Part shown: positions 1-64,000 of the stretch, one piece after another
How positions within the stretch are numbered: position 1 is the stretch's first letter
How the letters are laid out: each line of letters begins with the position of its first letter
Source: a virus
Length of the DNA: 64,000 nt
Strand: one strand, 5' to 3'
IMG/VR virus record: IMGVR_UViG_3300045988_181613
Translations under genes and position numbers: made by a program
Notes under the pieces: generated by a model
The model's database searches: none
What the model saw: the letters and a program-made list of their open reading frames with translations, nothing else
Told to the model about the DNA's origin: nothing

Positions 1-55
1 GCTCTCTTTTGCAGTGAGAGCATACCTTCAATCCAGTTTCAAAATTTGCTTTCAT
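1..55 (-). CDS. HNH endonuclease paralog, first 18 codons only (gene runs off the window start)
   Basis: ATG at 55..53 overlaps the TGA of the upstream gene (ATGA). Translation MKANFETGLKVCSHCKRE parallels MKANLEIGLKVCSKCRRE at the likely true start of the HNH ORF 23163..23879. Confidence 0.5.
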   Translation of the reverse strand, partial: MKANFETGLKVCSHCKRE

Positions 56-1482
56 ATTGTTTTCGCCTTTACTTTTCTGGAAGTTCCTTTTTCTTTCTTT
101 TCTGGAAGTTCAACTTTAGAAGTCAAGCTATAATAAAGTTCCATTGTTCTACTTCTATCATAAAATTTTCCATGATCATAATCAGAAGCTATCGTAAATA
201 CAGATTGAGAATCTTTATAATCACGAAATTTATCGATAAAGATTCTCATTCTTTTTTCTTTTTTCTCTTGCATTGTCATATTTCCTGTAAATACAAAAGA
301 AAAAGGTTTTACTAATGTTCTATCTCCTTCAGTATTGGAGCGGTCGATAACACGATCTTCGTTATTCCAAACTTCAATTGGAACATCACTCGCTTGTGCT
401 GCTGTAATTACAACGCAATTAAATTCTACTGCAATATCTTTTAATAACTGGGCATTACGTTGTAATTTATGTTTTAAATATTCGGGATCATTATCTATTT
501 TATTATTAGTTCCGGTCTTTGCTAAATCTAATGAATCTAAAATAATTAATCGAGGAGCTCTTTCATATATATTGATATAATCTATAATTAAATTTCTAAT
601 ATCAGTCATAGAGGCTTCTCCGAATTTTGCAAAACCATAAACATCAATGTCTTGCCCGAAAAATTGCATTTCTTTACATGCTTTAAGAATCTTTTCTTCA
701 TCTTCCGGTTTTATATGACCCTTTTTAATATCTATAAAAGATTGATTCGTCCAGATTTGATCATATTTATCTGTACAAGCATCAATACCTCCTTCTAACT
801 GGATATGTAAAACAGGTTCTCCTTCCAGAGCGGCTGAATATCCGTGCCATCGCAAAACTGTTGATTTTCCAATACCGGATCTCATTATCCATAAAACTGT
901 ATCTCCTGGATCTGCTCCTCCATAAGTTAGTTCATCTAATTTGTCAATACCAAATAAAATTTTCTTTTGTGTTTTTGTTGTATTTTGTTCCTCTCTTCTT
1001 GCTCTCATTCTTTCTTTGAAATCAGCAAAAATTCTAACAAAATTTCCTCCCGTTTTTCTTAACGAAATTTTTAAAATCTCTTTGCTTTCTTCTGCATTAA
1101 CTTGGATCGCTTCTTCTTCTTTCCCTTCTTCATAAAGATCATGAACTTTTTTACTAAGAATTTCAAATTCGGTTTTCTTAATAAAAGTTTCTAATTGATC
1201 TATGATTAACTCCTTATCAGCAAGATTTGCTGCTTTTATTTGCTCAATTGTTTCCTGTACTTCTTTGTTATTTGCAAATTTTTGTGCTGCAACACCTAAG
1301 GAAGGTACAGATTCTCTTTTATTAAATTGTTCGACTGCTTCTTTAAAAAGGAACTTATAACCAACCCATTCTTTTGGAATGTGTTGGTAAGTTAAGTGTC
1401 CATTCACCATACGGATAATATTAATATCCAAAAACATGAGTTTAAAAAGCTCTGCTAAAAAATTCGGACTTAATTTCTGCAT
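52..1482 (-). CDS. DnaB / T7 gp4-like RecA-fold helicase (replicative helicase candidate)
   Basis: 476 aa. Walker A-like MRSGIGKST, Walker B-like RLIILDSLDL, and a DnaB C-domain-like stretch ITAAQASD...DRSNTEGDR. Start overlaps the terminase stop. Confidence 0.6.
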   Translation of the reverse strand: MQKLSPNFLAELFKLMFLDINIIRMVNGHLTYQHIPKEWVGYKFLFKEAVEQFNKRESVPSLGVAAQKFANNKEVQETIEQIKAANLADKELIIDQLETFIKKTEFEILSKKVHDLYEEGKEEEAIQVNAEESKEILKISLRKTGGNFVRIFADFKERMRARREEQNTTKTQKKILFGIDKLDELTYGGADPGDTVLWIMRSGIGKSTVLRWHGYSAALEGEPVLHIQLEGGIDACTDKYDQIWTNQSFIDIKKGHIKPEDEEKILKACKEMQFFGQDIDVYGFAKFGEASMTDIRNLIIDYINIYERAPRLIILDSLDLAKTGTNNKIDNDPEYLKHKLQRNAQLLKDIAVEFNCVVITAAQASDVPIEVWNNEDRVIDRSNTEGDRTLVKPFSFVFTGNMTMQEKKEKRMRIFIDKFRDYKDSQSVFTIASDYDHGKFYDRSRTMELYYSLTSKVELPEKKEKGTSRKVKAKTI

Positions 1483-3164
1483 TATACGTAATCTACTTTA
1501 AATGTTACTTTATTATCTTCTCTTAATTTATTTATCGCCATAAAAGAACTTGAGACAATATCATCATGAGCTCCAACTGCTTCAAGTTTCCCTCTATCAC
1601 TACGAAATGTAATAGAAGAAAATTCTCCAAAAACAATTTCAATCATTTTCCGAGTATCTCCATCTTTATATGGCACTCTGATCTGACCTCTTTCAAACAT
1701 AGCAGAAAGACTTGGCCAACCAGAATGAAGATCTTTTTTATTTCCATCAGTTGTTGTGAAACTTTCTATATTTTTCAATCCTCTTTCTCTTGCTAATGCA
1801 GAAAGTATACCTTGAAATCCATTTGCTTCACAAACAATAGTATTTGGTTTAAAAAGACGATCCCAAAGCACAATTTTATCAATCTGTTCATTATGGCTCA
1901 TCCCCTGTTCTCTGTGAACCGCCAATAAATAAAAATTATTCATGGCATCAATTCCCCAAACTGTAAATACAGTAAAGTCAGCTCCAATATTACCGGAAAT
2001 AGCAAAGTCACAGCCAAGAACTACTTTCTTCATCTTAAAAGGAAAAGTATCAATACTCTCCGAAAATGAAATATTTTCCATACCAATAGTTGCTCTCATC
2101 AAATATTCATATGGGAAAATAGTACTGCTATCTGCAATAGGAACTACAAGATACTCACGACTAAATACCATTGTTCCTAATTCTTGCTTCTTTTCTAAAA
2201 GATCTTCAAAAGTATATCTATCTGGTGCCAATGGTCTTCCATCTGGAAATATTACAGGATATTCAAATACAGCGAATCGTTTGTCTGCCTTAATCAAATT
2301 ATATAATTCATTAGGAGCGGTTGCATATGGTGTACCTGTTACAAGTAAATATCCATAGGGTTCAACAATTGGCGTAATTGTTCCTCTAAAAACTTCTTTT
2401 AGTTTTTCTCTCTGTTCATCACTATACAAAGAACTCTCATCTGGTAAGTCATCTACTAAAGCTGCTCCAACATGAAGACCACGAATAAATCCATCTTTAC
2501 CACGAACATGAAGCATTGAACCTGTTTCAGTCTCTAACCCTGTTTCTCCAATTTTTGCTTTACCATTTGGATTAAGTTTTTCGGAAATAATTGGATTCAT
2601 CTGAATTTCTTCAATTATTTTTCCTACATGAACTTTTGCCAAAGTCATTGTATTGGTAATTAAAGCAGTTTCTTTTCGATTCTGATTATCAATTGTATTC
2701 TTTCTATAAAAAGAAGGTCTATAATAAGAATACAATCTCCAAAGAATAAAAGAATATGCCCATTGATAGGATTTTCCAGATCCACGAGAACAAAGATATC
2801 CTGACCAAGGAAATAACTGAGTTAAATTCCCCCATTCAAGATTTCTCCATCCCATTAAGAAGTTTGTTAAAACTGTTGCATTAAAGTAATTCCATGACAT
2901 TACTCTAAGCTGTTCATCCATTGTTGCTTTGACGCACTCCACATAATTTAATAATTCTGAATCTAAACTCTTTCCAAGATTCAAAGATAATTCAGTGGAA
3001 CGTTGCATTTCTATGATCATTGCATCAATGTCATAAGAATATCCGCCAAGAAGTTCATTTAATGCAGCAGGTGGCAAACGCTCGATAATATCTGATACCG
3101 TTGCATTTATTCTTTCAGCTTGCATAGCTGATAAAACCAGTTTTCCATCAAACGATTTTATCAT
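1482..3164 (-). CDS. terL: terminase large subunit
   Basis: 560 aa. P-loop-like CSRGSGKSYQWAY, Walker B-like AALVDDLPDE, and C-terminal RNase H-like nuclease acidic motifs (LGCDFAISG, GAHDDIVSS). Confidence 0.85.
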   Translation of the reverse strand: MIKSFDGKLVLSAMQAERINATVSDIIERLPPAALNELLGGYSYDIDAMIIEMQRSTELSLNLGKSLDSELLNYVECVKATMDEQLRVMSWNYFNATVLTNFLMGWRNLEWGNLTQLFPWSGYLCSRGSGKSYQWAYSFILWRLYSYYRPSFYRKNTIDNQNRKETALITNTMTLAKVHVGKIIEEIQMNPIISEKLNPNGKAKIGETGLETETGSMLHVRGKDGFIRGLHVGAALVDDLPDESSLYSDEQREKLKEVFRGTITPIVEPYGYLLVTGTPYATAPNELYNLIKADKRFAVFEYPVIFPDGRPLAPDRYTFEDLLEKKQELGTMVFSREYLVVPIADSSTIFPYEYLMRATIGMENISFSESIDTFPFKMKKVVLGCDFAISGNIGADFTVFTVWGIDAMNNFYLLAVHREQGMSHNEQIDKIVLWDRLFKPNTIVCEANGFQGILSALARERGLKNIESFTTTDGNKKDLHSGWPSLSAMFERGQIRVPYKDGDTRKMIEIVFGEFSSITFRSDRGKLEAVGAHDDIVSSSFMAINKLREDNKVTFKVDYV

Positions 3165-3811
3165 AATAATTGAAACTTTTCTCTATAACGAGGTCCCTTG
3201 GCTTCAACATTGTTTGAAGTTCCCTCTCCACGAAGTTTTTTTATGTATTCAATAAATAAGTTAGCCGTTGCTCTTGTATCTGTACTACTTCGGTGTGCAT
3301 CAACAAGATCAATTCCAAATTTTGCACAACAAGTATGTAATTTATAATCAGTAGATTCTAAAAACGCCATATGAGCGATTTGCATAGTATCTAACCAATA
3401 TTTTACATATTCTGACAAATCTTTTTCCATATAGGAGAAGAAATTATCAATAAAAGGTTTATCGAATTGATAATTATGTGCGACCATAGTGATTCCTTGT
3501 CTCGGATTTTTATACTTCTTAAATAAATCCAAAACCATTGACATACACTCCTTTAATGGTTTTCCATTTGCCTGACGAACTGCTTTTGTAATTTTATGAA
3601 CCTCTTCTGCTTGTGGAGAATAAATTAAGTTTTCTTTGTATTCATCTGGAAGCATAATATCTATTTCTTCGCAAATAGAAAGACTTTCCATATCCACTAC
3701 ACACGCAGTCATTTCTATCAGAGGAATTTCATAAAAAGCTCTTTTCTCTTTAGAAGGCAATCCTCCAGTTTCTGTATCTGTAACAATTACATACTTACTT
3801 GATGTTTTCAT
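3161..3811 (-). CDS. DEDDh 3'-5' exonuclease (DnaQ-like)
   Basis: 216 aa. ExoI VTDTETGG, ExoII HNYQFDKPF, ExoIII HRSSTDTRAT. Confidence 0.8.
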   Translation of the reverse strand: MKTSSKYVIVTDTETGGLPSKEKRAFYEIPLIEMTACVVDMESLSICEEIDIMLPDEYKENLIYSPQAEEVHKITKAVRQANGKPLKECMSMVLDLFKKYKNPRQGITMVAHNYQFDKPFIDNFFSYMEKDLSEYVKYWLDTMQIAHMAFLESTDYKLHTCCAKFGIDLVDAHRSSTDTRATANLFIEYIKKLRGEGTSNNVEAKGPRYREKFQLL

Positions 3812-3891
3812 ATCTTAAAAATTATGTTAATTAAAATTGCAAGTATAATCAAACATATACCCAAAATTATATTTTCTTTCTTTTTCTTCTT

Positions 3892-4101
3892 TCACTTTAC
3901 AATACTATATAACCGGATGCTACAATTAGGTTTATAATCTCTTATTATAGAATTATCTCCCATATAAGAAGGCAATTTACCTCGTTCTATATATCCTAAA
4001 ACATCCCTTCTACTAAATTTTCCTCCTGATTTCTTTTTATAGTTCTCATTTAGAAATTTAGTTAATCCTGTTAAATTTGCATTTTCAATTAAAAATTCCA
4101 T
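3892..4101 (-). CDS. hypothetical protein
   Basis: 69-aa ORF whose start shares one base with the stop of 4101..4520 (operon packing). No recognisable motif. Confidence 0.5.
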   Translation of the reverse strand: MEFLIENANLTGLTKFLNENYKKKSGGKFSRRDVLGYIERGKLPSYMGDNSIIRDYKPNCSIRLYSIVK

Positions 4102-4520
4102 TAGCCTAAAATCATTCTTAGCCGGGCATAATCCCGATCACGAAGTCTATCATCGTCATAAAGCAGAACAATGTTTTTAAGAGGATTATCTTTCATGTTC
4201 ACTTCCTCTGGCATTTCATTAATTATCAATGCCGCTTTATTTGCTCTCCATGTTCGATAAGCATTGACGATATGAAATCTCATCGCTAAAAATTGAGAAT
4301 CATCTCCAAATGCAACCATTCTTCGTTTCTTCTCACCTTCAAAATTTAGCCATTTGTTTTCTTCTGCCAAAAGATCATCTATTGATTCCTGACTTGCATC
4401 TGTATCACGAACTCTTTTTAAAAGCTTCGCAAAATTTACTAAACCAGTATCACTAAAAATATCGATACAAATATCGATAACTTGTTCAAATTCTTCTTTT
4501 TTCATATTATTCCCTTTCAT
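4101..4520 (-). CDS. hypothetical protein
   Basis: 139-aa ORF packed tightly against both neighbours. No recognisable motif. Confidence 0.6.
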   Translation of the reverse strand: MKGNNMKKEEFEQVIDICIDIFSDTGLVNFAKLLKRVRDTDASQESIDDLLAEENKWLNFEGEKKRRMVAFGDDSQFLAMRFHIVNAYRTWRANKAALIINEMPEEVNMKDNPLKNIVLLYDDDRLRDRDYARLRMILG

Positions 4521-4857
4521 TAAAATCTCTCATTTTATGACACGCAGAACATAATAATTCGATATTATTTTTATCCATTTTTAATTCTGGATGTGCGCCT
4601 CTTGATTTTATATGTGAAAAGAAAATCGGTTGTGGATCTTCACCTAAATTCTTTCCACATTGAACACACTTATGAGGACGTTCGTTCCATATTTCTAAAA
4701 ATAAAGAACGTAAATCACCCCTTCGTTCTTTAGTCGTCTCTCTGTCGCACTCTTCACATAACCATTTTGATCTATTATAGATTAAATGATTAGTTTTGCA
4801 TCTAATACAGGGACGTGTTTCTTCTTTGATTTTCTTCTTATACATTTTCTTCAACAA
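4507..4857 (-). CDS. HNH / NinG-like zinc-ribbon nuclease
   Basis: 116 aa. Two CxxC pairs are followed by SHIKSRGAHPELKMDKNNIELLCSACH, which has H-N-H spacing. Confidence 0.5.
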   Translation of the reverse strand: MLKKMYKKKIKEETRPCIRCKTNHLIYNRSKWLCEECDRETTKERRGDLRSLFLEIWNERPHKCVQCGKNLGEDPQPIFFSHIKSRGAHPELKMDKNNIELLCSACHKMRDFNERE

Positions 4858-5068
4858 AAGAGTTTCTTACATGATAAAATTTGCCTCTATATAAAGAAAG
4901 AATCCAATTACCGCTTCTGCAAAGAATTGAGCCATCATCTCTACACAAAACTTTCTTTTTAGGATTACTTTTTAGAGGCAAATATACCCACATACCTTTC
5001 TCAAACTTTTCCTTTTCAGTTAAAGAGTTAATATATGCTTGTCTCTTCTTTCTTTTTTTCTTCCCCAT
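4838..5068 (-). CDS. hypothetical protein
   Basis: 76-aa ORF with a basic N-terminus. It overlaps both neighbours, so the start is uncertain. Confidence 0.4.
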   Translation of the reverse strand: MGKKKRKKRQAYINSLTEKEKFEKGMWVYLPLKSNPKKKVLCRDDGSILCRSGNWILSLYRGKFYHVRNSFVEENV

Positions 5069-5327
5069 GGCTATATGCTTTTAATTCTTCCATCATTGTA
5101 TCTACGTATTTCTCTCGATCAAAAACTTTTGGAAATCGTCTTGGTAGTCTAATACAACTAACTACTTCTGGAACTTCTTTACTTAAATCCCATGTCGTTT
5201 GCACAGCAATATCATCGCCTCTACCAAAATCAATGCCCATTATAATCTTTCGTGATTTGTTGGATAACATTACGTAATCACCAGACCAATAAGTTCTTAC
5301 TGGATTTCTTTCTAATAATACTTCCAT
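5028..5327 (-). CDS. hypothetical protein
   Basis: I moved the start from the track's upstream codon to internal MEVLLERNP at 5327, directly after the stop of 5329..5622. Confidence 0.5.
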   Translation of the reverse strand: MEVLLERNPVRTYWSGDYVMLSNKSRKIIMGIDFGRGDDIAVQTTWDLSKEVPEVVSCIRLPRRFPKVFDREKYVDTMMEELKAYSHGEEKKKEETSIY

Positions 5328-5328
5328 A

Positions 5329-5622
5329 TTATACCTCTCTTTCTTGCATTGGTTCCCAAGGTCCTCTCTCACCTATATGATAATATGCTTCGTTAATAGA
5401 TCCAAATACTGCATCAAAATGCATATCTCTTTCTCCATCATAAAACCAATCAGTTTCCCATTTTTGAGAAAAGTAAGATCTTCTTTCTACTCTGTAACTC
5501 ACTTCGCCAGTTCTCTTATTGATCTCTTTTATAATCCTTTTAGGAGGGTCATAAACAAATGCTGCAATTATAACAGGAATTGCAATCATCACTAAAATTC
5601 CAAAAATTTGTGTCCAATCCAT
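5329..5622 (-). CDS. hypothetical membrane protein
   Basis: 97 aa with an N-terminal TM helix IFGILVMIAIPVIIAAFVY. Confidence 0.55.
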   Translation of the reverse strand: MDWTQIFGILVMIAIPVIIAAFVYDPPKRIIKEINKRTGEVSYRVERRSYFSQKWETDWFYDGERDMHFDAVFGSINEAYYHIGERGPWEPMQEREV

Positions 5623-5623
5623 A

Positions 5624-5878
5624 TCAAAATTCTTTATAATTTATTAGCTCTCTATTTGATTTATCGTAAATGAATGCAAATTTACAATCATTATCTGATA
5701 ACATATCTAAATATGCCTTGGCTTCAGAGTGCGTTTTTGCCTCAATTGATTTATCTTTCACTATCGCAAGATAACTTCTTACCCATTCTCTCATAGCAAT
5801 GCTATCTATTGCTCTTGTCCCGTAACTGGGAATAGGTCTAAAATGTACCCAGGCTACTATATAACGATTATTTCCCAT
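5624..5878 (-). CDS. hypothetical protein
   Basis: 84-aa ORF. Its ATG lies 18 nt downstream of the tnpB stop. Confidence 0.55.
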   Translation of the reverse strand: MGNNRYIVAWVHFRPIPSYGTRAIDSIAMREWVRSYLAIVKDKSIEAKTHSEAKAYLDMLSDNDCKFAFIYDKSNRELINYKEF

Positions 5879-5879
5879 A

Positions 5880-6030
5880 TATGTATCACTAGTGAACTAC
5901 CCACGAACTAAAGATTCGTGGGCTTCTTGGGCTGAGTGAGCATCCTCACTCATATCTCCACAAGCGTAGATTTCGGTCGTTCCAACCGTATTTATGTTTC
6001 TGAAAGCGAATCTCTTGATGTTGTTAGCGG
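5880..6030 (-). ncRNA. candidate omega (right-end) guide RNA of TnpB
   Basis: In characterised TnpB systems the guide RNA is transcribed from the 3' end of tnpB through the right-end hairpin (5900..5922 here). The boundaries given are a guess. Confidence 0.3.
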
Positions 6031-7096
6031 CAAGCAAATCTCTATCGTGTATTGAGCCACATTTGGGGCATATCCATTCTCGCATAGCAAGAGTAAGATT
6101 GTGATTGATATATCCACAAGTACACATCTTAGAACTTGGTTCAAAGCGACCAATGCGAAGGATATTCACTCCTCGTTCTTTTGCTTTATATTCCAATAGT
6201 GTGTTGAATGTCCCTATGGCAATATCCTCAAGTACTTGAGCAAGGTGGTGGTTTTTGACCATACCTTTTACATTCAAGTCCTCAAGACAAATAGTGTCGT
6301 AGTTGTTTACAAGATAGGAAGTAACCTTGTGCAAGAAGTCGTTTCTTCTATTAGTTACTTGCTCGTGTGCTAACGCCAACTTTCTTCTCGCTTTATATCT
6401 ATTCTTAGAACCTTTGTTTTTGTGAGATAGTGAGCGTTGAAGTTTCTTGACCTTATCGAGTGATTGCTTTAAGTGTTTAGGATTAGGTATTTCAGTCCCA
6501 TCGGAAAGGACAGCGAATGTTTTAATACCGAGGTCTATACCAACTGTTTTGTTCTCGCAAATTGGCTTCATAGGCACATCGGGTTTATTCACTTCCACAA
6601 GAATTGAAACGAAATACTTGCCTGTCGCAGTTCTTGAAATAGTAGAAGATTTCACTATACCTTCAAATGTACGATGAAACTTAGTCTTGATACCACCCTT
6701 GAACTTTGGAATGAATATGCGACCATTTTCAAAATCTACCCTTGTGTTTTGAGGTATAGAGAAACTTTGCTTGCTATCTTTCTTAGACTTGAATCTTGGG
6801 AAACCTTTGTGTTCTCTAAAGAACTTAGTATAGGCTGAATCAAGATTGGCAAGTGAGGCTTGAAGTGAAAGCGAATTAACCTCTTTCAACCAACAATACT
6901 CTTCTGACTTCTTCATCTTCGGCAAGTCCGCTTGAATATCGAAACGAGAAAGATTAGTTTTATCGATTTGATACGCTCTCACTTTCTTGTCAAGAGCATA
7001 GTTATAGATGAAACGACAAGAACCAAGATGCTTTGCTATAAGCACCTTCTGCTCCTCGTTCGGATATAATCTATATTTATATGCTCTGTATTTCAT
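5897..7096 (-). CDS. tnpB: TnpB RNA-guided endonuclease (IS605 OrfB family)
   Basis: The true start is probably MKYRAYKYRLYPN at 7096; the track ORF begins at an upstream GTG inside the left end. Motifs: RuvC-I VGIDLGIKTFA, RuvC-II ICLEDLNVKGM, zinc finger CTCG...CPKCG, RuvC-III HDRDLLAANNI. Confidence 0.9.
   Translation of the reverse strand: MKYRAYKYRLYPNEEQKVLIAKHLGSCRFIYNYALDKKVRAYQIDKTNLSRFDIQADLPKMKKSEEYCWLKEVNSLSLQASLANLDSAYTKFFREHKGFPRFKSKKDSKQSFSIPQNTRVDFENGRIFIPKFKGGIKTKFHRTFEGIVKSSTISRTATGKYFVSILVEVNKPDVPMKPICENKTVGIDLGIKTFAVLSDGTEIPNPKHLKQSLDKVKKLQRSLSHKNKGSKNRYKARRKLALAHEQVTNRRNDFLHKVTSYLVNNYDTICLEDLNVKGMVKNHHLAQVLEDIAIGTFNTLLEYKAKERGVNILRIGRFEPSSKMCTCGYINHNLTLAMREWICPKCGSIHDRDLLAANNIKRFAFRNINTVGTTEIYACGDMSEDAHSAQEAHESLVRG
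5900..5922 (-). repeat. IS right-end hairpin (8-bp stem, loop TCTTTAG)
   Basis: Perfect stem CCCACGAA/TTCGTGGG. It overlaps the last tnpB codons and ends immediately before the TAG stop (5897..5899). Confidence 0.8.
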
Positions 7097-7194
7097 ATTG
7101 CAAATATACAACAATTTAACAACAACTACAAGAAAATCTAAAAAAAAGTTTAGGATATATAGAGAAAAACAACTAAATTTGTGACGCAATTCAT

Positions 7195-7218
7195 CCACAC
7201 AGGCTAAAGACCTGTGGG
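7195..7218 (-). repeat. IS left-end hairpin (loop TCTTTAG)
   Basis: Stem CCCACAGG/CCTGTGTGG with one bulge and the same loop as the right-end hairpin. It lies 8 nt from the TAG of ORF 7227..7463. Confidence 0.75.
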
Positions 7219-7226
7219 ATTTCTTG

Positions 7227-7463
7227 CTAAAGCAGTATTAAAATTGTCATTAATATAACAGTCGCTCCTAACAAACGAACAGCAAAATTTTCAATCATTT
7301 GCTCTCTACTTATCTTAAAGTTCTCAATACTTGAACATCTGCATGTCAAATGAATCTTTAGCCAAAAGAAAGTTTCTACTGTATTCTTCCAGTCTCCTTG
7401 CAGAAAACACTTCGTCATCCATCCTACAAGCCAAAGAAAATGTTTTATCCATTCATATATCAT
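7227..7463 (-). CDS. hypothetical protein (C-terminal TM helix); stop abuts the IS left end
   Basis: 78-aa ORF with an ATG at 7463. Its C-terminus is LLGATVILMTILILL and its TAG lies next to the IS hairpin. Confidence 0.4.
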   Translation of the reverse strand: MIYEWIKHFLWLVGWMTKCFLQGDWKNTVETFFWLKIHLTCRCSSIENFKISREQMIENFAVRLLGATVILMTILILL

Positions 7464-7494
7464 TGTTTCAATCTACACTCCTTTATGGGTGCTG

Positions 7495-7992
7495 TTATAA
7501 ATTAGAATTATTACTACATATATAATTAAACTTACATCTCATACATTTACCTCGATTGTAAAGAATTCCATTAAAAGATGAACAAATTATGTAACCTCTT
7601 GGGGTTCCAAAATATTTTTGTCTTTGTTCATCTAAATATACTTCTGATAAAACACAAGATTGCTTAATTGGATTACTTAAATTATGATCCATTTGAAATT
7701 TACTTGTAAAATAAATTTGCTGTGAATCTCTTTCTTTATACGCTTTATATGCGTTTTCACTTGTAAATTGATTGAACGGTATAATTTTATAACGATTATA
7801 CTTAGATGTTCTTAAAACAAAAATAAACGTTATAAAATTATACATAGGAAGGATAAGATCAGTATGCTTATCTAAAAAGCTTTTCACCTTTTTAGCATTA
7901 TCTCTTTTTTTAAGAAGAGAATAGCCTGGATTACTGATTAATGATCCTTGTATATATTCATATATTTCAATAAATTCTTCTTCTGGTAACAT
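7495..7992 (-). CDS. hypothetical protein
   Basis: 165-aa ORF with a Cys-rich C-terminus (CMRCKFNYIC). No family recognised. Confidence 0.55.
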   Translation of the reverse strand: MLPEEEFIEIYEYIQGSLISNPGYSLLKKRDNAKKVKSFLDKHTDLILPMYNFITFIFVLRTSKYNRYKIIPFNQFTSENAYKAYKERDSQQIYFTSKFQMDHNLSNPIKQSCVLSEVYLDEQRQKYFGTPRGYIICSSFNGILYNRGKCMRCKFNYICSNNSNL

Positions 7993-8015
7993 CTGGTTAT
8001 TTCTTTAATTAAAAG

Positions 8016-8039
8016 AAAAGGATGAGCTATCATCCTTTT
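8016..8039 (-). terminator. intrinsic terminator-like hairpin (10-bp stem, 4-nt loop)
   Basis: AAAAGGATGA-GCTA-TCATCCTTTT, followed on the minus strand by CTTTTAATT. It sits between a promoter box and the ATG at 7992. Confidence 0.6.
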
Positions 8040-8047
8040 CAGCATTA

Positions 8048-8056
8048 TAAAGATAC
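8048..8056 (-). promoter_or_regulatory. -7 promoter box GTATCTTTA
   Basis: Minus-strand GTATCTTTA, 55 nt upstream of the ATG at 7992. One member of a family of more than 20 copies. Confidence 0.5.
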
Positions 8057-8097
8057 AAACAATAATTATAAAAACAATCGAAATGGTTATGCTTTTA

Positions 8098-8673
8098 TCA
8101 TGTCCAGCTGATTTGAAGATCAATTAATTCTTCAGTCTCCTTTTCTTTCGGCTTATATCTACTACTGAAATAAACAGCATTTGGAATTTTTTCTGCCACA
8201 TCATTATAATCTGCTTTTATTACTTCTGAATCTAAAATCCTTGCAAACCATAAACCAATAGATTTTCCGGGTTCTAATGATCCAATAGATACCTTTGACT
8301 CAACATTTGCTGGATATAATTGTGTATAAAAAGGTTTGCTATAAATAGTAGGAATATTTTCCATAATAGGATTTCCATCAGCATCTGTATTCATAATTAC
8401 AGCTCCGATCAAAAAATCACAATACAGGGTTTTCGTTCTTGAAGAATCAAACCAAAACTCCACATCATTGGCTGTCTCCGGAAGTTCATTTACCAGAACC
8501 AAAGCCCTATACTGAGTTTTAGCCTGTTTCATCCCATACAAACTTAAATCATCAAATAAATTACCAAAACTGTCATTTGGTATTGGAGTTGATGATTTAT
8601 ATCCTCCCAATGAATTAGTTGGGATTAACTGTGCTGCATCATAGCCTGCTGTTGTAGTATAATATAGTTTCAT
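8098..8673 (-). CDS. hypothetical virion protein (fibre module)
   Basis: 191-aa ORF packed directly behind the fibre genes. Assigned by position only. Confidence 0.5.
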   Translation of the reverse strand: MKLYYTTTAGYDAAQLIPTNSLGGYKSSTPIPNDSFGNLFDDLSLYGMKQAKTQYRALVLVNELPETANDVEFWFDSSRTKTLYCDFLIGAVIMNTDADGNPIMENIPTIYSKPFYTQLYPANVESKVSIGSLEPGKSIGLWFARILDSEVIKADYNDVAEKIPNAVYFSSRYKPKEKETEELIDLQISWT

Positions 8674-8676
8674 CTT

Positions 8677-9546
8677 TTATTCTGTTTTTGTACCCAAGAA
8701 AATATTTCCTAAAGACCAGTATTCACTTTTAACAGTGTTATCAATCAAAACATTTCCTCCTGAATTTTGAATACGAGATATGTAATATTCATTAACTCCC
8801 TTTTCCGGTGGAGTTGCAACACTTACTTCAGGTACCAGCGTTATTGTATAATAATCATATGAATATAAACCATTTTTCTGCTCTGCGGAAAATACACCTC
8901 CTAAAGGTAATGTTCCAAGAATAATGGCTCTTAAATTAGATTCTGCGACAAAAGTCGTAGCTGAACTCAACATTAAATTTTGATTATCGATTACATTTAC
9001 AATTTGATAAATACCATTATTTAACGGTATAGATCCGTCTTGCTTCTCGAAGCGAATACATACAGGGGTATTTGTAGACTGACCCCTTGCTTTTCCCCCG
9101 AAATCAGTTGTTCCCGAAACAATACCTTGATTATTGATACTTACATAACCTAATTCATAATTTCTTGTCGTGTAAGCTATTTTTACCCAATAATAAAGAC
9201 TATCATTAGGAACTAAAATATTATCTTCGACGTTAATATTGATAAAATTTCCTTGACTTGTCAAAGCAATACCTGGAAGAACTTTAATACTTCCATTAGT
9301 CGTTCCTTTTTCAACTACAAATGGATCGTTAAATCCTGTTACAGGTTCTGCCGCAGTCCAACCTGTATTAATCTTTGAAGGATTATTTGTAATCATTCCA
9401 AACGAATAACTTGCTTGTAACAGAGCTTTTATTATCATATTACTTGCAAGAAAAGATTGAAAATTCACTAACTCTTCTTTCTCTAAGAAAGTATTTCTAT
9501 TAAAATTTAAAGTACTCATATCTTTTATTTTTATTTTTACGCCCAA
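8677..9546 (-). CDS. hypothetical virion protein (fibre module)
   Basis: 289-aa ORF that overlaps the end of the 1629-aa fibre gene. Assigned by position only. Confidence 0.55.
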   Translation of the reverse strand: MGVKIKIKDMSTLNFNRNTFLEKEELVNFQSFLASNMIIKALLQASYSFGMITNNPSKINTGWTAAEPVTGFNDPFVVEKGTTNGSIKVLPGIALTSQGNFININVEDNILVPNDSLYYWVKIAYTTRNYELGYVSINNQGIVSGTTDFGGKARGQSTNTPVCIRFEKQDGSIPLNNGIYQIVNVIDNQNLMLSSATTFVAESNLRAIILGTLPLGGVFSAEQKNGLYSYDYYTITLVPEVSVATPPEKGVNEYYISRIQNSGGNVLIDNTVKSEYWSLGNIFLGTKTE

Positions 9547-12500
9547 CCTGAAGGAACCTCTGATACAACATTTGTGCCTGTAAATGTTTGACTGTGTGAC
9601 ACTACATTACTATTGACTGAATCTGTGATTCGTGCTGTAGAAACATCTGTCCTATAACAAGGAATTTTATTCAAATTAGAACATCCATAAAACATTCTAT
9701 CAAGTTTTACTTTACCAATTCCCTTACCATTTGCTACCCAAAGAGCAACAAGATACCCACCGATAGAATACGTTCCTGCCTGTAAATTAGAACATCCATA
9801 AAACATTTCAGTACAATCTAAAGTAGGATAATTGACAGAATAAAATGCTGTATCTTCAAACATATAACTTATATGGACTTCAGTAGGTCCAACTCCTGTA
9901 GCAGGACTTAAAGTGTATGTTCCATTATATCCAAAACTCTTTAAATTTGTACAATTTTTAAAAGCCGCTGTTAAATTCGTTAATCTGGTACAGCTTCTGA
10001 ATAATCTATATGCTGTTTTTTCTACTCCTGATCCTTCAAATGCATGAGCTGCAGACTGTAGATTCGTATGATAACTTAAATCGAATTGATCTAAATTAAA
10101 TACTGATTTACAATTATAAAAAATATAATCTATTATTGTCACACTCTGTCCTACTCCAGCATCTGGGTCAGGTAAATAAGTACAATTATAAAAAGTTCCT
10201 TTCATTCTTGTTAAAGAAGTACTCCAAGCAAACATTACCATTGAATATGTACGAAGATTAGTACAACTTTCGAAACAACTCTCAAATGATTGCACTTTTG
10301 TACAATATCTGAACCAAGATATCGATGCTACACGTAAACTCCTACAATTAGCAAAGGTCCATTGCATATATATAGCATTTGTACTTCTTTTGAATGGAGA
10401 GTCTGTCGATTGAAATCCACTTGAATTAGTGTAAGCTGTACAGCCCATAAATACTGCATGAAAATCGTCTGTACCACCCCCTTGTCCAAAAATACTGTCA
10501 CCTATTGTTGTTAGTTTACTACATTCTCTAAACATAGAAGTGTGATAAACTGTTCCGAGAGGGACTAAAGGTCCTGTAGAAGTAGAAGTCAATGAAGTAC
10601 ATCCTCTAAATGCACCTGTTGCAGCATTTCCTGTCATATTCAAAAACAAACCTGAAGGAATGGATTGTAAAGATGTACATCCCATAAACCACTCAATTAC
10701 TCCACCGTATATGTGCGGAGATCCAGATGCAATTGAAGTTAATCCTGTACAATTCTTAAATACTCCGTAATTTCCTGATCCAGGAACTGACCCTGAACTT
10801 CCTGTTATTGAAAAAGAGATCGGCCATTGTTTAATAGAGATAAGTCGTGTCATTCCTGAACAACTTATCGTTAATCTACTTGAAGAAACTGAAGAAGGAT
10901 TATTTTTAGCACCTGGACAACATCTTACATCATTTCCATTTCTATCCCAATCCGAACTACTTAATCCAGAAGGAGTGGAAGTACTGTTATTGAAAGTTAA
11001 AATAAGAGCTTTCCAGAGATATAATGTTCTACTTCCTCCATTAGAAACCGAAATGTCTTCTAATGCAACACATTCTGAATTATTGACAGATACATAAGAA
11101 GTTCCTCCTGAAGGTCCACTAAATGAAACTCGTCCATAATTATTCGTAGGTTGTGATAATGTGTTGTAATAATCTCCATGTCTATCATAGATCTCGATAC
11201 TAACACTCTGATTCGTTAAAACACTATCTTCTTTGTATACAGTTATTGTCCCTGAATCTAATATATATGTCAATGTCACAGTGACATATGCGTTGGAACC
11301 GCTCACCGTAACATTTTCTGTGTGTGTATTGTAACCTGAAGAGTTGACTGATAAACTATACGTTCCATTCTTGAAGTCAGTCAATGTTGCCTGGCCACTG
11401 AAATTTGTGCTTCCAGATTTTCCACTGATAGAAACACTTGCCCCAGAAATATTTCTATTTTTAGGAGACTTTACGGTTACAATTATATTATAAACTTTAT
11501 TTGATAAAACTACATTTACAATCTGATCATTTTCTGTTACTCTTACATTACCTGATTGTTCTTGATAGTCAGGCAACTTAGAAATTGTATAATCGTAAGA
11601 ACCAACAGCAATAGTAAATTCTATTCTACCATTCGCTCCTGTTGATCTTGTTTGTCCAGCAACTACAACTGTTGCTCCTGAAACAGCACTTCCATTATCG
11701 TCTGTTACATAGAAAGTAACTACGCTCGTTTTTCTGACTAAGTTAATCTCTCTTGACACTGGAACCCCTGTCATATCAATAGATCCAGATTGTGTTACAT
11801 AGTCAGTTTTAGATACTGTCCAAGAATAAGGAGTTGTGCTTACTGGTATATAAAATACAGCTTGACCTAAATTATCTGTTGGTAAAGAATTAGATCCTAA
11901 AGTGACGATTGCTCCTACTGAGATTGCCCCTTCTTGTCTTACTGTAAATGTAACAGCATATGTTTTTTGATCAAGATTTACTGTAATAGTTTGATCTGCA
12001 TTATTAACAGCAAAGTCTCCTGTATTTTCGTGATATTCAGTATAATTTATTTTATAGGAGTAATTCCCATTAGGAAGATTGAAGATTGCAGTTCCATCAT
12101 CACCTGTAGTTAATGTTGTATTACCTATCTGTACTGTTGCACCTTTCAATAAACGATTGTTTTCACCAACAACCTTTATTGTTGTCTTATATTGAACCTG
12201 TGCTAAATCAATGACCTTTGTCGAATCTTCCATTGCTAAATATGTTCCATTTTGAGAAACATGGTTAGCATAAGATACTGAATAGCTATATGATCCTCCT
12301 TTAACTATAAATGACGCTGTTCCGTCTTCTGCAGTATTTTTTGTTATACCTGCATAAGATACAGTTGCTCCACTTAACGGAATTTTTTCTCCTGTAAAAG
12401 GATTGTAATCATTTACTAAAAAAGTAATATTATATGTAGGGATAGGGTTTAACTCTATATTTATCGTTTCATCGGCACTTACTGTGATTGCTTTACTTGC

Positions 12501-14426
12501 TGGTAGCCAATCTTTCTTTTCTACTGAATATGTATAATTGCCTCCTAATAAATCTCTGATAATAGCAGTTCCTGTACTGTCAGTTTGAGCTGTTTTACCT
12601 CCAATAGTAACTATTGCATCTGGTACTGGATTATCTCCATGTTTCACAATAAAGATAAGCGTATATATAGGGATTAATTGTAGAGTCACCTCTTCAATCA
12701 TATCATCCTGTACCAAAATACTTTTCTCAACCTTATAGTATTTATCTTTTTCTACAGTATAAGGATATAAATCCGGATAAGCATAAAAGACTGCTGTTCC
12801 GTCGGATCCGGTGGTTGCAAATTTTCCATTAAAAGTTATATTTGCGCCTGCAACAGGTAAATTATTTTCATCTCTTACTGCAAAAGTAATTTTTCTTTCA
12901 TATAATTCTCCTTGTAAAGGAATATAGATAATTTGTTCTTCTTGTTCAAAAACTGATTGAAGCTGATCTACAATAGGAATAAATTTATCTTTATCTACAG
13001 ACATTAAATAATCACCCGGGTAAAGTTGCATAGAAGCTTCCCCGTTAATATCTGTGGTTAACGTTTCATTATTAATAGAAATCGAAGCACCCTGGATATA
13101 AACCCCTCTATCTGAAAATACTTTGAAACGAACTAATACCAATTCGTTTTTAAAAATCTCCGAACCTCCAAAAATATTTTTATAAGAGATTAAATAAGTT
13201 TCTATGAATTGTTTTACTGTGTTATTCGATGATAAAGAATTATTCTTAAAGTAAGATGCGATAATGTTCTTTTCACCAAGATATCCTTGATTAAACGGTA
13301 AATAAATAGGTTTTATCTTTATATCATAAATATAAATACCTGAAATCGCATTTGTTGCAGTTGTTCTATCTTGAGTTAATTCAAGACTTAAATATTTTGC
13401 GCCTGTCTGAAACTTTAATCCCCTTCCATAAGGAAAGTTTAATTTTACCTCTTCGGAGAAACTTCTGTTTACTTTAGAAATAGTTCCAGTACATTGATAA
13501 TATATATTCGGAATAGGAAAGTTTAAATTACCGGTTCCTCCATCAGTATTTTTGACAAAATTATTCGATTCAATAGGAGATTGACCACTTATAGTAAATG
13601 CCTCTACACAAGATATTGGCCTTTGTAATTCATCATATGTTTGTACTCCAAAATGAATCTTCTGATCCGTGGTACTACTTACTTTTATTTTAAATTGAAT
13701 TTGGTAAGCAAGATCTTCACTTATTGTTAAGAGTTTCGATTTATCTTCTGCAGAGCTAATACCTGTTAAAGTATTACCGACAAAAGACATTGCCTTAATA
13801 GGATTTCCATCGTTATCAGTATCATCTACAATAATAATACCTGTAGGATTTATGAGTGGATATTTTGAAAGATCTGTAACAGATTCTGTCATTTCATATC
13901 CTTTTGAAATATTTAAGACGGTATCTGTTCGATTCCAAATTGGAGAACTATATCCTAAAGTCCATCCTGTATCACGAGGCATTAATAAGGCAAAGATAAA
14001 TTCATCCAATTCTCCATATTGAATTAATCTTAAGAGTTCACCAAGAATAACACCTTCTTTAGAAACAATATCCATTCTACCTCTTTTTCGATATTCATTT
14101 ACATAATTATCGAAAAGATACTGCATTTGTTCCAGGGTAGTTATTTCATTCGTAACAAGACCACGATTTTCAATGAATAATTCAAAAAGAATTTTATTCG
14201 TATCTATTTGATTATATTGACGGGAATATATTACAACCAGAGCAAATAAATGGCAAATAGATCCCCAAAAAACTTGGAAGTCTTCACTATCTTTTTTTAT
14301 AAAAGTAGGAAGAATTCCAGTTCCGCTAATTTTTGATAAAACATTATCCGCCCAAGCCAATACTGCTGGATCATTTTTCTCAAAAAATCTTTTAAAAACA
14401 GTCTTGTTATAAATCTCTTCTGCCAT
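9537..14426 (-). CDS. tail fibre protein: N-terminal anchor, about 9 prealbumin-like (CarboxypepD_reg-type) repeats, C-terminal BspA-type leucine-rich repeats
   Basis: 1629 aa. Repeats follow the pattern VTFxVxDxxGxPVxGAxVxxxGxxxTTxxxGxAxFxLxxGxYxYxVxKxGY. The C-terminus has about 12 copies of the F-x-x-C-x-x-L motif (FKNCTGLTSI, FMGCTSLQSIP, FRSCTRLTNL, FYGCSNLNKIP). Confidence 0.8.
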   Translation of the reverse strand: MAEEIYNKTVFKRFFEKNDPAVLAWADNVLSKISGTGILPTFIKKDSEDFQVFWGSICHLFALVVIYSRQYNQIDTNKILFELFIENRGLVTNEITTLEQMQYLFDNYVNEYRKRGRMDIVSKEGVILGELLRLIQYGELDEFIFALLMPRDTGWTLGYSSPIWNRTDTVLNISKGYEMTESVTDLSKYPLINPTGIIIVDDTDNDGNPIKAMSFVGNTLTGISSAEDKSKLLTISEDLAYQIQFKIKVSSTTDQKIHFGVQTYDELQRPISCVEAFTISGQSPIESNNFVKNTDGGTGNLNFPIPNIYYQCTGTISKVNRSFSEEVKLNFPYGRGLKFQTGAKYLSLELTQDRTTATNAISGIYIYDIKIKPIYLPFNQGYLGEKNIIASYFKNNSLSSNNTVKQFIETYLISYKNIFGGSEIFKNELVLVRFKVFSDRGVYIQGASISINNETLTTDINGEASMQLYPGDYLMSVDKDKFIPIVDQLQSVFEQEEQIIYIPLQGELYERKITFAVRDENNLPVAGANITFNGKFATTGSDGTAVFYAYPDLYPYTVEKDKYYKVEKSILVQDDMIEEVTLQLIPIYTLIFIVKHGDNPVPDAIVTIGGKTAQTDSTGTAIIRDLLGGNYTYSVEKKDWLPASKAITVSADETINIELNPIPTYNITFLVNDYNPFTGEKIPLSGATVSYAGITKNTAEDGTASFIVKGGSYSYSVSYANHVSQNGTYLAMEDSTKVIDLAQVQYKTTIKVVGENNRLLKGATVQIGNTTLTTGDDGTAIFNLPNGNYSYKINYTEYHENTGDFAVNNADQTITVNLDQKTYAVTFTVRQEGAISVGAIVTLGSNSLPTDNLGQAVFYIPVSTTPYSWTVSKTDYVTQSGSIDMTGVPVSREINLVRKTSVVTFYVTDDNGSAVSGATVVVAGQTRSTGANGRIEFTIAVGSYDYTISKLPDYQEQSGNVRVTENDQIVNVVLSNKVYNIIVTVKSPKNRNISGASVSISGKSGSTNFSGQATLTDFKNGTYSLSVNSSGYNTHTENVTVSGSNAYVTVTLTYILDSGTITVYKEDSVLTNQSVSIEIYDRHGDYYNTLSQPTNNYGRVSFSGPSGGTSYVSVNNSECVALEDISVSNGGSRTLYLWKALILTFNNSTSTPSGLSSSDWDRNGNDVRCCPGAKNNPSSVSSSRLTISCSGMTRLISIKQWPISFSITGSSGSVPGSGNYGVFKNCTGLTSIASGSPHIYGGVIEWFMGCTSLQSIPSGLFLNMTGNAATGAFRGCTSLTSTSTGPLVPLGTVYHTSMFRECSKLTTIGDSIFGQGGGTDDFHAVFMGCTAYTNSSGFQSTDSPFKRSTNAIYMQWTFANCRSLRVASISWFRYCTKVQSFESCFESCTNLRTYSMVMFAWSTSLTRMKGTFYNCTYLPDPDAGVGQSVTIIDYIFYNCKSVFNLDQFDLSYHTNLQSAAHAFEGSGVEKTAYRLFRSCTRLTNLTAAFKNCTNLKSFGYNGTYTLSPATGVGPTEVHISYMFEDTAFYSVNYPTLDCTEMFYGCSNLQAGTYSIGGYLVALWVANGKGIGKVKLDRMFYGCSNLNKIPCYRTDVSTARITDSVNSNVVSHSQTFTGTNVVSEVPSGWA
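9660..10766 (-). repeat. BspA-type LRR (LRR_5-like) coding repeats
   Basis: The F-x-x-C-(T/S)-x-L-x-x-(I/L) motif recurs about 12 times in the last 450 aa of the fibre. Confidence 0.6.
11100..13139 (-). repeat. array of about 9 diverged ~85-aa prealbumin-like domain repeats (coding)
   Basis: Periodic GA-V-x-x-x-G...T-D/T-x-x-G-x-A...G-x-Y-x-Y motif. Boundaries are approximate. Confidence 0.65.
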
Positions 14427-14433
14427 TATTGCC

Positions 14434-14562
14434 TTAATTATTTTTCTCGGATTTTTCTTCAGGAGAAGTACTTGTTTTCTTAATTTCTTTTTTTAAAGAA
14501 TTACTCTTAGGTTTCTTCTTTCTTAAAAAAGAAATTGCATGTATATTACTAATTATTCCCAT
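14434..14562 (-). CDS. small basic hypothetical protein (42 aa)
   Basis: Below the ORF-track cutoff. It reads MGIISNIHAISFLRKKKPKSNSLKKEIKKTSTSPEEKSEKNN and fills the gap between 14574..14906 and the fibre gene. Confidence 0.3.
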   Translation of the reverse strand: MGIISNIHAISFLRKKKPKSNSLKKEIKKTSTSPEEKSEKNN

Positions 14563-14573
14563 ATTTAATTTTC

Positions 14574-14906
14574 TTAGATACCCACATTAAATTTGGTTAC
14601 TGTAGTTCCCTCTGCATAGATTCTTTCAATCAAATACATCATGGGAGATCCAAGAAATGCTGTAACTTCTGTAGATGAGATTACAAATTTTTCTCCTGGA
14701 TTATCTGCCAAACCAACTGTTATTTCACCTTCAGATAATGGTATGATAACAAAAGGAATTTTAGCCCTACTTTGACTCTCAATAAAAAAATCTTCAGATA
14801 TAGAAGTGAAATTCCAAGCTCTTGTTATAATGGCTGGAACGGGAAAACCCTGAGGACTTGTTATCTGTGCTCTATTTGTATTAACTCGAACGATATTAGC
14901 TTTCAT
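14574..14906 (-). CDS. hypothetical protein
   Basis: 110-aa ORF. It is the first gene after the inverted-repeat segment and has a promoter box 34 nt upstream. Confidence 0.6.
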   Translation of the reverse strand: MKANIVRVNTNRAQITSPQGFPVPAIITRAWNFTSISEDFFIESQSRAKIPFVIIPLSEGEITVGLADNPGEKFVISSTEVTAFLGSPMMYLIERIYAEGTTVTKFNVGI

Positions 14907-14940
14907 ATTACTATATTTTTAAGCGAATTTATTTCAACTG

Positions 14941-14949
14941 TAAATATAC
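14941..14949 (-). promoter_or_regulatory. -7 promoter box variant GTATATTTA
   Basis: 34 nt upstream of the ATG at 14906. It lies just outside the left inverted repeat. Confidence 0.45.
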
Positions 14950-14991
14950 AAATTATTTTAATAAAACTACTCTTGTTGGACTATTTTAAAC

Positions 14992-15038
14992 TATCAACTG
15001 GACACTACATACAAATATGTCTCTATGTTGGTTGTTGG
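14992..15038. repeat. left copy of a perfect 47-bp inverted repeat
   Basis: TATCAACTGGACACTACATACAAATATGTCTCTATGTTGGTTGTTGG. It is the exact reverse complement of 16382..16428. Confidence 0.95.
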
Positions 15039-15681
15039 AAAAGGAGGCGCCACTACTACTTCTTATGGTGGTGGATCTGGAATGGTTGCTTATAAAAAGA
15101 ACATGGAGATTATTCCTGAAACTTTTTCTGCTATTAGCGTAAACTTCACTAATGATACTTTGGTTTGGTTGTTGTCTGAAGTTGGAGCTGTAGCGAGTAA
15201 TTATATTCAGGCAGGAAATGGAAATTTAAGTGATGGTGCTACCGCAGTTCAATATTGGTTAAATGGAGATTCTGCTGTTGATCAGCTTGATGGTTATGGT
15301 TCAAATGGTGGTGGTGGAAAATTCAGTAATAATGTCGTTAAGAATGCAGGTACTGCAGGAGGGGGTTCTGCTGGAGATGGATCTTACTTAGGAACTGCTG
15401 GAAAAGGAGGTGATGGTACTTTTGGTTATCGAGGAGCTGGAGGTGGTACTGGTGTTTCTAAAGGAAATGTTATTCCAGTATATTCTATTTTTCAAGGTTA
15501 TGCAGCAGGTGGAGAAGGACAATATAATGACAACACAAATGCTGGAGGCGCTGGAGGATATGGTAGTGGAAGTAGTTGGAATGCTTCAGGCAAACCTAAT
15601 TATGGTGCTGGTGCAAATGGAGGTAATGGTAATATAAGTGATGGTATTGTCTGCTTATATTACCATAACAATCCACTTTAA
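15025..15681 (+). CDS. glycine-rich fibre-tip paralog, inverted and possibly silent copy (cassette B)
   Basis: 218 aa and the only structural gene on the plus strand. It shares MLVVGKGG...GGGSGMV...CLYYHNNPL with 15721..16467. Its frame is homologous from NYQLDTTYKYVS upstream of the ATG, but is closed by TAA at 14962..14964 with no start codon there. Confidence 0.65.
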   Translation: MLVVGKGGATTTSYGGGSGMVAYKKNMEIIPETFSAISVNFTNDTLVWLLSEVGAVASNYIQAGNGNLSDGATAVQYWLNGDSAVDQLDGYGSNGGGGKFSNNVVKNAGTAGGGSAGDGSYLGTAGKGGDGTFGYRGAGGGTGVSKGNVIPVYSIFQGYAAGGEGQYNDNTNAGGAGGYGSGSSWNASGKPNYGAGANGGNGNISDGIVCLYYHNNPL

Positions 15682-15685
15682 TTTT

Positions 15686-15707
15686 GGGAGAGAAATCAAT
15701 CTCTCCC
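15686..15707. terminator. bidirectional terminator hairpin between the convergent glycine-rich genes
   Basis: GGGAGAGA-AATCAA-TCTCTCCC with T-rich flanks on both strands. It lies near the centre of the repeat-bracketed segment. Confidence 0.6.
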
Positions 15708-15720
15708 TTTAGTATTTCGT

Positions 15721-16467
15721 TTAAATAGGGTCGTTATGATAATAAAGACAAACGAGTCCTGCCGATTGATAATTCCATCGATAGCTGACTCCTTGTCCAT
15801 AACCTCCGGTATCTCCTCCAGAATAACCTCCAGCACTTCCATAATATGATAATGTTCCACTACCGTAACTACCTCCACCTAATCCACTACCTCCAAAAAT
15901 AGAATTCAATGGAATAATGGTTCCTTTTGTCACTGCAGTTCCGCCTGTTCCACCTTGATGTCCAAAAGTACCATCTCCACCAGATCCTCCGTTGCTATTA
16001 TTAGCATTTCCATTAGAACCTCCTCCTCCATAGAGATAACTGTTACTACCTGCATTTGATCCATATCCATCAAGTTGTGAAGTCCAATCTGATTGGGAAG
16101 GTTCCCCTACATTCGCAATCCATGCAACTAAAGCTGCTCCATCACGACTATTAGCGTTTCCTGCTTGAATTTGGTGATAATGATGTTGGATTGATCCATT
16201 TGCATTAATAGCTCTATCTACTTCAAGCAATGTATAAGTATCTCCGAAACTTATTGTATTGATTCTATTATAATATCCAAATGAGCTTTTGGTTTGCCAA
16301 TTTTTAACATATACTACCATTCCACTACCTCCACCAGTACCAGTAGGAGTTGTTGCACTATAAGGTACAACGTAACCTTTCCCAACAACCAACATAGAGA
16401 CATATTTGTATGTAGTGTCCAGTTGATAATTGGATTGATTGGATGTTATCTGCACTAATTTCGGCAT
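15721..16467 (-). CDS. glycine-rich fibre-tip protein, expressed-orientation copy (cassette A)
   Basis: 248 aa with Gly/Ser/Asn-rich runs (GGGGSNGNANNSNGGSGGDGTFGHQGGTGG). Its ATG overlaps the stop of the upstream fibre gene (TAATG). Confidence 0.75.
   Translation of the reverse strand: MPKLVQITSNQSNYQLDTTYKYVSMLVVGKGYVVPYSATTPTGTGGGSGMVVYVKNWQTKSSFGYYNRINTISFGDTYTLLEVDRAINANGSIQHHYHQIQAGNANSRDGAALVAWIANVGEPSQSDWTSQLDGYGSNAGSNSYLYGGGGSNGNANNSNGGSGGDGTFGHQGGTGGTAVTKGTIIPLNSIFGGSGLGGGSYGSGTLSYYGSAGGYSGGDTGGYGQGVSYRWNYQSAGLVCLYYHNDPI
16382..16428. repeat. right copy of the perfect 47-bp inverted repeat
   Basis: Reverse complement of 14992..15038. It encodes residues 14-29 (YQLDTTYKYVSMLVVG) of 15721..16467. 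Confidence 0.95.
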
Positions 16468-16994
16468 TATTGCAGTGTGTAATCGAAGGTAACTGTCTCT
16501 CCTCCTTCTATTACTCCTCCTGTTGAAACAGTCTGATAATTTTCCTTTGAAATTTCTATAGTGTAAACTCCTCCTGGAACTGCTGTAAATATTGCTTGAC
16601 CACTTGTATCTGTATTTTTAGTTTCTTGTATTCCATTAGAGGGGGTCAATTTTACGACTGCTCCTTCAATATTCGCCGCACTACTATTCTTCACTTGAAT
16701 AGTAACACCATAAAGTGGTGTTATATTTATCAGAACATCTTTATTTGAAGTTACAACAAGATTCGTTTGATTGTATACTTCATTGTAATCAGTAGCGAGG
16801 ACTTCTAATGAATATGTTCCATTTTTTACCTCACTGATCACAGCCTTTCCTTGTGCGTTCGTTACCGCTGATTGTAACAGAAAAGTTTCTTCTATGTTAG
16901 ATGGAGAACTAACAGAAGAATCAAACGTTACTATATCCTGACGAATGTCAGAATTAGCTCTTAAAGTTCTTATTTTTTTTTGATTCATTGCCAT
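16467..16994 (-). CDS. fibre protein with two prealbumin-like repeats
   Basis: 175 aa containing two copies of the same repeat type found in the giant fibre proteins (GKAVISEVKNGTYSLEV; GQAIFTAVPGGVYTIEI). Confidence 0.65.
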   Translation of the reverse strand: MAMNQKKIRTLRANSDIRQDIVTFDSSVSSPSNIEETFLLQSAVTNAQGKAVISEVKNGTYSLEVLATDYNEVYNQTNLVVTSNKDVLINITPLYGVTIQVKNSSAANIEGAVVKLTPSNGIQETKNTDTSGQAIFTAVPGGVYTIEISKENYQTVSTGGVIEGGETVTFDYTLQ

Positions 16995-17000
16995 TTATTT

Positions 17001-17150
17001 TTAACTGAATACGTACTTAAATTTTCCGTTACCGAAAGGTTCTCTTTTAATAGTTGTCCTAAACGGTAGTTCTCCTAATGCTCTAATTTGATTTAAAAGA
17101 TCTTTTAATTCGCCCGAATTAGTTATAAATCTCCCTTTCTCACCATTCAT
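17001..17150 (-). CDS. small hypothetical protein (49 aa)
   Basis: Below the ORF-track cutoff. It reads MNGEKGRFITNSGELKDLLNQIRALGELPFRTTIKREPFGNGKFKYVFS and fills the gap between two fibre genes. Confidence 0.35.
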   Translation of the reverse strand: MNGEKGRFITNSGELKDLLNQIRALGELPFRTTIKREPFGNGKFKYVFS

Positions 17151-17182
17151 TTTATATTGTTGTTAATTTAATTTTCTAATAA

Positions 17183-17217
17183 TCTGATTACACAGCAGTA
17201 ATTGCCGCGTAATCAGA
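17183..17217. repeat. hairpin spanning the stop codon of the 1992-aa gene
   Basis: TCTGATTAC (17183..17191) pairs with GTAATCAGA (17209..17217), giving a 17-nt loop. It lies immediately 3' of the A-depleted patch. Confidence 0.5.
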
Positions 17218-26688: not shown

Positions 26689-28855
26689 TATACATCCTCC
26701 TCTTAAAGAAATAATCAAATTGTCCTTCATCTATAGCATGCTTGCTACCACTGATCTTTCTGTTTTCATCTTTAGCAGCGGCTTCTGCTTTTTGGATATC
26801 TTCTTTTATTTTTTGTAATTGAGCAATTTTAAAATATGATGCTCTATCTCCACTCGATGTTGTTAATTTAATATCTTTTCCTTCATTATCACCAGTTAAA
26901 ACAGGGAAATACATACCCCTCTCTACTTGAATCCTTGTAACACGATCAACTTGTCCTGTAGAGAATACAATTGATTGCATTACACCCGTTACATAAAAGA
27001 GTTCATTAGTTGCATTACACTTAATAAAAGTTCCTACTTTTATTCTGCGATCACCTTTTATTGTTATTACGCCTCTTCTTGTAAAGGGAAGATAAATATT
27101 TGTTTCGATTACATATAACAAATCATTGAGAGCAGCTGCGGCCATAGAATTTAATTGCTGATTTCCATTTACTCCATTAATAGCACTCAATGAAATATAA
27201 ATATCTTGTATCTGTTGCTTCCTATTTCCCCAAATCTTTGTAAATTCCTCAAAATAAATTATAGGAATAAAAGCAAGAGAAGTAAACATTCGTGTTCCGA
27301 TAAAATTATTTTGGGGAAATAACTGATACCAAGAATAAACTCTATCATCATAATTAAGGGATAATTCTACTAAATTATTCGACTCAATTTCAATATACGT
27401 TTTCCTTTTTAATACATCTTCGATTGCTTTTTCGGTAAATGGCGGCTGTCGAACAACTATATCCATTGTATCAACATAAGTATCAAATAGTACTTCAACA
27501 AAAGGTTGTTGACAGATTTTCCCAATAAAAGACATAAGGGTTCCATCAGGATTTGTGAATGACGCATCAACAATTGATCTATCATTCAATTCATCTTCTA
27601 CAAATACTTTTAAAATTTGCCAGATTCCCTTGACTTCTTGTGTTTTATGAACGCCGTCATCATCTTCAATCGTATATGCTTTAGTTCTTCTATCTTGATA
27701 AGAACTAAATAAATCGTCTGGAACAATTCCGATATTGGAAAGGATATTAATTATAAACCAAAGAGTCTCCCTGATTCTTTTAAAACCATAATTAAAAAAA
27801 TAATTATAGTTTCCTGTTACAACATTTCTTTTAAACCAAGCATCAGCTTCATCTCCACCATAAAACCAACGATCCTTACTTCCTTCTACCCATTTTAATG
27901 GCATAAAATAAGAACCATCTTCAGTAAATAATTTAGAAAAATCTCTTCCAACAAGATCTACAAAAGAAACATTGGCAGTGGCAGAATAGGTGACTGTACA
28001 GCTATCCAAAAAACCGATCATATCCCATACATTGTAATTTGAATTGCTATTTACTAATTCACTGGGAGATATTTCTATGCTATCAATTTCTCCTTTTAAA
28101 GTAGCATCCTTTTCCATAGCAAGTTTTTCAAAACGAATAAAAATTAAATCGTTTTGATTTATAAATTTTTCCCAGAAACTTTTTACCAAAGTACCATCTG
28201 TTTGATTTGTATTGAAATTTTCAATAAATCCATTCCCAAAACCTGTAGGACTTGATTGTCCCTTTATCGGTGAGAGTCTAATACTGAAGCCTCCATTTGT
28301 AGCAACTTTATTTGTATTACAAGCAACAATGAATTGACTTATATCAATTATCTTTCCTAAAGAATTAACATAAATCCAAACACGGATTGATTGAGGAACA
28401 ATTCTTACATCAAATGAAGCATTTTCATTTGTTTCTGAATATTCAGGTTTATAGTTTATACTTTCTATAATCTTCTCGTAATTATCTGCCCAAAACGCTT
28501 TAAAACTACCTTGTGACATAAATTGTCCTTGTTGTGATACTCTCTCAAACTCTATCTCCATTTTAGATAGAATTGTCACAACAGGTGTTCCTCTAAAAAT
28601 AGGTGCGCTTTCTGGTAAATTTCCATTGTTATAATCTTGCTCGTATTTTTTCTTTAATTCTGGATCGTATTGATTCCAAATGATCTTTAAATTAGTTTGT
28701 TCATCTGATGATTTTAACATCAAAAAATCATTCACAGAAAGCTTCTTACTCTCAGGGACTCCTTTTCCAATCTTCTCAACCCATTCTTTTATTGTACAGT
28801 CTTTATCAGCTGTAAAAGGTTGTATTGATATTTGATCATTTGTATTCATTTTCAA
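26681..28855 (-). CDS. baseplate hub / distal tail protein (hypothetical)
   Basis: 724-aa ORF immediately downstream of the tape measure gene. Assigned by position only. Confidence 0.5.
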   Translation of the reverse strand: MKMNTNDQISIQPFTADKDCTIKEWVEKIGKGVPESKKLSVNDFLMLKSSDEQTNLKIIWNQYDPELKKKYEQDYNNGNLPESAPIFRGTPVVTILSKMEIEFERVSQQGQFMSQGSFKAFWADNYEKIIESINYKPEYSETNENASFDVRIVPQSIRVWIYVNSLGKIIDISQFIVACNTNKVATNGGFSIRLSPIKGQSSPTGFGNGFIENFNTNQTDGTLVKSFWEKFINQNDLIFIRFEKLAMEKDATLKGEIDSIEISPSELVNSNSNYNVWDMIGFLDSCTVTYSATANVSFVDLVGRDFSKLFTEDGSYFMPLKWVEGSKDRWFYGGDEADAWFKRNVVTGNYNYFFNYGFKRIRETLWFIINILSNIGIVPDDLFSSYQDRRTKAYTIEDDDGVHKTQEVKGIWQILKVFVEDELNDRSIVDASFTNPDGTLMSFIGKICQQPFVEVLFDTYVDTMDIVVRQPPFTEKAIEDVLKRKTYIEIESNNLVELSLNYDDRVYSWYQLFPQNNFIGTRMFTSLAFIPIIYFEEFTKIWGNRKQQIQDIYISLSAINGVNGNQQLNSMAAAALNDLLYVIETNIYLPFTRRGVITIKGDRRIKVGTFIKCNATNELFYVTGVMQSIVFSTGQVDRVTRIQVERGMYFPVLTGDNEGKDIKLTTSSGDRASYFKIAQLQKIKEDIQKAEAAAKDENRKISGSKHAIDEGQFDYFFKRRMYNE

Positions 28856-31089
28856 TCTATTCCTAATTTTCTTAATAAAAGTGCTGCTAAAGATCCTTCA
28901 GATAAAAAATTCCATTGACCATCAACAAGAGGACTTCCGCTTAAACGATGTGTATCTTTATCATTTAAGAAAGATTTCCTTTCTTCTTCTGGAGATGCGA
29001 TTAATTTAACAATCATACCTAATACTTCATTAGTTGTTTTTGTTGTTTTTTCAATCATATTGGAATCTGTTGCTATTCTTACCATTTTTGAATCAATAGC
29101 AGATAAAACCCCTAACATTTTTTCTCCATTGGCTGCATCTCTATTCGTCTTTTCTGCAGTAGCTGCTTCTATCGCTCCAACAGTTCTTCTGCCTGCACTT
29201 CGTTCATATTGAGCTTCTTTTTCATTTCCTTTAACAGTTTCAGGCACACCTCTTTCTCTTAAATAATCCCATCCACCATTCTTATCACGAGACCTTACCA
29301 GTTCTTTTATATCATTCCAATTCAAATTCGTAAAGACAGATTTCATGAGTTGAATCAATTGCTCATCGGTACTGGTCATTTCATCCAAACGTTTTAAGAA
29401 AGCTACCTGAAATTCAGTATCATCTCCCATAGTATCTATCTTTTCCAAGATATCAGAAAGATTCCCTTCAGGCATCAGTTCTCTACCAACACGCATTAAA
29501 AGAGCTTGTGTTACTTCATCTTGTGAAATTCCATTTCCTGTAATAGCTGTTTGTACTCTTTCTAATTGTCTCCCTTCCATTCCTGTGAAGGTACGAATAT
29601 TGGATAATATCGTAGCCACCTTACCTGCATCAAAATCTCCTGCTTTATCCAGGATTCTTTCAGCTGTTCGATTAAATGTTTGAAGAGATTCATCTATAGT
29701 TGAAGCTATTTCCGAAAAAGGAAGTTTCAAATCTCTCATAGAATTTTCAAATGCCCTTATAATACCAGAAGGACTATCATTTGAAGATCCAAATTCAACT
29801 TCACCCTTACGTGCAAAGCGTAAAGACGCCTGTAATTGATCTATTACATTATCATTTAATCCATATAATCGCTGAACAGCCATTTGCGATTCAGCCTCTC
29901 TTCTTCCTGTAACGTCTTCTTCAGTAGCTCCTAAAATTTTGCCACCAGCAGATCTTAATAAACGCGCCCTGCGATTCATATATTCGCCGACATTTATTCC
30001 TAAATCAGACGCTGCATAAGTACCCTCTCTGAAAGCTTGTGATTTCGCAGCAGCATTAGACATTCCAGAAGTTTGGGCATAAGCTCTTACATTATTTTCC
30101 ACTTCTTCTGCTTTGGCAACTGCTCGCATTGCATAAGAAGAAACTAAAGCTGTGATACCGCTTATTGCTGCGCCAACTAATTCTCCTGAACCTTCAAATA
30201 CTGAACGAATTGAGTCTCCAACACCAGGTGCAATAACAGAAGGAGCTGCTGCTGCTACAGCGCCTGCCATTTTCCCTGAAACAGAGGCTATTGTACCAGC
30301 TGTTTGACCAAGAGCCCCAATTTCAGCTGCTCCTGCTTCATAAGTATTTCTTGAATTAACTACGGGGCTATACGATTGAAGCATACGGGAAGCTAACGCA
30401 CCGGGAATTCCAGTATATTGTGATCTTCCCCTATCACGATTCCTTCTGTTATCAGTATCTCTTTCTCTGTTATTATCTTCTGCAGGAGGAATTGTGGGAG
30501 GTACCGCAGGAGGTGGAATTAGGTTTTCTCCACCTCTTTCTTTTGTAAGAATCTCTAAATATGTTGTTCTTTCAACCGCAAGTTCATTTCCTGTATTTAC
30601 AGCTTGTAAAATTTGCCTTAATACAGATAATTGCGAATCTCGAGATCCTCCAGTTTTTTTTGGCTTTGAAGATTCTTCAGCCTCCTCTCCAGATTCTTCA
30701 GCCTCCTCTGGTTTTATTTTTTTCTTTCTACCTGGTTTCTTTTTAGGTTTTGTTTCCTGTTCTTCATTTTCAGTAAGAGGTTTTTCGTCGATAACTTCAC
30801 GAGGAGATTCTGGAGATTCTATCTGAGGTCTCTCAATAACAGGTTTTTCAGTAAGCGGTTCTCTTGTTCCTTGAAAATCTCTTTCTAACTTCTCTTTTTC
30901 ATTCTGAAGAACCCTAAGTTTATCTGTCATTTCTTGGATCTTTCTATCAAAAGATCCTTGATCAAAATCAGCGTCAATAGGAGTTCTACTCAGATCTGCT
31001 ATACTATTTGACAAATCTTCGATTTCCTTTCGAATCTCCCTTAAAGGAGAGACATCAGCTGATATCCTTATCCTCTTCTCCTGATCCAT
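28852..31089 (-). CDS. tail tape measure protein
   Basis: 745 aa. It has a coiled-coil, charged N-terminus and a Gly/Ala-rich hydrophobic core (GALGQTAGTIASVSGKMAGAVAAAAPSVIAPGVG). It lies downstream of the tube and chaperone genes. Confidence 0.7.
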   Translation of the reverse strand: MDQEKRIRISADVSPLREIRKEIEDLSNSIADLSRTPIDADFDQGSFDRKIQEMTDKLRVLQNEKEKLERDFQGTREPLTEKPVIERPQIESPESPREVIDEKPLTENEEQETKPKKKPGRKKKIKPEEAEESGEEAEESSKPKKTGGSRDSQLSVLRQILQAVNTGNELAVERTTYLEILTKERGGENLIPPPAVPPTIPPAEDNNRERDTDNRRNRDRGRSQYTGIPGALASRMLQSYSPVVNSRNTYEAGAAEIGALGQTAGTIASVSGKMAGAVAAAAPSVIAPGVGDSIRSVFEGSGELVGAAISGITALVSSYAMRAVAKAEEVENNVRAYAQTSGMSNAAAKSQAFREGTYAASDLGINVGEYMNRRARLLRSAGGKILGATEEDVTGRREAESQMAVQRLYGLNDNVIDQLQASLRFARKGEVEFGSSNDSPSGIIRAFENSMRDLKLPFSEIASTIDESLQTFNRTAERILDKAGDFDAGKVATILSNIRTFTGMEGRQLERVQTAITGNGISQDEVTQALLMRVGRELMPEGNLSDILEKIDTMGDDTEFQVAFLKRLDEMTSTDEQLIQLMKSVFTNLNWNDIKELVRSRDKNGGWDYLRERGVPETVKGNEKEAQYERSAGRRTVGAIEAATAEKTNRDAANGEKMLGVLSAIDSKMVRIATDSNMIEKTTKTTNEVLGMIVKLIASPEEERKSFLNDKDTHRLSGSPLVDGQWNFLSEGSLAALLLRKLGID

Positions 31090-31423
31090 TTTCTTGTTCG
31101 TTTAATAATGCAGCCTCTCTACGAAATTCTTCTATCTCAGCTGCACTCATTGGCTGCGATGAGTTCACTTCTTTAACAATAGGTGTTTTGAAAAAATCAC
31201 CAACATTAGGAATGTAATTTTCGATAGAATTAATATCCTCTTTTTTTTCTTGTCTTTCTTGAAACATAAGTTCCTCCTCATATTCCATCACCTGACTTAA
31301 AAAAGATTGTTCCCTGTGGCGCTCTGATAGAAAAGGAATGTTATGTTTCTGTCTCCACCATCTGTCCACAGGGAACTTATTATTCCACCGAATCATAAAT
31401 CTTCTTATATCATCGGTAGGCAT
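31055..31423 (-). CDS. tail assembly chaperone-position protein
   Basis: 122-aa ORF between the chaperone-like gene and the tape measure gene, overlapping the tape measure start by 35 nt. Confidence 0.4.
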   Translation of the reverse strand: MPTDDIRRFMIRWNNKFPVDRWWRQKHNIPFLSERHREQSFLSQVMEYEEELMFQERQEKKEDINSIENYIPNVGDFFKTPIVKEVNSSQPMSAAEIEEFRREAALLNEQENGSGEEDKDIS

Positions 31424-31429
31424 AGATTT

Positions 31430-31768
31430 TTACTCCTGATTCAATAAATCATTGACTTTCTTCATAAAAGGAAGAACCTTTTCTTTGTAAGCTTTCTTGA
31501 TCTCATTAAAATCTTGAAGACCAAGTTTTGATAAACTTTCTGTTTTTAAATCACTGATCAACTGAGGCGCAAGTACTGAAAGTGTTGCCTCAATATCAAT
31601 CATATCCAATGCTTTGATTGAAGAAATTGTTCTTGCCACAATTAAACCTCCGTAATTATCATTACTAAGAGATTGTTTTAAACATTCAATACGATAATAT
31701 TCTCCAACTGTAGGAAAGTTAATCGTATAAGTACGTCCTTTTACTGTAAATTCAACTGAATCATTCAT
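31430..31768 (-). CDS. tail assembly chaperone-like protein
   Basis: 112-aa acidic ORF directly after the tube gene. Assigned on position and size. Confidence 0.45.
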   Translation of the reverse strand: MNDSVEFTVKGRTYTINFPTVGEYYRIECLKQSLSNDNYGGLIVARTISSIKALDMIDIEATLSVLAPQLISDLKTESLSKLGLQDFNEIKKAYKEKVLPFMKKVNDLLNQE

Positions 31769-31780
31769 ATTTTTCTATTT

Positions 31781-32275
31781 TTATAGATTTACTGCACTTA
31801 CTGGATCAATGTAGATACCTGAAACATTCCAACCTGCAATTCCCTGGTCTGAAAGAGAAAATTGCTGGGTTGTCGGATAACAAGGACCTAATTGACAAAT
31901 TGATTGGCCTGTAGGATCGGCTTGAGTGATTAACTTAGTTGTATCATCTCTACTAACAATCGTTTTTGCATACATCGCAATTTGAAAACCAAGTTCTCCT
32001 AATACTAATGTATCCAAAATTGCTTGAACACTTCCCATTCGATTCATCATCGCCTGCATAATAGGCTGTTTGAAATCGAGGAAAAACTGATCTACAGTCC
32101 ATGTATTATTCAAAGAAACAACGGGTGCTTCTTGAATTTTTACATTTCCCAAGCCTTGTACATTTACACGATTAATGTTCTCTGCAAATGTAATAGCCCT
32201 GATATAGCCGGCCATTTTATTATCTATCTTGATAAAGGCCTTTGCTGCTGAATATACTTTTGATACTCCTGCCAT
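31781..32275 (-). CDS. tail tube protein
   Basis: 164-aa ORF immediately downstream of the sheath gene. Confidence 0.6.
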   Translation of the reverse strand: MAGVSKVYSAAKAFIKIDNKMAGYIRAITFAENINRVNVQGLGNVKIQEAPVVSLNNTWTVDQFFLDFKQPIMQAMMNRMGSVQAILDTLVLGELGFQIAMYAKTIVSRDDTTKLITQADPTGQSICQLGPCYPTTQQFSLSDQGIAGWNVSGIYIDPVSAVNL

Positions 32276-32291
32276 AATTTTTCACCTTTTA

Positions 32292-33917
32292 TTAGCGGAT
32301 CAAGAAACCTGTAAAGAACAGTTTATTGATTTCACTATTTACTCGAACTTTATAGGTCACAAACCAAGCATCTTCTTTCTTTGTAACATTTACATCCTGG
32401 AAATCTAAAATTAGATTATCTTCGGAATCTGTTGCTACTCTGCTTTGTAAATATGCTACAGTCCAACTTTTCACTGTATTTGCCGATAGAGTATTCAAAT
32501 TAACTCCATTCTCATCACCCAAAAGATCAATTTCTGCATTGACCACAAGCTCCCGATTGAGTTGATATACAATTCGCATAAACTGAATATACGGAGAATA
32601 ACCTTTTGCATTAAACAAATTAGCGTTGTCTTGTAGAGTATTTACATCCTCCAAAATAACAAATTTGTTTATATAGTCATTCTTTGTAACTACAAGAACA
32701 CCATTTTCAATCGCCTGTTCTTTTTCCGTATCACTCAATACATGACGCAATCGATCAATACCAATCGGTTTATTAGTACCGGGGATTTGAGGTGCTTTTC
32801 CTGAAATTCTTCCCACGACAGCTGCAAGCGTATACATAACAGTCCACCAACGATAACCCACCGGTGAAAGTTCTGTATTTATACCGGCATCTCCATGTAC
32901 TAAAACTACTCTCGGAGAATCAAATCCTTGTGCTAATGTTATGTCATCACTGAATTTTCCTGCCTCACCATAACCACCAATATATAAGAAATGATCAAAT
33001 TTTGACACATTATTCAAATGCGTGATAATTTTCTTATAAGTCGTTCCTGCAGCATTGTCACCATATTGATCAGTAAAAACAATATTGTAATCTAATCCAG
33101 TTACTGCTGCTAAAGCTGCATCCACATTTGTTGAACTGTAAGATTCAGTTGCACCAGTTGCTACTTGCCATCCACTTACTGCAGTAATATCTGCCTGCGA
33201 AATATTTCCATCTACTTCTACCGCAGAAGTAGGATCCACTGCAAAATAACTGTTAAATGAAGAATCATTTTTCGCCCAATTCAATAATGCATTCATATTA
33301 TTAAACTCCGGTGAAACAACCATCAACTGAGGAGTAGATTGTGCAGCTGTTTCATCACCATAAGGTAATCCGTCTTCTGCTAAACCTGTAAAAGTACCTC
33401 TGTAAATCTGTAAAATCCATTTAGCAGGATCAATAACTCCAGGAATAATCTGATAGGCGAACCCTGTAACAAGATTTTCTTCTGCTACAATACCATTCGC
33501 CCAAAGACCTTCATCTCTGGTAAGAATTTTTAAAGTACCCCCTGCTGTTGTTGCAAAAGACATGGTTGCTGAAGTGGTTGTACACGCTCTACAAAAATAG
33601 AGCTGCGAAATTCCAACAGCTCCTGGATTTGCGGGATCTGGAGCAAATAAAGCTTCTGCAATACGCCAGAATAATCCTCCCTTCATATAAAAGCGAAAAT
33701 CCTCTAACGTTGAAAAACTATATACTGCATTTTGTCCCGATGCTAACTGCCCGTTAATACCTGAACCTCCACCAAAATTTGCACCAGCAGTACCTGTATC
33801 AATAATCAGAACTTTACCGTAATCCAAATTCCGAGGCGGGTTCGTCTCTCCTGATTGAATTACACTGTAAGCTCCCGGAAGTATTACTTTTCTTCCATTA
33901 AATATAAAGCTACTCAT
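32292..33917 (-). CDS. contractile tail sheath protein
   Basis: 541 aa with the N-terminal VILPGAYSVIQ motif typical of sheath proteins. It sits at the head of the tube/chaperone/tape-measure operon. Confidence 0.75.
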   Translation of the reverse strand: MSSFIFNGRKVILPGAYSVIQSGETNPPRNLDYGKVLIIDTGTAGANFGGGSGINGQLASGQNAVYSFSTLEDFRFYMKGGLFWRIAEALFAPDPANPGAVGISQLYFCRACTTTSATMSFATTAGGTLKILTRDEGLWANGIVAEENLVTGFAYQIIPGVIDPAKWILQIYRGTFTGLAEDGLPYGDETAAQSTPQLMVVSPEFNNMNALLNWAKNDSSFNSYFAVDPTSAVEVDGNISQADITAVSGWQVATGATESYSSTNVDAALAAVTGLDYNIVFTDQYGDNAAGTTYKKIITHLNNVSKFDHFLYIGGYGEAGKFSDDITLAQGFDSPRVVLVHGDAGINTELSPVGYRWWTVMYTLAAVVGRISGKAPQIPGTNKPIGIDRLRHVLSDTEKEQAIENGVLVVTKNDYINKFVILEDVNTLQDNANLFNAKGYSPYIQFMRIVYQLNRELVVNAEIDLLGDENGVNLNTLSANTVKSWTVAYLQSRVATDSEDNLILDFQDVNVTKKEDAWFVTYKVRVNSEINKLFFTGFLIR

Positions 33918-33973
33918 TGTTAACTATTTTGTCGTTACGAAATTATGTTTTAAGACTGAATCTTATTAACGTC

Positions 33974-33982
33974 TAAATATAT
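33974..33982 (-). promoter_or_regulatory. -7 promoter box variant ATATATTTA
   Basis: 56 nt upstream of the sheath ATG, in a 105-nt intergenic gap. Confidence 0.4.
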
Positions 33983-34022
33983 ATCTTATCCTTGTAATTA
34001 CAAAGAAAGTGGACAAATTATT

Positions 34023-34715
34023 TTAAATAATCTCTGATTCAACACCAGGTAAACCTGAAATTTCCTCATTTTCAGTTAAAAGAGTCGCTGCTATTTCTGC
34101 TTTTTCAAATAATATTTTACCTAATAATTCCGTATCTACCATTCCAGGTATCATTTCAGAACAAGATACATTTAATCCGATAGATCTAATAAAAATTGGA
34201 ACTGGAATCAATTCATTTTCAACCATTAACTCTTTCATTTGATAATCAATAGTATCAAATCTCTCTATTAAAATATCATGAGCACTGACTAATAGTGCAT
34301 ACAGTATTTCTGATATCATTATTGATTCTACCATATTTACCGCAAAGCACATTATTTCATAATTACTCTGTCTTGAATCTAAATAGCTTAAATTTCCATC
34401 TTCAGGAAAAATTCCATTAATCTTTCCTATATTATTAACAGGACCTCTATTTTTACCAGGTTCTCTAATAACATAGCAAGGTAATCCTAATCTATCCTTT
34501 GGATATTCCAATGCAACTTTAATATTATTTGGATTGTTAGGAGTTCTGGAATATATTTTTTTTGCCTGCTGATAAAAATCATAATTTCCATCAGTTGTAC
34601 CATTTAATAAACGATACAAGAATGTTGTTTCTTCATCTGGATTAGTTGTAATATCTCGATACAAATATTCCATGAAAGATTCAATAATTTTCTTTACATA
34701 AATAATATTTAACAT
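34023..34715 (-). CDS. neck / tail-completion module protein (hypothetical)
   Basis: 230-aa ORF between the connector-like genes and the sheath gene. Confidence 0.55.
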   Translation of the reverse strand: MLNIIYVKKIIESFMEYLYRDITTNPDEETTFLYRLLNGTTDGNYDFYQQAKKIYSRTPNNPNNIKVALEYPKDRLGLPCYVIREPGKNRGPVNNIGKINGIFPEDGNLSYLDSRQSNYEIMCFAVNMVESIMISEILYALLVSAHDILIERFDTIDYQMKELMVENELIPVPIFIRSIGLNVSCSEMIPGMVDTELLGKILFEKAEIAATLLTENEEISGLPGVESEII

Positions 34716-34716
34716 A

Positions 34717-35487
34717 TTAAAGATTTTTTAAAAATTCATCTATAACCATATCTACAGCTGTCTCAATATGAGAAGCTTCCAAAGCTTTATCCATTAGTTT
34801 ACGTGGTTCTAAACCTTTATTCCACCAACTATTTGGATCTGATTTATCACTTACTCTTCTAAATGTCATGTATTGGCTTCTAATTTCATTTCCAACACTA
34901 ACATTTATTTTAGCCAAACCTTCATATTTAGGAGATTTATGGAGATATTCTGGTATTACTAATTGAGGTGTTCTAATTTCAGCTCTTTTTCCTGGTACAT
35001 TAAATCCAGTAGGTAAATCTTTTTTACTTAAAGGTTTCTCTTTGTTCTTCGCTATATTATAAACTGCTTGTGGTAAAATAGAAGAGAAAATTCCAGATTC
35101 TGCTACTGCTTGTGGAGTTGCATGTCTAAAAGGAATCGTAAGATACCATCCACCACTCAATTTTTGTTTTGCTTTTCCTGATTTTTGAAATCCAATTTTT
35201 TCATCAAAAGGAGGTGCTCCTTCTTCAAGCATCATGGCAATTGGATTTTCTCTTGCTGATAATCCAAATGTAACTGAAAGCGGAGAATCCCTTTCAACAA
35301 ACATTGCTCTTTTATATTCTCCTCTTGTTTGTTTTAATTGAGTGTTTATTAAATTTTCCCAGCGAGTACTGTATTCTTCTATAACACGATCAATAATAGA
35401 TGATCCCAAGTAAATAGTTTGATTTTCATTTAAACTAAATTCTTGAACTACTTCATTTAGATCTATATTGATTGGTAATAAATTCAT
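34717..35487 (-). CDS. neck module protein (hypothetical)
   Basis: 256-aa ORF, tightly packed against its neighbours. Confidence 0.55.
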   Translation of the reverse strand: MNLLPINIDLNEVVQEFSLNENQTIYLGSSIIDRVIEEYSTRWENLINTQLKQTRGEYKRAMFVERDSPLSVTFGLSARENPIAMMLEEGAPPFDEKIGFQKSGKAKQKLSGGWYLTIPFRHATPQAVAESGIFSSILPQAVYNIAKNKEKPLSKKDLPTGFNVPGKRAEIRTPQLVIPEYLHKSPKYEGLAKINVSVGNEIRSQYMTFRRVSDKSDPNSWWNKGLEPRKLMDKALEASHIETAVDMVIDEFLKNL

Positions 35488-36263
35488 ATATTGTCATTAT
35501 CAATAGTTCCAGTACCATCAAAATTCGGGATTCCAATTGCTATCAAATGACTTCTCCTCGCAATTGCTTGAATAGGAAGATTTATTTGCTGCATTTTCCC
35601 ACTTGGTTTATCTTTTACAAAAGACGCTCTTATTTCATGTGGTAGATCAATTACATGATATTCAGGCTCATGTTTATAATAAATACTAACAATTCCATTT
35701 ACTGGAAGTTCCTTTAACTTTAAAATAATACTATAAGGATTGTTAGGATTTAATTCATATTCTTCTTCACTCAGTTTAATGAGTTTTTTGTCGTATTGAT
35801 TAAATATATGAAGACTTATTAACTCAACTGGTTTATAAGTTGTAAAAACAAATGTATCTTCATTATAACTGCGAATTATACAGTTTTCACTGAAATAAGA
35901 AAACTGATCTTTAACAGTAATTCGATTAAAATAACCCAGATTAGGTTTATCGATATCTCTCACAGTAACTTCTACTGTACCCATTAAAGTTTCAGACCAA
36001 TTTTTATAATAGTTGTTTTGGTTTAAATTCGTCATTAAAGCTATAGTAGATAATGGATTAATATAAAAATATCCCGTTCCATAACAGTTTTGGCAATCGA
36101 TAAGAGGAGCGTCAGGTGCATGACAAGGACATCTCAAAGCCTTTTCAATTATAACTTTATATCCTTTTTGCCAGACAGCTGCGTCAAAATCAGGCTTTCT
36201 AAATTCAACAATGGGTTGTCCTGCTAAATTAGGTGCTGCAGATTGTAAAATATTTTTTGTCAT
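35484..36263 (-). CDS. neck module protein with a zinc ribbon (hypothetical)
   Basis: 259 aa containing CPCHAPDAPLIDCQNCYGTG. Confidence 0.55.
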   Translation of the reverse strand: MTKNILQSAAPNLAGQPIVEFRKPDFDAAVWQKGYKVIIEKALRCPCHAPDAPLIDCQNCYGTGYFYINPLSTIALMTNLNQNNYYKNWSETLMGTVEVTVRDIDKPNLGYFNRITVKDQFSYFSENCIIRSYNEDTFVFTTYKPVELISLHIFNQYDKKLIKLSEEEYELNPNNPYSIILKLKELPVNGIVSIYYKHEPEYHVIDLPHEIRASFVKDKPSGKMQQINLPIQAIARRSHLIAIGIPNFDGTGTIDNDNI

Positions 36264-36493
36264 TTTTGATCCTCATTTTTAAATTTCCATTTATAACCAT
36301 GAGCAGTATCATAAGCCCCTCTACAAGCTCTTAAAACACTTTTACGGATAAACCCCAATTCTCTTTCCACCTGTAATGCGCTTGGCCATTCTTTTATAAA
36401 ATCGCCATCTAAGCTATATTGTAGAACTGGAATAGATTTACGAAACCATATTCTTTTTTTTTCATTACAAGACCATGAATTTGATTTCATCAT
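36260..36493 (-). CDS. stand-alone NUMOD/IENR-like DNA-binding domain (homing-endonuclease remnant)
   Basis: 77 aa. IPVLQYSLDGDFIKEWPSALQVERELGFIRKSVLRACRG...AHGYKWKF matches the DNA-binding module found at the C-terminus of GIY-YIG/HNH homing endonucleases. No nuclease domain is present. Confidence 0.45.
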   Translation of the reverse strand: MMKSNSWSCNEKKRIWFRKSIPVLQYSLDGDFIKEWPSALQVERELGFIRKSVLRACRGAYDTAHGYKWKFKNEDQK

Positions 36494-37265
36494 AAACTAA
36501 TTTAATTCTTTTCGTAGATTCAACAATTTCTTTTTGATACTGTTTTATACGAGCAGAATAACCACTGTTCTCTGCAGAAGAAGTAGTTCCTATACTTTGA
36601 TTTAATCCATCAATACTTAAACTCATAGAAGCGATACCTGCTCCTAAAATTAAATCACCGGCGATATTTAAAATCCCAATAGAAGCAAGCTTTCCAACTA
36701 TATCAATTAAATCTAAAGGTAATTTATCTAAATCAAATCCAGTTATATATTGAATATTCCAATAATCCGGGATATTCTGAAAACGCTGCATACCGATCTG
36801 AGAAGAAATACCTGTTAAAATAACATCTGCATTAACTTCTGTTGTACTCGCACCTGTAGGAACTATACTTATTCTTCTTTTACCAATACCTGCCTGATCT
36901 CTTTCACAGAATAACCAACCTTGCGGATAAATTATCTGTTCTATTTTCGCCAACATCCCTACTAAAGATAAGGGTTCTCTTACAGGGAATTTTGTTTGTA
37001 TAATAGGGAAATGAGTCCAGTAATCAGTATGATAATAAGAAGTAGTTTCCAGCGCAATTAACTGTTTAACAAATAACAAATTGAAATAATTTTCCACTTC
37101 CTTTTGTGCTGCTTTGATATAATATTGAATAGCTTCATCAGAAAATGATGCTCCTGTATTACCTTGAATCGTAATACCATAGAGATACAAACTCCACATT
37201 TCCGCCGGAGAAAGTAAAGAACCTTCGTTCTTCTTATATTTGATTGTTAATGTTAATTGCGCCAT
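36465..37265 (-). CDS. head-tail connector / adaptor-like protein
   Basis: 266 aa. The N-terminus (LSPAEMWSLYLYGI...SDEAIQYYIKAAQKEVENYF) resembles gp6-type adaptor proteins, and the gene lies downstream of the capsid gene. Confidence 0.4.
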   Translation of the reverse strand: MAQLTLTIKYKKNEGSLLSPAEMWSLYLYGITIQGNTGASFSDEAIQYYIKAAQKEVENYFNLLFVKQLIALETTSYYHTDYWTHFPIIQTKFPVREPLSLVGMLAKIEQIIYPQGWLFCERDQAGIGKRRISIVPTGASTTEVNADVILTGISSQIGMQRFQNIPDYWNIQYITGFDLDKLPLDLIDIVGKLASIGILNIAGDLILGAGIASMSLSIDGLNQSIGTTSSAENSGYSARIKQYQKEIVESTKRIKLVYDEIKFMVL

Positions 37266-37276
37266 GATTTTTTACT

Positions 37277-37816
37277 TTAAGCTGTTTTTAAAATCAACTC
37301 AATTAGCTCGGCTTTCAGCTTGGCTTTCTTAATTTCTTCTGCAGGAATACCCTGTTCTGCTGCCAAAGCTTCTAATTCAGAAACTTTCATTCCTTCCAAT
37401 TCTTTCTTTAGCTGGAGATCTTCTTCAGTATTCTTCTCCTCTGCGACTTCTGGAGCCGGAGACTGAACAGAAGAAAGCTTTCTTTTTAATTCTTCTGTAT
37501 CTTTTTGATACTGAGCTTTCCAATCTTCATTATCTTTTTTCAATTCAGAGATTTGAGTATCTTTACTCTTAATAATATTTTTTAATCGAGCGATTTCTTC
37601 AATATACTCCTTGTTTACTTCACGAAGATCTCTGTCAAAATCCTTTTCCTCTTTCGTTTTCAAAGAGATTTCTTCTGCAGAAATATGAGGATAATTTACT
37701 TCACGGATTTTTTTATACAAATCTTCAGTGATTTCAGCCGTGTTTCCTTGAAATTTAATTATCGTTCCAGCAAAACTAATAGATGTATTTGCATGGACAG
37801 CACTAAATACTTTCAT
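37277..37816 (-). CDS. hypothetical head-associated protein with coiled coil and a C-terminal SAP/HeH-like motif
   Basis: 179 aa. The C-terminus is MKVSELEALAAEQGIPAEEIKKAKLKAELIELIL. Confidence 0.55.
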   Translation of the reverse strand: MKVFSAVHANTSISFAGTIIKFQGNTAEITEDLYKKIREVNYPHISAEEISLKTKEEKDFDRDLREVNKEYIEEIARLKNIIKSKDTQISELKKDNEDWKAQYQKDTEELKRKLSSVQSPAPEVAEEKNTEEDLQLKKELEGMKVSELEALAAEQGIPAEEIKKAKLKAELIELILKTA

Positions 37817-37845
37817 ATATTTCTAATTTAATTTATTAATAAAAT

Positions 37846-37874
37846 AAGGGAGAGAGATCACTCTCTTCTCCCTT
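37846..37874 (-). terminator. intrinsic terminator after the major capsid gene
   Basis: Minus strand reads AAGGGAGAAGAGA-GTGA-TCTCTCTCCCTT followed by ATTTTATT, 30 nt after the capsid stop. Confidence 0.6.
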
Positions 37875-37903
37875 ACTAACATAAACCCTTGTTTTTCTAC
37901 TTA

Positions 37904-39409
37904 TTAAAGGCCGATAGTACCAATATTCACGATACGAACGATCTTAGCAGGCTGATAAAGAACCGGACAGCCATAATTCAAAATGGCAAAACGCTTACTT
38001 GGAGAAGTAATAGCGAAATCCATTTTCATTGTATCCTGGAACTGCAGGTATTCGTTGATCTGACTGTCATTGTAATAAACAAGTGCAGAACGAGTACCAG
38101 CGATAATACGGTTACGATCACGAACTTTGCCAGCATCTGCACCATCATATCCAGAAGTCATCATACCAACAGATACTTCAAACAATGGATAATAATTAGC
38201 AGTATTACTCAAAGCAGTATTTGCTTCAGTTCTATAAATAACGAAGCAAGTTGCTTCATATGCACCACCAAGACCAGCTGTGAACTGCAAATCTACAGAT
38301 TGAGTTGTACTAACTGCTAACGCAGTGGTAGTAAGTGAAACCGGTGCAGATTCTCCATAACGGTTTTTAGCTGTAACTGCGTAACCATAGGAACCAGCGT
38401 GATTACCAAAGTTTGTTTTAACATCTGTTACAGCGGTAGCATCAGCTCCCTTAACCGGAGGCAGCGGAGCTTTTGGAGATGTAGCTTTCTTAGAAAGAGT
38501 AATAGACTTACGACGGTCAAAATATTTATCATTCTTGATATTGATTTTCCCGAACTGAGTATCAATAGTATTAACACTCTGACCCATAGTAGCACCTGTA
38601 ACAGAACCACTAAGACCAACGATCACACGTTTTGCTTCATGATAAGTCTTTACATAGTTACTGAAAACTGCCGGATTTGAAATGATGCGGTCAATTGTAC
38701 CGTTATAAACGTTAACTACTACATTGGCAGCATCTTCACACAGGGCATCACTGAGGACTTTACCCTGTGCATCAATAACAGCAGGATTTCCAAAGTAATT
38801 ATCCAATAACTGTTCTGAACTCAAACCTTCAGTAGACGTGCCATCCACTTCATTTACACCCAACATATGAAGACGGAAAATTCCATCAAATTCATCAGGT
38901 ACACATGAAGAGTCAGCTGTGATCATAACCTCATCAAGAATAGTCAACAATAGAGTTGTTTTGTTTTCAACTTCTCTTGTGTACATATTCATATCACCGG
39001 CATATTCCGCAATCAAAGCCGGATGAGTTACCTGACCAGTTACACCGGTAAAACGAGTAACGGCTGATTTACGTCTGTACTGGCTATCCGTTTCCGTCGG
39101 AGTTTCACCTTCTTGATTGAAAATACCGACATCTTCACCATATTTGAATAACTGGTTATAAGCATGAACCGTATTACGGATTTTCTGCTTCGGTATTTCA
39201 TTCATGAACACCAATTGATCCAAACGGTTGGTCAACACTTTCAGGACAGCATCCAAAGATTCAACCTTCAGACCACCACCGTTATTGATCATATTGTTAT
39301 ACTGCATACCGGTCATCAAGCCGGCTTCCATCGCTTTTAAAATCTCGGTTTGATCCATACTTTCCAGTATAGTCGAAACCTGTCCCCCTGTATAGTCGTA
39401 TAATTGCAT
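37904..39409 (-). CDS. major capsid protein
   Basis: 501-aa ORF directly after the protease and scaffold genes. It has locally higher GC and distinct codon usage, and is followed by a strong terminator. Confidence 0.8.
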   Translation of the reverse strand: MQLYDYTGGQVSTILESMDQTEILKAMEAGLMTGMQYNNMINNGGGLKVESLDAVLKVLTNRLDQLVFMNEIPKQKIRNTVHAYNQLFKYGEDVGIFNQEGETPTETDSQYRRKSAVTRFTGVTGQVTHPALIAEYAGDMNMYTREVENKTTLLLTILDEVMITADSSCVPDEFDGIFRLHMLGVNEVDGTSTEGLSSEQLLDNYFGNPAVIDAQGKVLSDALCEDAANVVVNVYNGTIDRIISNPAVFSNYVKTYHEAKRVIVGLSGSVTGATMGQSVNTIDTQFGKINIKNDKYFDRRKSITLSKKATSPKAPLPPVKGADATAVTDVKTNFGNHAGSYGYAVTAKNRYGESAPVSLTTTALAVSTTQSVDLQFTAGLGGAYEATCFVIYRTEANTALSNTANYYPLFEVSVGMMTSGYDGADAGKVRDRNRIIAGTRSALVYYNDSQINEYLQFQDTMKMDFAITSPSKRFAILNYGCPVLYQPAKIVRIVNIGTIGL

Positions 39410-39440
39410 AATCTATTTTATTTTATTTTTACGGACGAAT

Positions 39441-40127
39441 TTACTTAACAAGAGAGATGTTCTCTTTTTGATACAAATACATAGCAAGATCTTCTCCTGC
39501 AGTAATTGCATCCGAGTTCATCAAATACTCCAATGCCTGATCCTGGACTGACTTTTCAAGATCTGACCGGGTGGCAATTTTCTCAACAATTTTTCTTACC
39601 AAAGGTCGCTGAGAAATAATATTCAACTCAGTTTTACCGTTACCATCTTTTGCTAATGATTTCTCAATAACACTGGCATTGAAATTGGCTCCTTTAAATT
39701 CAGGTGCCTGTGAAGATACTTTCTTCAAAAGTTCATCCTGACTGTTCAGACGATCATTGATTCCTTTAAAGAAAGGAGTAATGGCAGCAGCCAAAGCCTG
39801 AGGAAGAGAATCGATTGACTTCATCAAATCATTGGAGAATGATTTCTCCATTTCATGTTCTTTTTCTTCATGCTCTTTTTTGTCACGCTCCAGATCTTTC
39901 TTATCCTTTTTATCTTCCTTCTCGTCCTTTTTCAGGTCGTCGATGTGCTTTTTATCATTCTCGATGTTTCTTTCTTGAAACTTTTCAGAACGATCCATTT
40001 CCGCAGTAGTTTTAGATTTTTCAATCTTTACATCCCCGGATTCGATCTGCGATTCGATCCATTCATCAGAAAACCCCGCATTTTGCAAAGATTTTACTAT
40101 TGCACTGTCTTGATATTCTACTTTCAT
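39441..40127 (-). CDS. scaffolding protein
   Basis: 228 aa, highly charged with coiled-coil character (KKDEKEDKKDKKDLERDKKEHEEKEHE). It lies between the protease and capsid genes. Confidence 0.55.
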   Translation of the reverse strand: MKVEYQDSAIVKSLQNAGFSDEWIESQIESGDVKIEKSKTTAEMDRSEKFQERNIENDKKHIDDLKKDEKEDKKDKKDLERDKKEHEEKEHEMEKSFSNDLMKSIDSLPQALAAAITPFFKGINDRLNSQDELLKKVSSQAPEFKGANFNASVIEKSLAKDGNGKTELNIISQRPLVRKIVEKIATRSDLEKSVQDQALEYLMNSDAITAGEDLAMYLYQKENISLVK

Positions 40128-40150
40128 ATTTACAAAAATTTATTTTGCTC

Positions 40151-40159
40151 TAAATATAA
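40151..40159 (-). promoter_or_regulatory. -7 promoter box variant TTATATTTA
   Basis: 23 nt upstream of the scaffold ATG at 40127. Confidence 0.4.
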
Positions 40160-40163
40160 TCCC

Positions 40164-40922
40164 TTATTTAATAGGTTCAAAATTATTTTCAATTTTTTTT
40201 ACGTAATCATCTAAAACTTGTTTAGAAATCAGTCCTTTTTGATAACTCTTATAAATCGTCCAGAAATTATCTACATCAAATCTGGATTTTTCTATAATTG
40301 AGCACTCCAGATTTTTATTGATACAAATTTTTTGATTCTCAAATTCATATTCTAATAAAATACTGGAAGCTTGTAAATCATTTGGATCAAAAACCCGGCT
40401 TTTTTGTATATCAAGATAAGTATGGTCATTTACAGGTGTAAAAGTTAAAGCAACATTTGTAATTAACGCTTTTGTAATTTTAGCCGGATTTTTAGGATCT
40501 CTCTCAAGTGCTTTTCCCTCTACGCTCATACCAGGTTTCCGTGTGGATCCAGATTCTTTCATTTCCAAGGCTTTATCCCAAAAAGCTCTTGCTTCAGGAG
40601 ATTTCTCCCAAAGTTTTCCTTTAACAAAAAACTTACCATCTTTTACATGAGCTTCGATAGGCTCACCAATCCAATATTTACTTTTATTAACTGGCGATCG
40701 AGAAGGTAAATGATCGAGGTTGAATAATCCTGATTTTAAAAACCGATCATAAATAAATCCATTGGGATCTAAAGATTCTTCTTCTGCATCTTTAGATCTA
40801 TCAGAAGCAACACCAGAGAAGATCATGTTTTTATAACGATCTGAATCTTCTTGTTTAGAACCTTTTGATTCTGCCTTTACAATATCTAATTCTGTGAATA
40901 ATTTAAAATTATCGTAAATCAT
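40164..40922 (-). CDS. prohead serine protease (HK97 / S78-like)
   Basis: 252 aa. FSGVASDRSKDAEEESLDPNGF, PGMSVEG and ITNVALTFTPVNDHTY resemble S78 motifs, and the gene precedes the scaffold gene. Confidence 0.65.
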   Translation of the reverse strand: MIYDNFKLFTELDIVKAESKGSKQEDSDRYKNMIFSGVASDRSKDAEEESLDPNGFIYDRFLKSGLFNLDHLPSRSPVNKSKYWIGEPIEAHVKDGKFFVKGKLWEKSPEARAFWDKALEMKESGSTRKPGMSVEGKALERDPKNPAKITKALITNVALTFTPVNDHTYLDIQKSRVFDPNDLQASSILLEYEFENQKICINKNLECSIIEKSRFDVDNFWTIYKSYQKGLISKQVLDDYVKKIENNFEPIK

Positions 40923-41745
40923 TTAATCCCAATTTATTTAAAAGGAGATTTATATAGAAATCTATATAATCTCGACCACGAACTAATTTCCAGTCTTTAT
41001 CATCGACTGATTTTGTCATTCCCAGCAAAAGTCCTAAAAATGCGGCATTGGTATCAGTATCTTCTCCTTTATTAACCATTTCGCAAAGATCTTCTTTTAA
41101 AGAACTTGAATTATCTTTCTTTAAAGAGAACTCTTTAACAACAGTATAAAATGTACTAATAACATCCCCTTTATTCTGAACTTCTTTAAGCTCGAATGGT
41201 TGCTGCGGTAAATCTAATAACAAATTTAGAATAATCAAACAAAAATGCGAACCAATTTCAAAACAATTTTTATTACTATGGGTTAAGCTACAAAATTCTT
41301 TATAATGTTCCTTAATAAAAGAATCACTATAATCTCCTTTTATAAGTGCGTATAAAACAGTAGGAAGTGCATGGAATAAAGCGCCATTTCCCATGGACGA
41401 TGTTTCTATCAAAGGAAAATCATTTTTAATAGCATTTGCTGTTTGATTTCCTATATCAAATAAACCATCAATGGTAAAATCTCCTTTATAATACCATTGT
41501 TTTAAATTGTTTTTAAATTGATTTACAAGATTATTATCGTGATAATATATAATAGCATTCAACCAACACAATAAAACACTTGTATCATCAGACCAGGTTC
41601 CTACTGGTTTATTATAAGTGCCATTACCTGTAAAATTAGTACAATTAAAAGTACCTTGTTTTTGAAATTCAAAAGGTACTCCTAATGCATCTCCCATTAC
41701 ATAAGCCCGGATACAGTTACTTATTTTCTTTGCTAAATTCACCAT
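40909..41745 (-). CDS. ADP-ribosylglycohydrolase (ARH / DraG family)
   Basis: 278 aa with MGDALGVPFEF, GTWSDDTS and GEDTDTNAAFLGLLLG. Confidence 0.85.
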   Translation of the reverse strand: MVNLAKKISNCIRAYVMGDALGVPFEFQKQGTFNCTNFTGNGTYNKPVGTWSDDTSVLLCWLNAIIYYHDNNLVNQFKNNLKQWYYKGDFTIDGLFDIGNQTANAIKNDFPLIETSSMGNGALFHALPTVLYALIKGDYSDSFIKEHYKEFCSLTHSNKNCFEIGSHFCLIILNLLLDLPQQPFELKEVQNKGDVISTFYTVVKEFSLKKDNSSSLKEDLCEMVNKGEDTDTNAAFLGLLLGMTKSVDDKDWKLVRGRDYIDFYINLLLNKLGLNDLR

Positions 41746-41884
41746 CTATTTTCTTTGCTAAATTATCCATCCCTTCTAATCCTTGCTCTAAAGAAATCTT
41801 ATCTGATTCCTCTTTACTTATATCTGAAGATTTTACATCACTTATATAAAATGATTCAAATCTCTTTTTATTTTCTTTTTCCAT
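41717..41884 (-). CDS. small acidic hypothetical protein (55 aa)
   Basis: Below the track cutoff. It starts MEKENKKRFESFYISDV..., its ATG lies 16 nt downstream of a promoter box, and its 3' end overlaps the ARH start inside an 18-bp direct repeat. Confidence 0.35.
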   Translation of the reverse strand: MEKENKKRFESFYISDVKSSDISKEESDKISLEQGLEGMDNLAKKIDGEFSKENK

Positions 41885-41900
41885 ATTCTTCTTTTTATTC

Positions 41901-41909
41901 TAAAGATAC
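41901..41909 (-). promoter_or_regulatory. -7 promoter box GTATCTTTA
   Basis: 16 nt upstream of the ATG at 41884. It is part of a 24-nt block identical to 56933..56956. Confidence 0.5.
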
Positions 41910-41942
41910 GAAGAAAATTTCATTCTTTTCTCTTTTTGGTTC

Positions 41943-43763
41943 CTATGATGCTTTAAGTTTTTCGAAGAGTAATTCCTTTAGTCTCTCCTTGAATTCATTC
42001 AAAGATTCACCCTCTTTTGATTCTAAAGAAATACCATATCCTTTAGATTGATATCCTGTTTCTTTATCATTCATTGTGATAAACATTTTATGATTATTAA
42101 CCATGATACCCGTTTTCTTAATTCTTTTTATTCCTTCACTCGTATTTTGATTAGATGAAGATTTTGCATTAGCTTCATCTGGAACTAACTCTACTGTCAT
42201 AGAGCTGTAACCTTTTGAAATTACTTTAACCTTAGTATGTGATTTAGTTACCCACTCAAGTTCACTTCTATTGCCAATAGGAACTATATTTTTTTCACCT
42301 TTTTTAACTAATAACGTTATTTGAATTGATCCAAAATCTTTGGTATATGAGGCGAAAGATTGCATTGGTTTCATTTCAAAAGTATCTCCTACTTTTAAAT
42401 TTCTTATTGTATGAAGAATTTCCTCCCCTTCTACTCTTCGTGACAATACAAGATTTTTTGGAACTGGTGGACTATTTTGAATAAATTCATCTACTTTCTT
42501 TTGTAATTTTTCCACTATAGCCTCAGGATTTTTACTCATTATTATATCCTTTGCAATTCGACCGTATTCATTATCCATAAAATCTCCATCTTTTAATTCA
42601 TTACCAGAAGAATCCGTTCCAAATTCTTTTCTAAAAAGTCCTATTTCAAAATCAAAATTATCCTTATCTTTCAAAGCTGTTGCAGTAAAAAGACCATAAG
42701 ATGATCCTTTATAATAGCCTAAAATTGCTCGAGTAAATTCATCTGGTTTATAGAGTTCCTGATTATATTTTTCATAACTAATACGTGCTTCTGTTGAATC
42801 TTTAGGATATTCATATTGTTCTCCTTTCCATTCTTGAAATAATTGAGGAGAACAATATGGTCGTTCACCCTTTTTTATTAAAAGATTATTCATAGCTAAA
42901 ATCCCAAGATCTATTTCTTTGATATTGATCCTACCTACATGAGCTCTTCTTTCATAATCTCCAAAAAGTCCATCTTCAATATTATCCCAAATTTCCTTAA
43001 ATTCTTCATATTTATTCTGGTAATAATTCTTTTGTTTTTCTGGTAACGATTCAATTGTTTTATTTATCTTTTCTTCTAAATCATTATCAATAGAGGTTGT
43101 TGTTTCTTTATCGGAAACTGATTCTTTATTTTCAGTTTGATCTTTCCAAGTTTCTTTTATTCTCTTTTTAAAATCACTTAAAGACTCTCCTTCTTTTGAT
43201 TCTAATTTTAAAGCTTTCATTCCCTGTGTTTTATACCCAGTTTTATTTTCATTCATTACAATGAAAACTTTATGTCCATCTAATAAAAGACCAGTCTTTT
43301 TAATTTCCTTCAAAGGTTCCTTTTTCTTCTCATCTAAATCTTTAGATAGAGAATCTTTTAAAGATTGAAGTTCTTCCTCTATTTTTCCTATTTTTTCTTT
43401 AACGTCTTCCTCTTCTTCATCCTTTCTTCCAGTTCTTTTATCAAGCTCTACTTGCGCTATATCTTTAACTTCTGGATTTTGTTTAGGATCATCGATTGCG
43501 GCTTCTAATTGTTTATCAGAAGCCTTTTCAGCAAATTCTTCTAATTGCTTTGTTCTATCCAAAGAAGGATCTTTTTCTTTTGAGGTTGAATTTGCTACTG
43601 GTTCCTGTTTCTTTTCACGTTGTTCTCCTTTTGGTCTCCAACCTGCAGGAGTTTTCACGAAAGTCCTTCCTCCCCATTGTTTTTCAGTACCTACGGGGAC
43701 TCCTTTTCGGCCCTTCATTAAATCCAATTCAAATATTAAAAGATCCTTCTTTTCCATAATCAA
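41943..43763 (-). CDS. putative ADP-ribosyltransferase-like head-cargo protein with an internally duplicated module
   Basis: 606 aa. A candidate R-S-E triad is LVLSRRV (R442/443), MQSFAS (S469-S472) and RSELEWV (E501-x-E503). A duplicated ~53-aa module occurs as IKKTGLLLDGHKVFIVMNENKTGY... and IKKTGIMVNNHKMFITMNDKETGY.... Confidence 0.4.
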   Translation of the reverse strand: MIMEKKDLLIFELDLMKGRKGVPVGTEKQWGGRTFVKTPAGWRPKGEQREKKQEPVANSTSKEKDPSLDRTKQLEEFAEKASDKQLEAAIDDPKQNPEVKDIAQVELDKRTGRKDEEEEDVKEKIGKIEEELQSLKDSLSKDLDEKKKEPLKEIKKTGLLLDGHKVFIVMNENKTGYKTQGMKALKLESKEGESLSDFKKRIKETWKDQTENKESVSDKETTTSIDNDLEEKINKTIESLPEKQKNYYQNKYEEFKEIWDNIEDGLFGDYERRAHVGRINIKEIDLGILAMNNLLIKKGERPYCSPQLFQEWKGEQYEYPKDSTEARISYEKYNQELYKPDEFTRAILGYYKGSSYGLFTATALKDKDNFDFEIGLFRKEFGTDSSGNELKDGDFMDNEYGRIAKDIIMSKNPEAIVEKLQKKVDEFIQNSPPVPKNLVLSRRVEGEEILHTIRNLKVGDTFEMKPMQSFASYTKDFGSIQITLLVKKGEKNIVPIGNRSELEWVTKSHTKVKVISKGYSSMTVELVPDEANAKSSSNQNTSEGIKRIKKTGIMVNNHKMFITMNDKETGYQSKGYGISLESKEGESLNEFKERLKELLFEKLKAS

Positions 43764-45580
43764 TGCATTTGTAAACGATATCTTGTTTGTTTCAGTGTTG
43801 CAAGAAAATCATCAATCCAAGAGATTTCTCCATTATAATCATCTTTACCTTCTAATTCCTTTCGGAACTCAATAGTTTTGTCAAAAATCATTTGACAAAT
43901 TTTAACAGGATCATCTTCTGTCACCTCATCTCCTTGAATTTCACCTTCTTTAAAACGGCCAAAACCCGATTGACCTGCCTCTGCAATCTTATCTTCAAAC
44001 TCTCCCACTTCATCAGAAAGAGAATCCAGATAAACATGTTTAGAGTTATCTTTTTCTCCCCAATGAATGTTTTTAAGTCTTGTTTTAGCACCTTCGATAA
44101 AATTTAGATAAGTATTAAAAACCTGTTTTTCCGATTTATCTGATTTCTCAATCTCCTCTTCTTTTACAAGTTCTTCTTCAAAACCTTTTTCAATGATATT
44201 TTCGACATGTTCTAATTTACCACTGTTCTTCCAATCTTCAACCAATGATTTAAAAAGAATAGCCTCATCCATATCATTAAAATTAACGTAGATTCCAAAA
44301 CCTTCTGGTAAGATAGTCTTTTCAACAGTATCTTTTTCTTGCTCTGTATCAGCTTCCTGTTCAAGGGAAACTACATTTTTTTCTTCACCATCCAGACTTT
44401 CTTTTCTTAGTCCCTCTGTATCTTCAACTGTTTCTGCCTTTTCAACATCTTTCCAACTTTCTGGAAGTTCATTTTCTAATCCAAGAGCTTTTGCTCTTTT
44501 TCTAATCCAAGCTTTTACTTCAGATTCAGGCATATCAGAAGCTCCTACTAATCGAATAGCATCTTTCAAATCTTGACTATTTCGAATAGGATATTTACCA
44601 TTCGGCATAGCTTCACCCTTTTTAGCGAGATCTTTTCTTTCTCCATGGCTAAAATAGGTTTTGTTATTCGATTTTCTGATATCTTCTTTATGTCCTAAAC
44701 AAAAAGCATTGAAAACTTTTTCAGAAATTTCTCCAGAGGTAAATGCTTTCAAAATTCTTACGCATGGATCCGGGATTTCAATACCTAATATCCTCTTGAT
44801 ATTGTCTTTCATATCAAAGATAAATTCATATTCATCAATATCTTTAGGATCGATCCACATACTTCCAATCTCTTCCTCACTATCCAGTAAAACTAAATTT
44901 GATTCTTCTGGTGATAATTCCGTTATAAAATAATGAATATCTACTTCATTATTTTTATAGACGCCGACTTCTCTTAATTCAGTGTCTAATTTTTTAAAAC
45001 CAGTTTCTTCAAACAATTCCCTGGCAGCTGCTTCAATGAAAGTTTCACCTGGATCAACATGACCACCTGGAATACACCATTGTTGTTTTGTAGGACCGTC
45101 TCCGAAAGCTCTTTGTAAAATCAAAAACTTGTGATCGGGTCGGAAAATTATTACATCCGCAAATCGTACGATACCTTCTTTTGCTTTAAAAATATCAAAA
45201 AGAGCTGTTTTAGAAATGATTCCTTTTTCACTCAACTTTTCAAAAGACCAAATCTCTCTGCATTCATTCAATACATCAATGATTTCTTCATCTTTTTCTA
45301 ATGTTTTCATCGCTTTTTCAATGCGAATTTTTTTATTACAGAGATCAGTAACTTCTTTAGTTTGCTGTCTTAAAAACACTTGAAAACGATTCATAATATC
45401 TTGACGAATAGTCAAATCAGTTTCTTCATTCAAACTATCTACCTGAGACTTTTGTAAAGCATAATCTTGTGCCAACATCTCAGATTGATATTCAATTTCA
45501 TATAAAGATTTGTATAGACTTCTATACTCCTTTATTTTTTCTGCGTGGGTTTGAATCCCGAGTAACTTTCTTATATTCAT
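43760..45580 (-). CDS. Nudix hydrolase fusion protein (central Nudix domain, C-terminal Dps/ferritin-like helix bundle)
   Basis: 606 aa. The Nudix box is GGHVDPGETFIEAAARELFEETGF. The C-terminus (LKNIHWGEKDNSKHVYLDSLSDEVGEFEDKIAEAG...ISWIDDFLATLKQTRYRL) resembles Dps. Confidence 0.8.
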   Translation of the reverse strand: MNIRKLLGIQTHAEKIKEYRSLYKSLYEIEYQSEMLAQDYALQKSQVDSLNEETDLTIRQDIMNRFQVFLRQQTKEVTDLCNKKIRIEKAMKTLEKDEEIIDVLNECREIWSFEKLSEKGIISKTALFDIFKAKEGIVRFADVIIFRPDHKFLILQRAFGDGPTKQQWCIPGGHVDPGETFIEAAARELFEETGFKKLDTELREVGVYKNNEVDIHYFITELSPEESNLVLLDSEEEIGSMWIDPKDIDEYEFIFDMKDNIKRILGIEIPDPCVRILKAFTSGEISEKVFNAFCLGHKEDIRKSNNKTYFSHGERKDLAKKGEAMPNGKYPIRNSQDLKDAIRLVGASDMPESEVKAWIRKRAKALGLENELPESWKDVEKAETVEDTEGLRKESLDGEEKNVVSLEQEADTEQEKDTVEKTILPEGFGIYVNFNDMDEAILFKSLVEDWKNSGKLEHVENIIEKGFEEELVKEEEIEKSDKSEKQVFNTYLNFIEGAKTRLKNIHWGEKDNSKHVYLDSLSDEVGEFEDKIAEAGQSGFGRFKEGEIQGDEVTEDDPVKICQMIFDKTIEFRKELEGKDDYNGEISWIDDFLATLKQTRYRLQMH

Positions 45581-45598
45581 GATAATAATATTTTGCAG

Positions 45599-45607
45599 TA
45601 AATATAC
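45599..45607 (-). promoter_or_regulatory. -7 promoter box variant GTATATTTA
   Basis: 18 nt upstream of the ATG at 45580. Confidence 0.4.
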
Positions 45608-45610
45608 GAA

Positions 45611-46063
45611 TTAATCTTTTATAAGAACATCATCAGCATAATAAGAATGATCTTTTTCTACTTCTATGGAATAAAGCCAATCTCCATAATTCTCAGAAGG
45701 TATTTCCATTATCTGAGCCACTTTTCCTTTTTGATCTTTTCTTAATTGAAGAATATCTCCAATTTTTACATCAATCACTCTCTTTAAACAACCATTAATA
45801 TAAAGAACAGAATCTCCACTTATTCTATGGATTCCATCTATTTCATATCCTTTTTCTTTTTCTTGATTTTCGGAAAAGAAATATATATCAAAAATTCCTT
45901 GGGAAAAAGTTGGGTAAAGAATTCTTTTATTAATTTGAGTGATCTGCTTGTATCTTTTTAAGTGTGTTAATACAAGGTCTCCCACTTTTAAATCCTTTAT
46001 ATATTTAGATCCTTCAAAAGTAGTTATTTCTATGTAACCAGAACAAAAAGTAGATTGTTTCAT
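45611..46063 (-). CDS. free-standing Hint (intein-like) domain protein
   Basis: 150 aa. It begins MKQSTF-C-SGYIEITT, has VGDLVLTH and KIGDILQL, and ends VEKDHSYYADDVLIKD, which is block-G-like but without a terminal HN. Its ATG overlaps the stop of the MuF gene (ATGA). Confidence 0.45.
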   Translation of the reverse strand: MKQSTFCSGYIEITTFEGSKYIKDLKVGDLVLTHLKRYKQITQINKRILYPTFSQGIFDIYFFSENQEKEKGYEIDGIHRISGDSVLYINGCLKRVIDVKIGDILQLRKDQKGKVAQIMEIPSENYGDWLYSIEVEKDHSYYADDVLIKD

Positions 46064-48027
46064 ATTTCAAAATTTTTATATCCTATTTGTATTCTAACTT
46101 TAGATCTCCTTTCAACAGTCCGCTGAAAATCCTTTGGAGGTATAAAAGCATTTTCCTCTTCTGACCAAATATATCCTTTCGGAATATAGATAAGCTCACA
46201 ACGACAATTACCTGAAACACACACCTTACCCTTTCTCCTAACAATTAAAGTATGATTTTTTTTAAGTTCAACATCATAAATTTGACCGTTATAATCAATT
46301 TGAATTTCTTTCATATGAGATCTCAAATTATATTTTGTAGAAAGTTCATTAATTTCCCACTGATCATAATTTGCCAAATAATCTTTGTTTTGCTTTTTAC
46401 AATGATATATGGACCTTCCTTTATTACGATAAGAAGGTCTTTTACCTATCTTCAATAAAAGCTCCCCTATGTCACTTGCTAATTGAACGCTTGAAGTCGA
46501 AAATACTCTTAGTGGTTTACACTGATATCCATCAAAAATAGTTCCTTTATGTATAGTACCATCACCTAAATGAAAAGCGTTTAAAAATAACTCAATATAT
46601 TCAGGAGAAAGTTCTTTAATGAAAGAAGGTACATATTTTTGATAAGATTTTCCTAAGGATTTAAAGAAATTGATAAATTCAATTTGATTTTTCTTTATAT
46701 AAATTTCTATTCTTTCCTTTTGTAAAGAAACACTTGGAAATATTTTTTTACAACAATTGAAGATTATTTCTCGAGAATCTTTTAATTGGCTTATATTTAT
46801 TCTTTTTGTAGATTTATATTCAGTATAAGATCCTTCAGATAAATAATATCCCAGAAATTCACAGAATAATTTCATATCATATTGATTTCCATCAAATGTA
46901 ATATATTTTTTTTCTATTCCTTTCCAAGAAGGTAAATAAGTGAGAAATGAATATTCTTCTGTTAATTCAGACTCTTTTCTCAAACAAATATTTTTACCAG
47001 ATTTATATTCATACTGAGTTCTACCGACATGATAATGATTAGGAGAGGTACAGAGATTAAAATCTCTACTAATTCTTTCTATCATCTTTCCTTTATAATG
47101 AATAGAGAGGTAATGTATGGCTTTAACATACTCACCTTCACCCGTTTCTGGATTAACTGATAAAAATTCTTCATCTCCTTTTAAATCAGAAAATAATATG
47201 AAACCATTTTTAGTAAGTACTTCTGTTTGATCATCATAACAGAAAGGATGAGTAGTTCCGAGAACTGGCTTCCAATCTTTCGCTTTTCTTCCAATATTAT
47301 CTCCATTCGATATAAGTTGAGATATCTTAAATATACGGGGCTTACTTCCAATTCCTCCTGTAGTATATAAATGTCTACAATGAGAACATGCTTGTGGAAA
47401 AACATGTTTGTAAACCAGAGCTTCTGTACCATGTTTTTCCATTATAATTTGAGCTTTTCCAAGACAATAAATATCCTGCATCTCTGTTTCTACAATCCTT
47501 CCCCAATCTCTATTCCAATCTTGCAATCGATTTGATATATTATTTGTAATTGATTGCACAGATTTCCTTCTCAATATCCCTTCTTTTACAGAATTATCCA
47601 ATTGGCGATACTCAACTGTATTTTTTATTTCTTGCTCTGAAATAGCATTCGAGATCGTTTCTTTAAAACGATGTCCCATTCCTTTTATATAAGAATAGGT
47701 TCTTGTAGCGGCAGCTCGATATTCCGCTTTTTCTCTTTCAGTTAGTTTTTGATAATCTCTTCTTTCAATATAAGTAGTTAAATCTTTATAATCTAATTGT
47801 TTCGTTTGAATCGGACTCAATAAAGCAGAAACTCTACCAAATAAAAATGCCTGGTAATAAGGAGGTAACTTTATAAGTTCTTTCTCGATATCAAAACCAT
47901 TCTTTTTTAACAATTCTTTATCCTCAGACGTTAAAAATTCTTTTCCTAAAACGTCTCCAACAATACGTGCCAATCGATAATCGACAATATTGAAAAGTTT
48001 TTGTATTTCCGCTGGTGTAAAAATCAT
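46060..48027 (-). CDS. MuF / SPP1 gp7-like minor head protein interrupted by an intein
   Basis: 655 aa. The exteins rejoin as ...LGTTHPF+CRCELIYIP, restoring the HPxCRC motif typical of the MuF family. The gene lies next to the portal gene. Confidence 0.75.
   Translation of the reverse strand: MIFTPAEIQKLFNIVDYRLARIVGDVLGKEFLTSEDKELLKKNGFDIEKELIKLPPYYQAFLFGRVSALLSPIQTKQLDYKDLTTYIERRDYQKLTEREKAEYRAAATRTYSYIKGMGHRFKETISNAISEQEIKNTVEYRQLDNSVKEGILRRKSVQSITNNISNRLQDWNRDWGRIVETEMQDIYCLGKAQIIMEKHGTEALVYKHVFPQACSHCRHLYTTGGIGSKPRIFKISQLISNGDNIGRKAKDWKPVLGTTHPFCYDDQTEVLTKNGFILFSDLKGDEEFLSVNPETGEGEYVKAIHYLSIHYKGKMIERISRDFNLCTSPNHYHVGRTQYEYKSGKNICLRKESELTEEYSFLTYLPSWKGIEKKYITFDGNQYDMKLFCEFLGYYLSEGSYTEYKSTKRINISQLKDSREIIFNCCKKIFPSVSLQKERIEIYIKKNQIEFINFFKSLGKSYQKYVPSFIKELSPEYIELFLNAFHLGDGTIHKGTIFDGYQCKPLRVFSTSSVQLASDIGELLLKIGKRPSYRNKGRSIYHCKKQNKDYLANYDQWEINELSTKYNLRSHMKEIQIDYNGQIYDVELKKNHTLIVRRKGKVCVSGNCRCELIYIPKGYIWSEEENAFIPPKDFQRTVERRSKVRIQIGYKNFEI
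46207..47241 (-). mobile_element. 345-aa intein with a LAGLIDADG homing endonuclease domain
   Basis: Block A CYDDQTEVLTKNGF, block B CTSPNHYH, LAGLIDADG motifs FLGYYLSEGSY and FLNAFHLGDGT, and blocks F/G IYDVELKKNHTLIV...VCVSGN followed by the +1 Cys. Confidence 0.8.
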
Positions 48028-48224
48028 TCCTTTACAATATCAACCATTTCCTTTACAATATCTTTAAACATATTATTAGTCTGGGTTACGAAAATCGCTT
48101 GTGCTAAATTTTCGTAACCACACTGAACCTTAGGATACCTGATAGGATCTTTTACATGAGGCTTAATAGCAGGTGCTTTCTGCATATCATTAACCTTAAT
48201 TCCCTTCACATATTTATATTCCAT
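48024..48224 (-). CDS. hypothetical protein
   Basis: I moved the start to MEYKYVKG at 48224, directly after the portal stop. Confidence 0.5.
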   Translation of the reverse strand: MEYKYVKGIKVNDMQKAPAIKPHVKDPIRYPKVQCGYENLAQAIFVTQTNNMFKDIVKEMVDIVKE

Positions 48225-48225
48225 A

Positions 48226-49917
48226 TCAATTCTTATAAAGATTTTTTGCAATATATTCCATTGCAGCAGCTTCAATAGGATTATTCTCTATAGATTTTTC
48301 ATATTGATCAAAAGGATTCTCTCCATCCTCACCCGGTACGGGTTCTGCATACATAGCAGAATTCATTTCATTCATCTTTGCCGTTTGATATACAGAATTT
48401 AAAATAGTATCTGTATCAGGATTAAATTGTCTTCCAGAATATTTACGGAAAATATCTTCCATAGATACCATTCCACCATCTAATTTCTTTTTATCTAATT
48501 CAACTTGTTTAGATTCATCTTCAATTTCAATTCCGGTAAAGGCGAATTCAAATTCTCCATCAAACATTTCATCCACTATATAATGATTGATGATGTTCTG
48601 GAGAAAAATCAATAAAGGTTTTAATCCTTTATCTCTACTATGATTCAAACGCTCATGTTGTCCATTTTGACCAAATATTTGTGTTTGATCTTTAAATTGG
48701 AATCCAAGTTCAGAAGGATCGATTCGATAAACAGAACAAGTAATTACAATCAAGAATTTTACCCATTCTGTAAATTCCATATCTCTATTTGATTTCTGTA
48801 AGTCAACCCATTCCAAATCTATTCCTTGCATTATAGGAGTTCGATGTGAATTACCTACCCCTCTCATTGTTTGGGTCCAAGCTTGCCGAAATTCATTTAA
48901 AGTTGCATTATCGATATTTCCATTCTTAATATTAATAAAACCTTTCGGTTGAGAACCTTTAGAAAAGAAATTACCGTTATATTGCATACCCCAAAGAATC
49001 CAGGTTATAATCTCAACAAGAGTTTCAAGTTCCGAAGTACCGTAACCATTTCTATAAATAGATGTGCTTTTATTTCGAATACCATAGCCTAACTCCCATG
49101 GATAAAAAACTACTGATTCATGAGTTGTAGGATTCTGAAGAATTTGTCCCTGCCAAGACATACAAAAACGGGGTAGATAACCTTTGAAACGATATCTTTC
49201 AAATTCATCGCGATAGCGTGGATCTACACTGTCTAATAGTCTGATCAAAGAGGCATCAATAGCCCGAAAACGTGCTAAATTCCATCCACGATCTCTTGTT
49301 ATTTCAAAAGCTAACTGATCTAACGTCAAGCTATCAAATACAATTTTCCTTCCAAAATCTTGGAAAGTATCATAATTAGCCCATTTATCATTTAAACCAC
49401 CATTTTCAAGAAACTTGATTATATGCTCAATCTTTCCCTGGTCGCCTTCTTCAATTTCTTTGTTCTGAAAATCCTTCTCGAAAAGACTTTTCTTTTTTCT
49501 TATGGTGTAACCTTCTTTCTGTTCATCAACACTAAAATGCAGGAAATTTTGTACTTGTTCTACTCGTGTATTAACAACACTACGAACAATAAAAATATCC
49601 CCCATTCTTCTTAATGTATCAAAAGAAAGGGCACCTCTATTTTCTTTATATCCTTTTCCAGAATCGCCTACATCATTTGGATTGAAAAAAATTGATTGCA
49701 TTTTTCCATTATCCAATCTATCTCGTTGATTCAAAAAAAGATTTGCTTTCATGATCTCTTCAAAATCATTAGAAGCGGCCATTTGTTGAATTTTTGACTC
49801 AAGTAATGTTGGAATGGTCTTTTGCAATCCCGAAATTTCTTCCAAAGACAGACCAGCCAGACCTTTTAAAAGGTCTGGCTTTTCTTCTTTATTTATCTTC
49901 TTTCTACGACTGCTCAT
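48226..49917 (-). CDS. portal protein
   Basis: 563 aa. GSQPKGFINI...MEFTEWVKFLIVITCSVYRIDPSELGF resembles the portal core. The gene lies directly upstream of the MuF gene. Confidence 0.7.
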   Translation of the reverse strand: MSSRRKKINKEEKPDLLKGLAGLSLEEISGLQKTIPTLLESKIQQMAASNDFEEIMKANLFLNQRDRLDNGKMQSIFFNPNDVGDSGKGYKENRGALSFDTLRRMGDIFIVRSVVNTRVEQVQNFLHFSVDEQKEGYTIRKKKSLFEKDFQNKEIEEGDQGKIEHIIKFLENGGLNDKWANYDTFQDFGRKIVFDSLTLDQLAFEITRDRGWNLARFRAIDASLIRLLDSVDPRYRDEFERYRFKGYLPRFCMSWQGQILQNPTTHESVVFYPWELGYGIRNKSTSIYRNGYGTSELETLVEIITWILWGMQYNGNFFSKGSQPKGFINIKNGNIDNATLNEFRQAWTQTMRGVGNSHRTPIMQGIDLEWVDLQKSNRDMEFTEWVKFLIVITCSVYRIDPSELGFQFKDQTQIFGQNGQHERLNHSRDKGLKPLLIFLQNIINHYIVDEMFDGEFEFAFTGIEIEDESKQVELDKKKLDGGMVSMEDIFRKYSGRQFNPDTDTILNSVYQTAKMNEMNSAMYAEPVPGEDGENPFDQYEKSIENNPIEAAAMEYIAKNLYKN

Positions 49918-49930
49918 GATAAATTATTTT

Positions 49931-50548
49931 TTATACGCCTGCTGTTTGACTCAATGTAATTGAAGCCGTAGCTGGTGAATCGCCTTCCAACTGAGTAATT
50001 GTTACTGTACCAGATCTTCCAGCTCCTGTATTGGCAGATGCAATTACCATATCTTTAGTGTCATTCAAACTAAATCCATCTCCGGTAATTTCCACCTTAT
50101 ATTTTACATCGACAATCATTCCTTTTACAAAGCCTTCACTGGTAACTGTTTTTGTTGATTTTACAGCAAAACTATCAGATCCTCCTGCAGCTGCAAAAGA
50201 TAATTCTGTCGGATCTGCCTCTACTTTATAATCTCCAAATTCCATCTTCTCAGGAAGTAATTCAATCGGAGAAATTTCTCCGAGACCTTCATTCCATTGA
50301 ATAAGCTGAAGACCATTATTCAAAGCAAACAACAAAAAATCAAGATGTTCTCTTTCCGTACCTGCGACAAAATCAAACCCCATTTCCAAAATAGCAGAAT
50401 TAGGATTATCAATTGCAGACGTGTTTCCGGGAATAGGAATACCTCTTGGAGTTTCAGTAATAAATACTTTTTTCTGTTCTCCAGAACCATCCGTAGCTAC
50501 TACTACATCAATGTTTTTATCTGAGTTTTTAAATTCATATAGTCTCAT
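49931..50548 (-). CDS. BACON-like / Ig-like domain protein
   Basis: 205 aa. The C-terminus (LSFAAAGGSDSFAVKS...ASANTGAGRSGTVTITQ) resembles BACON domains. Confidence 0.35.
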   Translation of the reverse strand: MRLYEFKNSDKNIDVVVATDGSGEQKKVFITETPRGIPIPGNTSAIDNPNSAILEMGFDFVAGTEREHLDFLLFALNNGLQLIQWNEGLGEISPIELLPEKMEFGDYKVEADPTELSFAAAGGSDSFAVKSTKTVTSEGFVKGMIVDVKYKVEITGDGFSLNDTKDMVIASANTGAGRSGTVTITQLEGDSPATASITLSQTAGV

Positions 50549-50579
50549 AATCTCAATATATTAAATTAAACGAATTTAC

Positions 50580-51056
50580 TTATGATTGCGGCTTCTTTAC
50601 AAAACCATTTTCATCAAAATCTTTTAAATATTTTCGTATCCATACAGGTACTAATTCAGGATTAATTTTCCCGACATTTTCTACTATAGAAATTGCCTCT
50701 CTAACTAAAAGTGCTGTACACATTAAAGATCTAAACCAGGTGAAGGTATTATTTGGTTGTCCATCAATCGTAAAACTTCCAAGTACGTGAGCTACAATTA
50801 ATAAAGAGGTATATACTAATAGCTTCATAAAAATCATAGCAAAACCTTTACTTGAAAAATCTTTATGAATCAGATGATAGGTCCAGCTTACAATAGTATC
50901 TATCGTAATGAGAACGATTAGGTATTTGACGAACTCCCAATCTTTAAACATGTATTTTTCTATCCAATCTACTATGGGTGACAATGGAATTGCCATTAAT
51001 AGTGGATAAAAGAAACTCGCCGCATAATTGATCACTTTATCTAAAATTTTACGCAT
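50580..51056 (-). CDS. holin (toxin-secretion / phage-lysis holin family-like)
   Basis: 158 aa with four predicted TM helices and the conserved-looking REAISIVENVGKI motif. Confidence 0.6.
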   Translation of the reverse strand: MRKILDKVINYAASFFYPLLMAIPLSPIVDWIEKYMFKDWEFVKYLIVLITIDTIVSWTYHLIHKDFSSKGFAMIFMKLLVYTSLLIVAHVLGSFTIDGQPNNTFTWFRSLMCTALLVREAISIVENVGKINPELVPVWIRKYLKDFDENGFVKKPQS

Positions 51057-51140
51057 TTTTTCTCAAACTTAAATGTTTCACGAAGTAAAACATTTTGCCA
51101 AACCTTACCCTAAAAATTCCCTTAAAAACCTAATCGGATG

Positions 51141-51650
51141 CTAATCCTCTTTCTCATTGTCTTTAGAAGTGTGTTTATTGGTAACATCAGCAATCTTTTT
51201 AGATAACTCTGCTACTTTGGCTTTATCACCTCTTTTTACAGCACTTGTATATTCAGCTCTAAGTTTAGCTAAATTACCAGCTCCTTCATTGAAGTCTTCT
51301 GCTTTTGTATCACCATAAGGTTTACCTACAACACCCTTCTTACGATTTTCAGGAGTATCTTTATAATATCCTGTCTTGGATTTTATTAAAGTATCGGGAT
51401 TAATTTCTTCCTTCCATTCAATCTGAGAAGGTCTCCAGAATAAGATCGATTTGCTTAAATCATCGTTCACAACAGTGACTCTATTCAAAGAAACAAAATC
51501 TATCGCTCCATACTCTTTTTCAATAGGATCAATACTTTTAAGAACATCTTGTGAAAATCTTTTCACTTGCTCCTCAGTATATATTTCATATTCTGGATTA
51601 TCAAATTTAGAAAGGAATTCCTTTCTTGTCATATCTGCATATTTTTTCAT
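51141..51650 (-). CDS. hypothetical protein
   Basis: I moved the start to MKKYADMTRKEF at 51650. The track's TTG start lies upstream of the promoter box at 51690. Confidence 0.55.
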   Translation of the reverse strand: MKKYADMTRKEFLSKFDNPEYEIYTEEQVKRFSQDVLKSIDPIEKEYGAIDFVSLNRVTVVNDDLSKSILFWRPSQIEWKEEINPDTLIKSKTGYYKDTPENRKKGVVGKPYGDTKAEDFNEGAGNLAKLRAEYTSAVKRGDKAKVAELSKKIADVTNKHTSKDNEKED

Positions 51651-51689
51651 AAACTTCTTATATTTACGAGTATCGTATTTTACAATGCC

Positions 51690-51698
51690 TAAATATAA
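51690..51698 (-). promoter_or_regulatory. -7 promoter box variant TTATATTTA
   Basis: 39 nt upstream of the ATG at 51650. Confidence 0.4.
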
Positions 51699-51745
51699 GA
51701 ACAATAAATCTAATAGTCAATATTTTTCTTTGAAATAAATCATTT

Positions 51746-52765
51746 TCAAATTACTAAAGGCGAATATCTACTCTGGAGTTCTAAATAAAATTCTTTTAAT
51801 AAACTTGTTTCTTTTATATTAGAAGCCTCTCTTTCTAATCGATGTGCCATTAATTCTGTGATCTCACCCATTTCTGCAAGTTTCGTTAAAAAATATTTGA
51901 TCTGTAAAAGGTATGAATTAAAATGCTCTTCAATACTTTTCCATTGTTCTTTTCCTTCTTGTAACTTATCTAATTGAATTTCAACAATTTGAATCATACG
52001 TGACCAATCTAAAATAGAAAGATTAGCACCTTTTAAATTTGCTTTATCTAATTTTAATTTTTCTTCTGGAGTTACAATTTTATAACGTGAATATTTTATA
52101 TCATCTTTATTAGTAAGTTCCATTATTTTTCTCATAATGATACTCTTCCATTGAGATCTTTCTGGAATTTCAAAATTCCAAGAATAAAAATTCTTATAAA
52201 TACCATAACGTTTAGTTATCTCTTTTTTTGTAGGGGGTCTATGGAAAGAATCGCCGAAATATAATTTTAATTTTTGTATGGAATTTCTAACTTCACTGTA
52301 AGTAAAATCTATATTTTCCATAGATAGATTCCTGCAAATATAATCTATTCCGAAAAAGTAAGATTCCTCCGAATTAGATTTTTGCTCTATATCTAATTCA
52401 TTTTCAAAGACATAATGAATATGCTTGGCTTTTCTATATATCATACATAGAATTTTCCAGTCTTTGATATCCAAATGATATTTAGCATCTGGAATTTGAT
52501 TTGTCAATAAAATATAATCAGGAACTCTATCATATTCAATAGAAGGGATGAATTTCATTCTGTGAAGCTTATTATTATCAAATAATACTTCGCCAGATTG
52601 AATCATTTGATCCAAGGTCTTTTTTATAGTTTGTTTACTCCATCCTATATTTGATTCGATTGTTTCTATAAGATGATTAGGTGAATTAAAATAATTTCCT
52701 TTATTTCCTTTCCAACCTGCAATTCTTGTAAGTTGACTTCTTAATATGTTTAATTTTTTCTCCAT
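51746..52765 (-). CDS. hypothetical protein, possible winged-helix DNA-binding (replication or regulatory candidate)
   Basis: 339 aa with the wHTH-like stretch WSKQTIKKTLDQMIQSGEVLF. It is preceded by a 490-bp repeat-rich intergenic region. Confidence 0.55.
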   Translation of the reverse strand: MEKKLNILRSQLTRIAGWKGNKGNYFNSPNHLIETIESNIGWSKQTIKKTLDQMIQSGEVLFDNNKLHRMKFIPSIEYDRVPDYILLTNQIPDAKYHLDIKDWKILCMIYRKAKHIHYVFENELDIEQKSNSEESYFFGIDYICRNLSMENIDFTYSEVRNSIQKLKLYFGDSFHRPPTKKEITKRYGIYKNFYSWNFEIPERSQWKSIIMRKIMELTNKDDIKYSRYKIVTPEEKLKLDKANLKGANLSILDWSRMIQIVEIQLDKLQEGKEQWKSIEEHFNSYLLQIKYFLTKLAEMGEITELMAHRLEREASNIKETSLLKEFYLELQSRYSPLVI

Positions 52766-52834
52766 ATATACTTTTATTTTTGCTAACGTAAAATTACAAG
52801 TTTCTTTTTATTTAGACAACTCCTTTAAAAAGAA

Positions 52835-52857
52835 AAAGTGACCATAAAGGTCACTTT
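52835..52857 (-). terminator. intrinsic terminator-like hairpin inside the leader of 51746..52765
   Basis: Minus strand reads AAAGTGACC-TTTAT-GGTCACTTT followed by TTCTTTTT, 69 nt upstream of the ATG. Confidence 0.55.
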
Positions 52858-52929
52858 ATTTCTTATCGAATAACAAAAATAAAAGTATATAAATTATCGT
52901 GTTTCACAACACCTCTTTATATCATACTC

Positions 52930-52938
52930 TAAAGATAC
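52930..52938 (-). promoter_or_regulatory. -7 promoter box GTATCTTTA
   Basis: 164 nt upstream of the ATG at 52765. No ORF lies between them. Confidence 0.45.
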
Positions 52939-53020
52939 AGCTTATATCCTTATTTACCAAATATTTTCAAAGAAAAATCCTTATTAGGGTGGATCTTCTT
53001 TTTATCTATTCTATAACTAC

Positions 53021-53165
53021 TTGATAATCAACTGGTCAAAATTGCATCTAATATATAAGCTAAAGCTTAGATATATCTTTTATATTTATAATAGGAATAA
53101 GAGAATAAGTCTATCAATGTAATTGATATATATTATATACGATTTTGACCAGTGTTGATTATCAA
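53021..53165. repeat. 22/24-bp inverted repeats flanking an AT-rich palindromic core
   Basis: TTGATAATCAACTGGTCAAAAT (53021..53042) matches ATTTTGACCAGTGTTGATTATCAA (53142..53165) with a 2-nt indel. The inner palindrome is TAAGCT-AA-AGCTTA at 53056..53069. Confidence 0.75.
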
Positions 53166-53208
53166 TGAATTATTGAGAAAAATATTTACTACCCTTATAA
53201 AAATAAAA

Positions 53209-53241
53209 AAGACACGAAATTTATCATATTTTTCGTGTCTT
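53209..53241 (-). terminator. intrinsic terminator after 53257..53649
   Basis: Minus strand reads AAGACACGAAA-loop-TTTCGTGTCTT followed by TTTTATTTTT, 16 nt after the stop. Confidence 0.7.
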
Positions 53242-53256
53242 TTCCTTCTATAAATA

Positions 53257-53649
53257 TTATACGGTTTTCTTCTTGGTAAATAAACTAAATAGCCATTCGA
53301 TTAATCCGGTATCAAATAAACCATTAGAGGCTAATCCTGCTCCGAGGCCCCATAGTAATGCTTGCCACCAATCCAATCCATTAAACATTCCCAAATGAAA
53401 TCCCCATGCAAACATACCTAAAATAATTCCTATAAGCCACGAAATAATTCGCTGAACCCAAGCTGTTGGTTCTACTTTAAACAGCTTCTTGATAAATTCA
53501 GTGATGATACTCGTAACAGAAACAATTCCCGCAAAAGTCGCAAAATAAGCCTCGTAATCAGTTCCTACTGGAGGATCTACTGTCTGTGCTGTAAGAATAC
53601 CAATAGAGCACAGTAATCCAAAAATAAGTGCAATAATAAAATTCTTCAT
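53257..53649 (-). CDS. membrane protein with signal peptide (holin/spanin-class candidate)
   Basis: I moved the start to MKNFIIALIFGLLCSIGILTAQ at 53649. There are about three further TM helices. Confidence 0.55.
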   Translation of the reverse strand: MKNFIIALIFGLLCSIGILTAQTVDPPVGTDYEAYFATFAGIVSVTSIITEFIKKLFKVEPTAWVQRIISWLIGIILGMFAWGFHLGMFNGLDWWQALLWGLGAGLASNGLFDTGLIEWLFSLFTKKKTV

Positions 53650-53686
53650 AACTCTTTTAATTTTAATTGTTATTATTAATTCGTGG

Positions 53687-53695
53687 TAAAGATAC
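53687..53695 (-). promoter_or_regulatory. -7 promoter box GTATCTTTA
   Basis: 37 nt upstream of the ATG at 53649. Confidence 0.5.
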
Positions 53696-53710
53696 AAATT
53701 ATCTTTTTAG

Positions 53711-54061
53711 TCACCTAATTTTTTCGTAAAAATAACATTTATCTTCCACATGAACTGTCATGAGAGTAATTTTTCCGTAAGTAAAATCAACTTTCCAGTT
53801 TCCTCTTTCTTTATTATCAAGATTATAAATAAAGAGGTGAGAACAATCTGCTGTATAAAAATACTGATAATTATAAACCTCTATATTTAATTTTGGACCC
53901 ATATAGACTGAATCTTCTTTAAAAATCATAATGTCATCAGTCTTATGTTCGGTACTTGTAATCTGTTTCCAGGTTCCAATGAATGGATTGATCTCTATTT
54001 CTGCTTTATTGCAAGCGACTAATCCTATTACAAGGATTAGAAAGACAACTATCTTTTTCAT
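53711..54061 (-). CDS. lipoprotein
   Basis: 116 aa with a signal peptide and lipobox, MKKIVVFLILVIGLVAC. Confidence 0.6.
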   Translation of the reverse strand: MKKIVVFLILVIGLVACNKAEIEINPFIGTWKQITSTEHKTDDIMIFKEDSVYMGPKLNIEVYNYQYFYTADCSHLFIYNLDNKERGNWKVDFTYGKITLMTVHVEDKCYFYEKIR

Positions 54062-54560
54062 AATTTACTCTATAAATAGTATCAAATTTATATCCTGTAT
54101 AAACAGGATTTCTGATCATATTATTAATATCTGCATGCCATAATTTAATCTTAGGATGTTTGTAATATAGTCCAATAAGTTTGATAACATCTAAATTATT
54201 TTCAGCAACGAAAATTTCTGTCACAATTCCTTTTTCAATTTTCTCCATTAAATTATGAAGAAGCAATCCTATCCCAAGACCTCCAATAAAAACTTTTCCA
54301 GTCGCCTTATTTATAACTTCAGAATTACTTTTTAATTCCATAGGAGTATCTGACATAAAAACAGTTCCGTTTATTTTCAAACGAGTATAAGTTCCATTTT
54401 CAATGCAAAAGAGATCTGTACCTCTATCTCTTATTTCTCTTAGTTTTTGCATCATTAAAGTAGTGTTATCCACCTCTACTTTAATACAATCAAGTTCTGC
54501 AATGCCGATTTCTTTTCGATCACCTACTTTCATTTTAAATACTTCGTTTACTTGTTTCAT
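54006..54560 (-). CDS. class I methyltransferase-like protein (short or truncated)
   Basis: 184 aa. It has the glycine-rich motif I-like stretch KVFIGGLGIGLL and the acidic loop EIFVAEN. Its 3' end overlaps the lipoprotein gene by 56 nt. Confidence 0.3.
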   Translation of the reverse strand: MKQVNEVFKMKVGDRKEIGIAELDCIKVEVDNTTLMMQKLREIRDRGTDLFCIENGTYTRLKINGTVFMSDTPMELKSNSEVINKATGKVFIGGLGIGLLLHNLMEKIEKGIVTEIFVAENNLDVIKLIGLYYKHPKIKLWHADINNMIRNPVYTGYKFDTIYRVNYEKDSCLSNPCNRISRLQ

Positions 54561-54613
54561 TTCTCATTTATTTTTAGTGAGATTCTTTTATCTTCTCTTG
54601 TTTTATTATGACA

Positions 54614-54622
54614 TAAAGATAC
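54614..54622 (-). promoter_or_regulatory. -7 promoter box GTATCTTTA
   Basis: 53 nt upstream of the ATG at 54560. Confidence 0.5.
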
Positions 54623-54783
54623 AAAGAAAAAGTGAAATGAGCCAGATACTGGAACTTATTTTTATATGTTTTTGAGTGTTTTATTTTCGAAGATAATAAA
54701 AGCTAAATAAAGTATCAGAACCGTATTTTAAAACTCATATAAACAATCAAATTCATTAGATTCTTAGTTGTTTATATAAAAGA

Positions 54784-54812
54784 AAACAGAGAAGATGGAG
54801 ACTTCTCTGTTT
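54784..54812 (-). terminator. intrinsic terminator
   Basis: Minus strand reads AAACAGAGAAG-loop-CTTCTCTGTTT followed by TCTTTTAT, downstream of gene 54921..56111. Confidence 0.65.
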
Positions 54813-54902
54813 TTAATTTCGTTAAACGTCATCTCGACGTCTAAGAAATCGTACATATGAAATTAAGCTTTCTATACTAAAAGTTTTACTATAACGATTT
54901 GG

Positions 54903-54911
54903 TAAAGATAT
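54903..54911 (-). promoter_or_regulatory. -7 promoter box ATATCTTTA with no gene before the next terminator
   Basis: It lies 10 nt past the stop of 54921..56111 and about 90 nt upstream of the terminator at 54784..54812. Confidence 0.35.
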
Positions 54912-54920
54912 ACCAAAATT

Positions 54921-56111
54921 TTATAGTGAGGTCAGATAATTATAAAAATTATATGTTATTAAATAATCTAAAGGATTATTCATAGTTCCTGTAGAAACAG
55001 GTTCAGGATATTCATCCAGAAATTTTTTAAGTATCATAGGATCGAATGATTTAAAATTACCTGATTTCAAAGCTTCGATAAAAGATAATTCAAAAAATTC
55101 CCCTCTCTTAAAACATTTAGAAAGATGTTTTAAGAAGTTTTTCCTTCCTCCAAACCAAACCTCTCCCGATACAGCTAAACAATGATAAGAATTGTTTTTT
55201 ATTTGAGTTCCAAAAATTCTGTGCATAATAGGAAAATAAATCTTCTCAGCACAGAAAGTAAGTGGATAATAAATAAGAGAGTACAAGAATGATACAAATT
55301 TAGAATACTTTCCAATTATACAATTCTTCTCAAAAGTTTTTCTAAAACCATAAGCATAATACCAATTGTTAGCACCTCTCTTTACTTTTATCTTATATTT
55401 AAGATGATCTTCTCGATCTTTTATTCTATCCCAAGGTTTTACTTTATTTGTATTAAAAGTGGGGAGATAAGTCCAGTAGTGATAAATAGAAGACCAATAT
55501 GGATTATAAATCGTGTGATTGTTTTTAATCACGAAATCTAATATATTGGTCAATATTTTTTGTGACATTGCGACAATCCAGGGGTCTTTAATAATTTTAC
55601 CCTTTGAAAGGAAAGAAAGAATAGGAGCGAGATTCCAAATTTGATCTTGACTTACAAAGGGTGAGAAACAAGGATCTTCATTTTTACCTTCATAAAGCAT
55701 TCCATATGCACTTGTAATCTCTTCAGTTTTAAAAGATTCTTTCATTTGGATTGAAATATCATCTCTTAAAAAGAATCCAGGCTCATAACTAAAATTTATA
55801 CCTGGATATTGTTCAAATGCCTTTTTTAAGGGAGTTTCAGATAAGCGATTTAGAGCCTGTAAAACATCTCCAATACGATTGATACATATCTCCTGATTTT
55901 GTTCTTCACAAACTAAATACTTAGAAACTAAGTAAAGAAGATATTGTGCCATGTTAATAGTTCCATCTCCAACATTTAAAGATTTAGATTTACCATCTTT
56001 AAATACAACAAAGGAAGCAGGAATATTAGATCCCTTTATACACAGACCTTCAACTATAAAATAATCATAGAAGAGGTCTGTGTATTCACTGTATTTTTCT
56101 TCATTTGTCAT
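54921..56111 (-). CDS. hypothetical protein (396 aa)
   Basis: A long ORF with no motif I can recognise. Confidence 0.65.
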   Translation of the reverse strand: MTNEEKYSEYTDLFYDYFIVEGLCIKGSNIPASFVVFKDGKSKSLNVGDGTINMAQYLLYLVSKYLVCEEQNQEICINRIGDVLQALNRLSETPLKKAFEQYPGINFSYEPGFFLRDDISIQMKESFKTEEITSAYGMLYEGKNEDPCFSPFVSQDQIWNLAPILSFLSKGKIIKDPWIVAMSQKILTNILDFVIKNNHTIYNPYWSSIYHYWTYLPTFNTNKVKPWDRIKDREDHLKYKIKVKRGANNWYYAYGFRKTFEKNCIIGKYSKFVSFLYSLIYYPLTFCAEKIYFPIMHRIFGTQIKNNSYHCLAVSGEVWFGGRKNFLKHLSKCFKRGEFFELSFIEALKSGNFKSFDPMILKKFLDEYPEPVSTGTMNNPLDYLITYNFYNYLTSL

Positions 56112-56332
56112 GTTGTAGGTCTGCTTTTCATTCTTGCTTTAGCTTCCAGATTTTCAACTATAATAGCTAAAGCATTAATGTTAGTGTTCTCAATAATCTG
56201 AACTCCCGGAATGGTAGTACGGAAGATCAATTCACCATTATCACCTATAATTCCAGACTGTACAATAGCATCGGGATGAATTTTTAAAATTCTTCCTTTG
56301 AGCTCTTCAAATTTTTTTTCGTATTCTGACAT
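56108..56332 (-). CDS. hypothetical protein
   Basis: 74-aa ORF that overlaps the start of 54921..56111. Confidence 0.55.
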   Translation of the reverse strand: MSEYEKKFEELKGRILKIHPDAIVQSGIIGDNGELIFRTTIPGVQIIENTNINALAIIVENLEAKARMKSRPTT

Positions 56333-56370
56333 AATCTATTAATTTTTAAATGAAACCAATTTTTAAAAAA

Positions 56371-56398
56371 GAAGGAGTATTTTCGCAAACACTCCTTC
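56371..56398 (-). terminator. intrinsic terminator between a promoter box and the ATG at 56332
   Basis: Minus strand reads GAAGGAGT-12 nt-ACTCCTTC followed by TTTTTT. Confidence 0.7.
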
Positions 56399-56454
56399 CA
56401 GGAAAGAAAAACTGCCAAAAAATCGGAAAACTTTTTCTACTCTTTTGTTCTTGC

Positions 56455-56463
56455 TAAAGATAT
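56455..56463 (-). promoter_or_regulatory. -7 promoter box ATATCTTTA
   Basis: 122 nt upstream of the ATG at 56332, with the terminator hairpin in between. Confidence 0.4.
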
Positions 56464-56487
56464 AAACAATTTTTGAGAAAGAAAACT

Positions 56488-56661
56488 TTATGAATACCAA
56501 ATTTCAGAATATTGGGGTTTGGTATCTAACTGTTCCTTTTCGGTGCTCACAGGAACAGTTTCTGTGTTCCTAAATTGTTCCTCTTTTTGACTGTAATATT
56601 CTTCATATCCATAGGATTCTTTTCGAAAATCATCTCTCATATTAATAATTCTCTTCTTCAT
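56488..56661 (-). CDS. small hypothetical protein (57 aa)
   Basis: Below the track cutoff. It starts MKKRIINMRDDFRKESYGYEEYYSQKEEQFRNTETVPVSTEKEQ..., 4 nt after the upstream stop, and contains mutually exclusive hairpins. Confidence 0.4.
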   Translation of the reverse strand: MKKRIINMRDDFRKESYGYEEYYSQKEEQFRNTETVPVSTEKEQLDTKPQYSEIWYS

Positions 56662-56665
56662 AATC

Positions 56666-56926
56666 TTAAAAGTAAACTGTTATCCAATTGTAATTCTCTT
56701 TCTGTAAAACTCTTTGTTTTACCCACATATGATTTCTTCCAAATCCATGAACAAAGAAATGATCATATCCAGGTATCTCCTCTTTAATCTTTCTCATTCC
56801 AAGCACAAGTTCTGAACCGTTTTTAGCATCTAAAATCATGTTCAGGATCATAATCGCAATAGCAGGAGTAGGATCTCCGAGATGAACATTCACTAACTTA
56901 CTGTCAATAGAAACGTTTAACTTCAT
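56666..56926 (-). CDS. hypothetical protein
   Basis: I moved the start to MKLNVSIDSK at 56926, 14 nt downstream of a promoter box. Confidence 0.55.
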   Translation of the reverse strand: MKLNVSIDSKLVNVHLGDPTPAIAIMILNMILDAKNGSELVLGMRKIKEEIPGYDHFFVHGFGRNHMWVKQRVLQKENYNWITVYF

Positions 56927-56940
56927 ATTCTTTTTTATTC

Positions 56941-56949
56941 TAAAGATAC
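56941..56949 (-). promoter_or_regulatory. -7 promoter box GTATCTTTA
   Basis: 14 nt upstream of the ATG at 56926. It lies inside a 24-nt block identical to 41893..41916. Confidence 0.5.
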
Positions 56950-56970
56950 GAAGAAAGAGAGATCCTTTCT

Positions 56971-57300
56971 TCAATCTGGATCTCTCTTTACTTTATTTAA
57001 CATTTCCCAGGTATCAATCATTTCATCTGCCTGTTCTTCCTCCGTAGGTCCTTTCTTTGGATTCTTTCGAAGATAATCACAAGCAGCTTCCAGAATCCTC
57101 TGGAAGACAGGTTTACGGTAAGCCGTAACAATAAGACTGTCACAAATAAGATCAGCTGTTCCGTTAGATACAGAGAAAACTGCATTTCCCTCTCTTTCCA
57201 TTAATTGGATGTGATAAGCCAAAGACGGATATTTTTTAAGTAGATCAAACATCTCCTTAGAAGCTGAAAGTAATTCATCAGAAACTTCTTTTTTGTTCAT
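56971..57300 (-). CDS. hypothetical protein
   Basis: 109-aa ORF. Its ATG overlaps the upstream stop (ATGA). Confidence 0.6.
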   Translation of the reverse strand: MNKKEVSDELLSASKEMFDLLKKYPSLAYHIQLMEREGNAVFSVSNGTADLICDSLIVTAYRKPVFQRILEAACDYLRKNPKKGPTEEEQADEMIDTWEMLNKVKRDPD

Positions 57301-57449
57301 AAACTTTCTTTAATTAAATTGTTGTTGTACTCCATGCAATCTTGTTTATCCGTATAAGGACATTTATCTTTATAGGAGCAACGATTGCAATTATGATTGC
57401 TCCTACGTTCTACATCAGGCAGAACTTTCTTAGTTACTTTCTTACTCAT
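57297..57449 (-). CDS. small Cys-rich hypothetical protein (50 aa)
   Basis: Below the track cutoff. It reads MSKKVTKKVLPDVERRSNHNCNRCSYKDKCPYTDKQDCMEYNNNLIKESL and has ATGA overlaps at both ends. Confidence 0.5.
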   Translation of the reverse strand: MSKKVTKKVLPDVERRSNHNCNRCSYKDKCPYTDKQDCMEYNNNLIKESL

Positions 57450-57628
57450 TGGAAAAATATTTTTAGATCGCTAAATAGAACAAAGTAGAAGAAATTTAAG
57501 AAGAGAATTATAATTCCCATTAAAACAAATCCCATATCATTCATGATATTACCATACTCATTCTTAGGCTGAGCTTTCCACCAATCGAGTGACTTGATAA
57601 TTACTTTATCTCCAACTTTTCTTTTCAT
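57446..57628 (-). CDS. small membrane protein
   Basis: 60 aa with the C-terminal TM helix FVLMGIIILFLNFFYFVLF. Confidence 0.5.
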   Translation of the reverse strand: MKRKVGDKVIIKSLDWWKAQPKNEYGNIMNDMGFVLMGIIILFLNFFYFVLFSDLKIFFQ

Positions 57629-58062
57629 ATTATTTCCTCCTCTGTAATTAATTCAACTAATGTATTTTCAAAAAAATAAACTCCAGTCTTAGCAGTACCA
57701 TCAATAATATGTCCATAAATAATCGCATCATTAATCTGGACATTATCATGTTTCAATATAAGAAGTTTTGAAATATTAACTTTTGCTTTTTTGAAAGCAT
57801 CGCTATCACTTAGCTTGTGAAGTTTGTAAAGACCTTCATATTCCATCTTTCTCAATTCTCCCATTGTGACAATCTTCTTTGATTTGAAATATTCTTCAAG
57901 AGCTTCTTTTACTCGCATCAATTCCCCTTCTGTCATGTAGGGAAGACAAGTTGTTTGATGATTCATGCAGACACTCAAAGACAGTTTTCTATTAGTCCCT
58001 GCATCTTCCTCCTTCTTAATCTCTACTTTGATCTGGCGATCTTTCTTAAATTTCTCTTCCAT
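57625..58062 (-). CDS. hypothetical protein
   Basis: 145-aa ORF in a translationally coupled chain. Confidence 0.6.
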   Translation of the reverse strand: MEEKFKKDRQIKVEIKKEEDAGTNRKLSLSVCMNHQTTCLPYMTEGELMRVKEALEEYFKSKKIVTMGELRKMEYEGLYKLHKLSDSDAFKKAKVNISKLLILKHDNVQINDAIIYGHIIDGTAKTGVYFFENTLVELITEEEII

Positions 58063-58068
58063 ATCTTT

Positions 58069-58347
58069 TTATTTTTTAGTATATCTATCTCTGAACTCTT
58101 CTATATCATAGGTCATCTCAATATCCAGAAATCTGGGATTTATATCCTTTATTATTCGAAATTTAACTATAGTCTCTCTATAGTCATTTCTCCTTACATC
58201 CAATACTTTTACCTCTTCGAGAGACTCTTCGAAAGGATCATTCGTCTTTTTCCTATAGATAGCTCCTACTTTAGGTGCTTTGAATACTTCGATTATCATA
58301 AAGAGTGTTCCGAGAATGCCGATTATAATTCCTATTGATATCATCAT
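58069..58347 (-). CDS. small membrane protein
   Basis: 92 aa with the N-terminal TM helix MMISIGIIIGILGTLFMII. A promoter box lies 24 nt upstream. Confidence 0.6.
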   Translation of the reverse strand: MMISIGIIIGILGTLFMIIEVFKAPKVGAIYRKKTNDPFEESLEEVKVLDVRRNDYRETIVKFRIIKDINPRFLDIEMTYDIEEFRDRYTKK

Positions 58348-58371
58348 ATCTTTCTTCTTTTTTGTTATGCC

Positions 58372-58380
58372 TAAAGATAC
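58372..58380 (-). promoter_or_regulatory. -7 promoter box GTATCTTTA
   Basis: 24 nt upstream of the ATG at 58347. The upstream element GGCTCGC is shared with other copies. Confidence 0.55.
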
Positions 58381-59837
58381 TGCTTTTCTTCGTGCGAGCC
58401 TCGAAAGTGGATTGTTTTTCTTTTAAAATTCTATTCTATCTTAAAAATCGGACATAAGATTTGGCCTAACCTCGGTGTATTTTTAAGCATGTCTTAGTTT
58501 TATCTTAAAAATCGGATACTACTTTAATAGTTCACCCTTGTATCCGCCCTAATTTTTTGCCTATATAAAGACCTTTTTGAAAATCTTATATACTCTCGAG
58601 TCTGTGTTTTTGAGTGGAGTTCCATGGTACGGGACTCAAATTTTTGCTTATATAGGTGATTTTGAAAATTTTATATATAGGAGCTATTGGGTTTTGGGAG
58701 CTTGTGTTTCATAATCAATCTCAAAAAATAAGGATTGTTCTTTTTGGGTTTTTTGTACAAATATTGCTCCATAACGCTCCATCAATATAATCTATCTTCT
58801 TGATAATCAACATCTATCGCTCTCGTCTTGATAGATCCTCTCGATCTCCCTTGATAAATTTCATTTCATCGCTTCTATCTATATATATTATAATATATAT
58901 AGATAGAAGGTATCATCTGTTTGATCGAGTATATCAATCCCTCCCTTCGTTTTAATAGGTTTTATTTAATCGCTCGTTTCTATCTGATTAGTTATATTGA
59001 TAGCTTTTATTTAATCGATTAAACTAATCAAAACAAGCTTATTTATCGATTCTATTTAATAGATCTTATCTATTAACTGCTTGATAATGATCGATGTTAT
59101 CTAATAGGTGTTCTCTATCATATGGGCTCTCTCGATAGCTATGGGTTAATCGATATTGTCTCTTATATAGATAAGGTTTCTTGATCACGCTCGATCGCTT
59201 TTATCTCTCAATCCAATCGAATCCCTCTATCCTTTCAATCAATCTTATCTGGTATTCCCTCAATCATCTTTACCTCTCTCCTCGATTGATTCTATCGATC
59301 TCCCATTCCTTTTCTCGATCTCCTCGATAACTTCCCTCTATCCTTCTTTCCCTATCGACTACCTCTATTTCTCCCATAGGGAATATCTATCAATAGTTCC
59401 CCTCTTACTGGAGTTCCAAACTTGACTTTTCTTATTACATTTTTATTCTCTTTCTATACCTTTATTAGGATTAATACTATCAAAAGGTTTCCAGTTCCCT
59501 TACATATATACCTTATCCCTATTCTTCTTAGTCTATTTCTTGCCTAATCCTATACTTATCTCTTACCATATTATTTCTTATTTTAAGGCGATCTAATACA
59601 TTTACTCCATCTTACCCTACCTTCTATACCTTATACCTAATATCATTCTTTATACCTTCTTATATTGATCTTATTCCTTTATTATTTTCTTTTCTCCCTA
59701 TACCTTTGATCAATATTTTCTATCTACATTTTATTCCTTCTTTCTTGATTATCTCCTATCTATCAATTAGGATCGATAATATCTATCTTATGGAGCAAAA
59801 GAAAAGGTAGTATTTCTACTACCTTATTTCTATTTGA
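58381..59837. other. 1.45-kb ORF-free repeat region (candidate replication origin or noncoding RNA locus)
   Basis: No ORF of 60 aa or more on either strand. By my count there are 14 TCGA (mostly TCGAT) in about 520 bp. It also has a 38-bp perfect palindrome and a roughly 600-bp G-depleted tract with TATACCT repeats. Confidence 0.6.
58872..58909. repeat. 38-bp perfect AT-rich palindrome
   Basis: CTTCTATCTATATATATTA followed by its exact reverse complement TAATATATATAGATAGAAG. Confidence 0.9.
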
Positions 59838-60296
59838 TCAATTCATGTCCTCTTCTTGTACATATTCGATCTTTTCTTCTTGGTTGGCTAACCAATCCAA
59901 CCTTTTCTGTTTGAAAAACTTATCAAATATTCTCTTGGTATTGTGGCTCGGAGTTCCCAAAACCTTGCAGCACTTGTAGATGGTACAATTCTTATCCATA
60001 TAATGCTTTTCGAAATACTTATAGATTTCATAAGCTTGCGATCCGTCTCTTGGAATATCGTAGCTTATTGATCTTCCTTTTCTCTTTTTAGGTTCTTCTA
60101 CCTTCATTGCTAAATCCTGATAGATGATTGCTGGTAGCAAACTTACCTGTTGGATTTCCTGGATCTCTTCAATTTCCTCTGATTGATTTTCTTTCTTAGC
60201 CTGATCGATTAAAACGATCAATTCTTCTTTTGCATACTTGGTATAATTCTTGATACCTAATTTGCTTGCTTCTTTTCTTAATTCATTCGTTGTCAT
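59838..60296 (-). CDS. hypothetical protein with an N-terminal SAP / Rho-N-like HeH motif
   Basis: 152 aa starting MTTNELRKEASKLGIKNYTKYAKEELIVLIDQ. Confidence 0.6.
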   Translation of the reverse strand: MTTNELRKEASKLGIKNYTKYAKEELIVLIDQAKKENQSEEIEEIQEIQQVSLLPAIIYQDLAMKVEEPKKRKGRSISYDIPRDGSQAYEIYKYFEKHYMDKNCTIYKCCKVLGTPSHNTKRIFDKFFKQKRLDWLANQEEKIEYVQEEDMN

Positions 60297-60341
60297 GATT
60301 GTAATGTTTTTATTGTTAATATTGCTTTTATTATTATGATA

Positions 60342-60350
60342 TAAAGATAA
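60342..60350 (-). promoter_or_regulatory. -7 promoter box TTATCTTTA with -33 TTTGGCGAGC
   Basis: Minus strand reads TTTG-20 nt-TATCTTTA, 45 nt upstream of the ATG at 60296. Confidence 0.5.
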
Positions 60351-60453
60351 GGCTTTTATTTTAGCTCGCCAAATTATTTTGCTTAAAATATTTAAACGCT
60401 CTCCTAATAAATCTTATCAATACATCAATGATCTTTTCTCTTTTTCTTATACC

Positions 60454-60462
60454 TAAATATAC
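60454..60462 (-). promoter_or_regulatory. second, tandem -7 box GTATATTTA (112 bp upstream of the first)
   Basis: It is part of a roughly 112-bp tandem duplication. ATTTTGCTTAAAA occurs at 60376 and 60488, and GCTCTCCTAATAAAT at 60398 and 60510. Confidence 0.4.
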
Positions 60463-60792
60463 GGCTTATTCCTATACCTACAAAAATATTTTGCTTAAAA
60501 ATGCTTCAGGCTCTCCTAATAAATACTACTGTATTTTTGATAGATTTTATTTATACCCTTAATAGATCTACTTTATCCTCTGATTTATTTTAAAGCGATT
60601 TAAACAGCGATCTATATTTTAGCTTAGGAAGACTATAGTTTTAATATTTTTCTTCAGTAAATCGCTTTAAAACTATATATATGCGATTCATTTATATATT
60701 TCATTATGCTATTTTGATAAATAGTTTCTATCAATCATAGCGATCCTATAGATATTTTCTATCATTATTTTCATCCTTTTTAATCCAAATAT

Positions 60793-60826
60793 TTTGGCTC
60801 GCCAATAAATAAGCCCTATATTTAGG
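60793..60826 (+). promoter_or_regulatory. plus-strand promoter (TTTG-20 nt-TATATTTAGG)
   Basis: It has the same architecture as the minus-strand family but in the opposite orientation. It lies 23 nt upstream of the ATG at 60850. Confidence 0.5.
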
Positions 60827-60849
60827 TATAAATAAAAACAAACAATAAA

Positions 60850-61128
60850 ATGAGAGCAACCCATATTTATACGGAGCAATTCGATACCAACAGAAAGTTG
60901 GCGAATAGGGCATTAAAAGCCATGAATGATATTTCTGATGCAGATAATGGTACAATTAGAAATCCTTTTGAACTTGCAAGTTCAACAATGAAAGATGGGA
61001 GAACCTTGATCCAAACTATCTATGAAGATGGTGAAGTAAGGTACTTGGATTTCTCCAGAATCCTTTGTTACTATTACCAGTATCATATCTCCTTGTTTGA
61101 TTTAGTTTTTTTGCTATTCATGTGTTGA
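60850..61128 (+). CDS. hypothetical protein (one of two plus-strand genes)
   Basis: 92-aa ORF with its own plus-strand promoter. Its 3' end overlaps the convergent gene 61083..61295 by 46 nt. Confidence 0.45.
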   Translation: MRATHIYTEQFDTNRKLANRALKAMNDISDADNGTIRNPFELASSTMKDGRTLIQTIYEDGEVRYLDFSRILCYYYQYHISLFDLVFLLFMC

Positions 61129-61295
61129 TGAACCATCATTAGAACGGAGTTGATTGCCTCTTTATTCTTATCCACTTCATCACGTGGGCAATCGGCTATG
61201 AAGTCCTCTATGCCTACATACAACTTTGATAGTTCTTTAACTGTCATAGTGTAACGTTGTGCGCCAAATTCATCTATTATCATGAGGTTATGCAC
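61083..61295 (-). CDS. hypothetical protein
   Basis: 70-aa ORF. The track start is GTG at 61295 and the first ATG is at 61283. GC is locally higher. Confidence 0.5.
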   Translation of the reverse strand: MHNLMIIDEFGAQRYTMTVKELSKLYVGIEDFIADCPRDEVDKNKEAINSVLMMVHQHMNSKKTKSNKEI

Positions 61296-61298
61296 TAT

Positions 61299-61316
61299 GC
61301 AGGGCTTTCGCCCTGC
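61299..61316 (-). repeat. GC-rich hairpin with a GAAA tetraloop
   Basis: Minus strand reads GCAGGGC-GAAA-GCCCTGC, 3 nt upstream of the GTG at 61295. No U-tract follows. Confidence 0.7.
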
Positions 61317-61327
61317 TGGTTAAAAAC

Positions 61328-61507
61328 TTAGTTTATCTCGTAATAGGGTTGTTCGCCTCTAATAACTCTCTTGGCATCAGCGATGCTAGCGTACAGCTTT
61401 GAATAGTCGCCATCTATAATTGCAAACTCTTGGCTAAAGGCATCTTTAAACATTGTTACTGTGTGACCTTTGTAACTTACTTCTTTCAAAATCTTATTTG
61501 TTGCCAT
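61328..61507 (-). CDS. small hypothetical protein (59 aa)
   Basis: Below the track cutoff. It reads MATNKILKEVSYKGHTVTMFKDAFSQEFAIIDGDYSKLYASIADAKRVIRGEQPYYEIN. A promoter box lies 44 nt upstream. Confidence 0.5.
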   Translation of the reverse strand: MATNKILKEVSYKGHTVTMFKDAFSQEFAIIDGDYSKLYASIADAKRVIRGEQPYYEIN

Positions 61508-61551
61508 AATCGTATATCTTTTAATTGTTATTATTGCTTCTTTTAGTATTA

Positions 61552-61560
61552 TAAAGATAC
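61552..61560 (-). promoter_or_regulatory. -7 promoter box GTATCTTTA with -33 TTTGGCGATCC
   Basis: Minus strand reads TTTG-20 nt-TATCTTTA, 44 nt upstream of the ATG at 61507. Confidence 0.55.
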
Positions 61561-61641
61561 TGCTTATTTATAGGATCGCCAAAATAATATTCTTAAAAAA
61601 GATAAAAATTATCATCGAAAATATCTATCTGATCAATTAGA

Positions 61642-61995
61642 TTATGTATAGAGATCTATCACTTTTTCCAAAGTAATTAATGGATCATTCAAATAAATTA
61701 ATACCAGTACCTTAAAAGATAAAGGATATTTATTTCTTCCTCTCCCTATTTTAACATATATAGATTCTAATATTTCAAAATCTCCTTTCAAGAAATGAAC
61801 GGCCCATTCATGAAAAGTTTTTTCTAATTTTGGGCCATCTATTTCCAAATTGTAGTTTTCAATATCACCAATCCAACAAGGGTTCAAATTTTTCAAAAGA
61901 TCCATCAATAAAATATCTTTTGAAAGATAATTTATAAGGTAAATGGAAGTACCACGTTTACCTTTACTTATAAATAAAGGAATTTTATTATTCAT
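61642..61995 (-). CDS. hypothetical protein
   Basis: 117-aa ORF with a promoter box 41 nt upstream. Confidence 0.6.
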   Translation of the reverse strand: MNNKIPLFISKGKRGTSIYLINYLSKDILLMDLLKNLNPCWIGDIENYNLEIDGPKLEKTFHEWAVHFLKGDFEILESIYVKIGRGRNKYPLSFKVLVLIYLNDPLITLEKVIDLYT

Positions 61996-62036
61996 GATTA
62001 ATTCTTTTAATGTTTATGTTTCTTTTTATTATATCA

Positions 62037-62045
62037 TAAAGATAC
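62037..62045 (-). promoter_or_regulatory. -7 promoter box GTATCTTTA
   Basis: 41 nt upstream of the ATG at 61995. It shares the upstream ATTTTGCTTAAAA element (62071..62083). Confidence 0.55.
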
Positions 62046-62134
62046 AACTTATAGCTCTCCTATGCAAATTATTTTGCTTAAAAAAGATAAAAATAGTGAT
62101 AGAAAGTTCCACTCTATAAGAGAAATAGAATTGA

Positions 62135-64000: not shown

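Follow-up and report, generated by a model that had tools for sequence, protein, structure and literature searches.

The window analysed here is a stretch of 64,000 nucleotides from a viral genome, and between positions 14992 and 16428 it carries two glycine-rich ORFs which lie tail-to-tail within the arms of an inverted repeat (Table 1). The arms are 47 bp long, perfectly complementary and bracket a segment of 1.34 kb; at 96% they stretch to 56 nt (14989-15044 / 16376-16431). When the whole 64-kb window was scanned, this was the sole long near-perfect inverted repeat, the remaining inverted pairs having 24-109 nt and 72-92% identity. No further arm copy was found in the window by fuzzy search beyond the two, and no further cassette by tblastn beyond the two. 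The segment is neighboured by fibre genes and by two ORFs of 110 aa and 42 aa, which had no Pfam hits.

Table 1. Positions of the features at the inverted-repeat locus, numbered on the whole window.
Feature	Position	Strand	Remark
Constant N-terminal part of fibre protein	16467..16994	-	175 aa; two carboxypeptidase-regulatory-like Ig domains
TAATG stop/start overlap	16465..16469	-	Junction alignment, 11 loci
Type A body, expressed position	15721..16467	-	ORF, 248 aa
Expressed-side arm	16382..16428	-	Encodes YQLDTTYKYVSMLVVG
Inner motif partner, expressed cassette	16053..16074	-	Inverted match to 15286-15307, 20/22 bases
Central hairpin spacer between two stop codons	15686..15707		Inverts along with the bodies
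Type B body, silent position	15025..15681	+	ORF, 218 aa; starts at Met inside the repeat, without the constant part
Inner conserved motif (codes LDGYGSN), head/tail domain boundary	15286..15307	+	Candidate second crossover point
Silent-side arm	14992..15038	+	Perfect complement of 16382-16428; frame upstream closed by TAA at 14962-14964

The two ORFs encode homologous proteins, with 39% identity over 245 aligned positions (E 7e-26). On the plus strand the frame is open from 14965 and its first in-frame ATG is that at 15025. The initial annotation had described a perfect 47-bp repeat that is coding in both arms at the 5' end of two tail-to-tail glycine-rich paralogs, the plus copy being closed upstream by TAA, using other codons for the common C-terminus and standing as the lone structural gene of the plus strand. 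This description was borne out throughout: the C-terminus is written TGC TTA TAT TAC in one ORF and TGT CTT TAT TAT in the other, and the other long non-nested ORFs in the window are all on the minus strand.

In an AF2 model of the type A body (pLDDT 73, pTM 0.79), a beta-rich head spans residues about 1-131 and is followed by a glycine-rich tail domain at 132-248. Its BFVD matches were phage "glycine-rich domain" proteins and minor tail proteins (E 1e-7 to 1e-3). Neither body was assigned to a Pfam or PHROG family, and no PDB match was found for the bodies by sequence or by fold. The bodies, including the copy in the silent position, are under purifying selection, with dN/dS of 0.17-0.31 overall and 0.28 for the pair of silent B copies from the window and the related locus L026.

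The 175-aa gene upstream of the type A body matched Pfam CarboxypepD_reg (E 2.3e-16). In relatives (P0002, P0003, P0005-P0009, P0020 and P0022) the Ig domain and the body are present in one protein of 399-435 aa, and two of these, P0022 and P0009, consist of the constant part with a B body. The fibre ORF, which is continuous in relatives, is split in the window strain by a 1-nt deletion (CACTGGCAATAATG to CACTGCAATAATG), and in L017 and L018 this junction has lost 11 nt. The whole constant part is about 195 aa long: the 175-aa gene is continued by ~24 codons from the start of the body ORF, the last of which lie inside the repeat. The 12 extra N-terminal codons and the TAATG coupling pointed out in the initial annotation are present, but they are not the whole constant part, as relatives have one continuous ORF with the 175-aa gene.

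Folding of the central hairpin gave -14 to -15 kcal/mol (z -3.6 and -4.3). The initial annotation had suggested that it is symmetric and could act as a terminator in either orientation; the hairpin is real, but it is not a symmetric bidirectional terminator because the U-tract is present on the plus strand only. In 7 loci the A-type tail always adjoins the AATACTAAAGGGAGAG side of the spacer, and spacer orientation always goes with tail class. Beyond the segment, where the initial annotation had proposed a promoter, there is a sigma-70-like site on the minus strand (14937-14910) before the 110-aa gene; such sites are not enriched in the region (15 found vs 10.6 expected). In L019 and L022 only one exact inverted repeat ranks above the inner motif. 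In L028 both genes have mosaic breakpoints at this motif and switch type at the same coordinate, and the C head and C tail are divided between the two genes.

Comparison with close relatives revealed bodies of the same type in both positions. The window and L026 have the B body in the silent position, whereas L019 and L021 have it in the expressed one; over 636 nt the silent B copy of the window shares 98.7% identity with the expressed L019 body, and its identity with the expressed L021 body is 89%. The A body occupies the expressed position in the window and L026 but the silent position in L022 and L027. Its A' form is 100% identical over 693 nt between the silent copy of L022 and the expressed copy of L026, and the downstream flanks of these two are 100% identical over 1500 nt. 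Because swapped bodies are 98.7-100% identical and flanks 82-95%, the swaps are recent. The flipped arrangement in related phages, for which the initial annotation had suggested a search, does exist in the form of body types occupying the expressed position in some genomes and the silent position in others. The orientation evidence comes from consensus assemblies throughout, and the arrangement of the window recurs in several independent ones. Among the related genomes compared, no two make up an exact (A,B)/(B,A) pair; they carry different cassette pairs and not one pair flipped. Since cassette partners differ between genomes, recombination between phages would also be required.

The products that a flip should give in the window strain were looked up by exact match. 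There was no record of the chimeric 242-aa protein; a 224-aa protein "MLVVGKGYVV..." is on record, but it is a gene-calling variant arising from the 11-nt deletion (L017, L018) and not a flip. INPHARED had one related record only, MT835500.1 (unannotated, unverified), which has no silent copy. The repeat had no exact match in IMG/VR and GTDB genomes, and hence gave no clue to a host or prophage. A JGI metagenome scan yielded 3 loci, two being single-copy relatives without the repeat and one a contig that ends in the repeat. This contig (L023) was rejected as a sign of heterogeneity, as assembly graphs are broken by any repeat that exceeds k, and the 1354-bp contig L020 was rejected as an excised segment, being a low-coverage fragment.

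A distant clade in IMG/VR has perfect repeats of 42-68 bp which differ in sequence and are located at the same codons. The Y-type body is usually a short ORF there, and is fused to the giant fibre in P0073, P0082 and P0084; the reciprocal product, with the silent-side flank joined to an X' body, was found in P0044. In this clade the flipped state is rare: it was seen in 3 of the 82 cluster members listed, and the 8 IMG/VR loci with a silent copy all lack it. Swaps recur in two clades.

The perfect repeat differs in length by genome (25+17, 41, 42, 47, 51, 53, 57, 67 and 68 bp), and it simply tracks the extent of coding sequence common to both paralogs. The only palindrome recognised in it by eye is the 5-bp ACATA..TATGT, against a repeat length of 25-68 bp across genomes. 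Synonymous divergence is seen along the repeats of the two clades except in a common 10-nt core, CATACAAATA, which consists of codons for Tyr and Lys, amino acids that offer few synonymous choices. The arms differ at 0.7 and 1.3 sites within genomes vs 1.4 and 6.4 between genomes (permutation p for within-genome similarity 0.028 and 0.0016). The arms evolve in concert along their whole 40-68 bp.

The core inference of the initial annotation was that the segment inverts and joins the constant part to the alternative glycine-rich body. This is supported by the comparison of genomes, because bodies have swapped positions, the spacer flips with them, reciprocal products are on record, the arms are concerted and the silent copy is under purifying selection. 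As far as sequences can tell, the segment has really flipped in nature, and switching may be recurrent within populations.

We searched for a serine or tyrosine recombinase with Pfam and PHROGs, and none was found in the 54 ORFs of the window, in 10 kb past its low end, or in the remaining ~34 kb, which was walked on the IMG/VR contig of a 94-99% identical relative and closes on the high end of the window. Resolvase, Phage_integrase and Recombinase domains are thus absent over ~106 kb pieced from the window and close relatives, and the failure of the initial annotation to recognise a recombinase in the window is extended to this length. Many ORFs (for example of 642, 450 and 392 aa) were unannotated in this search. 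The PHROG "endonuclease VII" assignment of 23163-23897 was not used, since Pfam HNH was below threshold (E 0.004, 17.7 vs cut-off of 21.4 bits). On the contig of the 94-99% identical relative, outside the window, a RecA gene (E 1.7e-77) adjoins a gene for a Mre11/SbcD-like phosphoesterase. The window phage itself probably encodes RecA.

We therefore consider it rather probable that 14992-16428, where a tail-fibre gene of a ~106-kb gut myovirus has its distal end, is an invertible module with two cassettes, and that RecA-helped homologous recombination is its most likely engine. In the proposed mechanism, the constant part would be transcribed with the late operon, and the body adjoining it would be made as the fibre tip, with a beta-rich head and a glycine-rich tail domain. 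The other body would be a reserve copy on the opposite strand, tail-to-tail and without the constant part. Crossover between the 47-bp arms would invert the 1.34-kb segment and exchange the tips, and a weaker crossover at the LDGYGSN motif could exchange the tails alone, allowing up to four head/tail combinations. The position and variability of the tip suggest that it may bind a receptor. Inversion would most likely take place during replication, through ordinary homologous recombination with help from the phage RecA, rather than by a dedicated invertase. Two points speak against a RecA engine: arms of 47 bp are short for this type of recombination, and just 20 of 22 bases match in the inner motif. 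On the whole we favour homology-driven inversion, with an invertase of the host or an unrecognised one as main rival.

According to this rival, the same cassette would be flipped in trans by a serine or tyrosine invertase of the host (probably Bacteroidota), or by an unrecognised phage protein, at a site within the repeat. The crossover sites gix, cix and hix have ~26-34 bp with an imperfect dyad and a 2-bp core, and work with a Fis-bound enhancer. The sharp, perfect coding repeat of the window does resemble the gix/cix/hix and shufflon layouts, the 10-nt core is common to both clades, and for homologous recombination 47 bp is short and the 22-nt inner motif even more so. The unannotated ORFs of the phage also speak for it, and invertible regions with no recombinase gene nearby are known (PMC9881135). 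However, the ~106 kb contain none of the three recombinase domains, and the repeat has a genome-variable length that tracks the common coding sequence of the paralogs. Serine invertases act with a 2-bp overlap and produce neither long heteroduplex nor gene conversion, whereas concerted evolution over 40-68 bp implies both. The conserved core can be read as Tyr and Lys codons, and the 110-aa neighbour, considered as an inversion factor, was rejected because it is present where the silent cassette is missing and is absent from L019 and L021, which have one. Inversion in trans by an invertase is a possible but unlikely explanation.

There may also be no functional switch. Two convergent paralogs would then each be expressed alone, their 5' identity being kept by occasional gene conversion, and the swaps would be rare rearrangements. 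The "expressed" body of the window strain is itself a separate 248-aa ORF owing to the frameshift, so a free-standing body may be viable, and the plus copy has its own in-frame ATG at 15025. The missing Shine-Dalgarno sequence before 15025 is uninformative because this phage does not use such sequences (6 of 50 genes). Orientation in the distant clade is nearly always the same, and purifying selection on the silent position would also be expected of an independently expressed gene. But a product begun at 15025 would miss the first two predicted beta-strands, at residues 3-7 and 11-15, and part of the third, at residues 22-28 (pLDDT 86-88). In the silent copies of L005 and L013 the first start codon comes 26-37 codons past the repeat-encoded YKYVS motif, near the conserved N-terminus there is none, and the frame nevertheless stays open through the repeat. 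The silent cassette is dispensable in several genomes, because L006, L009, L011, L012 and L015 have none. Together with recent swaps in two clades and both reciprocal products on record, these features make independent expression of the two paralogs quite improbable.

That orientation differences are assembly artefacts we hold to be very improbable: a repeat longer than the assembler k-mer does leave the graph unable to fix contig orientation, which weakens L026, L028 and the distant clade (57-68 bp vs a common k of 55), and L023 terminates within the repeat, but the orientation II contigs L021 and L022 are k=141 assemblies by their record names, the perfect repeat has only 47 bp in the window and just 25 bp in L019, the arrangement recurs in independent assemblies, and the genomes differ in their cassette pairs.

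Returning to homology-driven inversion, a wider proposal can be made tentatively, and we give it somewhat less than an even chance. Apparently lytic gut phages without integrase might share a tip switch that is free of invertase and driven by RecA, with coding inverted repeats of ~50 bp homogenised by gene conversion, a second crossover at a domain boundary allowing up to four head/tail combinations in each genome, cassettes traded between co-infecting phages, and a DGR beside it in most relatives.

Temperate enterobacterial phages are the textbook case of fibre switching by inversion, for which they use a dedicated invertase. If our reading is true, the same logic operates in abundant uncultured gut myoviruses having neither integrase nor invertase. 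Host-range bet-hedging would need just a short coding repeat and general recombination, and such switches could far outnumber what recombinase-based searches reveal. The mosaic tip repertoire of this phage group would be explained, and the silent cassette would represent a hidden second specificity that matters for phage-host prediction and phage engineering. Inverton calling in viruses is a newly opened topic, the first putative gut viral invertons having been claimed recently (PMC13501310), and this locus would be a concrete, testable case for inverton callers on viral contigs.

In relatives of the window phage a DGR adjoins the cassette, with a reverse transcriptase and a 111-bp template/variable repeat pair whose mismatches occur only at template adenines. 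It targets the neighbouring giant fibre and not the cassette gene. Reverse transcriptase and template repeat have been lost from the window phage, which has kept the cassette pair. Both systems serve to diversify a tail fibre in its distal part, but the cassette repeat is perfect, inverted and 5' of the variable part, is free of adenine-specific mismatches and does not depend on a reverse transcriptase. A DGR origin of the 47-bp repeat was therefore rejected, the DGR target of the relatives lying elsewhere as well. In most relatives, one tail module would place an inversion switch beside a DGR, two mechanistically different diversifiers of host range.

Invertible tail-fibre segments are known in Mu (G segment, Gin), P1/P7 (C segment, Cin), e14 (Pin) and p15B (Min). 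In Mu and P1 the inversion takes place mainly during lysogeny, and p15B has several crossover sites giving many combinations. In Mu, P1, e14 and p15B as in the window phage, the constant 5' part of the fibre gene is outside the segment and the alternative 3' parts are inside in opposite orientation, the repeats lie in coding sequence, and inversion exchanges, or in the window phage would exchange, the distal part, which determines host range in the known systems. In contrast to the Mu/P1 type, the window phage has no serine invertase gene (Resolvase with HTH), either adjacent or in ~106 kb, and no tail-fibre assembly gene inside the segment, and the repeats are 41-68 bp, variable in length and homogenised over their full length. 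The bodies are unrelated to S/S' of Mu and S of P1, having a glycine-rich domain and no Pfam family, and the phage has no integrase and looks virulent. So the "Mu G-segment style" of the initial annotation holds for what the segment does, but not for the enzyme or for family membership, as ~106 kb contain no recognisable invertase. A shufflon uses the tyrosine recombinase Rci, four or more segments and 19-bp sfx repeats, whereas the window has only two arms and two cassettes, and the ~106 kb contain no Phage_integrase domain.

The locus resembles intragenic invertons and gene-altering programmed inversions, which also have long repeats inside or at the 5' end of a CDS, and a full-length gene with a promoter-less partial paralog on the opposite strand. 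We found coding inverted repeats, full-length and truncated paralogs, and both orientations among strains, as in gene-altering inversions. Inverton classes are defined by read-level heterogeneity, whereas the window element was assigned from assemblies of different genomes. It is found in an apparently lytic, metagenome-only phage without a recombinase gene and not in a bacterial chromosome or prophage. In bacteria, inversions of these two classes usually have the gene of a tyrosine or serine recombinase beside them (Milman et al. 2023, PMC9881135; Chanin et al., bioRxiv 10.1101/2023.03.11.532203), and prophage tail-fibre genes are an enriched target class (PMC9881135).

With regard to mechanism, the locus is matched with homology-driven flip-flop: no recombinase domain, RecA and a Mre11-like protein in a relative, and arms homogenised over their full length. 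Chloroplast and herpesvirus genomes isomerise between inverted repeats. In the cyanophages A-1(L)/Elbi, ~30-kb isomers flip-flop independently of a recombinase, and general recombination is suspected (bioRxiv 10.64898/2026.02.14.705889). Repeats of 400-700 bp or longer invert multi-gene blocks there and leave the proteins unchanged, whereas here coding repeats of ~50 bp would alter one product. In both cases the two orientations occur among close relatives, uncorrelated with phylogeny, and no dedicated recombinase was identified.

The window is the late/structural region of a large myovirus, with genes for portal, major head protein, sheath, tail-tube initiator and a Baseplate_J protein fused to a 1992-aa fibre. 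It had a GC content of 32%, and only 6 of 50 genes carried any motif resembling a Shine-Dalgarno sequence. The leaders are rich in A/T, like those of Bacteroidota phages, and the scarcity of Shine-Dalgarno sequences fits a Bacteroidota-type host. The large terminase has 560 aa (1482-3164), and that of a relative (L031 7296-10001) has 901 aa with a homing-endonuclease intein. Just past the high end, a relative encodes an ECF-type sigma factor (Sigma70_r2/r4; L213 15830-16357).

The 47-bp inverted repeat (14992-15038 and 16382-16428) is perfect, and extends over 56 nt with 2 mismatches. There was no second long near-perfect inverted repeat in a scan of the whole window, giving two arms and two cassettes across 64 kb. 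The repeat codes for the peptide YQLDTTYKYVSMLVVG at the 5' end of both tail-to-tail body ORFs, which showed 39% identity (E 7e-26). Beyond the repeat, the DNA of the two bodies is at best ~72% identical, and their common CLYYHN motif is coded by different codons. A TAA at 14962-14964 closes the frame of the plus copy, whose first ATG falls within the repeat. The perfect 47-bp repeat, the tail-to-tail paralogs, their differing codons and the closed frame are as the initial annotation had described them. The central hairpin, for which termination in both directions had been proposed, folds stably (-14 and -15 kcal/mol), with its U-tract confined to the + strand. In the small-ORF region there is also a 61-nt inverted repeat, 77% complementary with 275 nt between its arms (60441-60501/60777-60837).

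Features at and around the cassette locus (window coordinates unless a related locus is named)
Feature	Coordinates	Strand	Remarks
Body ORF	15721-16467	-	248 aa
Body ORF	15025-15681	+	218 aa
Gene upstream of minus-strand body	16467-16994	-	carboxypeptidase-regulatory-like Ig domains
Protein without family, 110 aa	14574-14906	-	40% identity to L010 7806-8132
Variable-repeat-like GC-rich stretch	17254-17358		3' end of gene 17188-23166
TnpB / IS605 OrfB	5897-7198	-	OrfB_IS605, HTH_OrfB_IS605, Cas12f1-like TNB domains
DGR in L021	8183-8293 / 8427-8537 / 8699-9988

The constant N-terminus had been taken as 12 extra codons, but it comprises ~195 aa, because the upstream Ig-domain gene and the body form a single 399-435-aa ORF in all close relatives. 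Here a 1-nt deletion (GG to G, 16465-16475) breaks the fibre gene into parts of 175 aa and 248 aa that overlap at a TAATG, and an independent 11-nt deletion was found at the same junction in the sister assemblies L017 and L018. This points either to a mutational hot spot at the junction or to tolerance of a separately expressed tip. Neither body belonged to a Pfam or PHROG family. An AlphaFold model of the body (pLDDT 73, pTM 0.79) has a beta-rich head (~residues 1-131) and an irregular glycine-rich tail; it gave no match in a PDB fold search, and it matched predicted phage "glycine-rich domain" proteins and mycobacteriophage minor tail proteins. In a distant clade of related phages the same body forms the last 270 aa of a >2280-aa fibre. 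This placement and the structural matches make a distal, receptor-facing role plausible.

Seven close-clade loci were recovered (the window, L019, L021, L022, L026, L027 and L028), and all seven had the repeat and the tail-to-tail pair with differing bodies (types A, B, C, D, G and mosaics). Every body type occupied both the expressed position, adjoining the constant part, and the silent position on the opposite strand. Over 636 nt, the B body that is silent in the window showed 98.7% identity with the expressed body of L019, while the flanks of the two genomes reached only 82-94%. The A' body, silent in L022 and expressed in L026, was 100% identical over 693 nt, as were the 1500 nt downstream of the segment. 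AATACTAAAGGGAGAG always comes after the A-type tail and the spacer inverts along with the bodies; therefore two whole-segment orientations exist, I in the window and L026, and II in L019, L021, L022, L027 and L028. The flipped arrangement that the initial annotation proposed to look for is thus present in related phages. Among public protein clusters, the constant part was fused to class-1 tails in four and to class-2 tails in six, and the converse was seen among short ORFs. The silent cassette was absent altogether in L006, L009, L011, L012 and L015, and L001, L024 and L025 were single-copy without the repeat.

Distant-clade bodies are ~30% identical, and the perfect repeats (42-68 bp) lie at the same codons with a different nucleotide sequence. 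Almost all Y-type bodies are short ORFs, but fusions to the giant fibre also occur in P0073 (2669 aa), P0082 and P0084. The reciprocal product is on record: in protein P0044 the silent-side flank peptide MINLHFFLFFLYQSS is followed by the X' body expressed by L003. In L008 (~6870-8286) no silent cassette could be recognised in the ~1.4 kb between the fibre gene end and a 108-aa gene; this stretch might be an insert that has decayed or is of another kind.

Repeat polymorphisms were common to both arms of one genome (e.g. TAT/TAC, AAA/AAG), and distant-clade arms shared several synonymous and non-synonymous sites within a genome. Arms differed on average at 0.7 and 1.3 sites within genomes versus 1.4 and 6.4 between them (permutation p 0.028 and 0.0016), a sign that exchange is going on. 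Purifying selection acts on the bodies in either position (dN/dS 0.17-0.31; 0.28 for a silent-versus-silent pair), which is a sign of function.

Pfam and PHROG scans of 54 window ORFs gave no serine or tyrosine recombinase, in agreement with the initial annotation, and the sole transposase-like gene was TnpB. It looks like a recent insertion, because no gene of that size was called at the corresponding place in the relatives L029-L031. An invertase was also sought in the rest of the phage genome, read on close relatives. The 10 kb past the low end held 7-deazaguanine synthesis genes and PolIII alpha and no recombinase. The remaining ~34 kb, walked on IMG/VR contig 3300045988_182100, had no recombinase domain. 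The PolIII of this contig shares 99% identity with the one on the contig behind L029 and L022, and where the walk closes on the high end of the window the DNA is 94-98% identical. A close relative encodes RecA (340 aa, E 1.7e-77; L034 6221-10239, ~15-18 kb past the low end), flanked by a Mre11/SbcD-like phosphoesterase and a 660-aa ORF without Pfam match, and the walk also gave UvrD and SNF2 helicases, NAD-dependent ligase and RNase H. The variable repeat length, the whole-repeat homogenisation, the lack of a detected invertase and the phage RecA of the close relative favour homologous recombination, so we consider it somewhat probable that the segment is an invertible cassette flipped in this way.

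A trans-acting invertase, host-encoded or an unrecognised phage protein, might flip the segment instead; we regard this as rather unlikely, since neither the window nor the relatives' flanking DNA had a recombinase domain and the conserved 110-aa neighbour is unlinked to the cassette. Less likely still is that both paralogs are independently expressed and rearrangements are merely rare. The silent copies of L005 and L013 have no start codon until 26-37 codons beyond the repeat-encoded YKYVS, with the frame open through the repeat, which argues against stand-alone expression. Assembly artefact weakens some individual contigs as evidence, but is very improbable as the source of the orientation differences and unlikely for the key cases, given k=141 contigs, a 47-bp repeat and different cassette pairs.

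In L028 the expressed gene joins a D head (100% identical to L021) to a C tail, and the silent gene a C head to an A tail. In both genes the change of type falls at nt 310-340, where the LDGYGSN motif marks the boundary between head and tail; this hints at a second crossover point. If a (D/A, C/C) parent inverted between its inner motifs, this combination would result, and the parental forms exist (P0002, P0012).

The 110-aa protein is conserved in both clades, immediately downstream of the fibre-tip locus; it occurs independently of the silent cassette and could be a fibre accessory or chaperone. Relatives have a complete DGR, with a 111-bp variable repeat at the end of the giant Baseplate_J fibre, a template repeat departing from it only at template adenines (13-18 sites), and then a 424-429-aa reverse transcriptase. 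The window phage retains only the variable-repeat-like stretch and a 49-aa ORF (17001-17150), having lost the template repeat and reverse transcriptase. Just past the low end, a cluster of PTPS (QueD), radical SAM (QueE-like), GTP cyclohydrolase I and QueC (L029 13003-19059) suggests 7-deazaguanine modification of the phage DNA, and the PolIII alpha gene has intein and GIY-YIG domains (L029 19951-21431).

Invertons are rarely reported in gut viral genomes (PMC13501310); this rarity and the adjoining DGR in most relatives add interest to the cassette. In function it is like the Mu G, P1 C and p15B Min segments. It does not belong to the Gin/Cin family, as no invertase was found and the proteins are unrelated, nor to the shufflons. 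Operationally, it can be classed with the gene-altering programmed inversions (PMC9881135), the orientations having been read from consensus assemblies. It is also similar to recombinase-free flip-flop, such as the cyanophage 30-kb isomers, but here the repeats are ~50 bp and coding, and the flip would change a protein.

Follow-up and report, generated by a model that had tools for sequence, protein, structure and literature searches.

The window analysed here, a 64-kb stretch of viral DNA, comes from a large gut phage that looks like an apparently lytic, Herelleviridae-like myovirus of ~100 kb; no integrase was found within the 64 kb. Its head module lies on the minus strand in the order portal, MuF-like minor head protein, a Nudix hydrolase gene, an ADP-ribosyltransferase (ART) gene, an ADP-ribosylglycohydrolase (ARH) gene, head maturation protease, scaffold-like protein and major capsid protein. 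The 563-aa portal protein (48226..49917; Pfam Phage_portal, 1.9e-19; phrog_12, 1.1e-37) marks the upstream boundary and the protease (40164..40922; phrog_1028, 6.5e-38), whose first 14 nt overlap the end of ARH, the downstream boundary. The scaffold-like protein (39441-40127) and the major capsid protein (37904-39409) were assigned as a block (37904..40127) by phrog_752 (2e-55) and Pfam SU10_MCP, the capsid protein being 36% identical to its counterparts in Bacteroides phages DAC19-23. The MuF-like gene (46060..48027) encodes a 310-aa extein and a 345-aa LAGLIDADG intein (nt 46207-47241; LAGLIDADG_3, 3e-4) located within an HPFC|RC motif, and the extein matches phrog_115 'minor head protein' (6e-6) solely once the intein is spliced out in silico. 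One orthologue (lineage L005) has no intein and another (L004) has a mini-intein at the identical site; a free-standing 150-aa Hint/intein-like ORF (45611..46063, minus strand; Pfam Hint_2, 8.9e-4; NCBIfam intein C-terminal motif) is 49% identical to that mini-intein. The portal, MuF-like and protease assignments place the three co-directional genes between MuF and the prohead protease, where an earlier note on this DNA had located them at the same coordinates. That note did not record the intein, the Hint ORF, or two further features described below, a 55-aa ORF and a Dps-like domain at the C terminus of the Nudix protein.

The middle gene (41943-43763, minus strand) encodes a 606-aa protein from a TTG start; its homologues begin at an ATG two codons further on (43757). 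The protein opens with an adaptor module (residues 3-112; 43428..43757) comprising an IG.E..W.G..YVKT..GW.PK motif and a QLEAAI..P.Q..EVK helix, in which K17, G25, K37, T38, G41, W42, A78, D83, Q85 and L86 are invariant across a 20-member alignment. A profile search with the module retrieved 517 cluster representatives, and the other domains in proteins that carry it include NUDIX, ADPrib_exo_Tox, PBECR1, MuF_C, Kinase-PolyVal, LPD1, ddrB-ParB and InPase; in relatives, PBECR1 or MuF_C is joined to the same type of ART. Every homologue in the alignment also contains one or two copies of a ~54-aa domain (KKTG..DGHK.FI.MN..TGY....LESKEGESL.DFK.R.K), which appears in the window protein as an internal repeat, once at 43149..43310 and again as a clade-specific copy C-terminal to the ART domain (41967..42128).

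Between these copies lies the ART domain (residues 283-532; 42168..42917). The motifs LSRRV, SFAS and ELEW, previously read as a plausible R-S-E triad, are all present, and R442, R443, S469, E501 and E503 are invariant in the family alignment (n = 20, identity down to 29% overall). A family profile matched Certhrax (8.8e-7) and BECa (5e-5) in the PDB, with LSRR aligned on their YRR motif. Seven of 18 family members matched Pfam ADPrib_exo_Tox (best 4.5e-16; one homologue, P0018, scored 54.9 bits against a cut-off of 23.4), and the window protein itself fell below every Pfam ART model. Structure prediction for this region, a check that the earlier note had proposed, gave a confident AlphaFold2 (AF2) model (pLDDT 91.5) in which the arginine sits on the first beta strand, S-x-S opens the third strand element, equivalent to ART strand beta2, and ExE lies just ahead of a later strand. 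Foldseek matched the model to C3bot (1.7e-8), Certhrax, VIP2, CDTa and Lmo0066 with probability 1.00, Lmo0066 also being among the PDB profile matches; in BFVD it matched 'Mono-ADP-ribosyltransferase C3 [Herelleviridae sp.]' (1.6e-15), many ARTs fused to MuF, portal or minor capsid proteins, and a T4 Alt-like ART. Judged from sequence conservation and the predicted fold, the protein is a true R-S-ExE ADP-ribosyltransferase of the C3/VIP2/Alt type. This assignment, once regarded as the weakest link, now has the best support of any part of the reading. The protein has no secretion or cell-entry domain, and the ART was found in no cultured relative of the phage.

The last of the three genes (40909..41745, minus strand) encodes a 278-aa ARH of the Tri1/Lmo0067/DraG type. 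As claimed before, it contains GDALGVPFEF, GTWSDDTS and GEDTDTNAA; it matches Pfam ADP_ribosyl_GH at 2e-25 (90.5 bits; cut-off 26.2), and D19, E26, S52-D53-D54 and D229-T230-D231-T232 are invariant among 24 homologues. Sequence searches of the PDB returned Lmo0067 (5.8e-20) and Tri1 (7e-13), and the best NCBIfam match was the Tri1 model (5.8e-18), at 64.8 bits far under its 490-bit equivalog cut-off. With Foldseek, the AF2 model (pLDDT 93.6) matches Tri1, Lmo0067 and DraG at TM scores of 0.84, 0.83 and 0.82, and the top three structural matches are immunity ARHs of ART toxins (Tri1 twice, then Lmo0067). All three, Tri1, Lmo0067 and DraG, hydrolyse arginine-ADP-ribose, and Tri1 and Lmo0067 serve as immunity proteins of ART toxins; by sequence and modelled fold, the phage ARH is predicted to have the same activity. 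It lacks the N-terminal extension of ~65 residues found in Tri1, the alignment beginning at Tri1 residue 74. Between ART and ARH, and overlapping the ARH start by 29 nt, is a conserved 55-aa ORF (41717..41884, minus strand) that is 59-62% identical to the corresponding ORFs of lineages L004 and L012. All lineages, whether or not they have an ARH, carry an ORF of 48-60 aa downstream of ART. The ORF is a candidate non-enzymatic partner or immunity protein.

The first gene (43760..45580, minus strand) also encodes a 606-aa protein, in which a Nudix domain is joined to a head-associated motif, 'EAMPNGKYPIRN...', and, at the C terminus, to a Dps-like/DUF5856 domain. The Nudix box reported earlier, GGHVDPGETFIEAAARELFEETGF, was confirmed, and the Pfam NUDIX match is strong (9.7e-21, 74.6 bits; cut-off 21.1). 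The protein also matches DUF5856 (9e-5) and phrog_858; the motif in its middle matches actinophage capsid-maturation-protease proteins, its C terminus the 'putative DpsA' of crAss-like phages, and its Nudix domain phrog_15528, a portal-Nudix fusion. A role in ADP-ribose chemistry, which the earlier note had assumed, was not borne out: the best matches of the Nudix domain are MutT/NUDX1-type enzymes, no NCBIfam equivalog model was reached, and a specific link to ADP-ribose is not established.

The Nudix-Dps-like protein has 1354 homologues, and we used its gene to sample 80 related phage loci. In 73 of these it occurs with neither ART nor ARH; the remaining seven have an ART, and the same seven have an ARH, a coincidence (7/7) above chance although it represents only about three lineages. 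No ARH without an ART was seen among the 80 loci. Because the Nudix-Dps-like gene stands alone in 73 of 80 loci and, in this sample, ART and ARH occur only together, that gene belongs to the core of the head module throughout the phage group and is independent of an accessory cassette made up of ART, small ORF and ARH; the proposed trio thus does not hold as one functional unit. From the ART side, the ARH lies directly downstream in 10 of 17 clusters (80% identity) and, wherever present, directly follows ART and the small ORF. The gene order is unchanged in relatives in which identity is down to 28-30% for ART and 45% for ARH. This strict co-occurrence, with the immunity ARHs Tri1 and Lmo0067 as nearest solved relatives, supports the suggested pairing as writer and eraser or toxin and immunity protein. 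After dereplication, five lineages (L004; L012; L005, with two paralogues; L006/L027; L029) account for six ART clusters in which R/S/ExE is intact and ARH is absent; the antidote would therefore be dispensable, or the small ORF would take its place.

We consider it reasonably probable that this cassette, inserted between the Nudix and protease genes, encodes a late-made, capsid-delivered, arginine-specific ART together with its enzymatic antidote. By analogy with other ExE enzymes, the ART would transfer ADP-ribose from NAD+ onto arginine side chains. It is co-transcribed with the head genes, and its adaptor module is common to other phage effectors (PBECR1 RNase, MuF_C, Nudix, kinase). Delivery is suggested by the position inside the portal-MuF-protease block, by an adaptor that accompanies polyvalent-protein domains and by the PBECR1 and MuF_C fusions in relatives; head packaging has been predicted for such proteins (PMC5512222, PMC9503650). 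The ART would most likely be loaded into the procapsid, let out with the DNA into the next host cell and there modify host proteins. The ARH, made at the same time, would probably act as antidote by removing ADP-ribose from proteins of the producer cell until the ART is sequestered. Since it lacks the N-terminal plug of Tri1, it would work by catalysis alone, like BAH, the ARH that opposes the prophage ART Bxa, and the small ORF may supply a second inhibitor, one that acts by binding, or else a chaperone. The Nudix-Dps-like protein would act apart from the cassette. Counting against this reading, the ART lacks the MuF fusion seen in Bxa, and the need for self-protection is less obvious in a lytic phage than in a lysogen.

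That the ARH, by itself or together with the Nudix protein, instead erases ADP-ribose marks or NAD-derived signals of host immunity (DarT-, CmdT- or Thoeris-like), beside an ART that is an unrelated host-takeover enzyme, seems unlikely. For phage proteins of the ARH, Macro and Nudix types, action against ADP-ribosylation and ADPR signalling by the host has been proposed or demonstrated (PMC9503650, PMC11825919), and the five ART-bearing lineages without ARH mean that an ARH is not obligatory beside an ART. This counter-defence role, raised in the earlier note, is nevertheless disfavoured because in these phages, including the 73 ART-less loci, the ARH never occurs without the ART, always directly downstream of it and the small ORF; its kin are arginine-ADP-ribose hydrolases of toxin immunity rather than DNA, RNA or cyclic-ADPR hydrolases, and the distribution of the Nudix gene depends on neither ARH nor ART. 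Unlikely to the same degree is a DraT/DraG-like switch in which ART and ARH, made late and unpackaged, reversibly modify proteins of the phage or host in the course of assembly, with no injection. Their place in one late operon, with reading frames overlapping or tightly spaced, and DraG among the structural matches of the ARH would fit; against this, the adaptor occurs with a wide range of effector domains that are characteristic of polyvalent proteins delivered into cells, the RNase-type toxin domain PBECR1 on the same protein in relatives fits an effector over a regulator, and the ART fold belongs to the exotoxin/Alt clade.

Quite improbable is a fitness factor that is freed at lysis and acts outside the bacterium, for instance on gut epithelial proteins, with ARH and small ORF protecting only the producer. 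Bxa does so in Bacteroides stercoris, according to the statement in PMC11699363 that cites Brown et al., and eukaryotes are the targets of the toxins C3, VIP2, CDTa and Certhrax, which resemble the ART in fold. However, the myovirus-like appearance and missing integrase in the window make a benefit to a lysogen doubtful, no secretion or cell-entry domain accompanies the ART, and the adaptor suggests virion association. Finally, three auxiliary genes brought together by chance at a permissive site are very improbable: the Nudix gene is indeed independent and the Nudix-protease site does accept unrelated genes (a 343-aa gene in L157, a 608-aa Flg_new protein in L006), but ART and ARH co-occur perfectly in an unbiased sample, in an order kept across deep divergence.

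Several known systems resemble parts of this locus. Head-associated phage Nudix proteins (T4 NudE-like; MuF, portal or protease fusions; PMC9503650) are likewise encoded in the head module; the protein described here differs in its Dps-like/DUF5856 fusion and capsid-protease-associated motif, and membership of the NudE clade, like ADP-ribose specificity, is not established. Polyvalent proteins (Iyer et al. 2017, PMC5512222) share PBECR1, MuF_C, Kinase-PolyVal, LPD1, ddrB-ParB and InPase as companions of the adaptor module, whereas the ART protein of the window contains only one enzymatic domain, and the ARTs emphasised there are of the H-Y-D (Tox-ART-HYD2) clade rather than R-S-ExE. T4 Alt and the myovirus ARTs of the Alt/VIP2 family, for which packaging into the head is predicted (PMC9503650, PMC5512222), belong to the same ART clade by fold; T4 Alt, too, is a myovirus protein whose gene lies with head genes, and it is proposed to be packaged and injected to modify host proteins, but it has no cognate ARH and carries a T4-type capsid-targeting sequence, whereas packaging of the ART described here is inferred. 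Tre1/Tri1 of the Serratia type VI secretion system and Lmo0066/Lmo0067 of Listeria (PDB 6DRE, 8ZA7) follow the same logic of an arginine ART and a reversing hydrolase, with Tri1 and Lmo0067 nearest to the phage ARH and Lmo0066 also matched by the ART model; these are bacterial secreted toxin pairs, whereas the phage genes lie in a head module.

By gene layout and description, the closest system is Bxa/BAH/Bsi of Bacteroides prophages. [quoted passage not shown] It is neutralised in two ways (PMC11699363): by the adjacent ARH BAH, which confers immunity through its enzymatic activity alone and does not attach to the toxin, and by Bsi, a small binding protein. The phage locus likewise has an adjacent ARH and small ORF, and its ExE motif predicts the same specificity. 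The differences lie in the N-terminal MuF fusion of Bxa, MuF here being a separate gene two genes upstream; in the different adaptor module and repeated 54-aa domain of the phage ART; in the spacing from R to ExE (61 residues here; in Bxa about 140, as estimated from R679 and E818/E820); in the small ORF (55 aa, against at least 94 residues for Bsi); and in the genetic setting, a prophage for Bxa and an apparently lytic phage of ~100 kb here. An ART with an adjacent eraser among head genes is thus an arrangement already known from Bacteroides prophages.

The 606-amino-acid (aa) product of the gene at 41943–43763 finds nothing when searched directly against Pfam, PHROGs, PDB sequences and cultured phages (tblastn, 50,697 phage records), and its identity as an ADP-ribosyltransferase (ART) emerged only through family profiles and a structure model. 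A homologue search returned 25 relatives; R442, R443, S469, E501 and E503 are invariant in a 20-sequence alignment in which overall identity falls to 29%. A profile of residues 283–532 matches Certhrax (8.8e-7) and C. perfringens BECa (5e-5), and profile alignment places the family's NLVLSRRV strand on the catalytic (Y)RR of both. The Pfam family ADPrib_exo_Tox (PF03496) is reached by 7 of 18 family members (best 4.5e-16). The window protein itself lies below the Pfam gathering threshold, with no match to PF03496 even at E<=1, and its membership is therefore established by fold and by transitive homology through P0018, a homologous protein that reaches 54.9 bits on PF03496 (cut-off 23.4) and matches the window ART at an E of 1.4e-37.

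The AlphaFold2 model of the protein (pLDDT 91.5, pTM 0.87) has the ART fold, a split beta-sandwich behind a helical subdomain. R442 and R443 lie on the first strand, S469 starts the third strand element, which is the position of ART strand beta2, and the ExE motif falls just ahead of a later strand; the catalytic Arg, S-x-S and (E/Q)xE elements are thus placed as expected, as judged from the predicted strands rather than from superposition on a solved active site. Foldseek matched the model to C3bot, C3stau, Certhrax, VIP2, CDTa and the Listeria toxin Lmo0066, each with probability 1.00; searching the literature on Lmo0066 yielded no publication. In a viral structure library the best match was 'Mono-ADP-ribosyltransferase C3 [Herelleviridae sp.]' (1.6e-15); lower-ranking matches include numerous MuF–, portal– and minor-capsid–ART fusions and a T4 Alt-like enzyme. 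An earlier note, made from the sequence alone, had regarded the ART as the weakest link of its proposal and had suggested a profile and structure check; the family profile, the Pfam score of P0018, the confident model and the Foldseek matches bear the assignment out. Taken together with the invariant R/S/ExE residues, these matches make the prediction of an R-S-E enzyme of the C2/C3/VIP2/Alt type solid. An ExE rather than a QxE motif points to an arginine acceptor. On this family knowledge, and by analogy with Bxa, the ART toxin of a Bacteroides stercoris prophage, the predicted acceptor is protein arginine. A second, paralogous member of the family (839 aa) is encoded just upstream of the canonical ART in a related locus (L005, 5336–7855); this protein combines a MuF_C domain (1e-19) with two copies of the N-terminal motif described below, and its catalytic strand reads LTRY in place of LSRR.

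The gene at 40909–41745 encodes an ADP-ribosylglycohydrolase (ARH) that matches Pfam ADP_ribosyl_GH (PF03747) at 2e-25, with 90.5 bits against a cut-off of 26.2. Its metal-ligand motifs (D19, E26, S52-D53-D54-T55 and D229-T230-D231-T232) show no or almost no variation among 24 homologues, and these binuclear-metal motifs align on their equivalents in Lmo0067, the ARH immunity protein of a Listeria ART–ARH pair, and in Tri1, the best solved sequence relatives (5.8e-20 and 7e-13, respectively). The AlphaFold2 model (pLDDT 93.6) has the all-helical ARH fold, with TM scores of 0.84 to Tri1, 0.83 to Lmo0067 and 0.82 to DraG, and the serine-specific ARH3 well behind at about 0.65. NCBIfam ranks its models for Tri1 ADP-ribosylarginine hydrolase and for DraG highest, with each score falling far short of the equivalog cut-off (for Tri1, NF041672, 64.8 bits against 490). 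Because the alignment with Tri1 opens only at Tri1 residue 74, the window protein lacks the N-terminal extension with which Tri1 plugs the toxin active site, and would therefore be expected to act by catalytic reversal rather than by plugging the toxin. The protein is thus a predicted enzymatic counterpart of Tri1 or of BAH, the ARH antidote of Bxa, yet no orthologue of Tri1. We hold the enzymatic identities of both the ART and the ARH with high confidence.

Both genes lie in a head module in which every gene between 37.9 and 50 kb is on the minus strand and tightly packed. In transcription order, the module comprises a portal gene (48226–49917; Phage_portal, 1.9e-19), a small open reading frame (ORF), a gene for a 655-aa MuF-like protein (46060–48027), a 150-aa Hint-like ORF (45611–46063), a Nudix gene (43760–45580), the ART gene, a 55-aa ORF (41717–41884), the ARH gene, a head maturation protease gene (40164–40922; phrog_1028, 6.5e-38), and genes for a scaffold-like protein and the major capsid protein (phrog_752, 2e-55). 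The MuF-like gene is split, exactly in the conserved HPFC|RC motif, by a 345-aa LAGLIDADG intein (46207–47241). After in silico splicing, the 310-aa extein matches phrog_115 'minor head protein' at 6e-6; the MuF label used in the earlier note is therefore reasonable, if weakly supported. Among orthologues, the same site holds a mini-intein in L004 (4709–6097) and L007 and none in L005 (1753–3134). The free-standing Hint ORF directly downstream of the MuF-like gene is 49% identical to the L004 mini-intein, and resembles the remnant of an intein or a Hint domain that has separated and persisted as its own gene. A perfect palindrome with an 11-bp stem (AGCCAGACCTTTTAAAAGGTCTGGCT; 49855–49880), which scores as a terminator on both strands, lies within the 5′ end of the portal gene. 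A promoter and terminator scan of 39000–50500 gave counts the same as in shuffled sequences and found no boundary around the cassette of ART, small ORF and ARH, the sigma-70 consensus being a poor model for Bacteroidota.

The ART and ARH genes, together with the Nudix gene, had been read in the earlier note as a trio devoted to ADP-ribose chemistry. The sequence observations behind that reading were confirmed, including the position of the genes between the MuF-like gene and the protease gene, and of the interpretation the ART identity and the ART–ARH pairing are supported; the membership of the Nudix protein is not, and the counter-defence option is disfavoured. The 606-aa Nudix protein has a complete Nudix box, GX5EX7REUXEEXGU (G172...E179...R187-E188-L189..E191-E192.G194), and scores 74.6 bits against PF00293 (cut-off 21.1). 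The best PDB matches of the domain are NUDX1/MutT-type enzymes (1e-6), with ADP-ribose pyrophosphatases at just 2e-3, and in NCBIfam it approaches no equivalog cut-off that would resolve a substrate class. By sequence, the domain resembles MutT/NUDX1-type enzymes as closely as ADP-ribose pyrophosphatases, which leaves the ADP-ribose label unsupported. The remainder of the protein has head-gene and Dps-like affinities: its C terminus (residues 481–606; 43760–44140) is a Dps-like/DUF5856 domain that also occurs alone as the 'putative DpsA' of crAss-like Bacteroides phages, and its centre (44450–44670, about residues 305–380) carries a motif, EAMPNGKYPIRN..DL.DAI.L.G....VK.WI.KRAK.LGL, that is shared with actinophage capsid-maturation-protease proteins and doubled in the orthologues P0149 and P0203.

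Distribution decides the matter. A search with the Nudix family gave 1354 matches, and among 80 related IMG/VR loci sampled through the Nudix gene, 73 have the Nudix–DUF5856 gene followed by the protease gene either directly or after one unrelated gene, with neither ART nor ARH. We therefore reject the Nudix protein as a third member of the module; it is instead the product of a core head-module gene, and its annotation should be corrected to place it outside any ADP-ribose pathway. In one ART-less relative (L157), an unrelated 343-aa gene (10850–11881) occupies the interval from the Nudix gene to the protease gene, which marks this site as an accessory-gene hotspot. The other seven of the 80 loci contain an ART, and the identical seven contain an ARH, with no case of an ARH without an ART. 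Because these seven come from only about three lineages, they are less independent than the nominal 1-in-3e9 coincidence implies.

In an ART-anchored sample of 17 clusters (80% identity), the ARH lies directly downstream of the ART in ten, and the order Nudix, ART, small ORF, ARH, protease is kept at ART identities of 28–30% and an ARH identity of 45%. We consider a functional pairing of ART and ARH likely. The main weakness of a strict toxin–immunity reading is that six ART clusters from five lineages have no ARH and keep R/S/ExE intact, which means that the antidote is dispensable or can be substituted. A rival account holds that the ARH serves counter-defence by removing marks made by the host; because all ART-less relatives also lack the ARH, this account is disfavoured relative to the pairing of ART and ARH. 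In every lineage, including those that lack an ARH, the next gene after the ART is an ORF of 48–60 aa, and these ORFs belong to at least three sequence families; in the window the ORF overlaps the ARH start by 29 nt. We rejected a gene-calling artefact because of this conservation and because the ORF is 59–62% identical between lineages that share only about 41% identity in the ART domain. The small ORF is a candidate chaperone or binder resembling Bsi, the small binder of Bxa.

Residues 1–112 of the ART protein (43428–43757) form a conserved module, with an IG.E..W.G..YVKT..GW.PK motif followed by QLEAAI..P.Q..EVK, for which Pfam has no model. A profile of this adaptor found 517 cluster representatives among 1.84 billion proteins, often with two to four copies per protein. 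Domains in 58 longer matches include NUDIX (8), ADPrib_exo_Tox (6), PBECR1 (4) and MuF_C (2), and further partners are InPase, Kinase-PolyVal, LPD1, ddrB-ParB, Topoisom_I, helicase and Zeta_toxin, a repertoire typical of phage 'polyvalent proteins' (PMC5512222). The motif is also inserted in some Nudix orthologues and heads a separate PBECR1 protein in L191 (3161–3898). In L157 it occurs in a 245-aa protein (289–1026) upstream of a holin-like gene. We propose the adaptor as a candidate capsid-targeting or docking module shared by several effector types. That it is common to many effectors is the main, indirect argument that such proteins travel in the capsid, the location of the gene in the head module being the other contextual clue, and we give packaging and injection of the ART an even chance.

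A tail-sheath gene (phrog_279) and capsid similarity assign the window to a large myovirus. In its capsid protein it shares 36% identity with Bacteroides phages DAC19–23 and about 30% with SPO1-like phages, related contigs are about 100–110 kb, and nothing in the 64-kb window suggests a temperate phage. Its host probably belongs to the Bacteroidales. Two giant tail proteins (9537–14426 and 17188–23166; 1629 and 1992 aa) consist of many CarboxypepD_reg/SpaA-type Ig-like repeats, the longer being fused to Baseplate_J. Repeats of this kind are also found in Bacteroidales outer-membrane proteins, consistent with such a host. By its domains (OrfB_IS605, 1.1e-32; HTH_OrfB_IS605; a Cas12f1-like TNB domain), the TnpB-type gene at 5897–7198 is assigned to the IS200/IS605-family RNA-guided nucleases.

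Homologues 45–49% identical to the phage ARH occur in Parabacteroides chromosomes as cargo genes of small integrative elements (L009/L010, 7673–8810; L031; L192/L193, 924–8112), which also encode an integrase, HTH_17, a Phage_CRI replication protein and a T5orf172 protein. The elements have a single ARH or two of them and lack any ART within 8 kb; the second copy in L192 (356 aa) has a degenerate metal motif (HGGYTSTNAA). Upstream, a 119-aa ORF overlaps the ARH start, and its C terminus resembles one of the phage small-ORF families (14.8 bits, a score reached by none of 2000 shuffles). These ARHs could be orphan antidotes on the host side. A more specific reading, which we consider unlikely, is that the elements captured the ARH with its upstream small ORF as 'eraser' cassettes for anti-phage defence; the ARH would then strip the ADP-ribose put on host proteins by the injected ART of an incoming phage. 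If so, the arms race would have three parties: the phage ART, the phage antidote and the antidote borne by the host.

In the study of Alexei et al. (2024), Bxa proved toxic to bacteria and ADP-ribosylated arginine; the adjacent BAH neutralized it by catalysis only, without binding the toxin, and Bsi neutralized it as well (PMC11699363). Iyer et al. (2022) predicted packaging and injection of Alt/VIP2-family ARTs and Nudix domains encoded among myovirus head genes, and noted ART–ARG pairs in some phages (PMC9503650). The window locus fits both frameworks. Like the MuF polymorphic toxins (Bxa/BAH/Bsi and Apk2/Aph1/Tis1), it has a toxin-type gene in the head region followed by a putative enzymatic antidote; unlike them, its MuF-like protein is encoded by a separate gene and its ART has no MuF match. 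Compared with the published description of Bxa, the window ART has another adaptor and a more compact catalytic core, and the small ORF beside it may be a counterpart of Bsi. A scan of a genome collection with the ARH profile returned mainly Collinsella chromosomal ARHs of about 31% identity and none from B. stercoris, with Parabacteroides faecalis alone at 49%. The Bxa phage is temperate, whereas the window shows no sign of a temperate life cycle. The logic of a head-module ART with an adjacent neutralizing ARH would thus not be confined to MuF-fused toxins of temperate Bacteroides phages, and would also form an accessory cassette in abundant Herelleviridae-like gut myophages of about 100 kb. 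There the ART rides a different, widely shared adaptor, a candidate capsid-targeting motif; natural variants with and without the ARH offer a test set for why a phage needs an antidote, and the comparison draws attention to mobile elements of the host in which the antidote occurs by itself.
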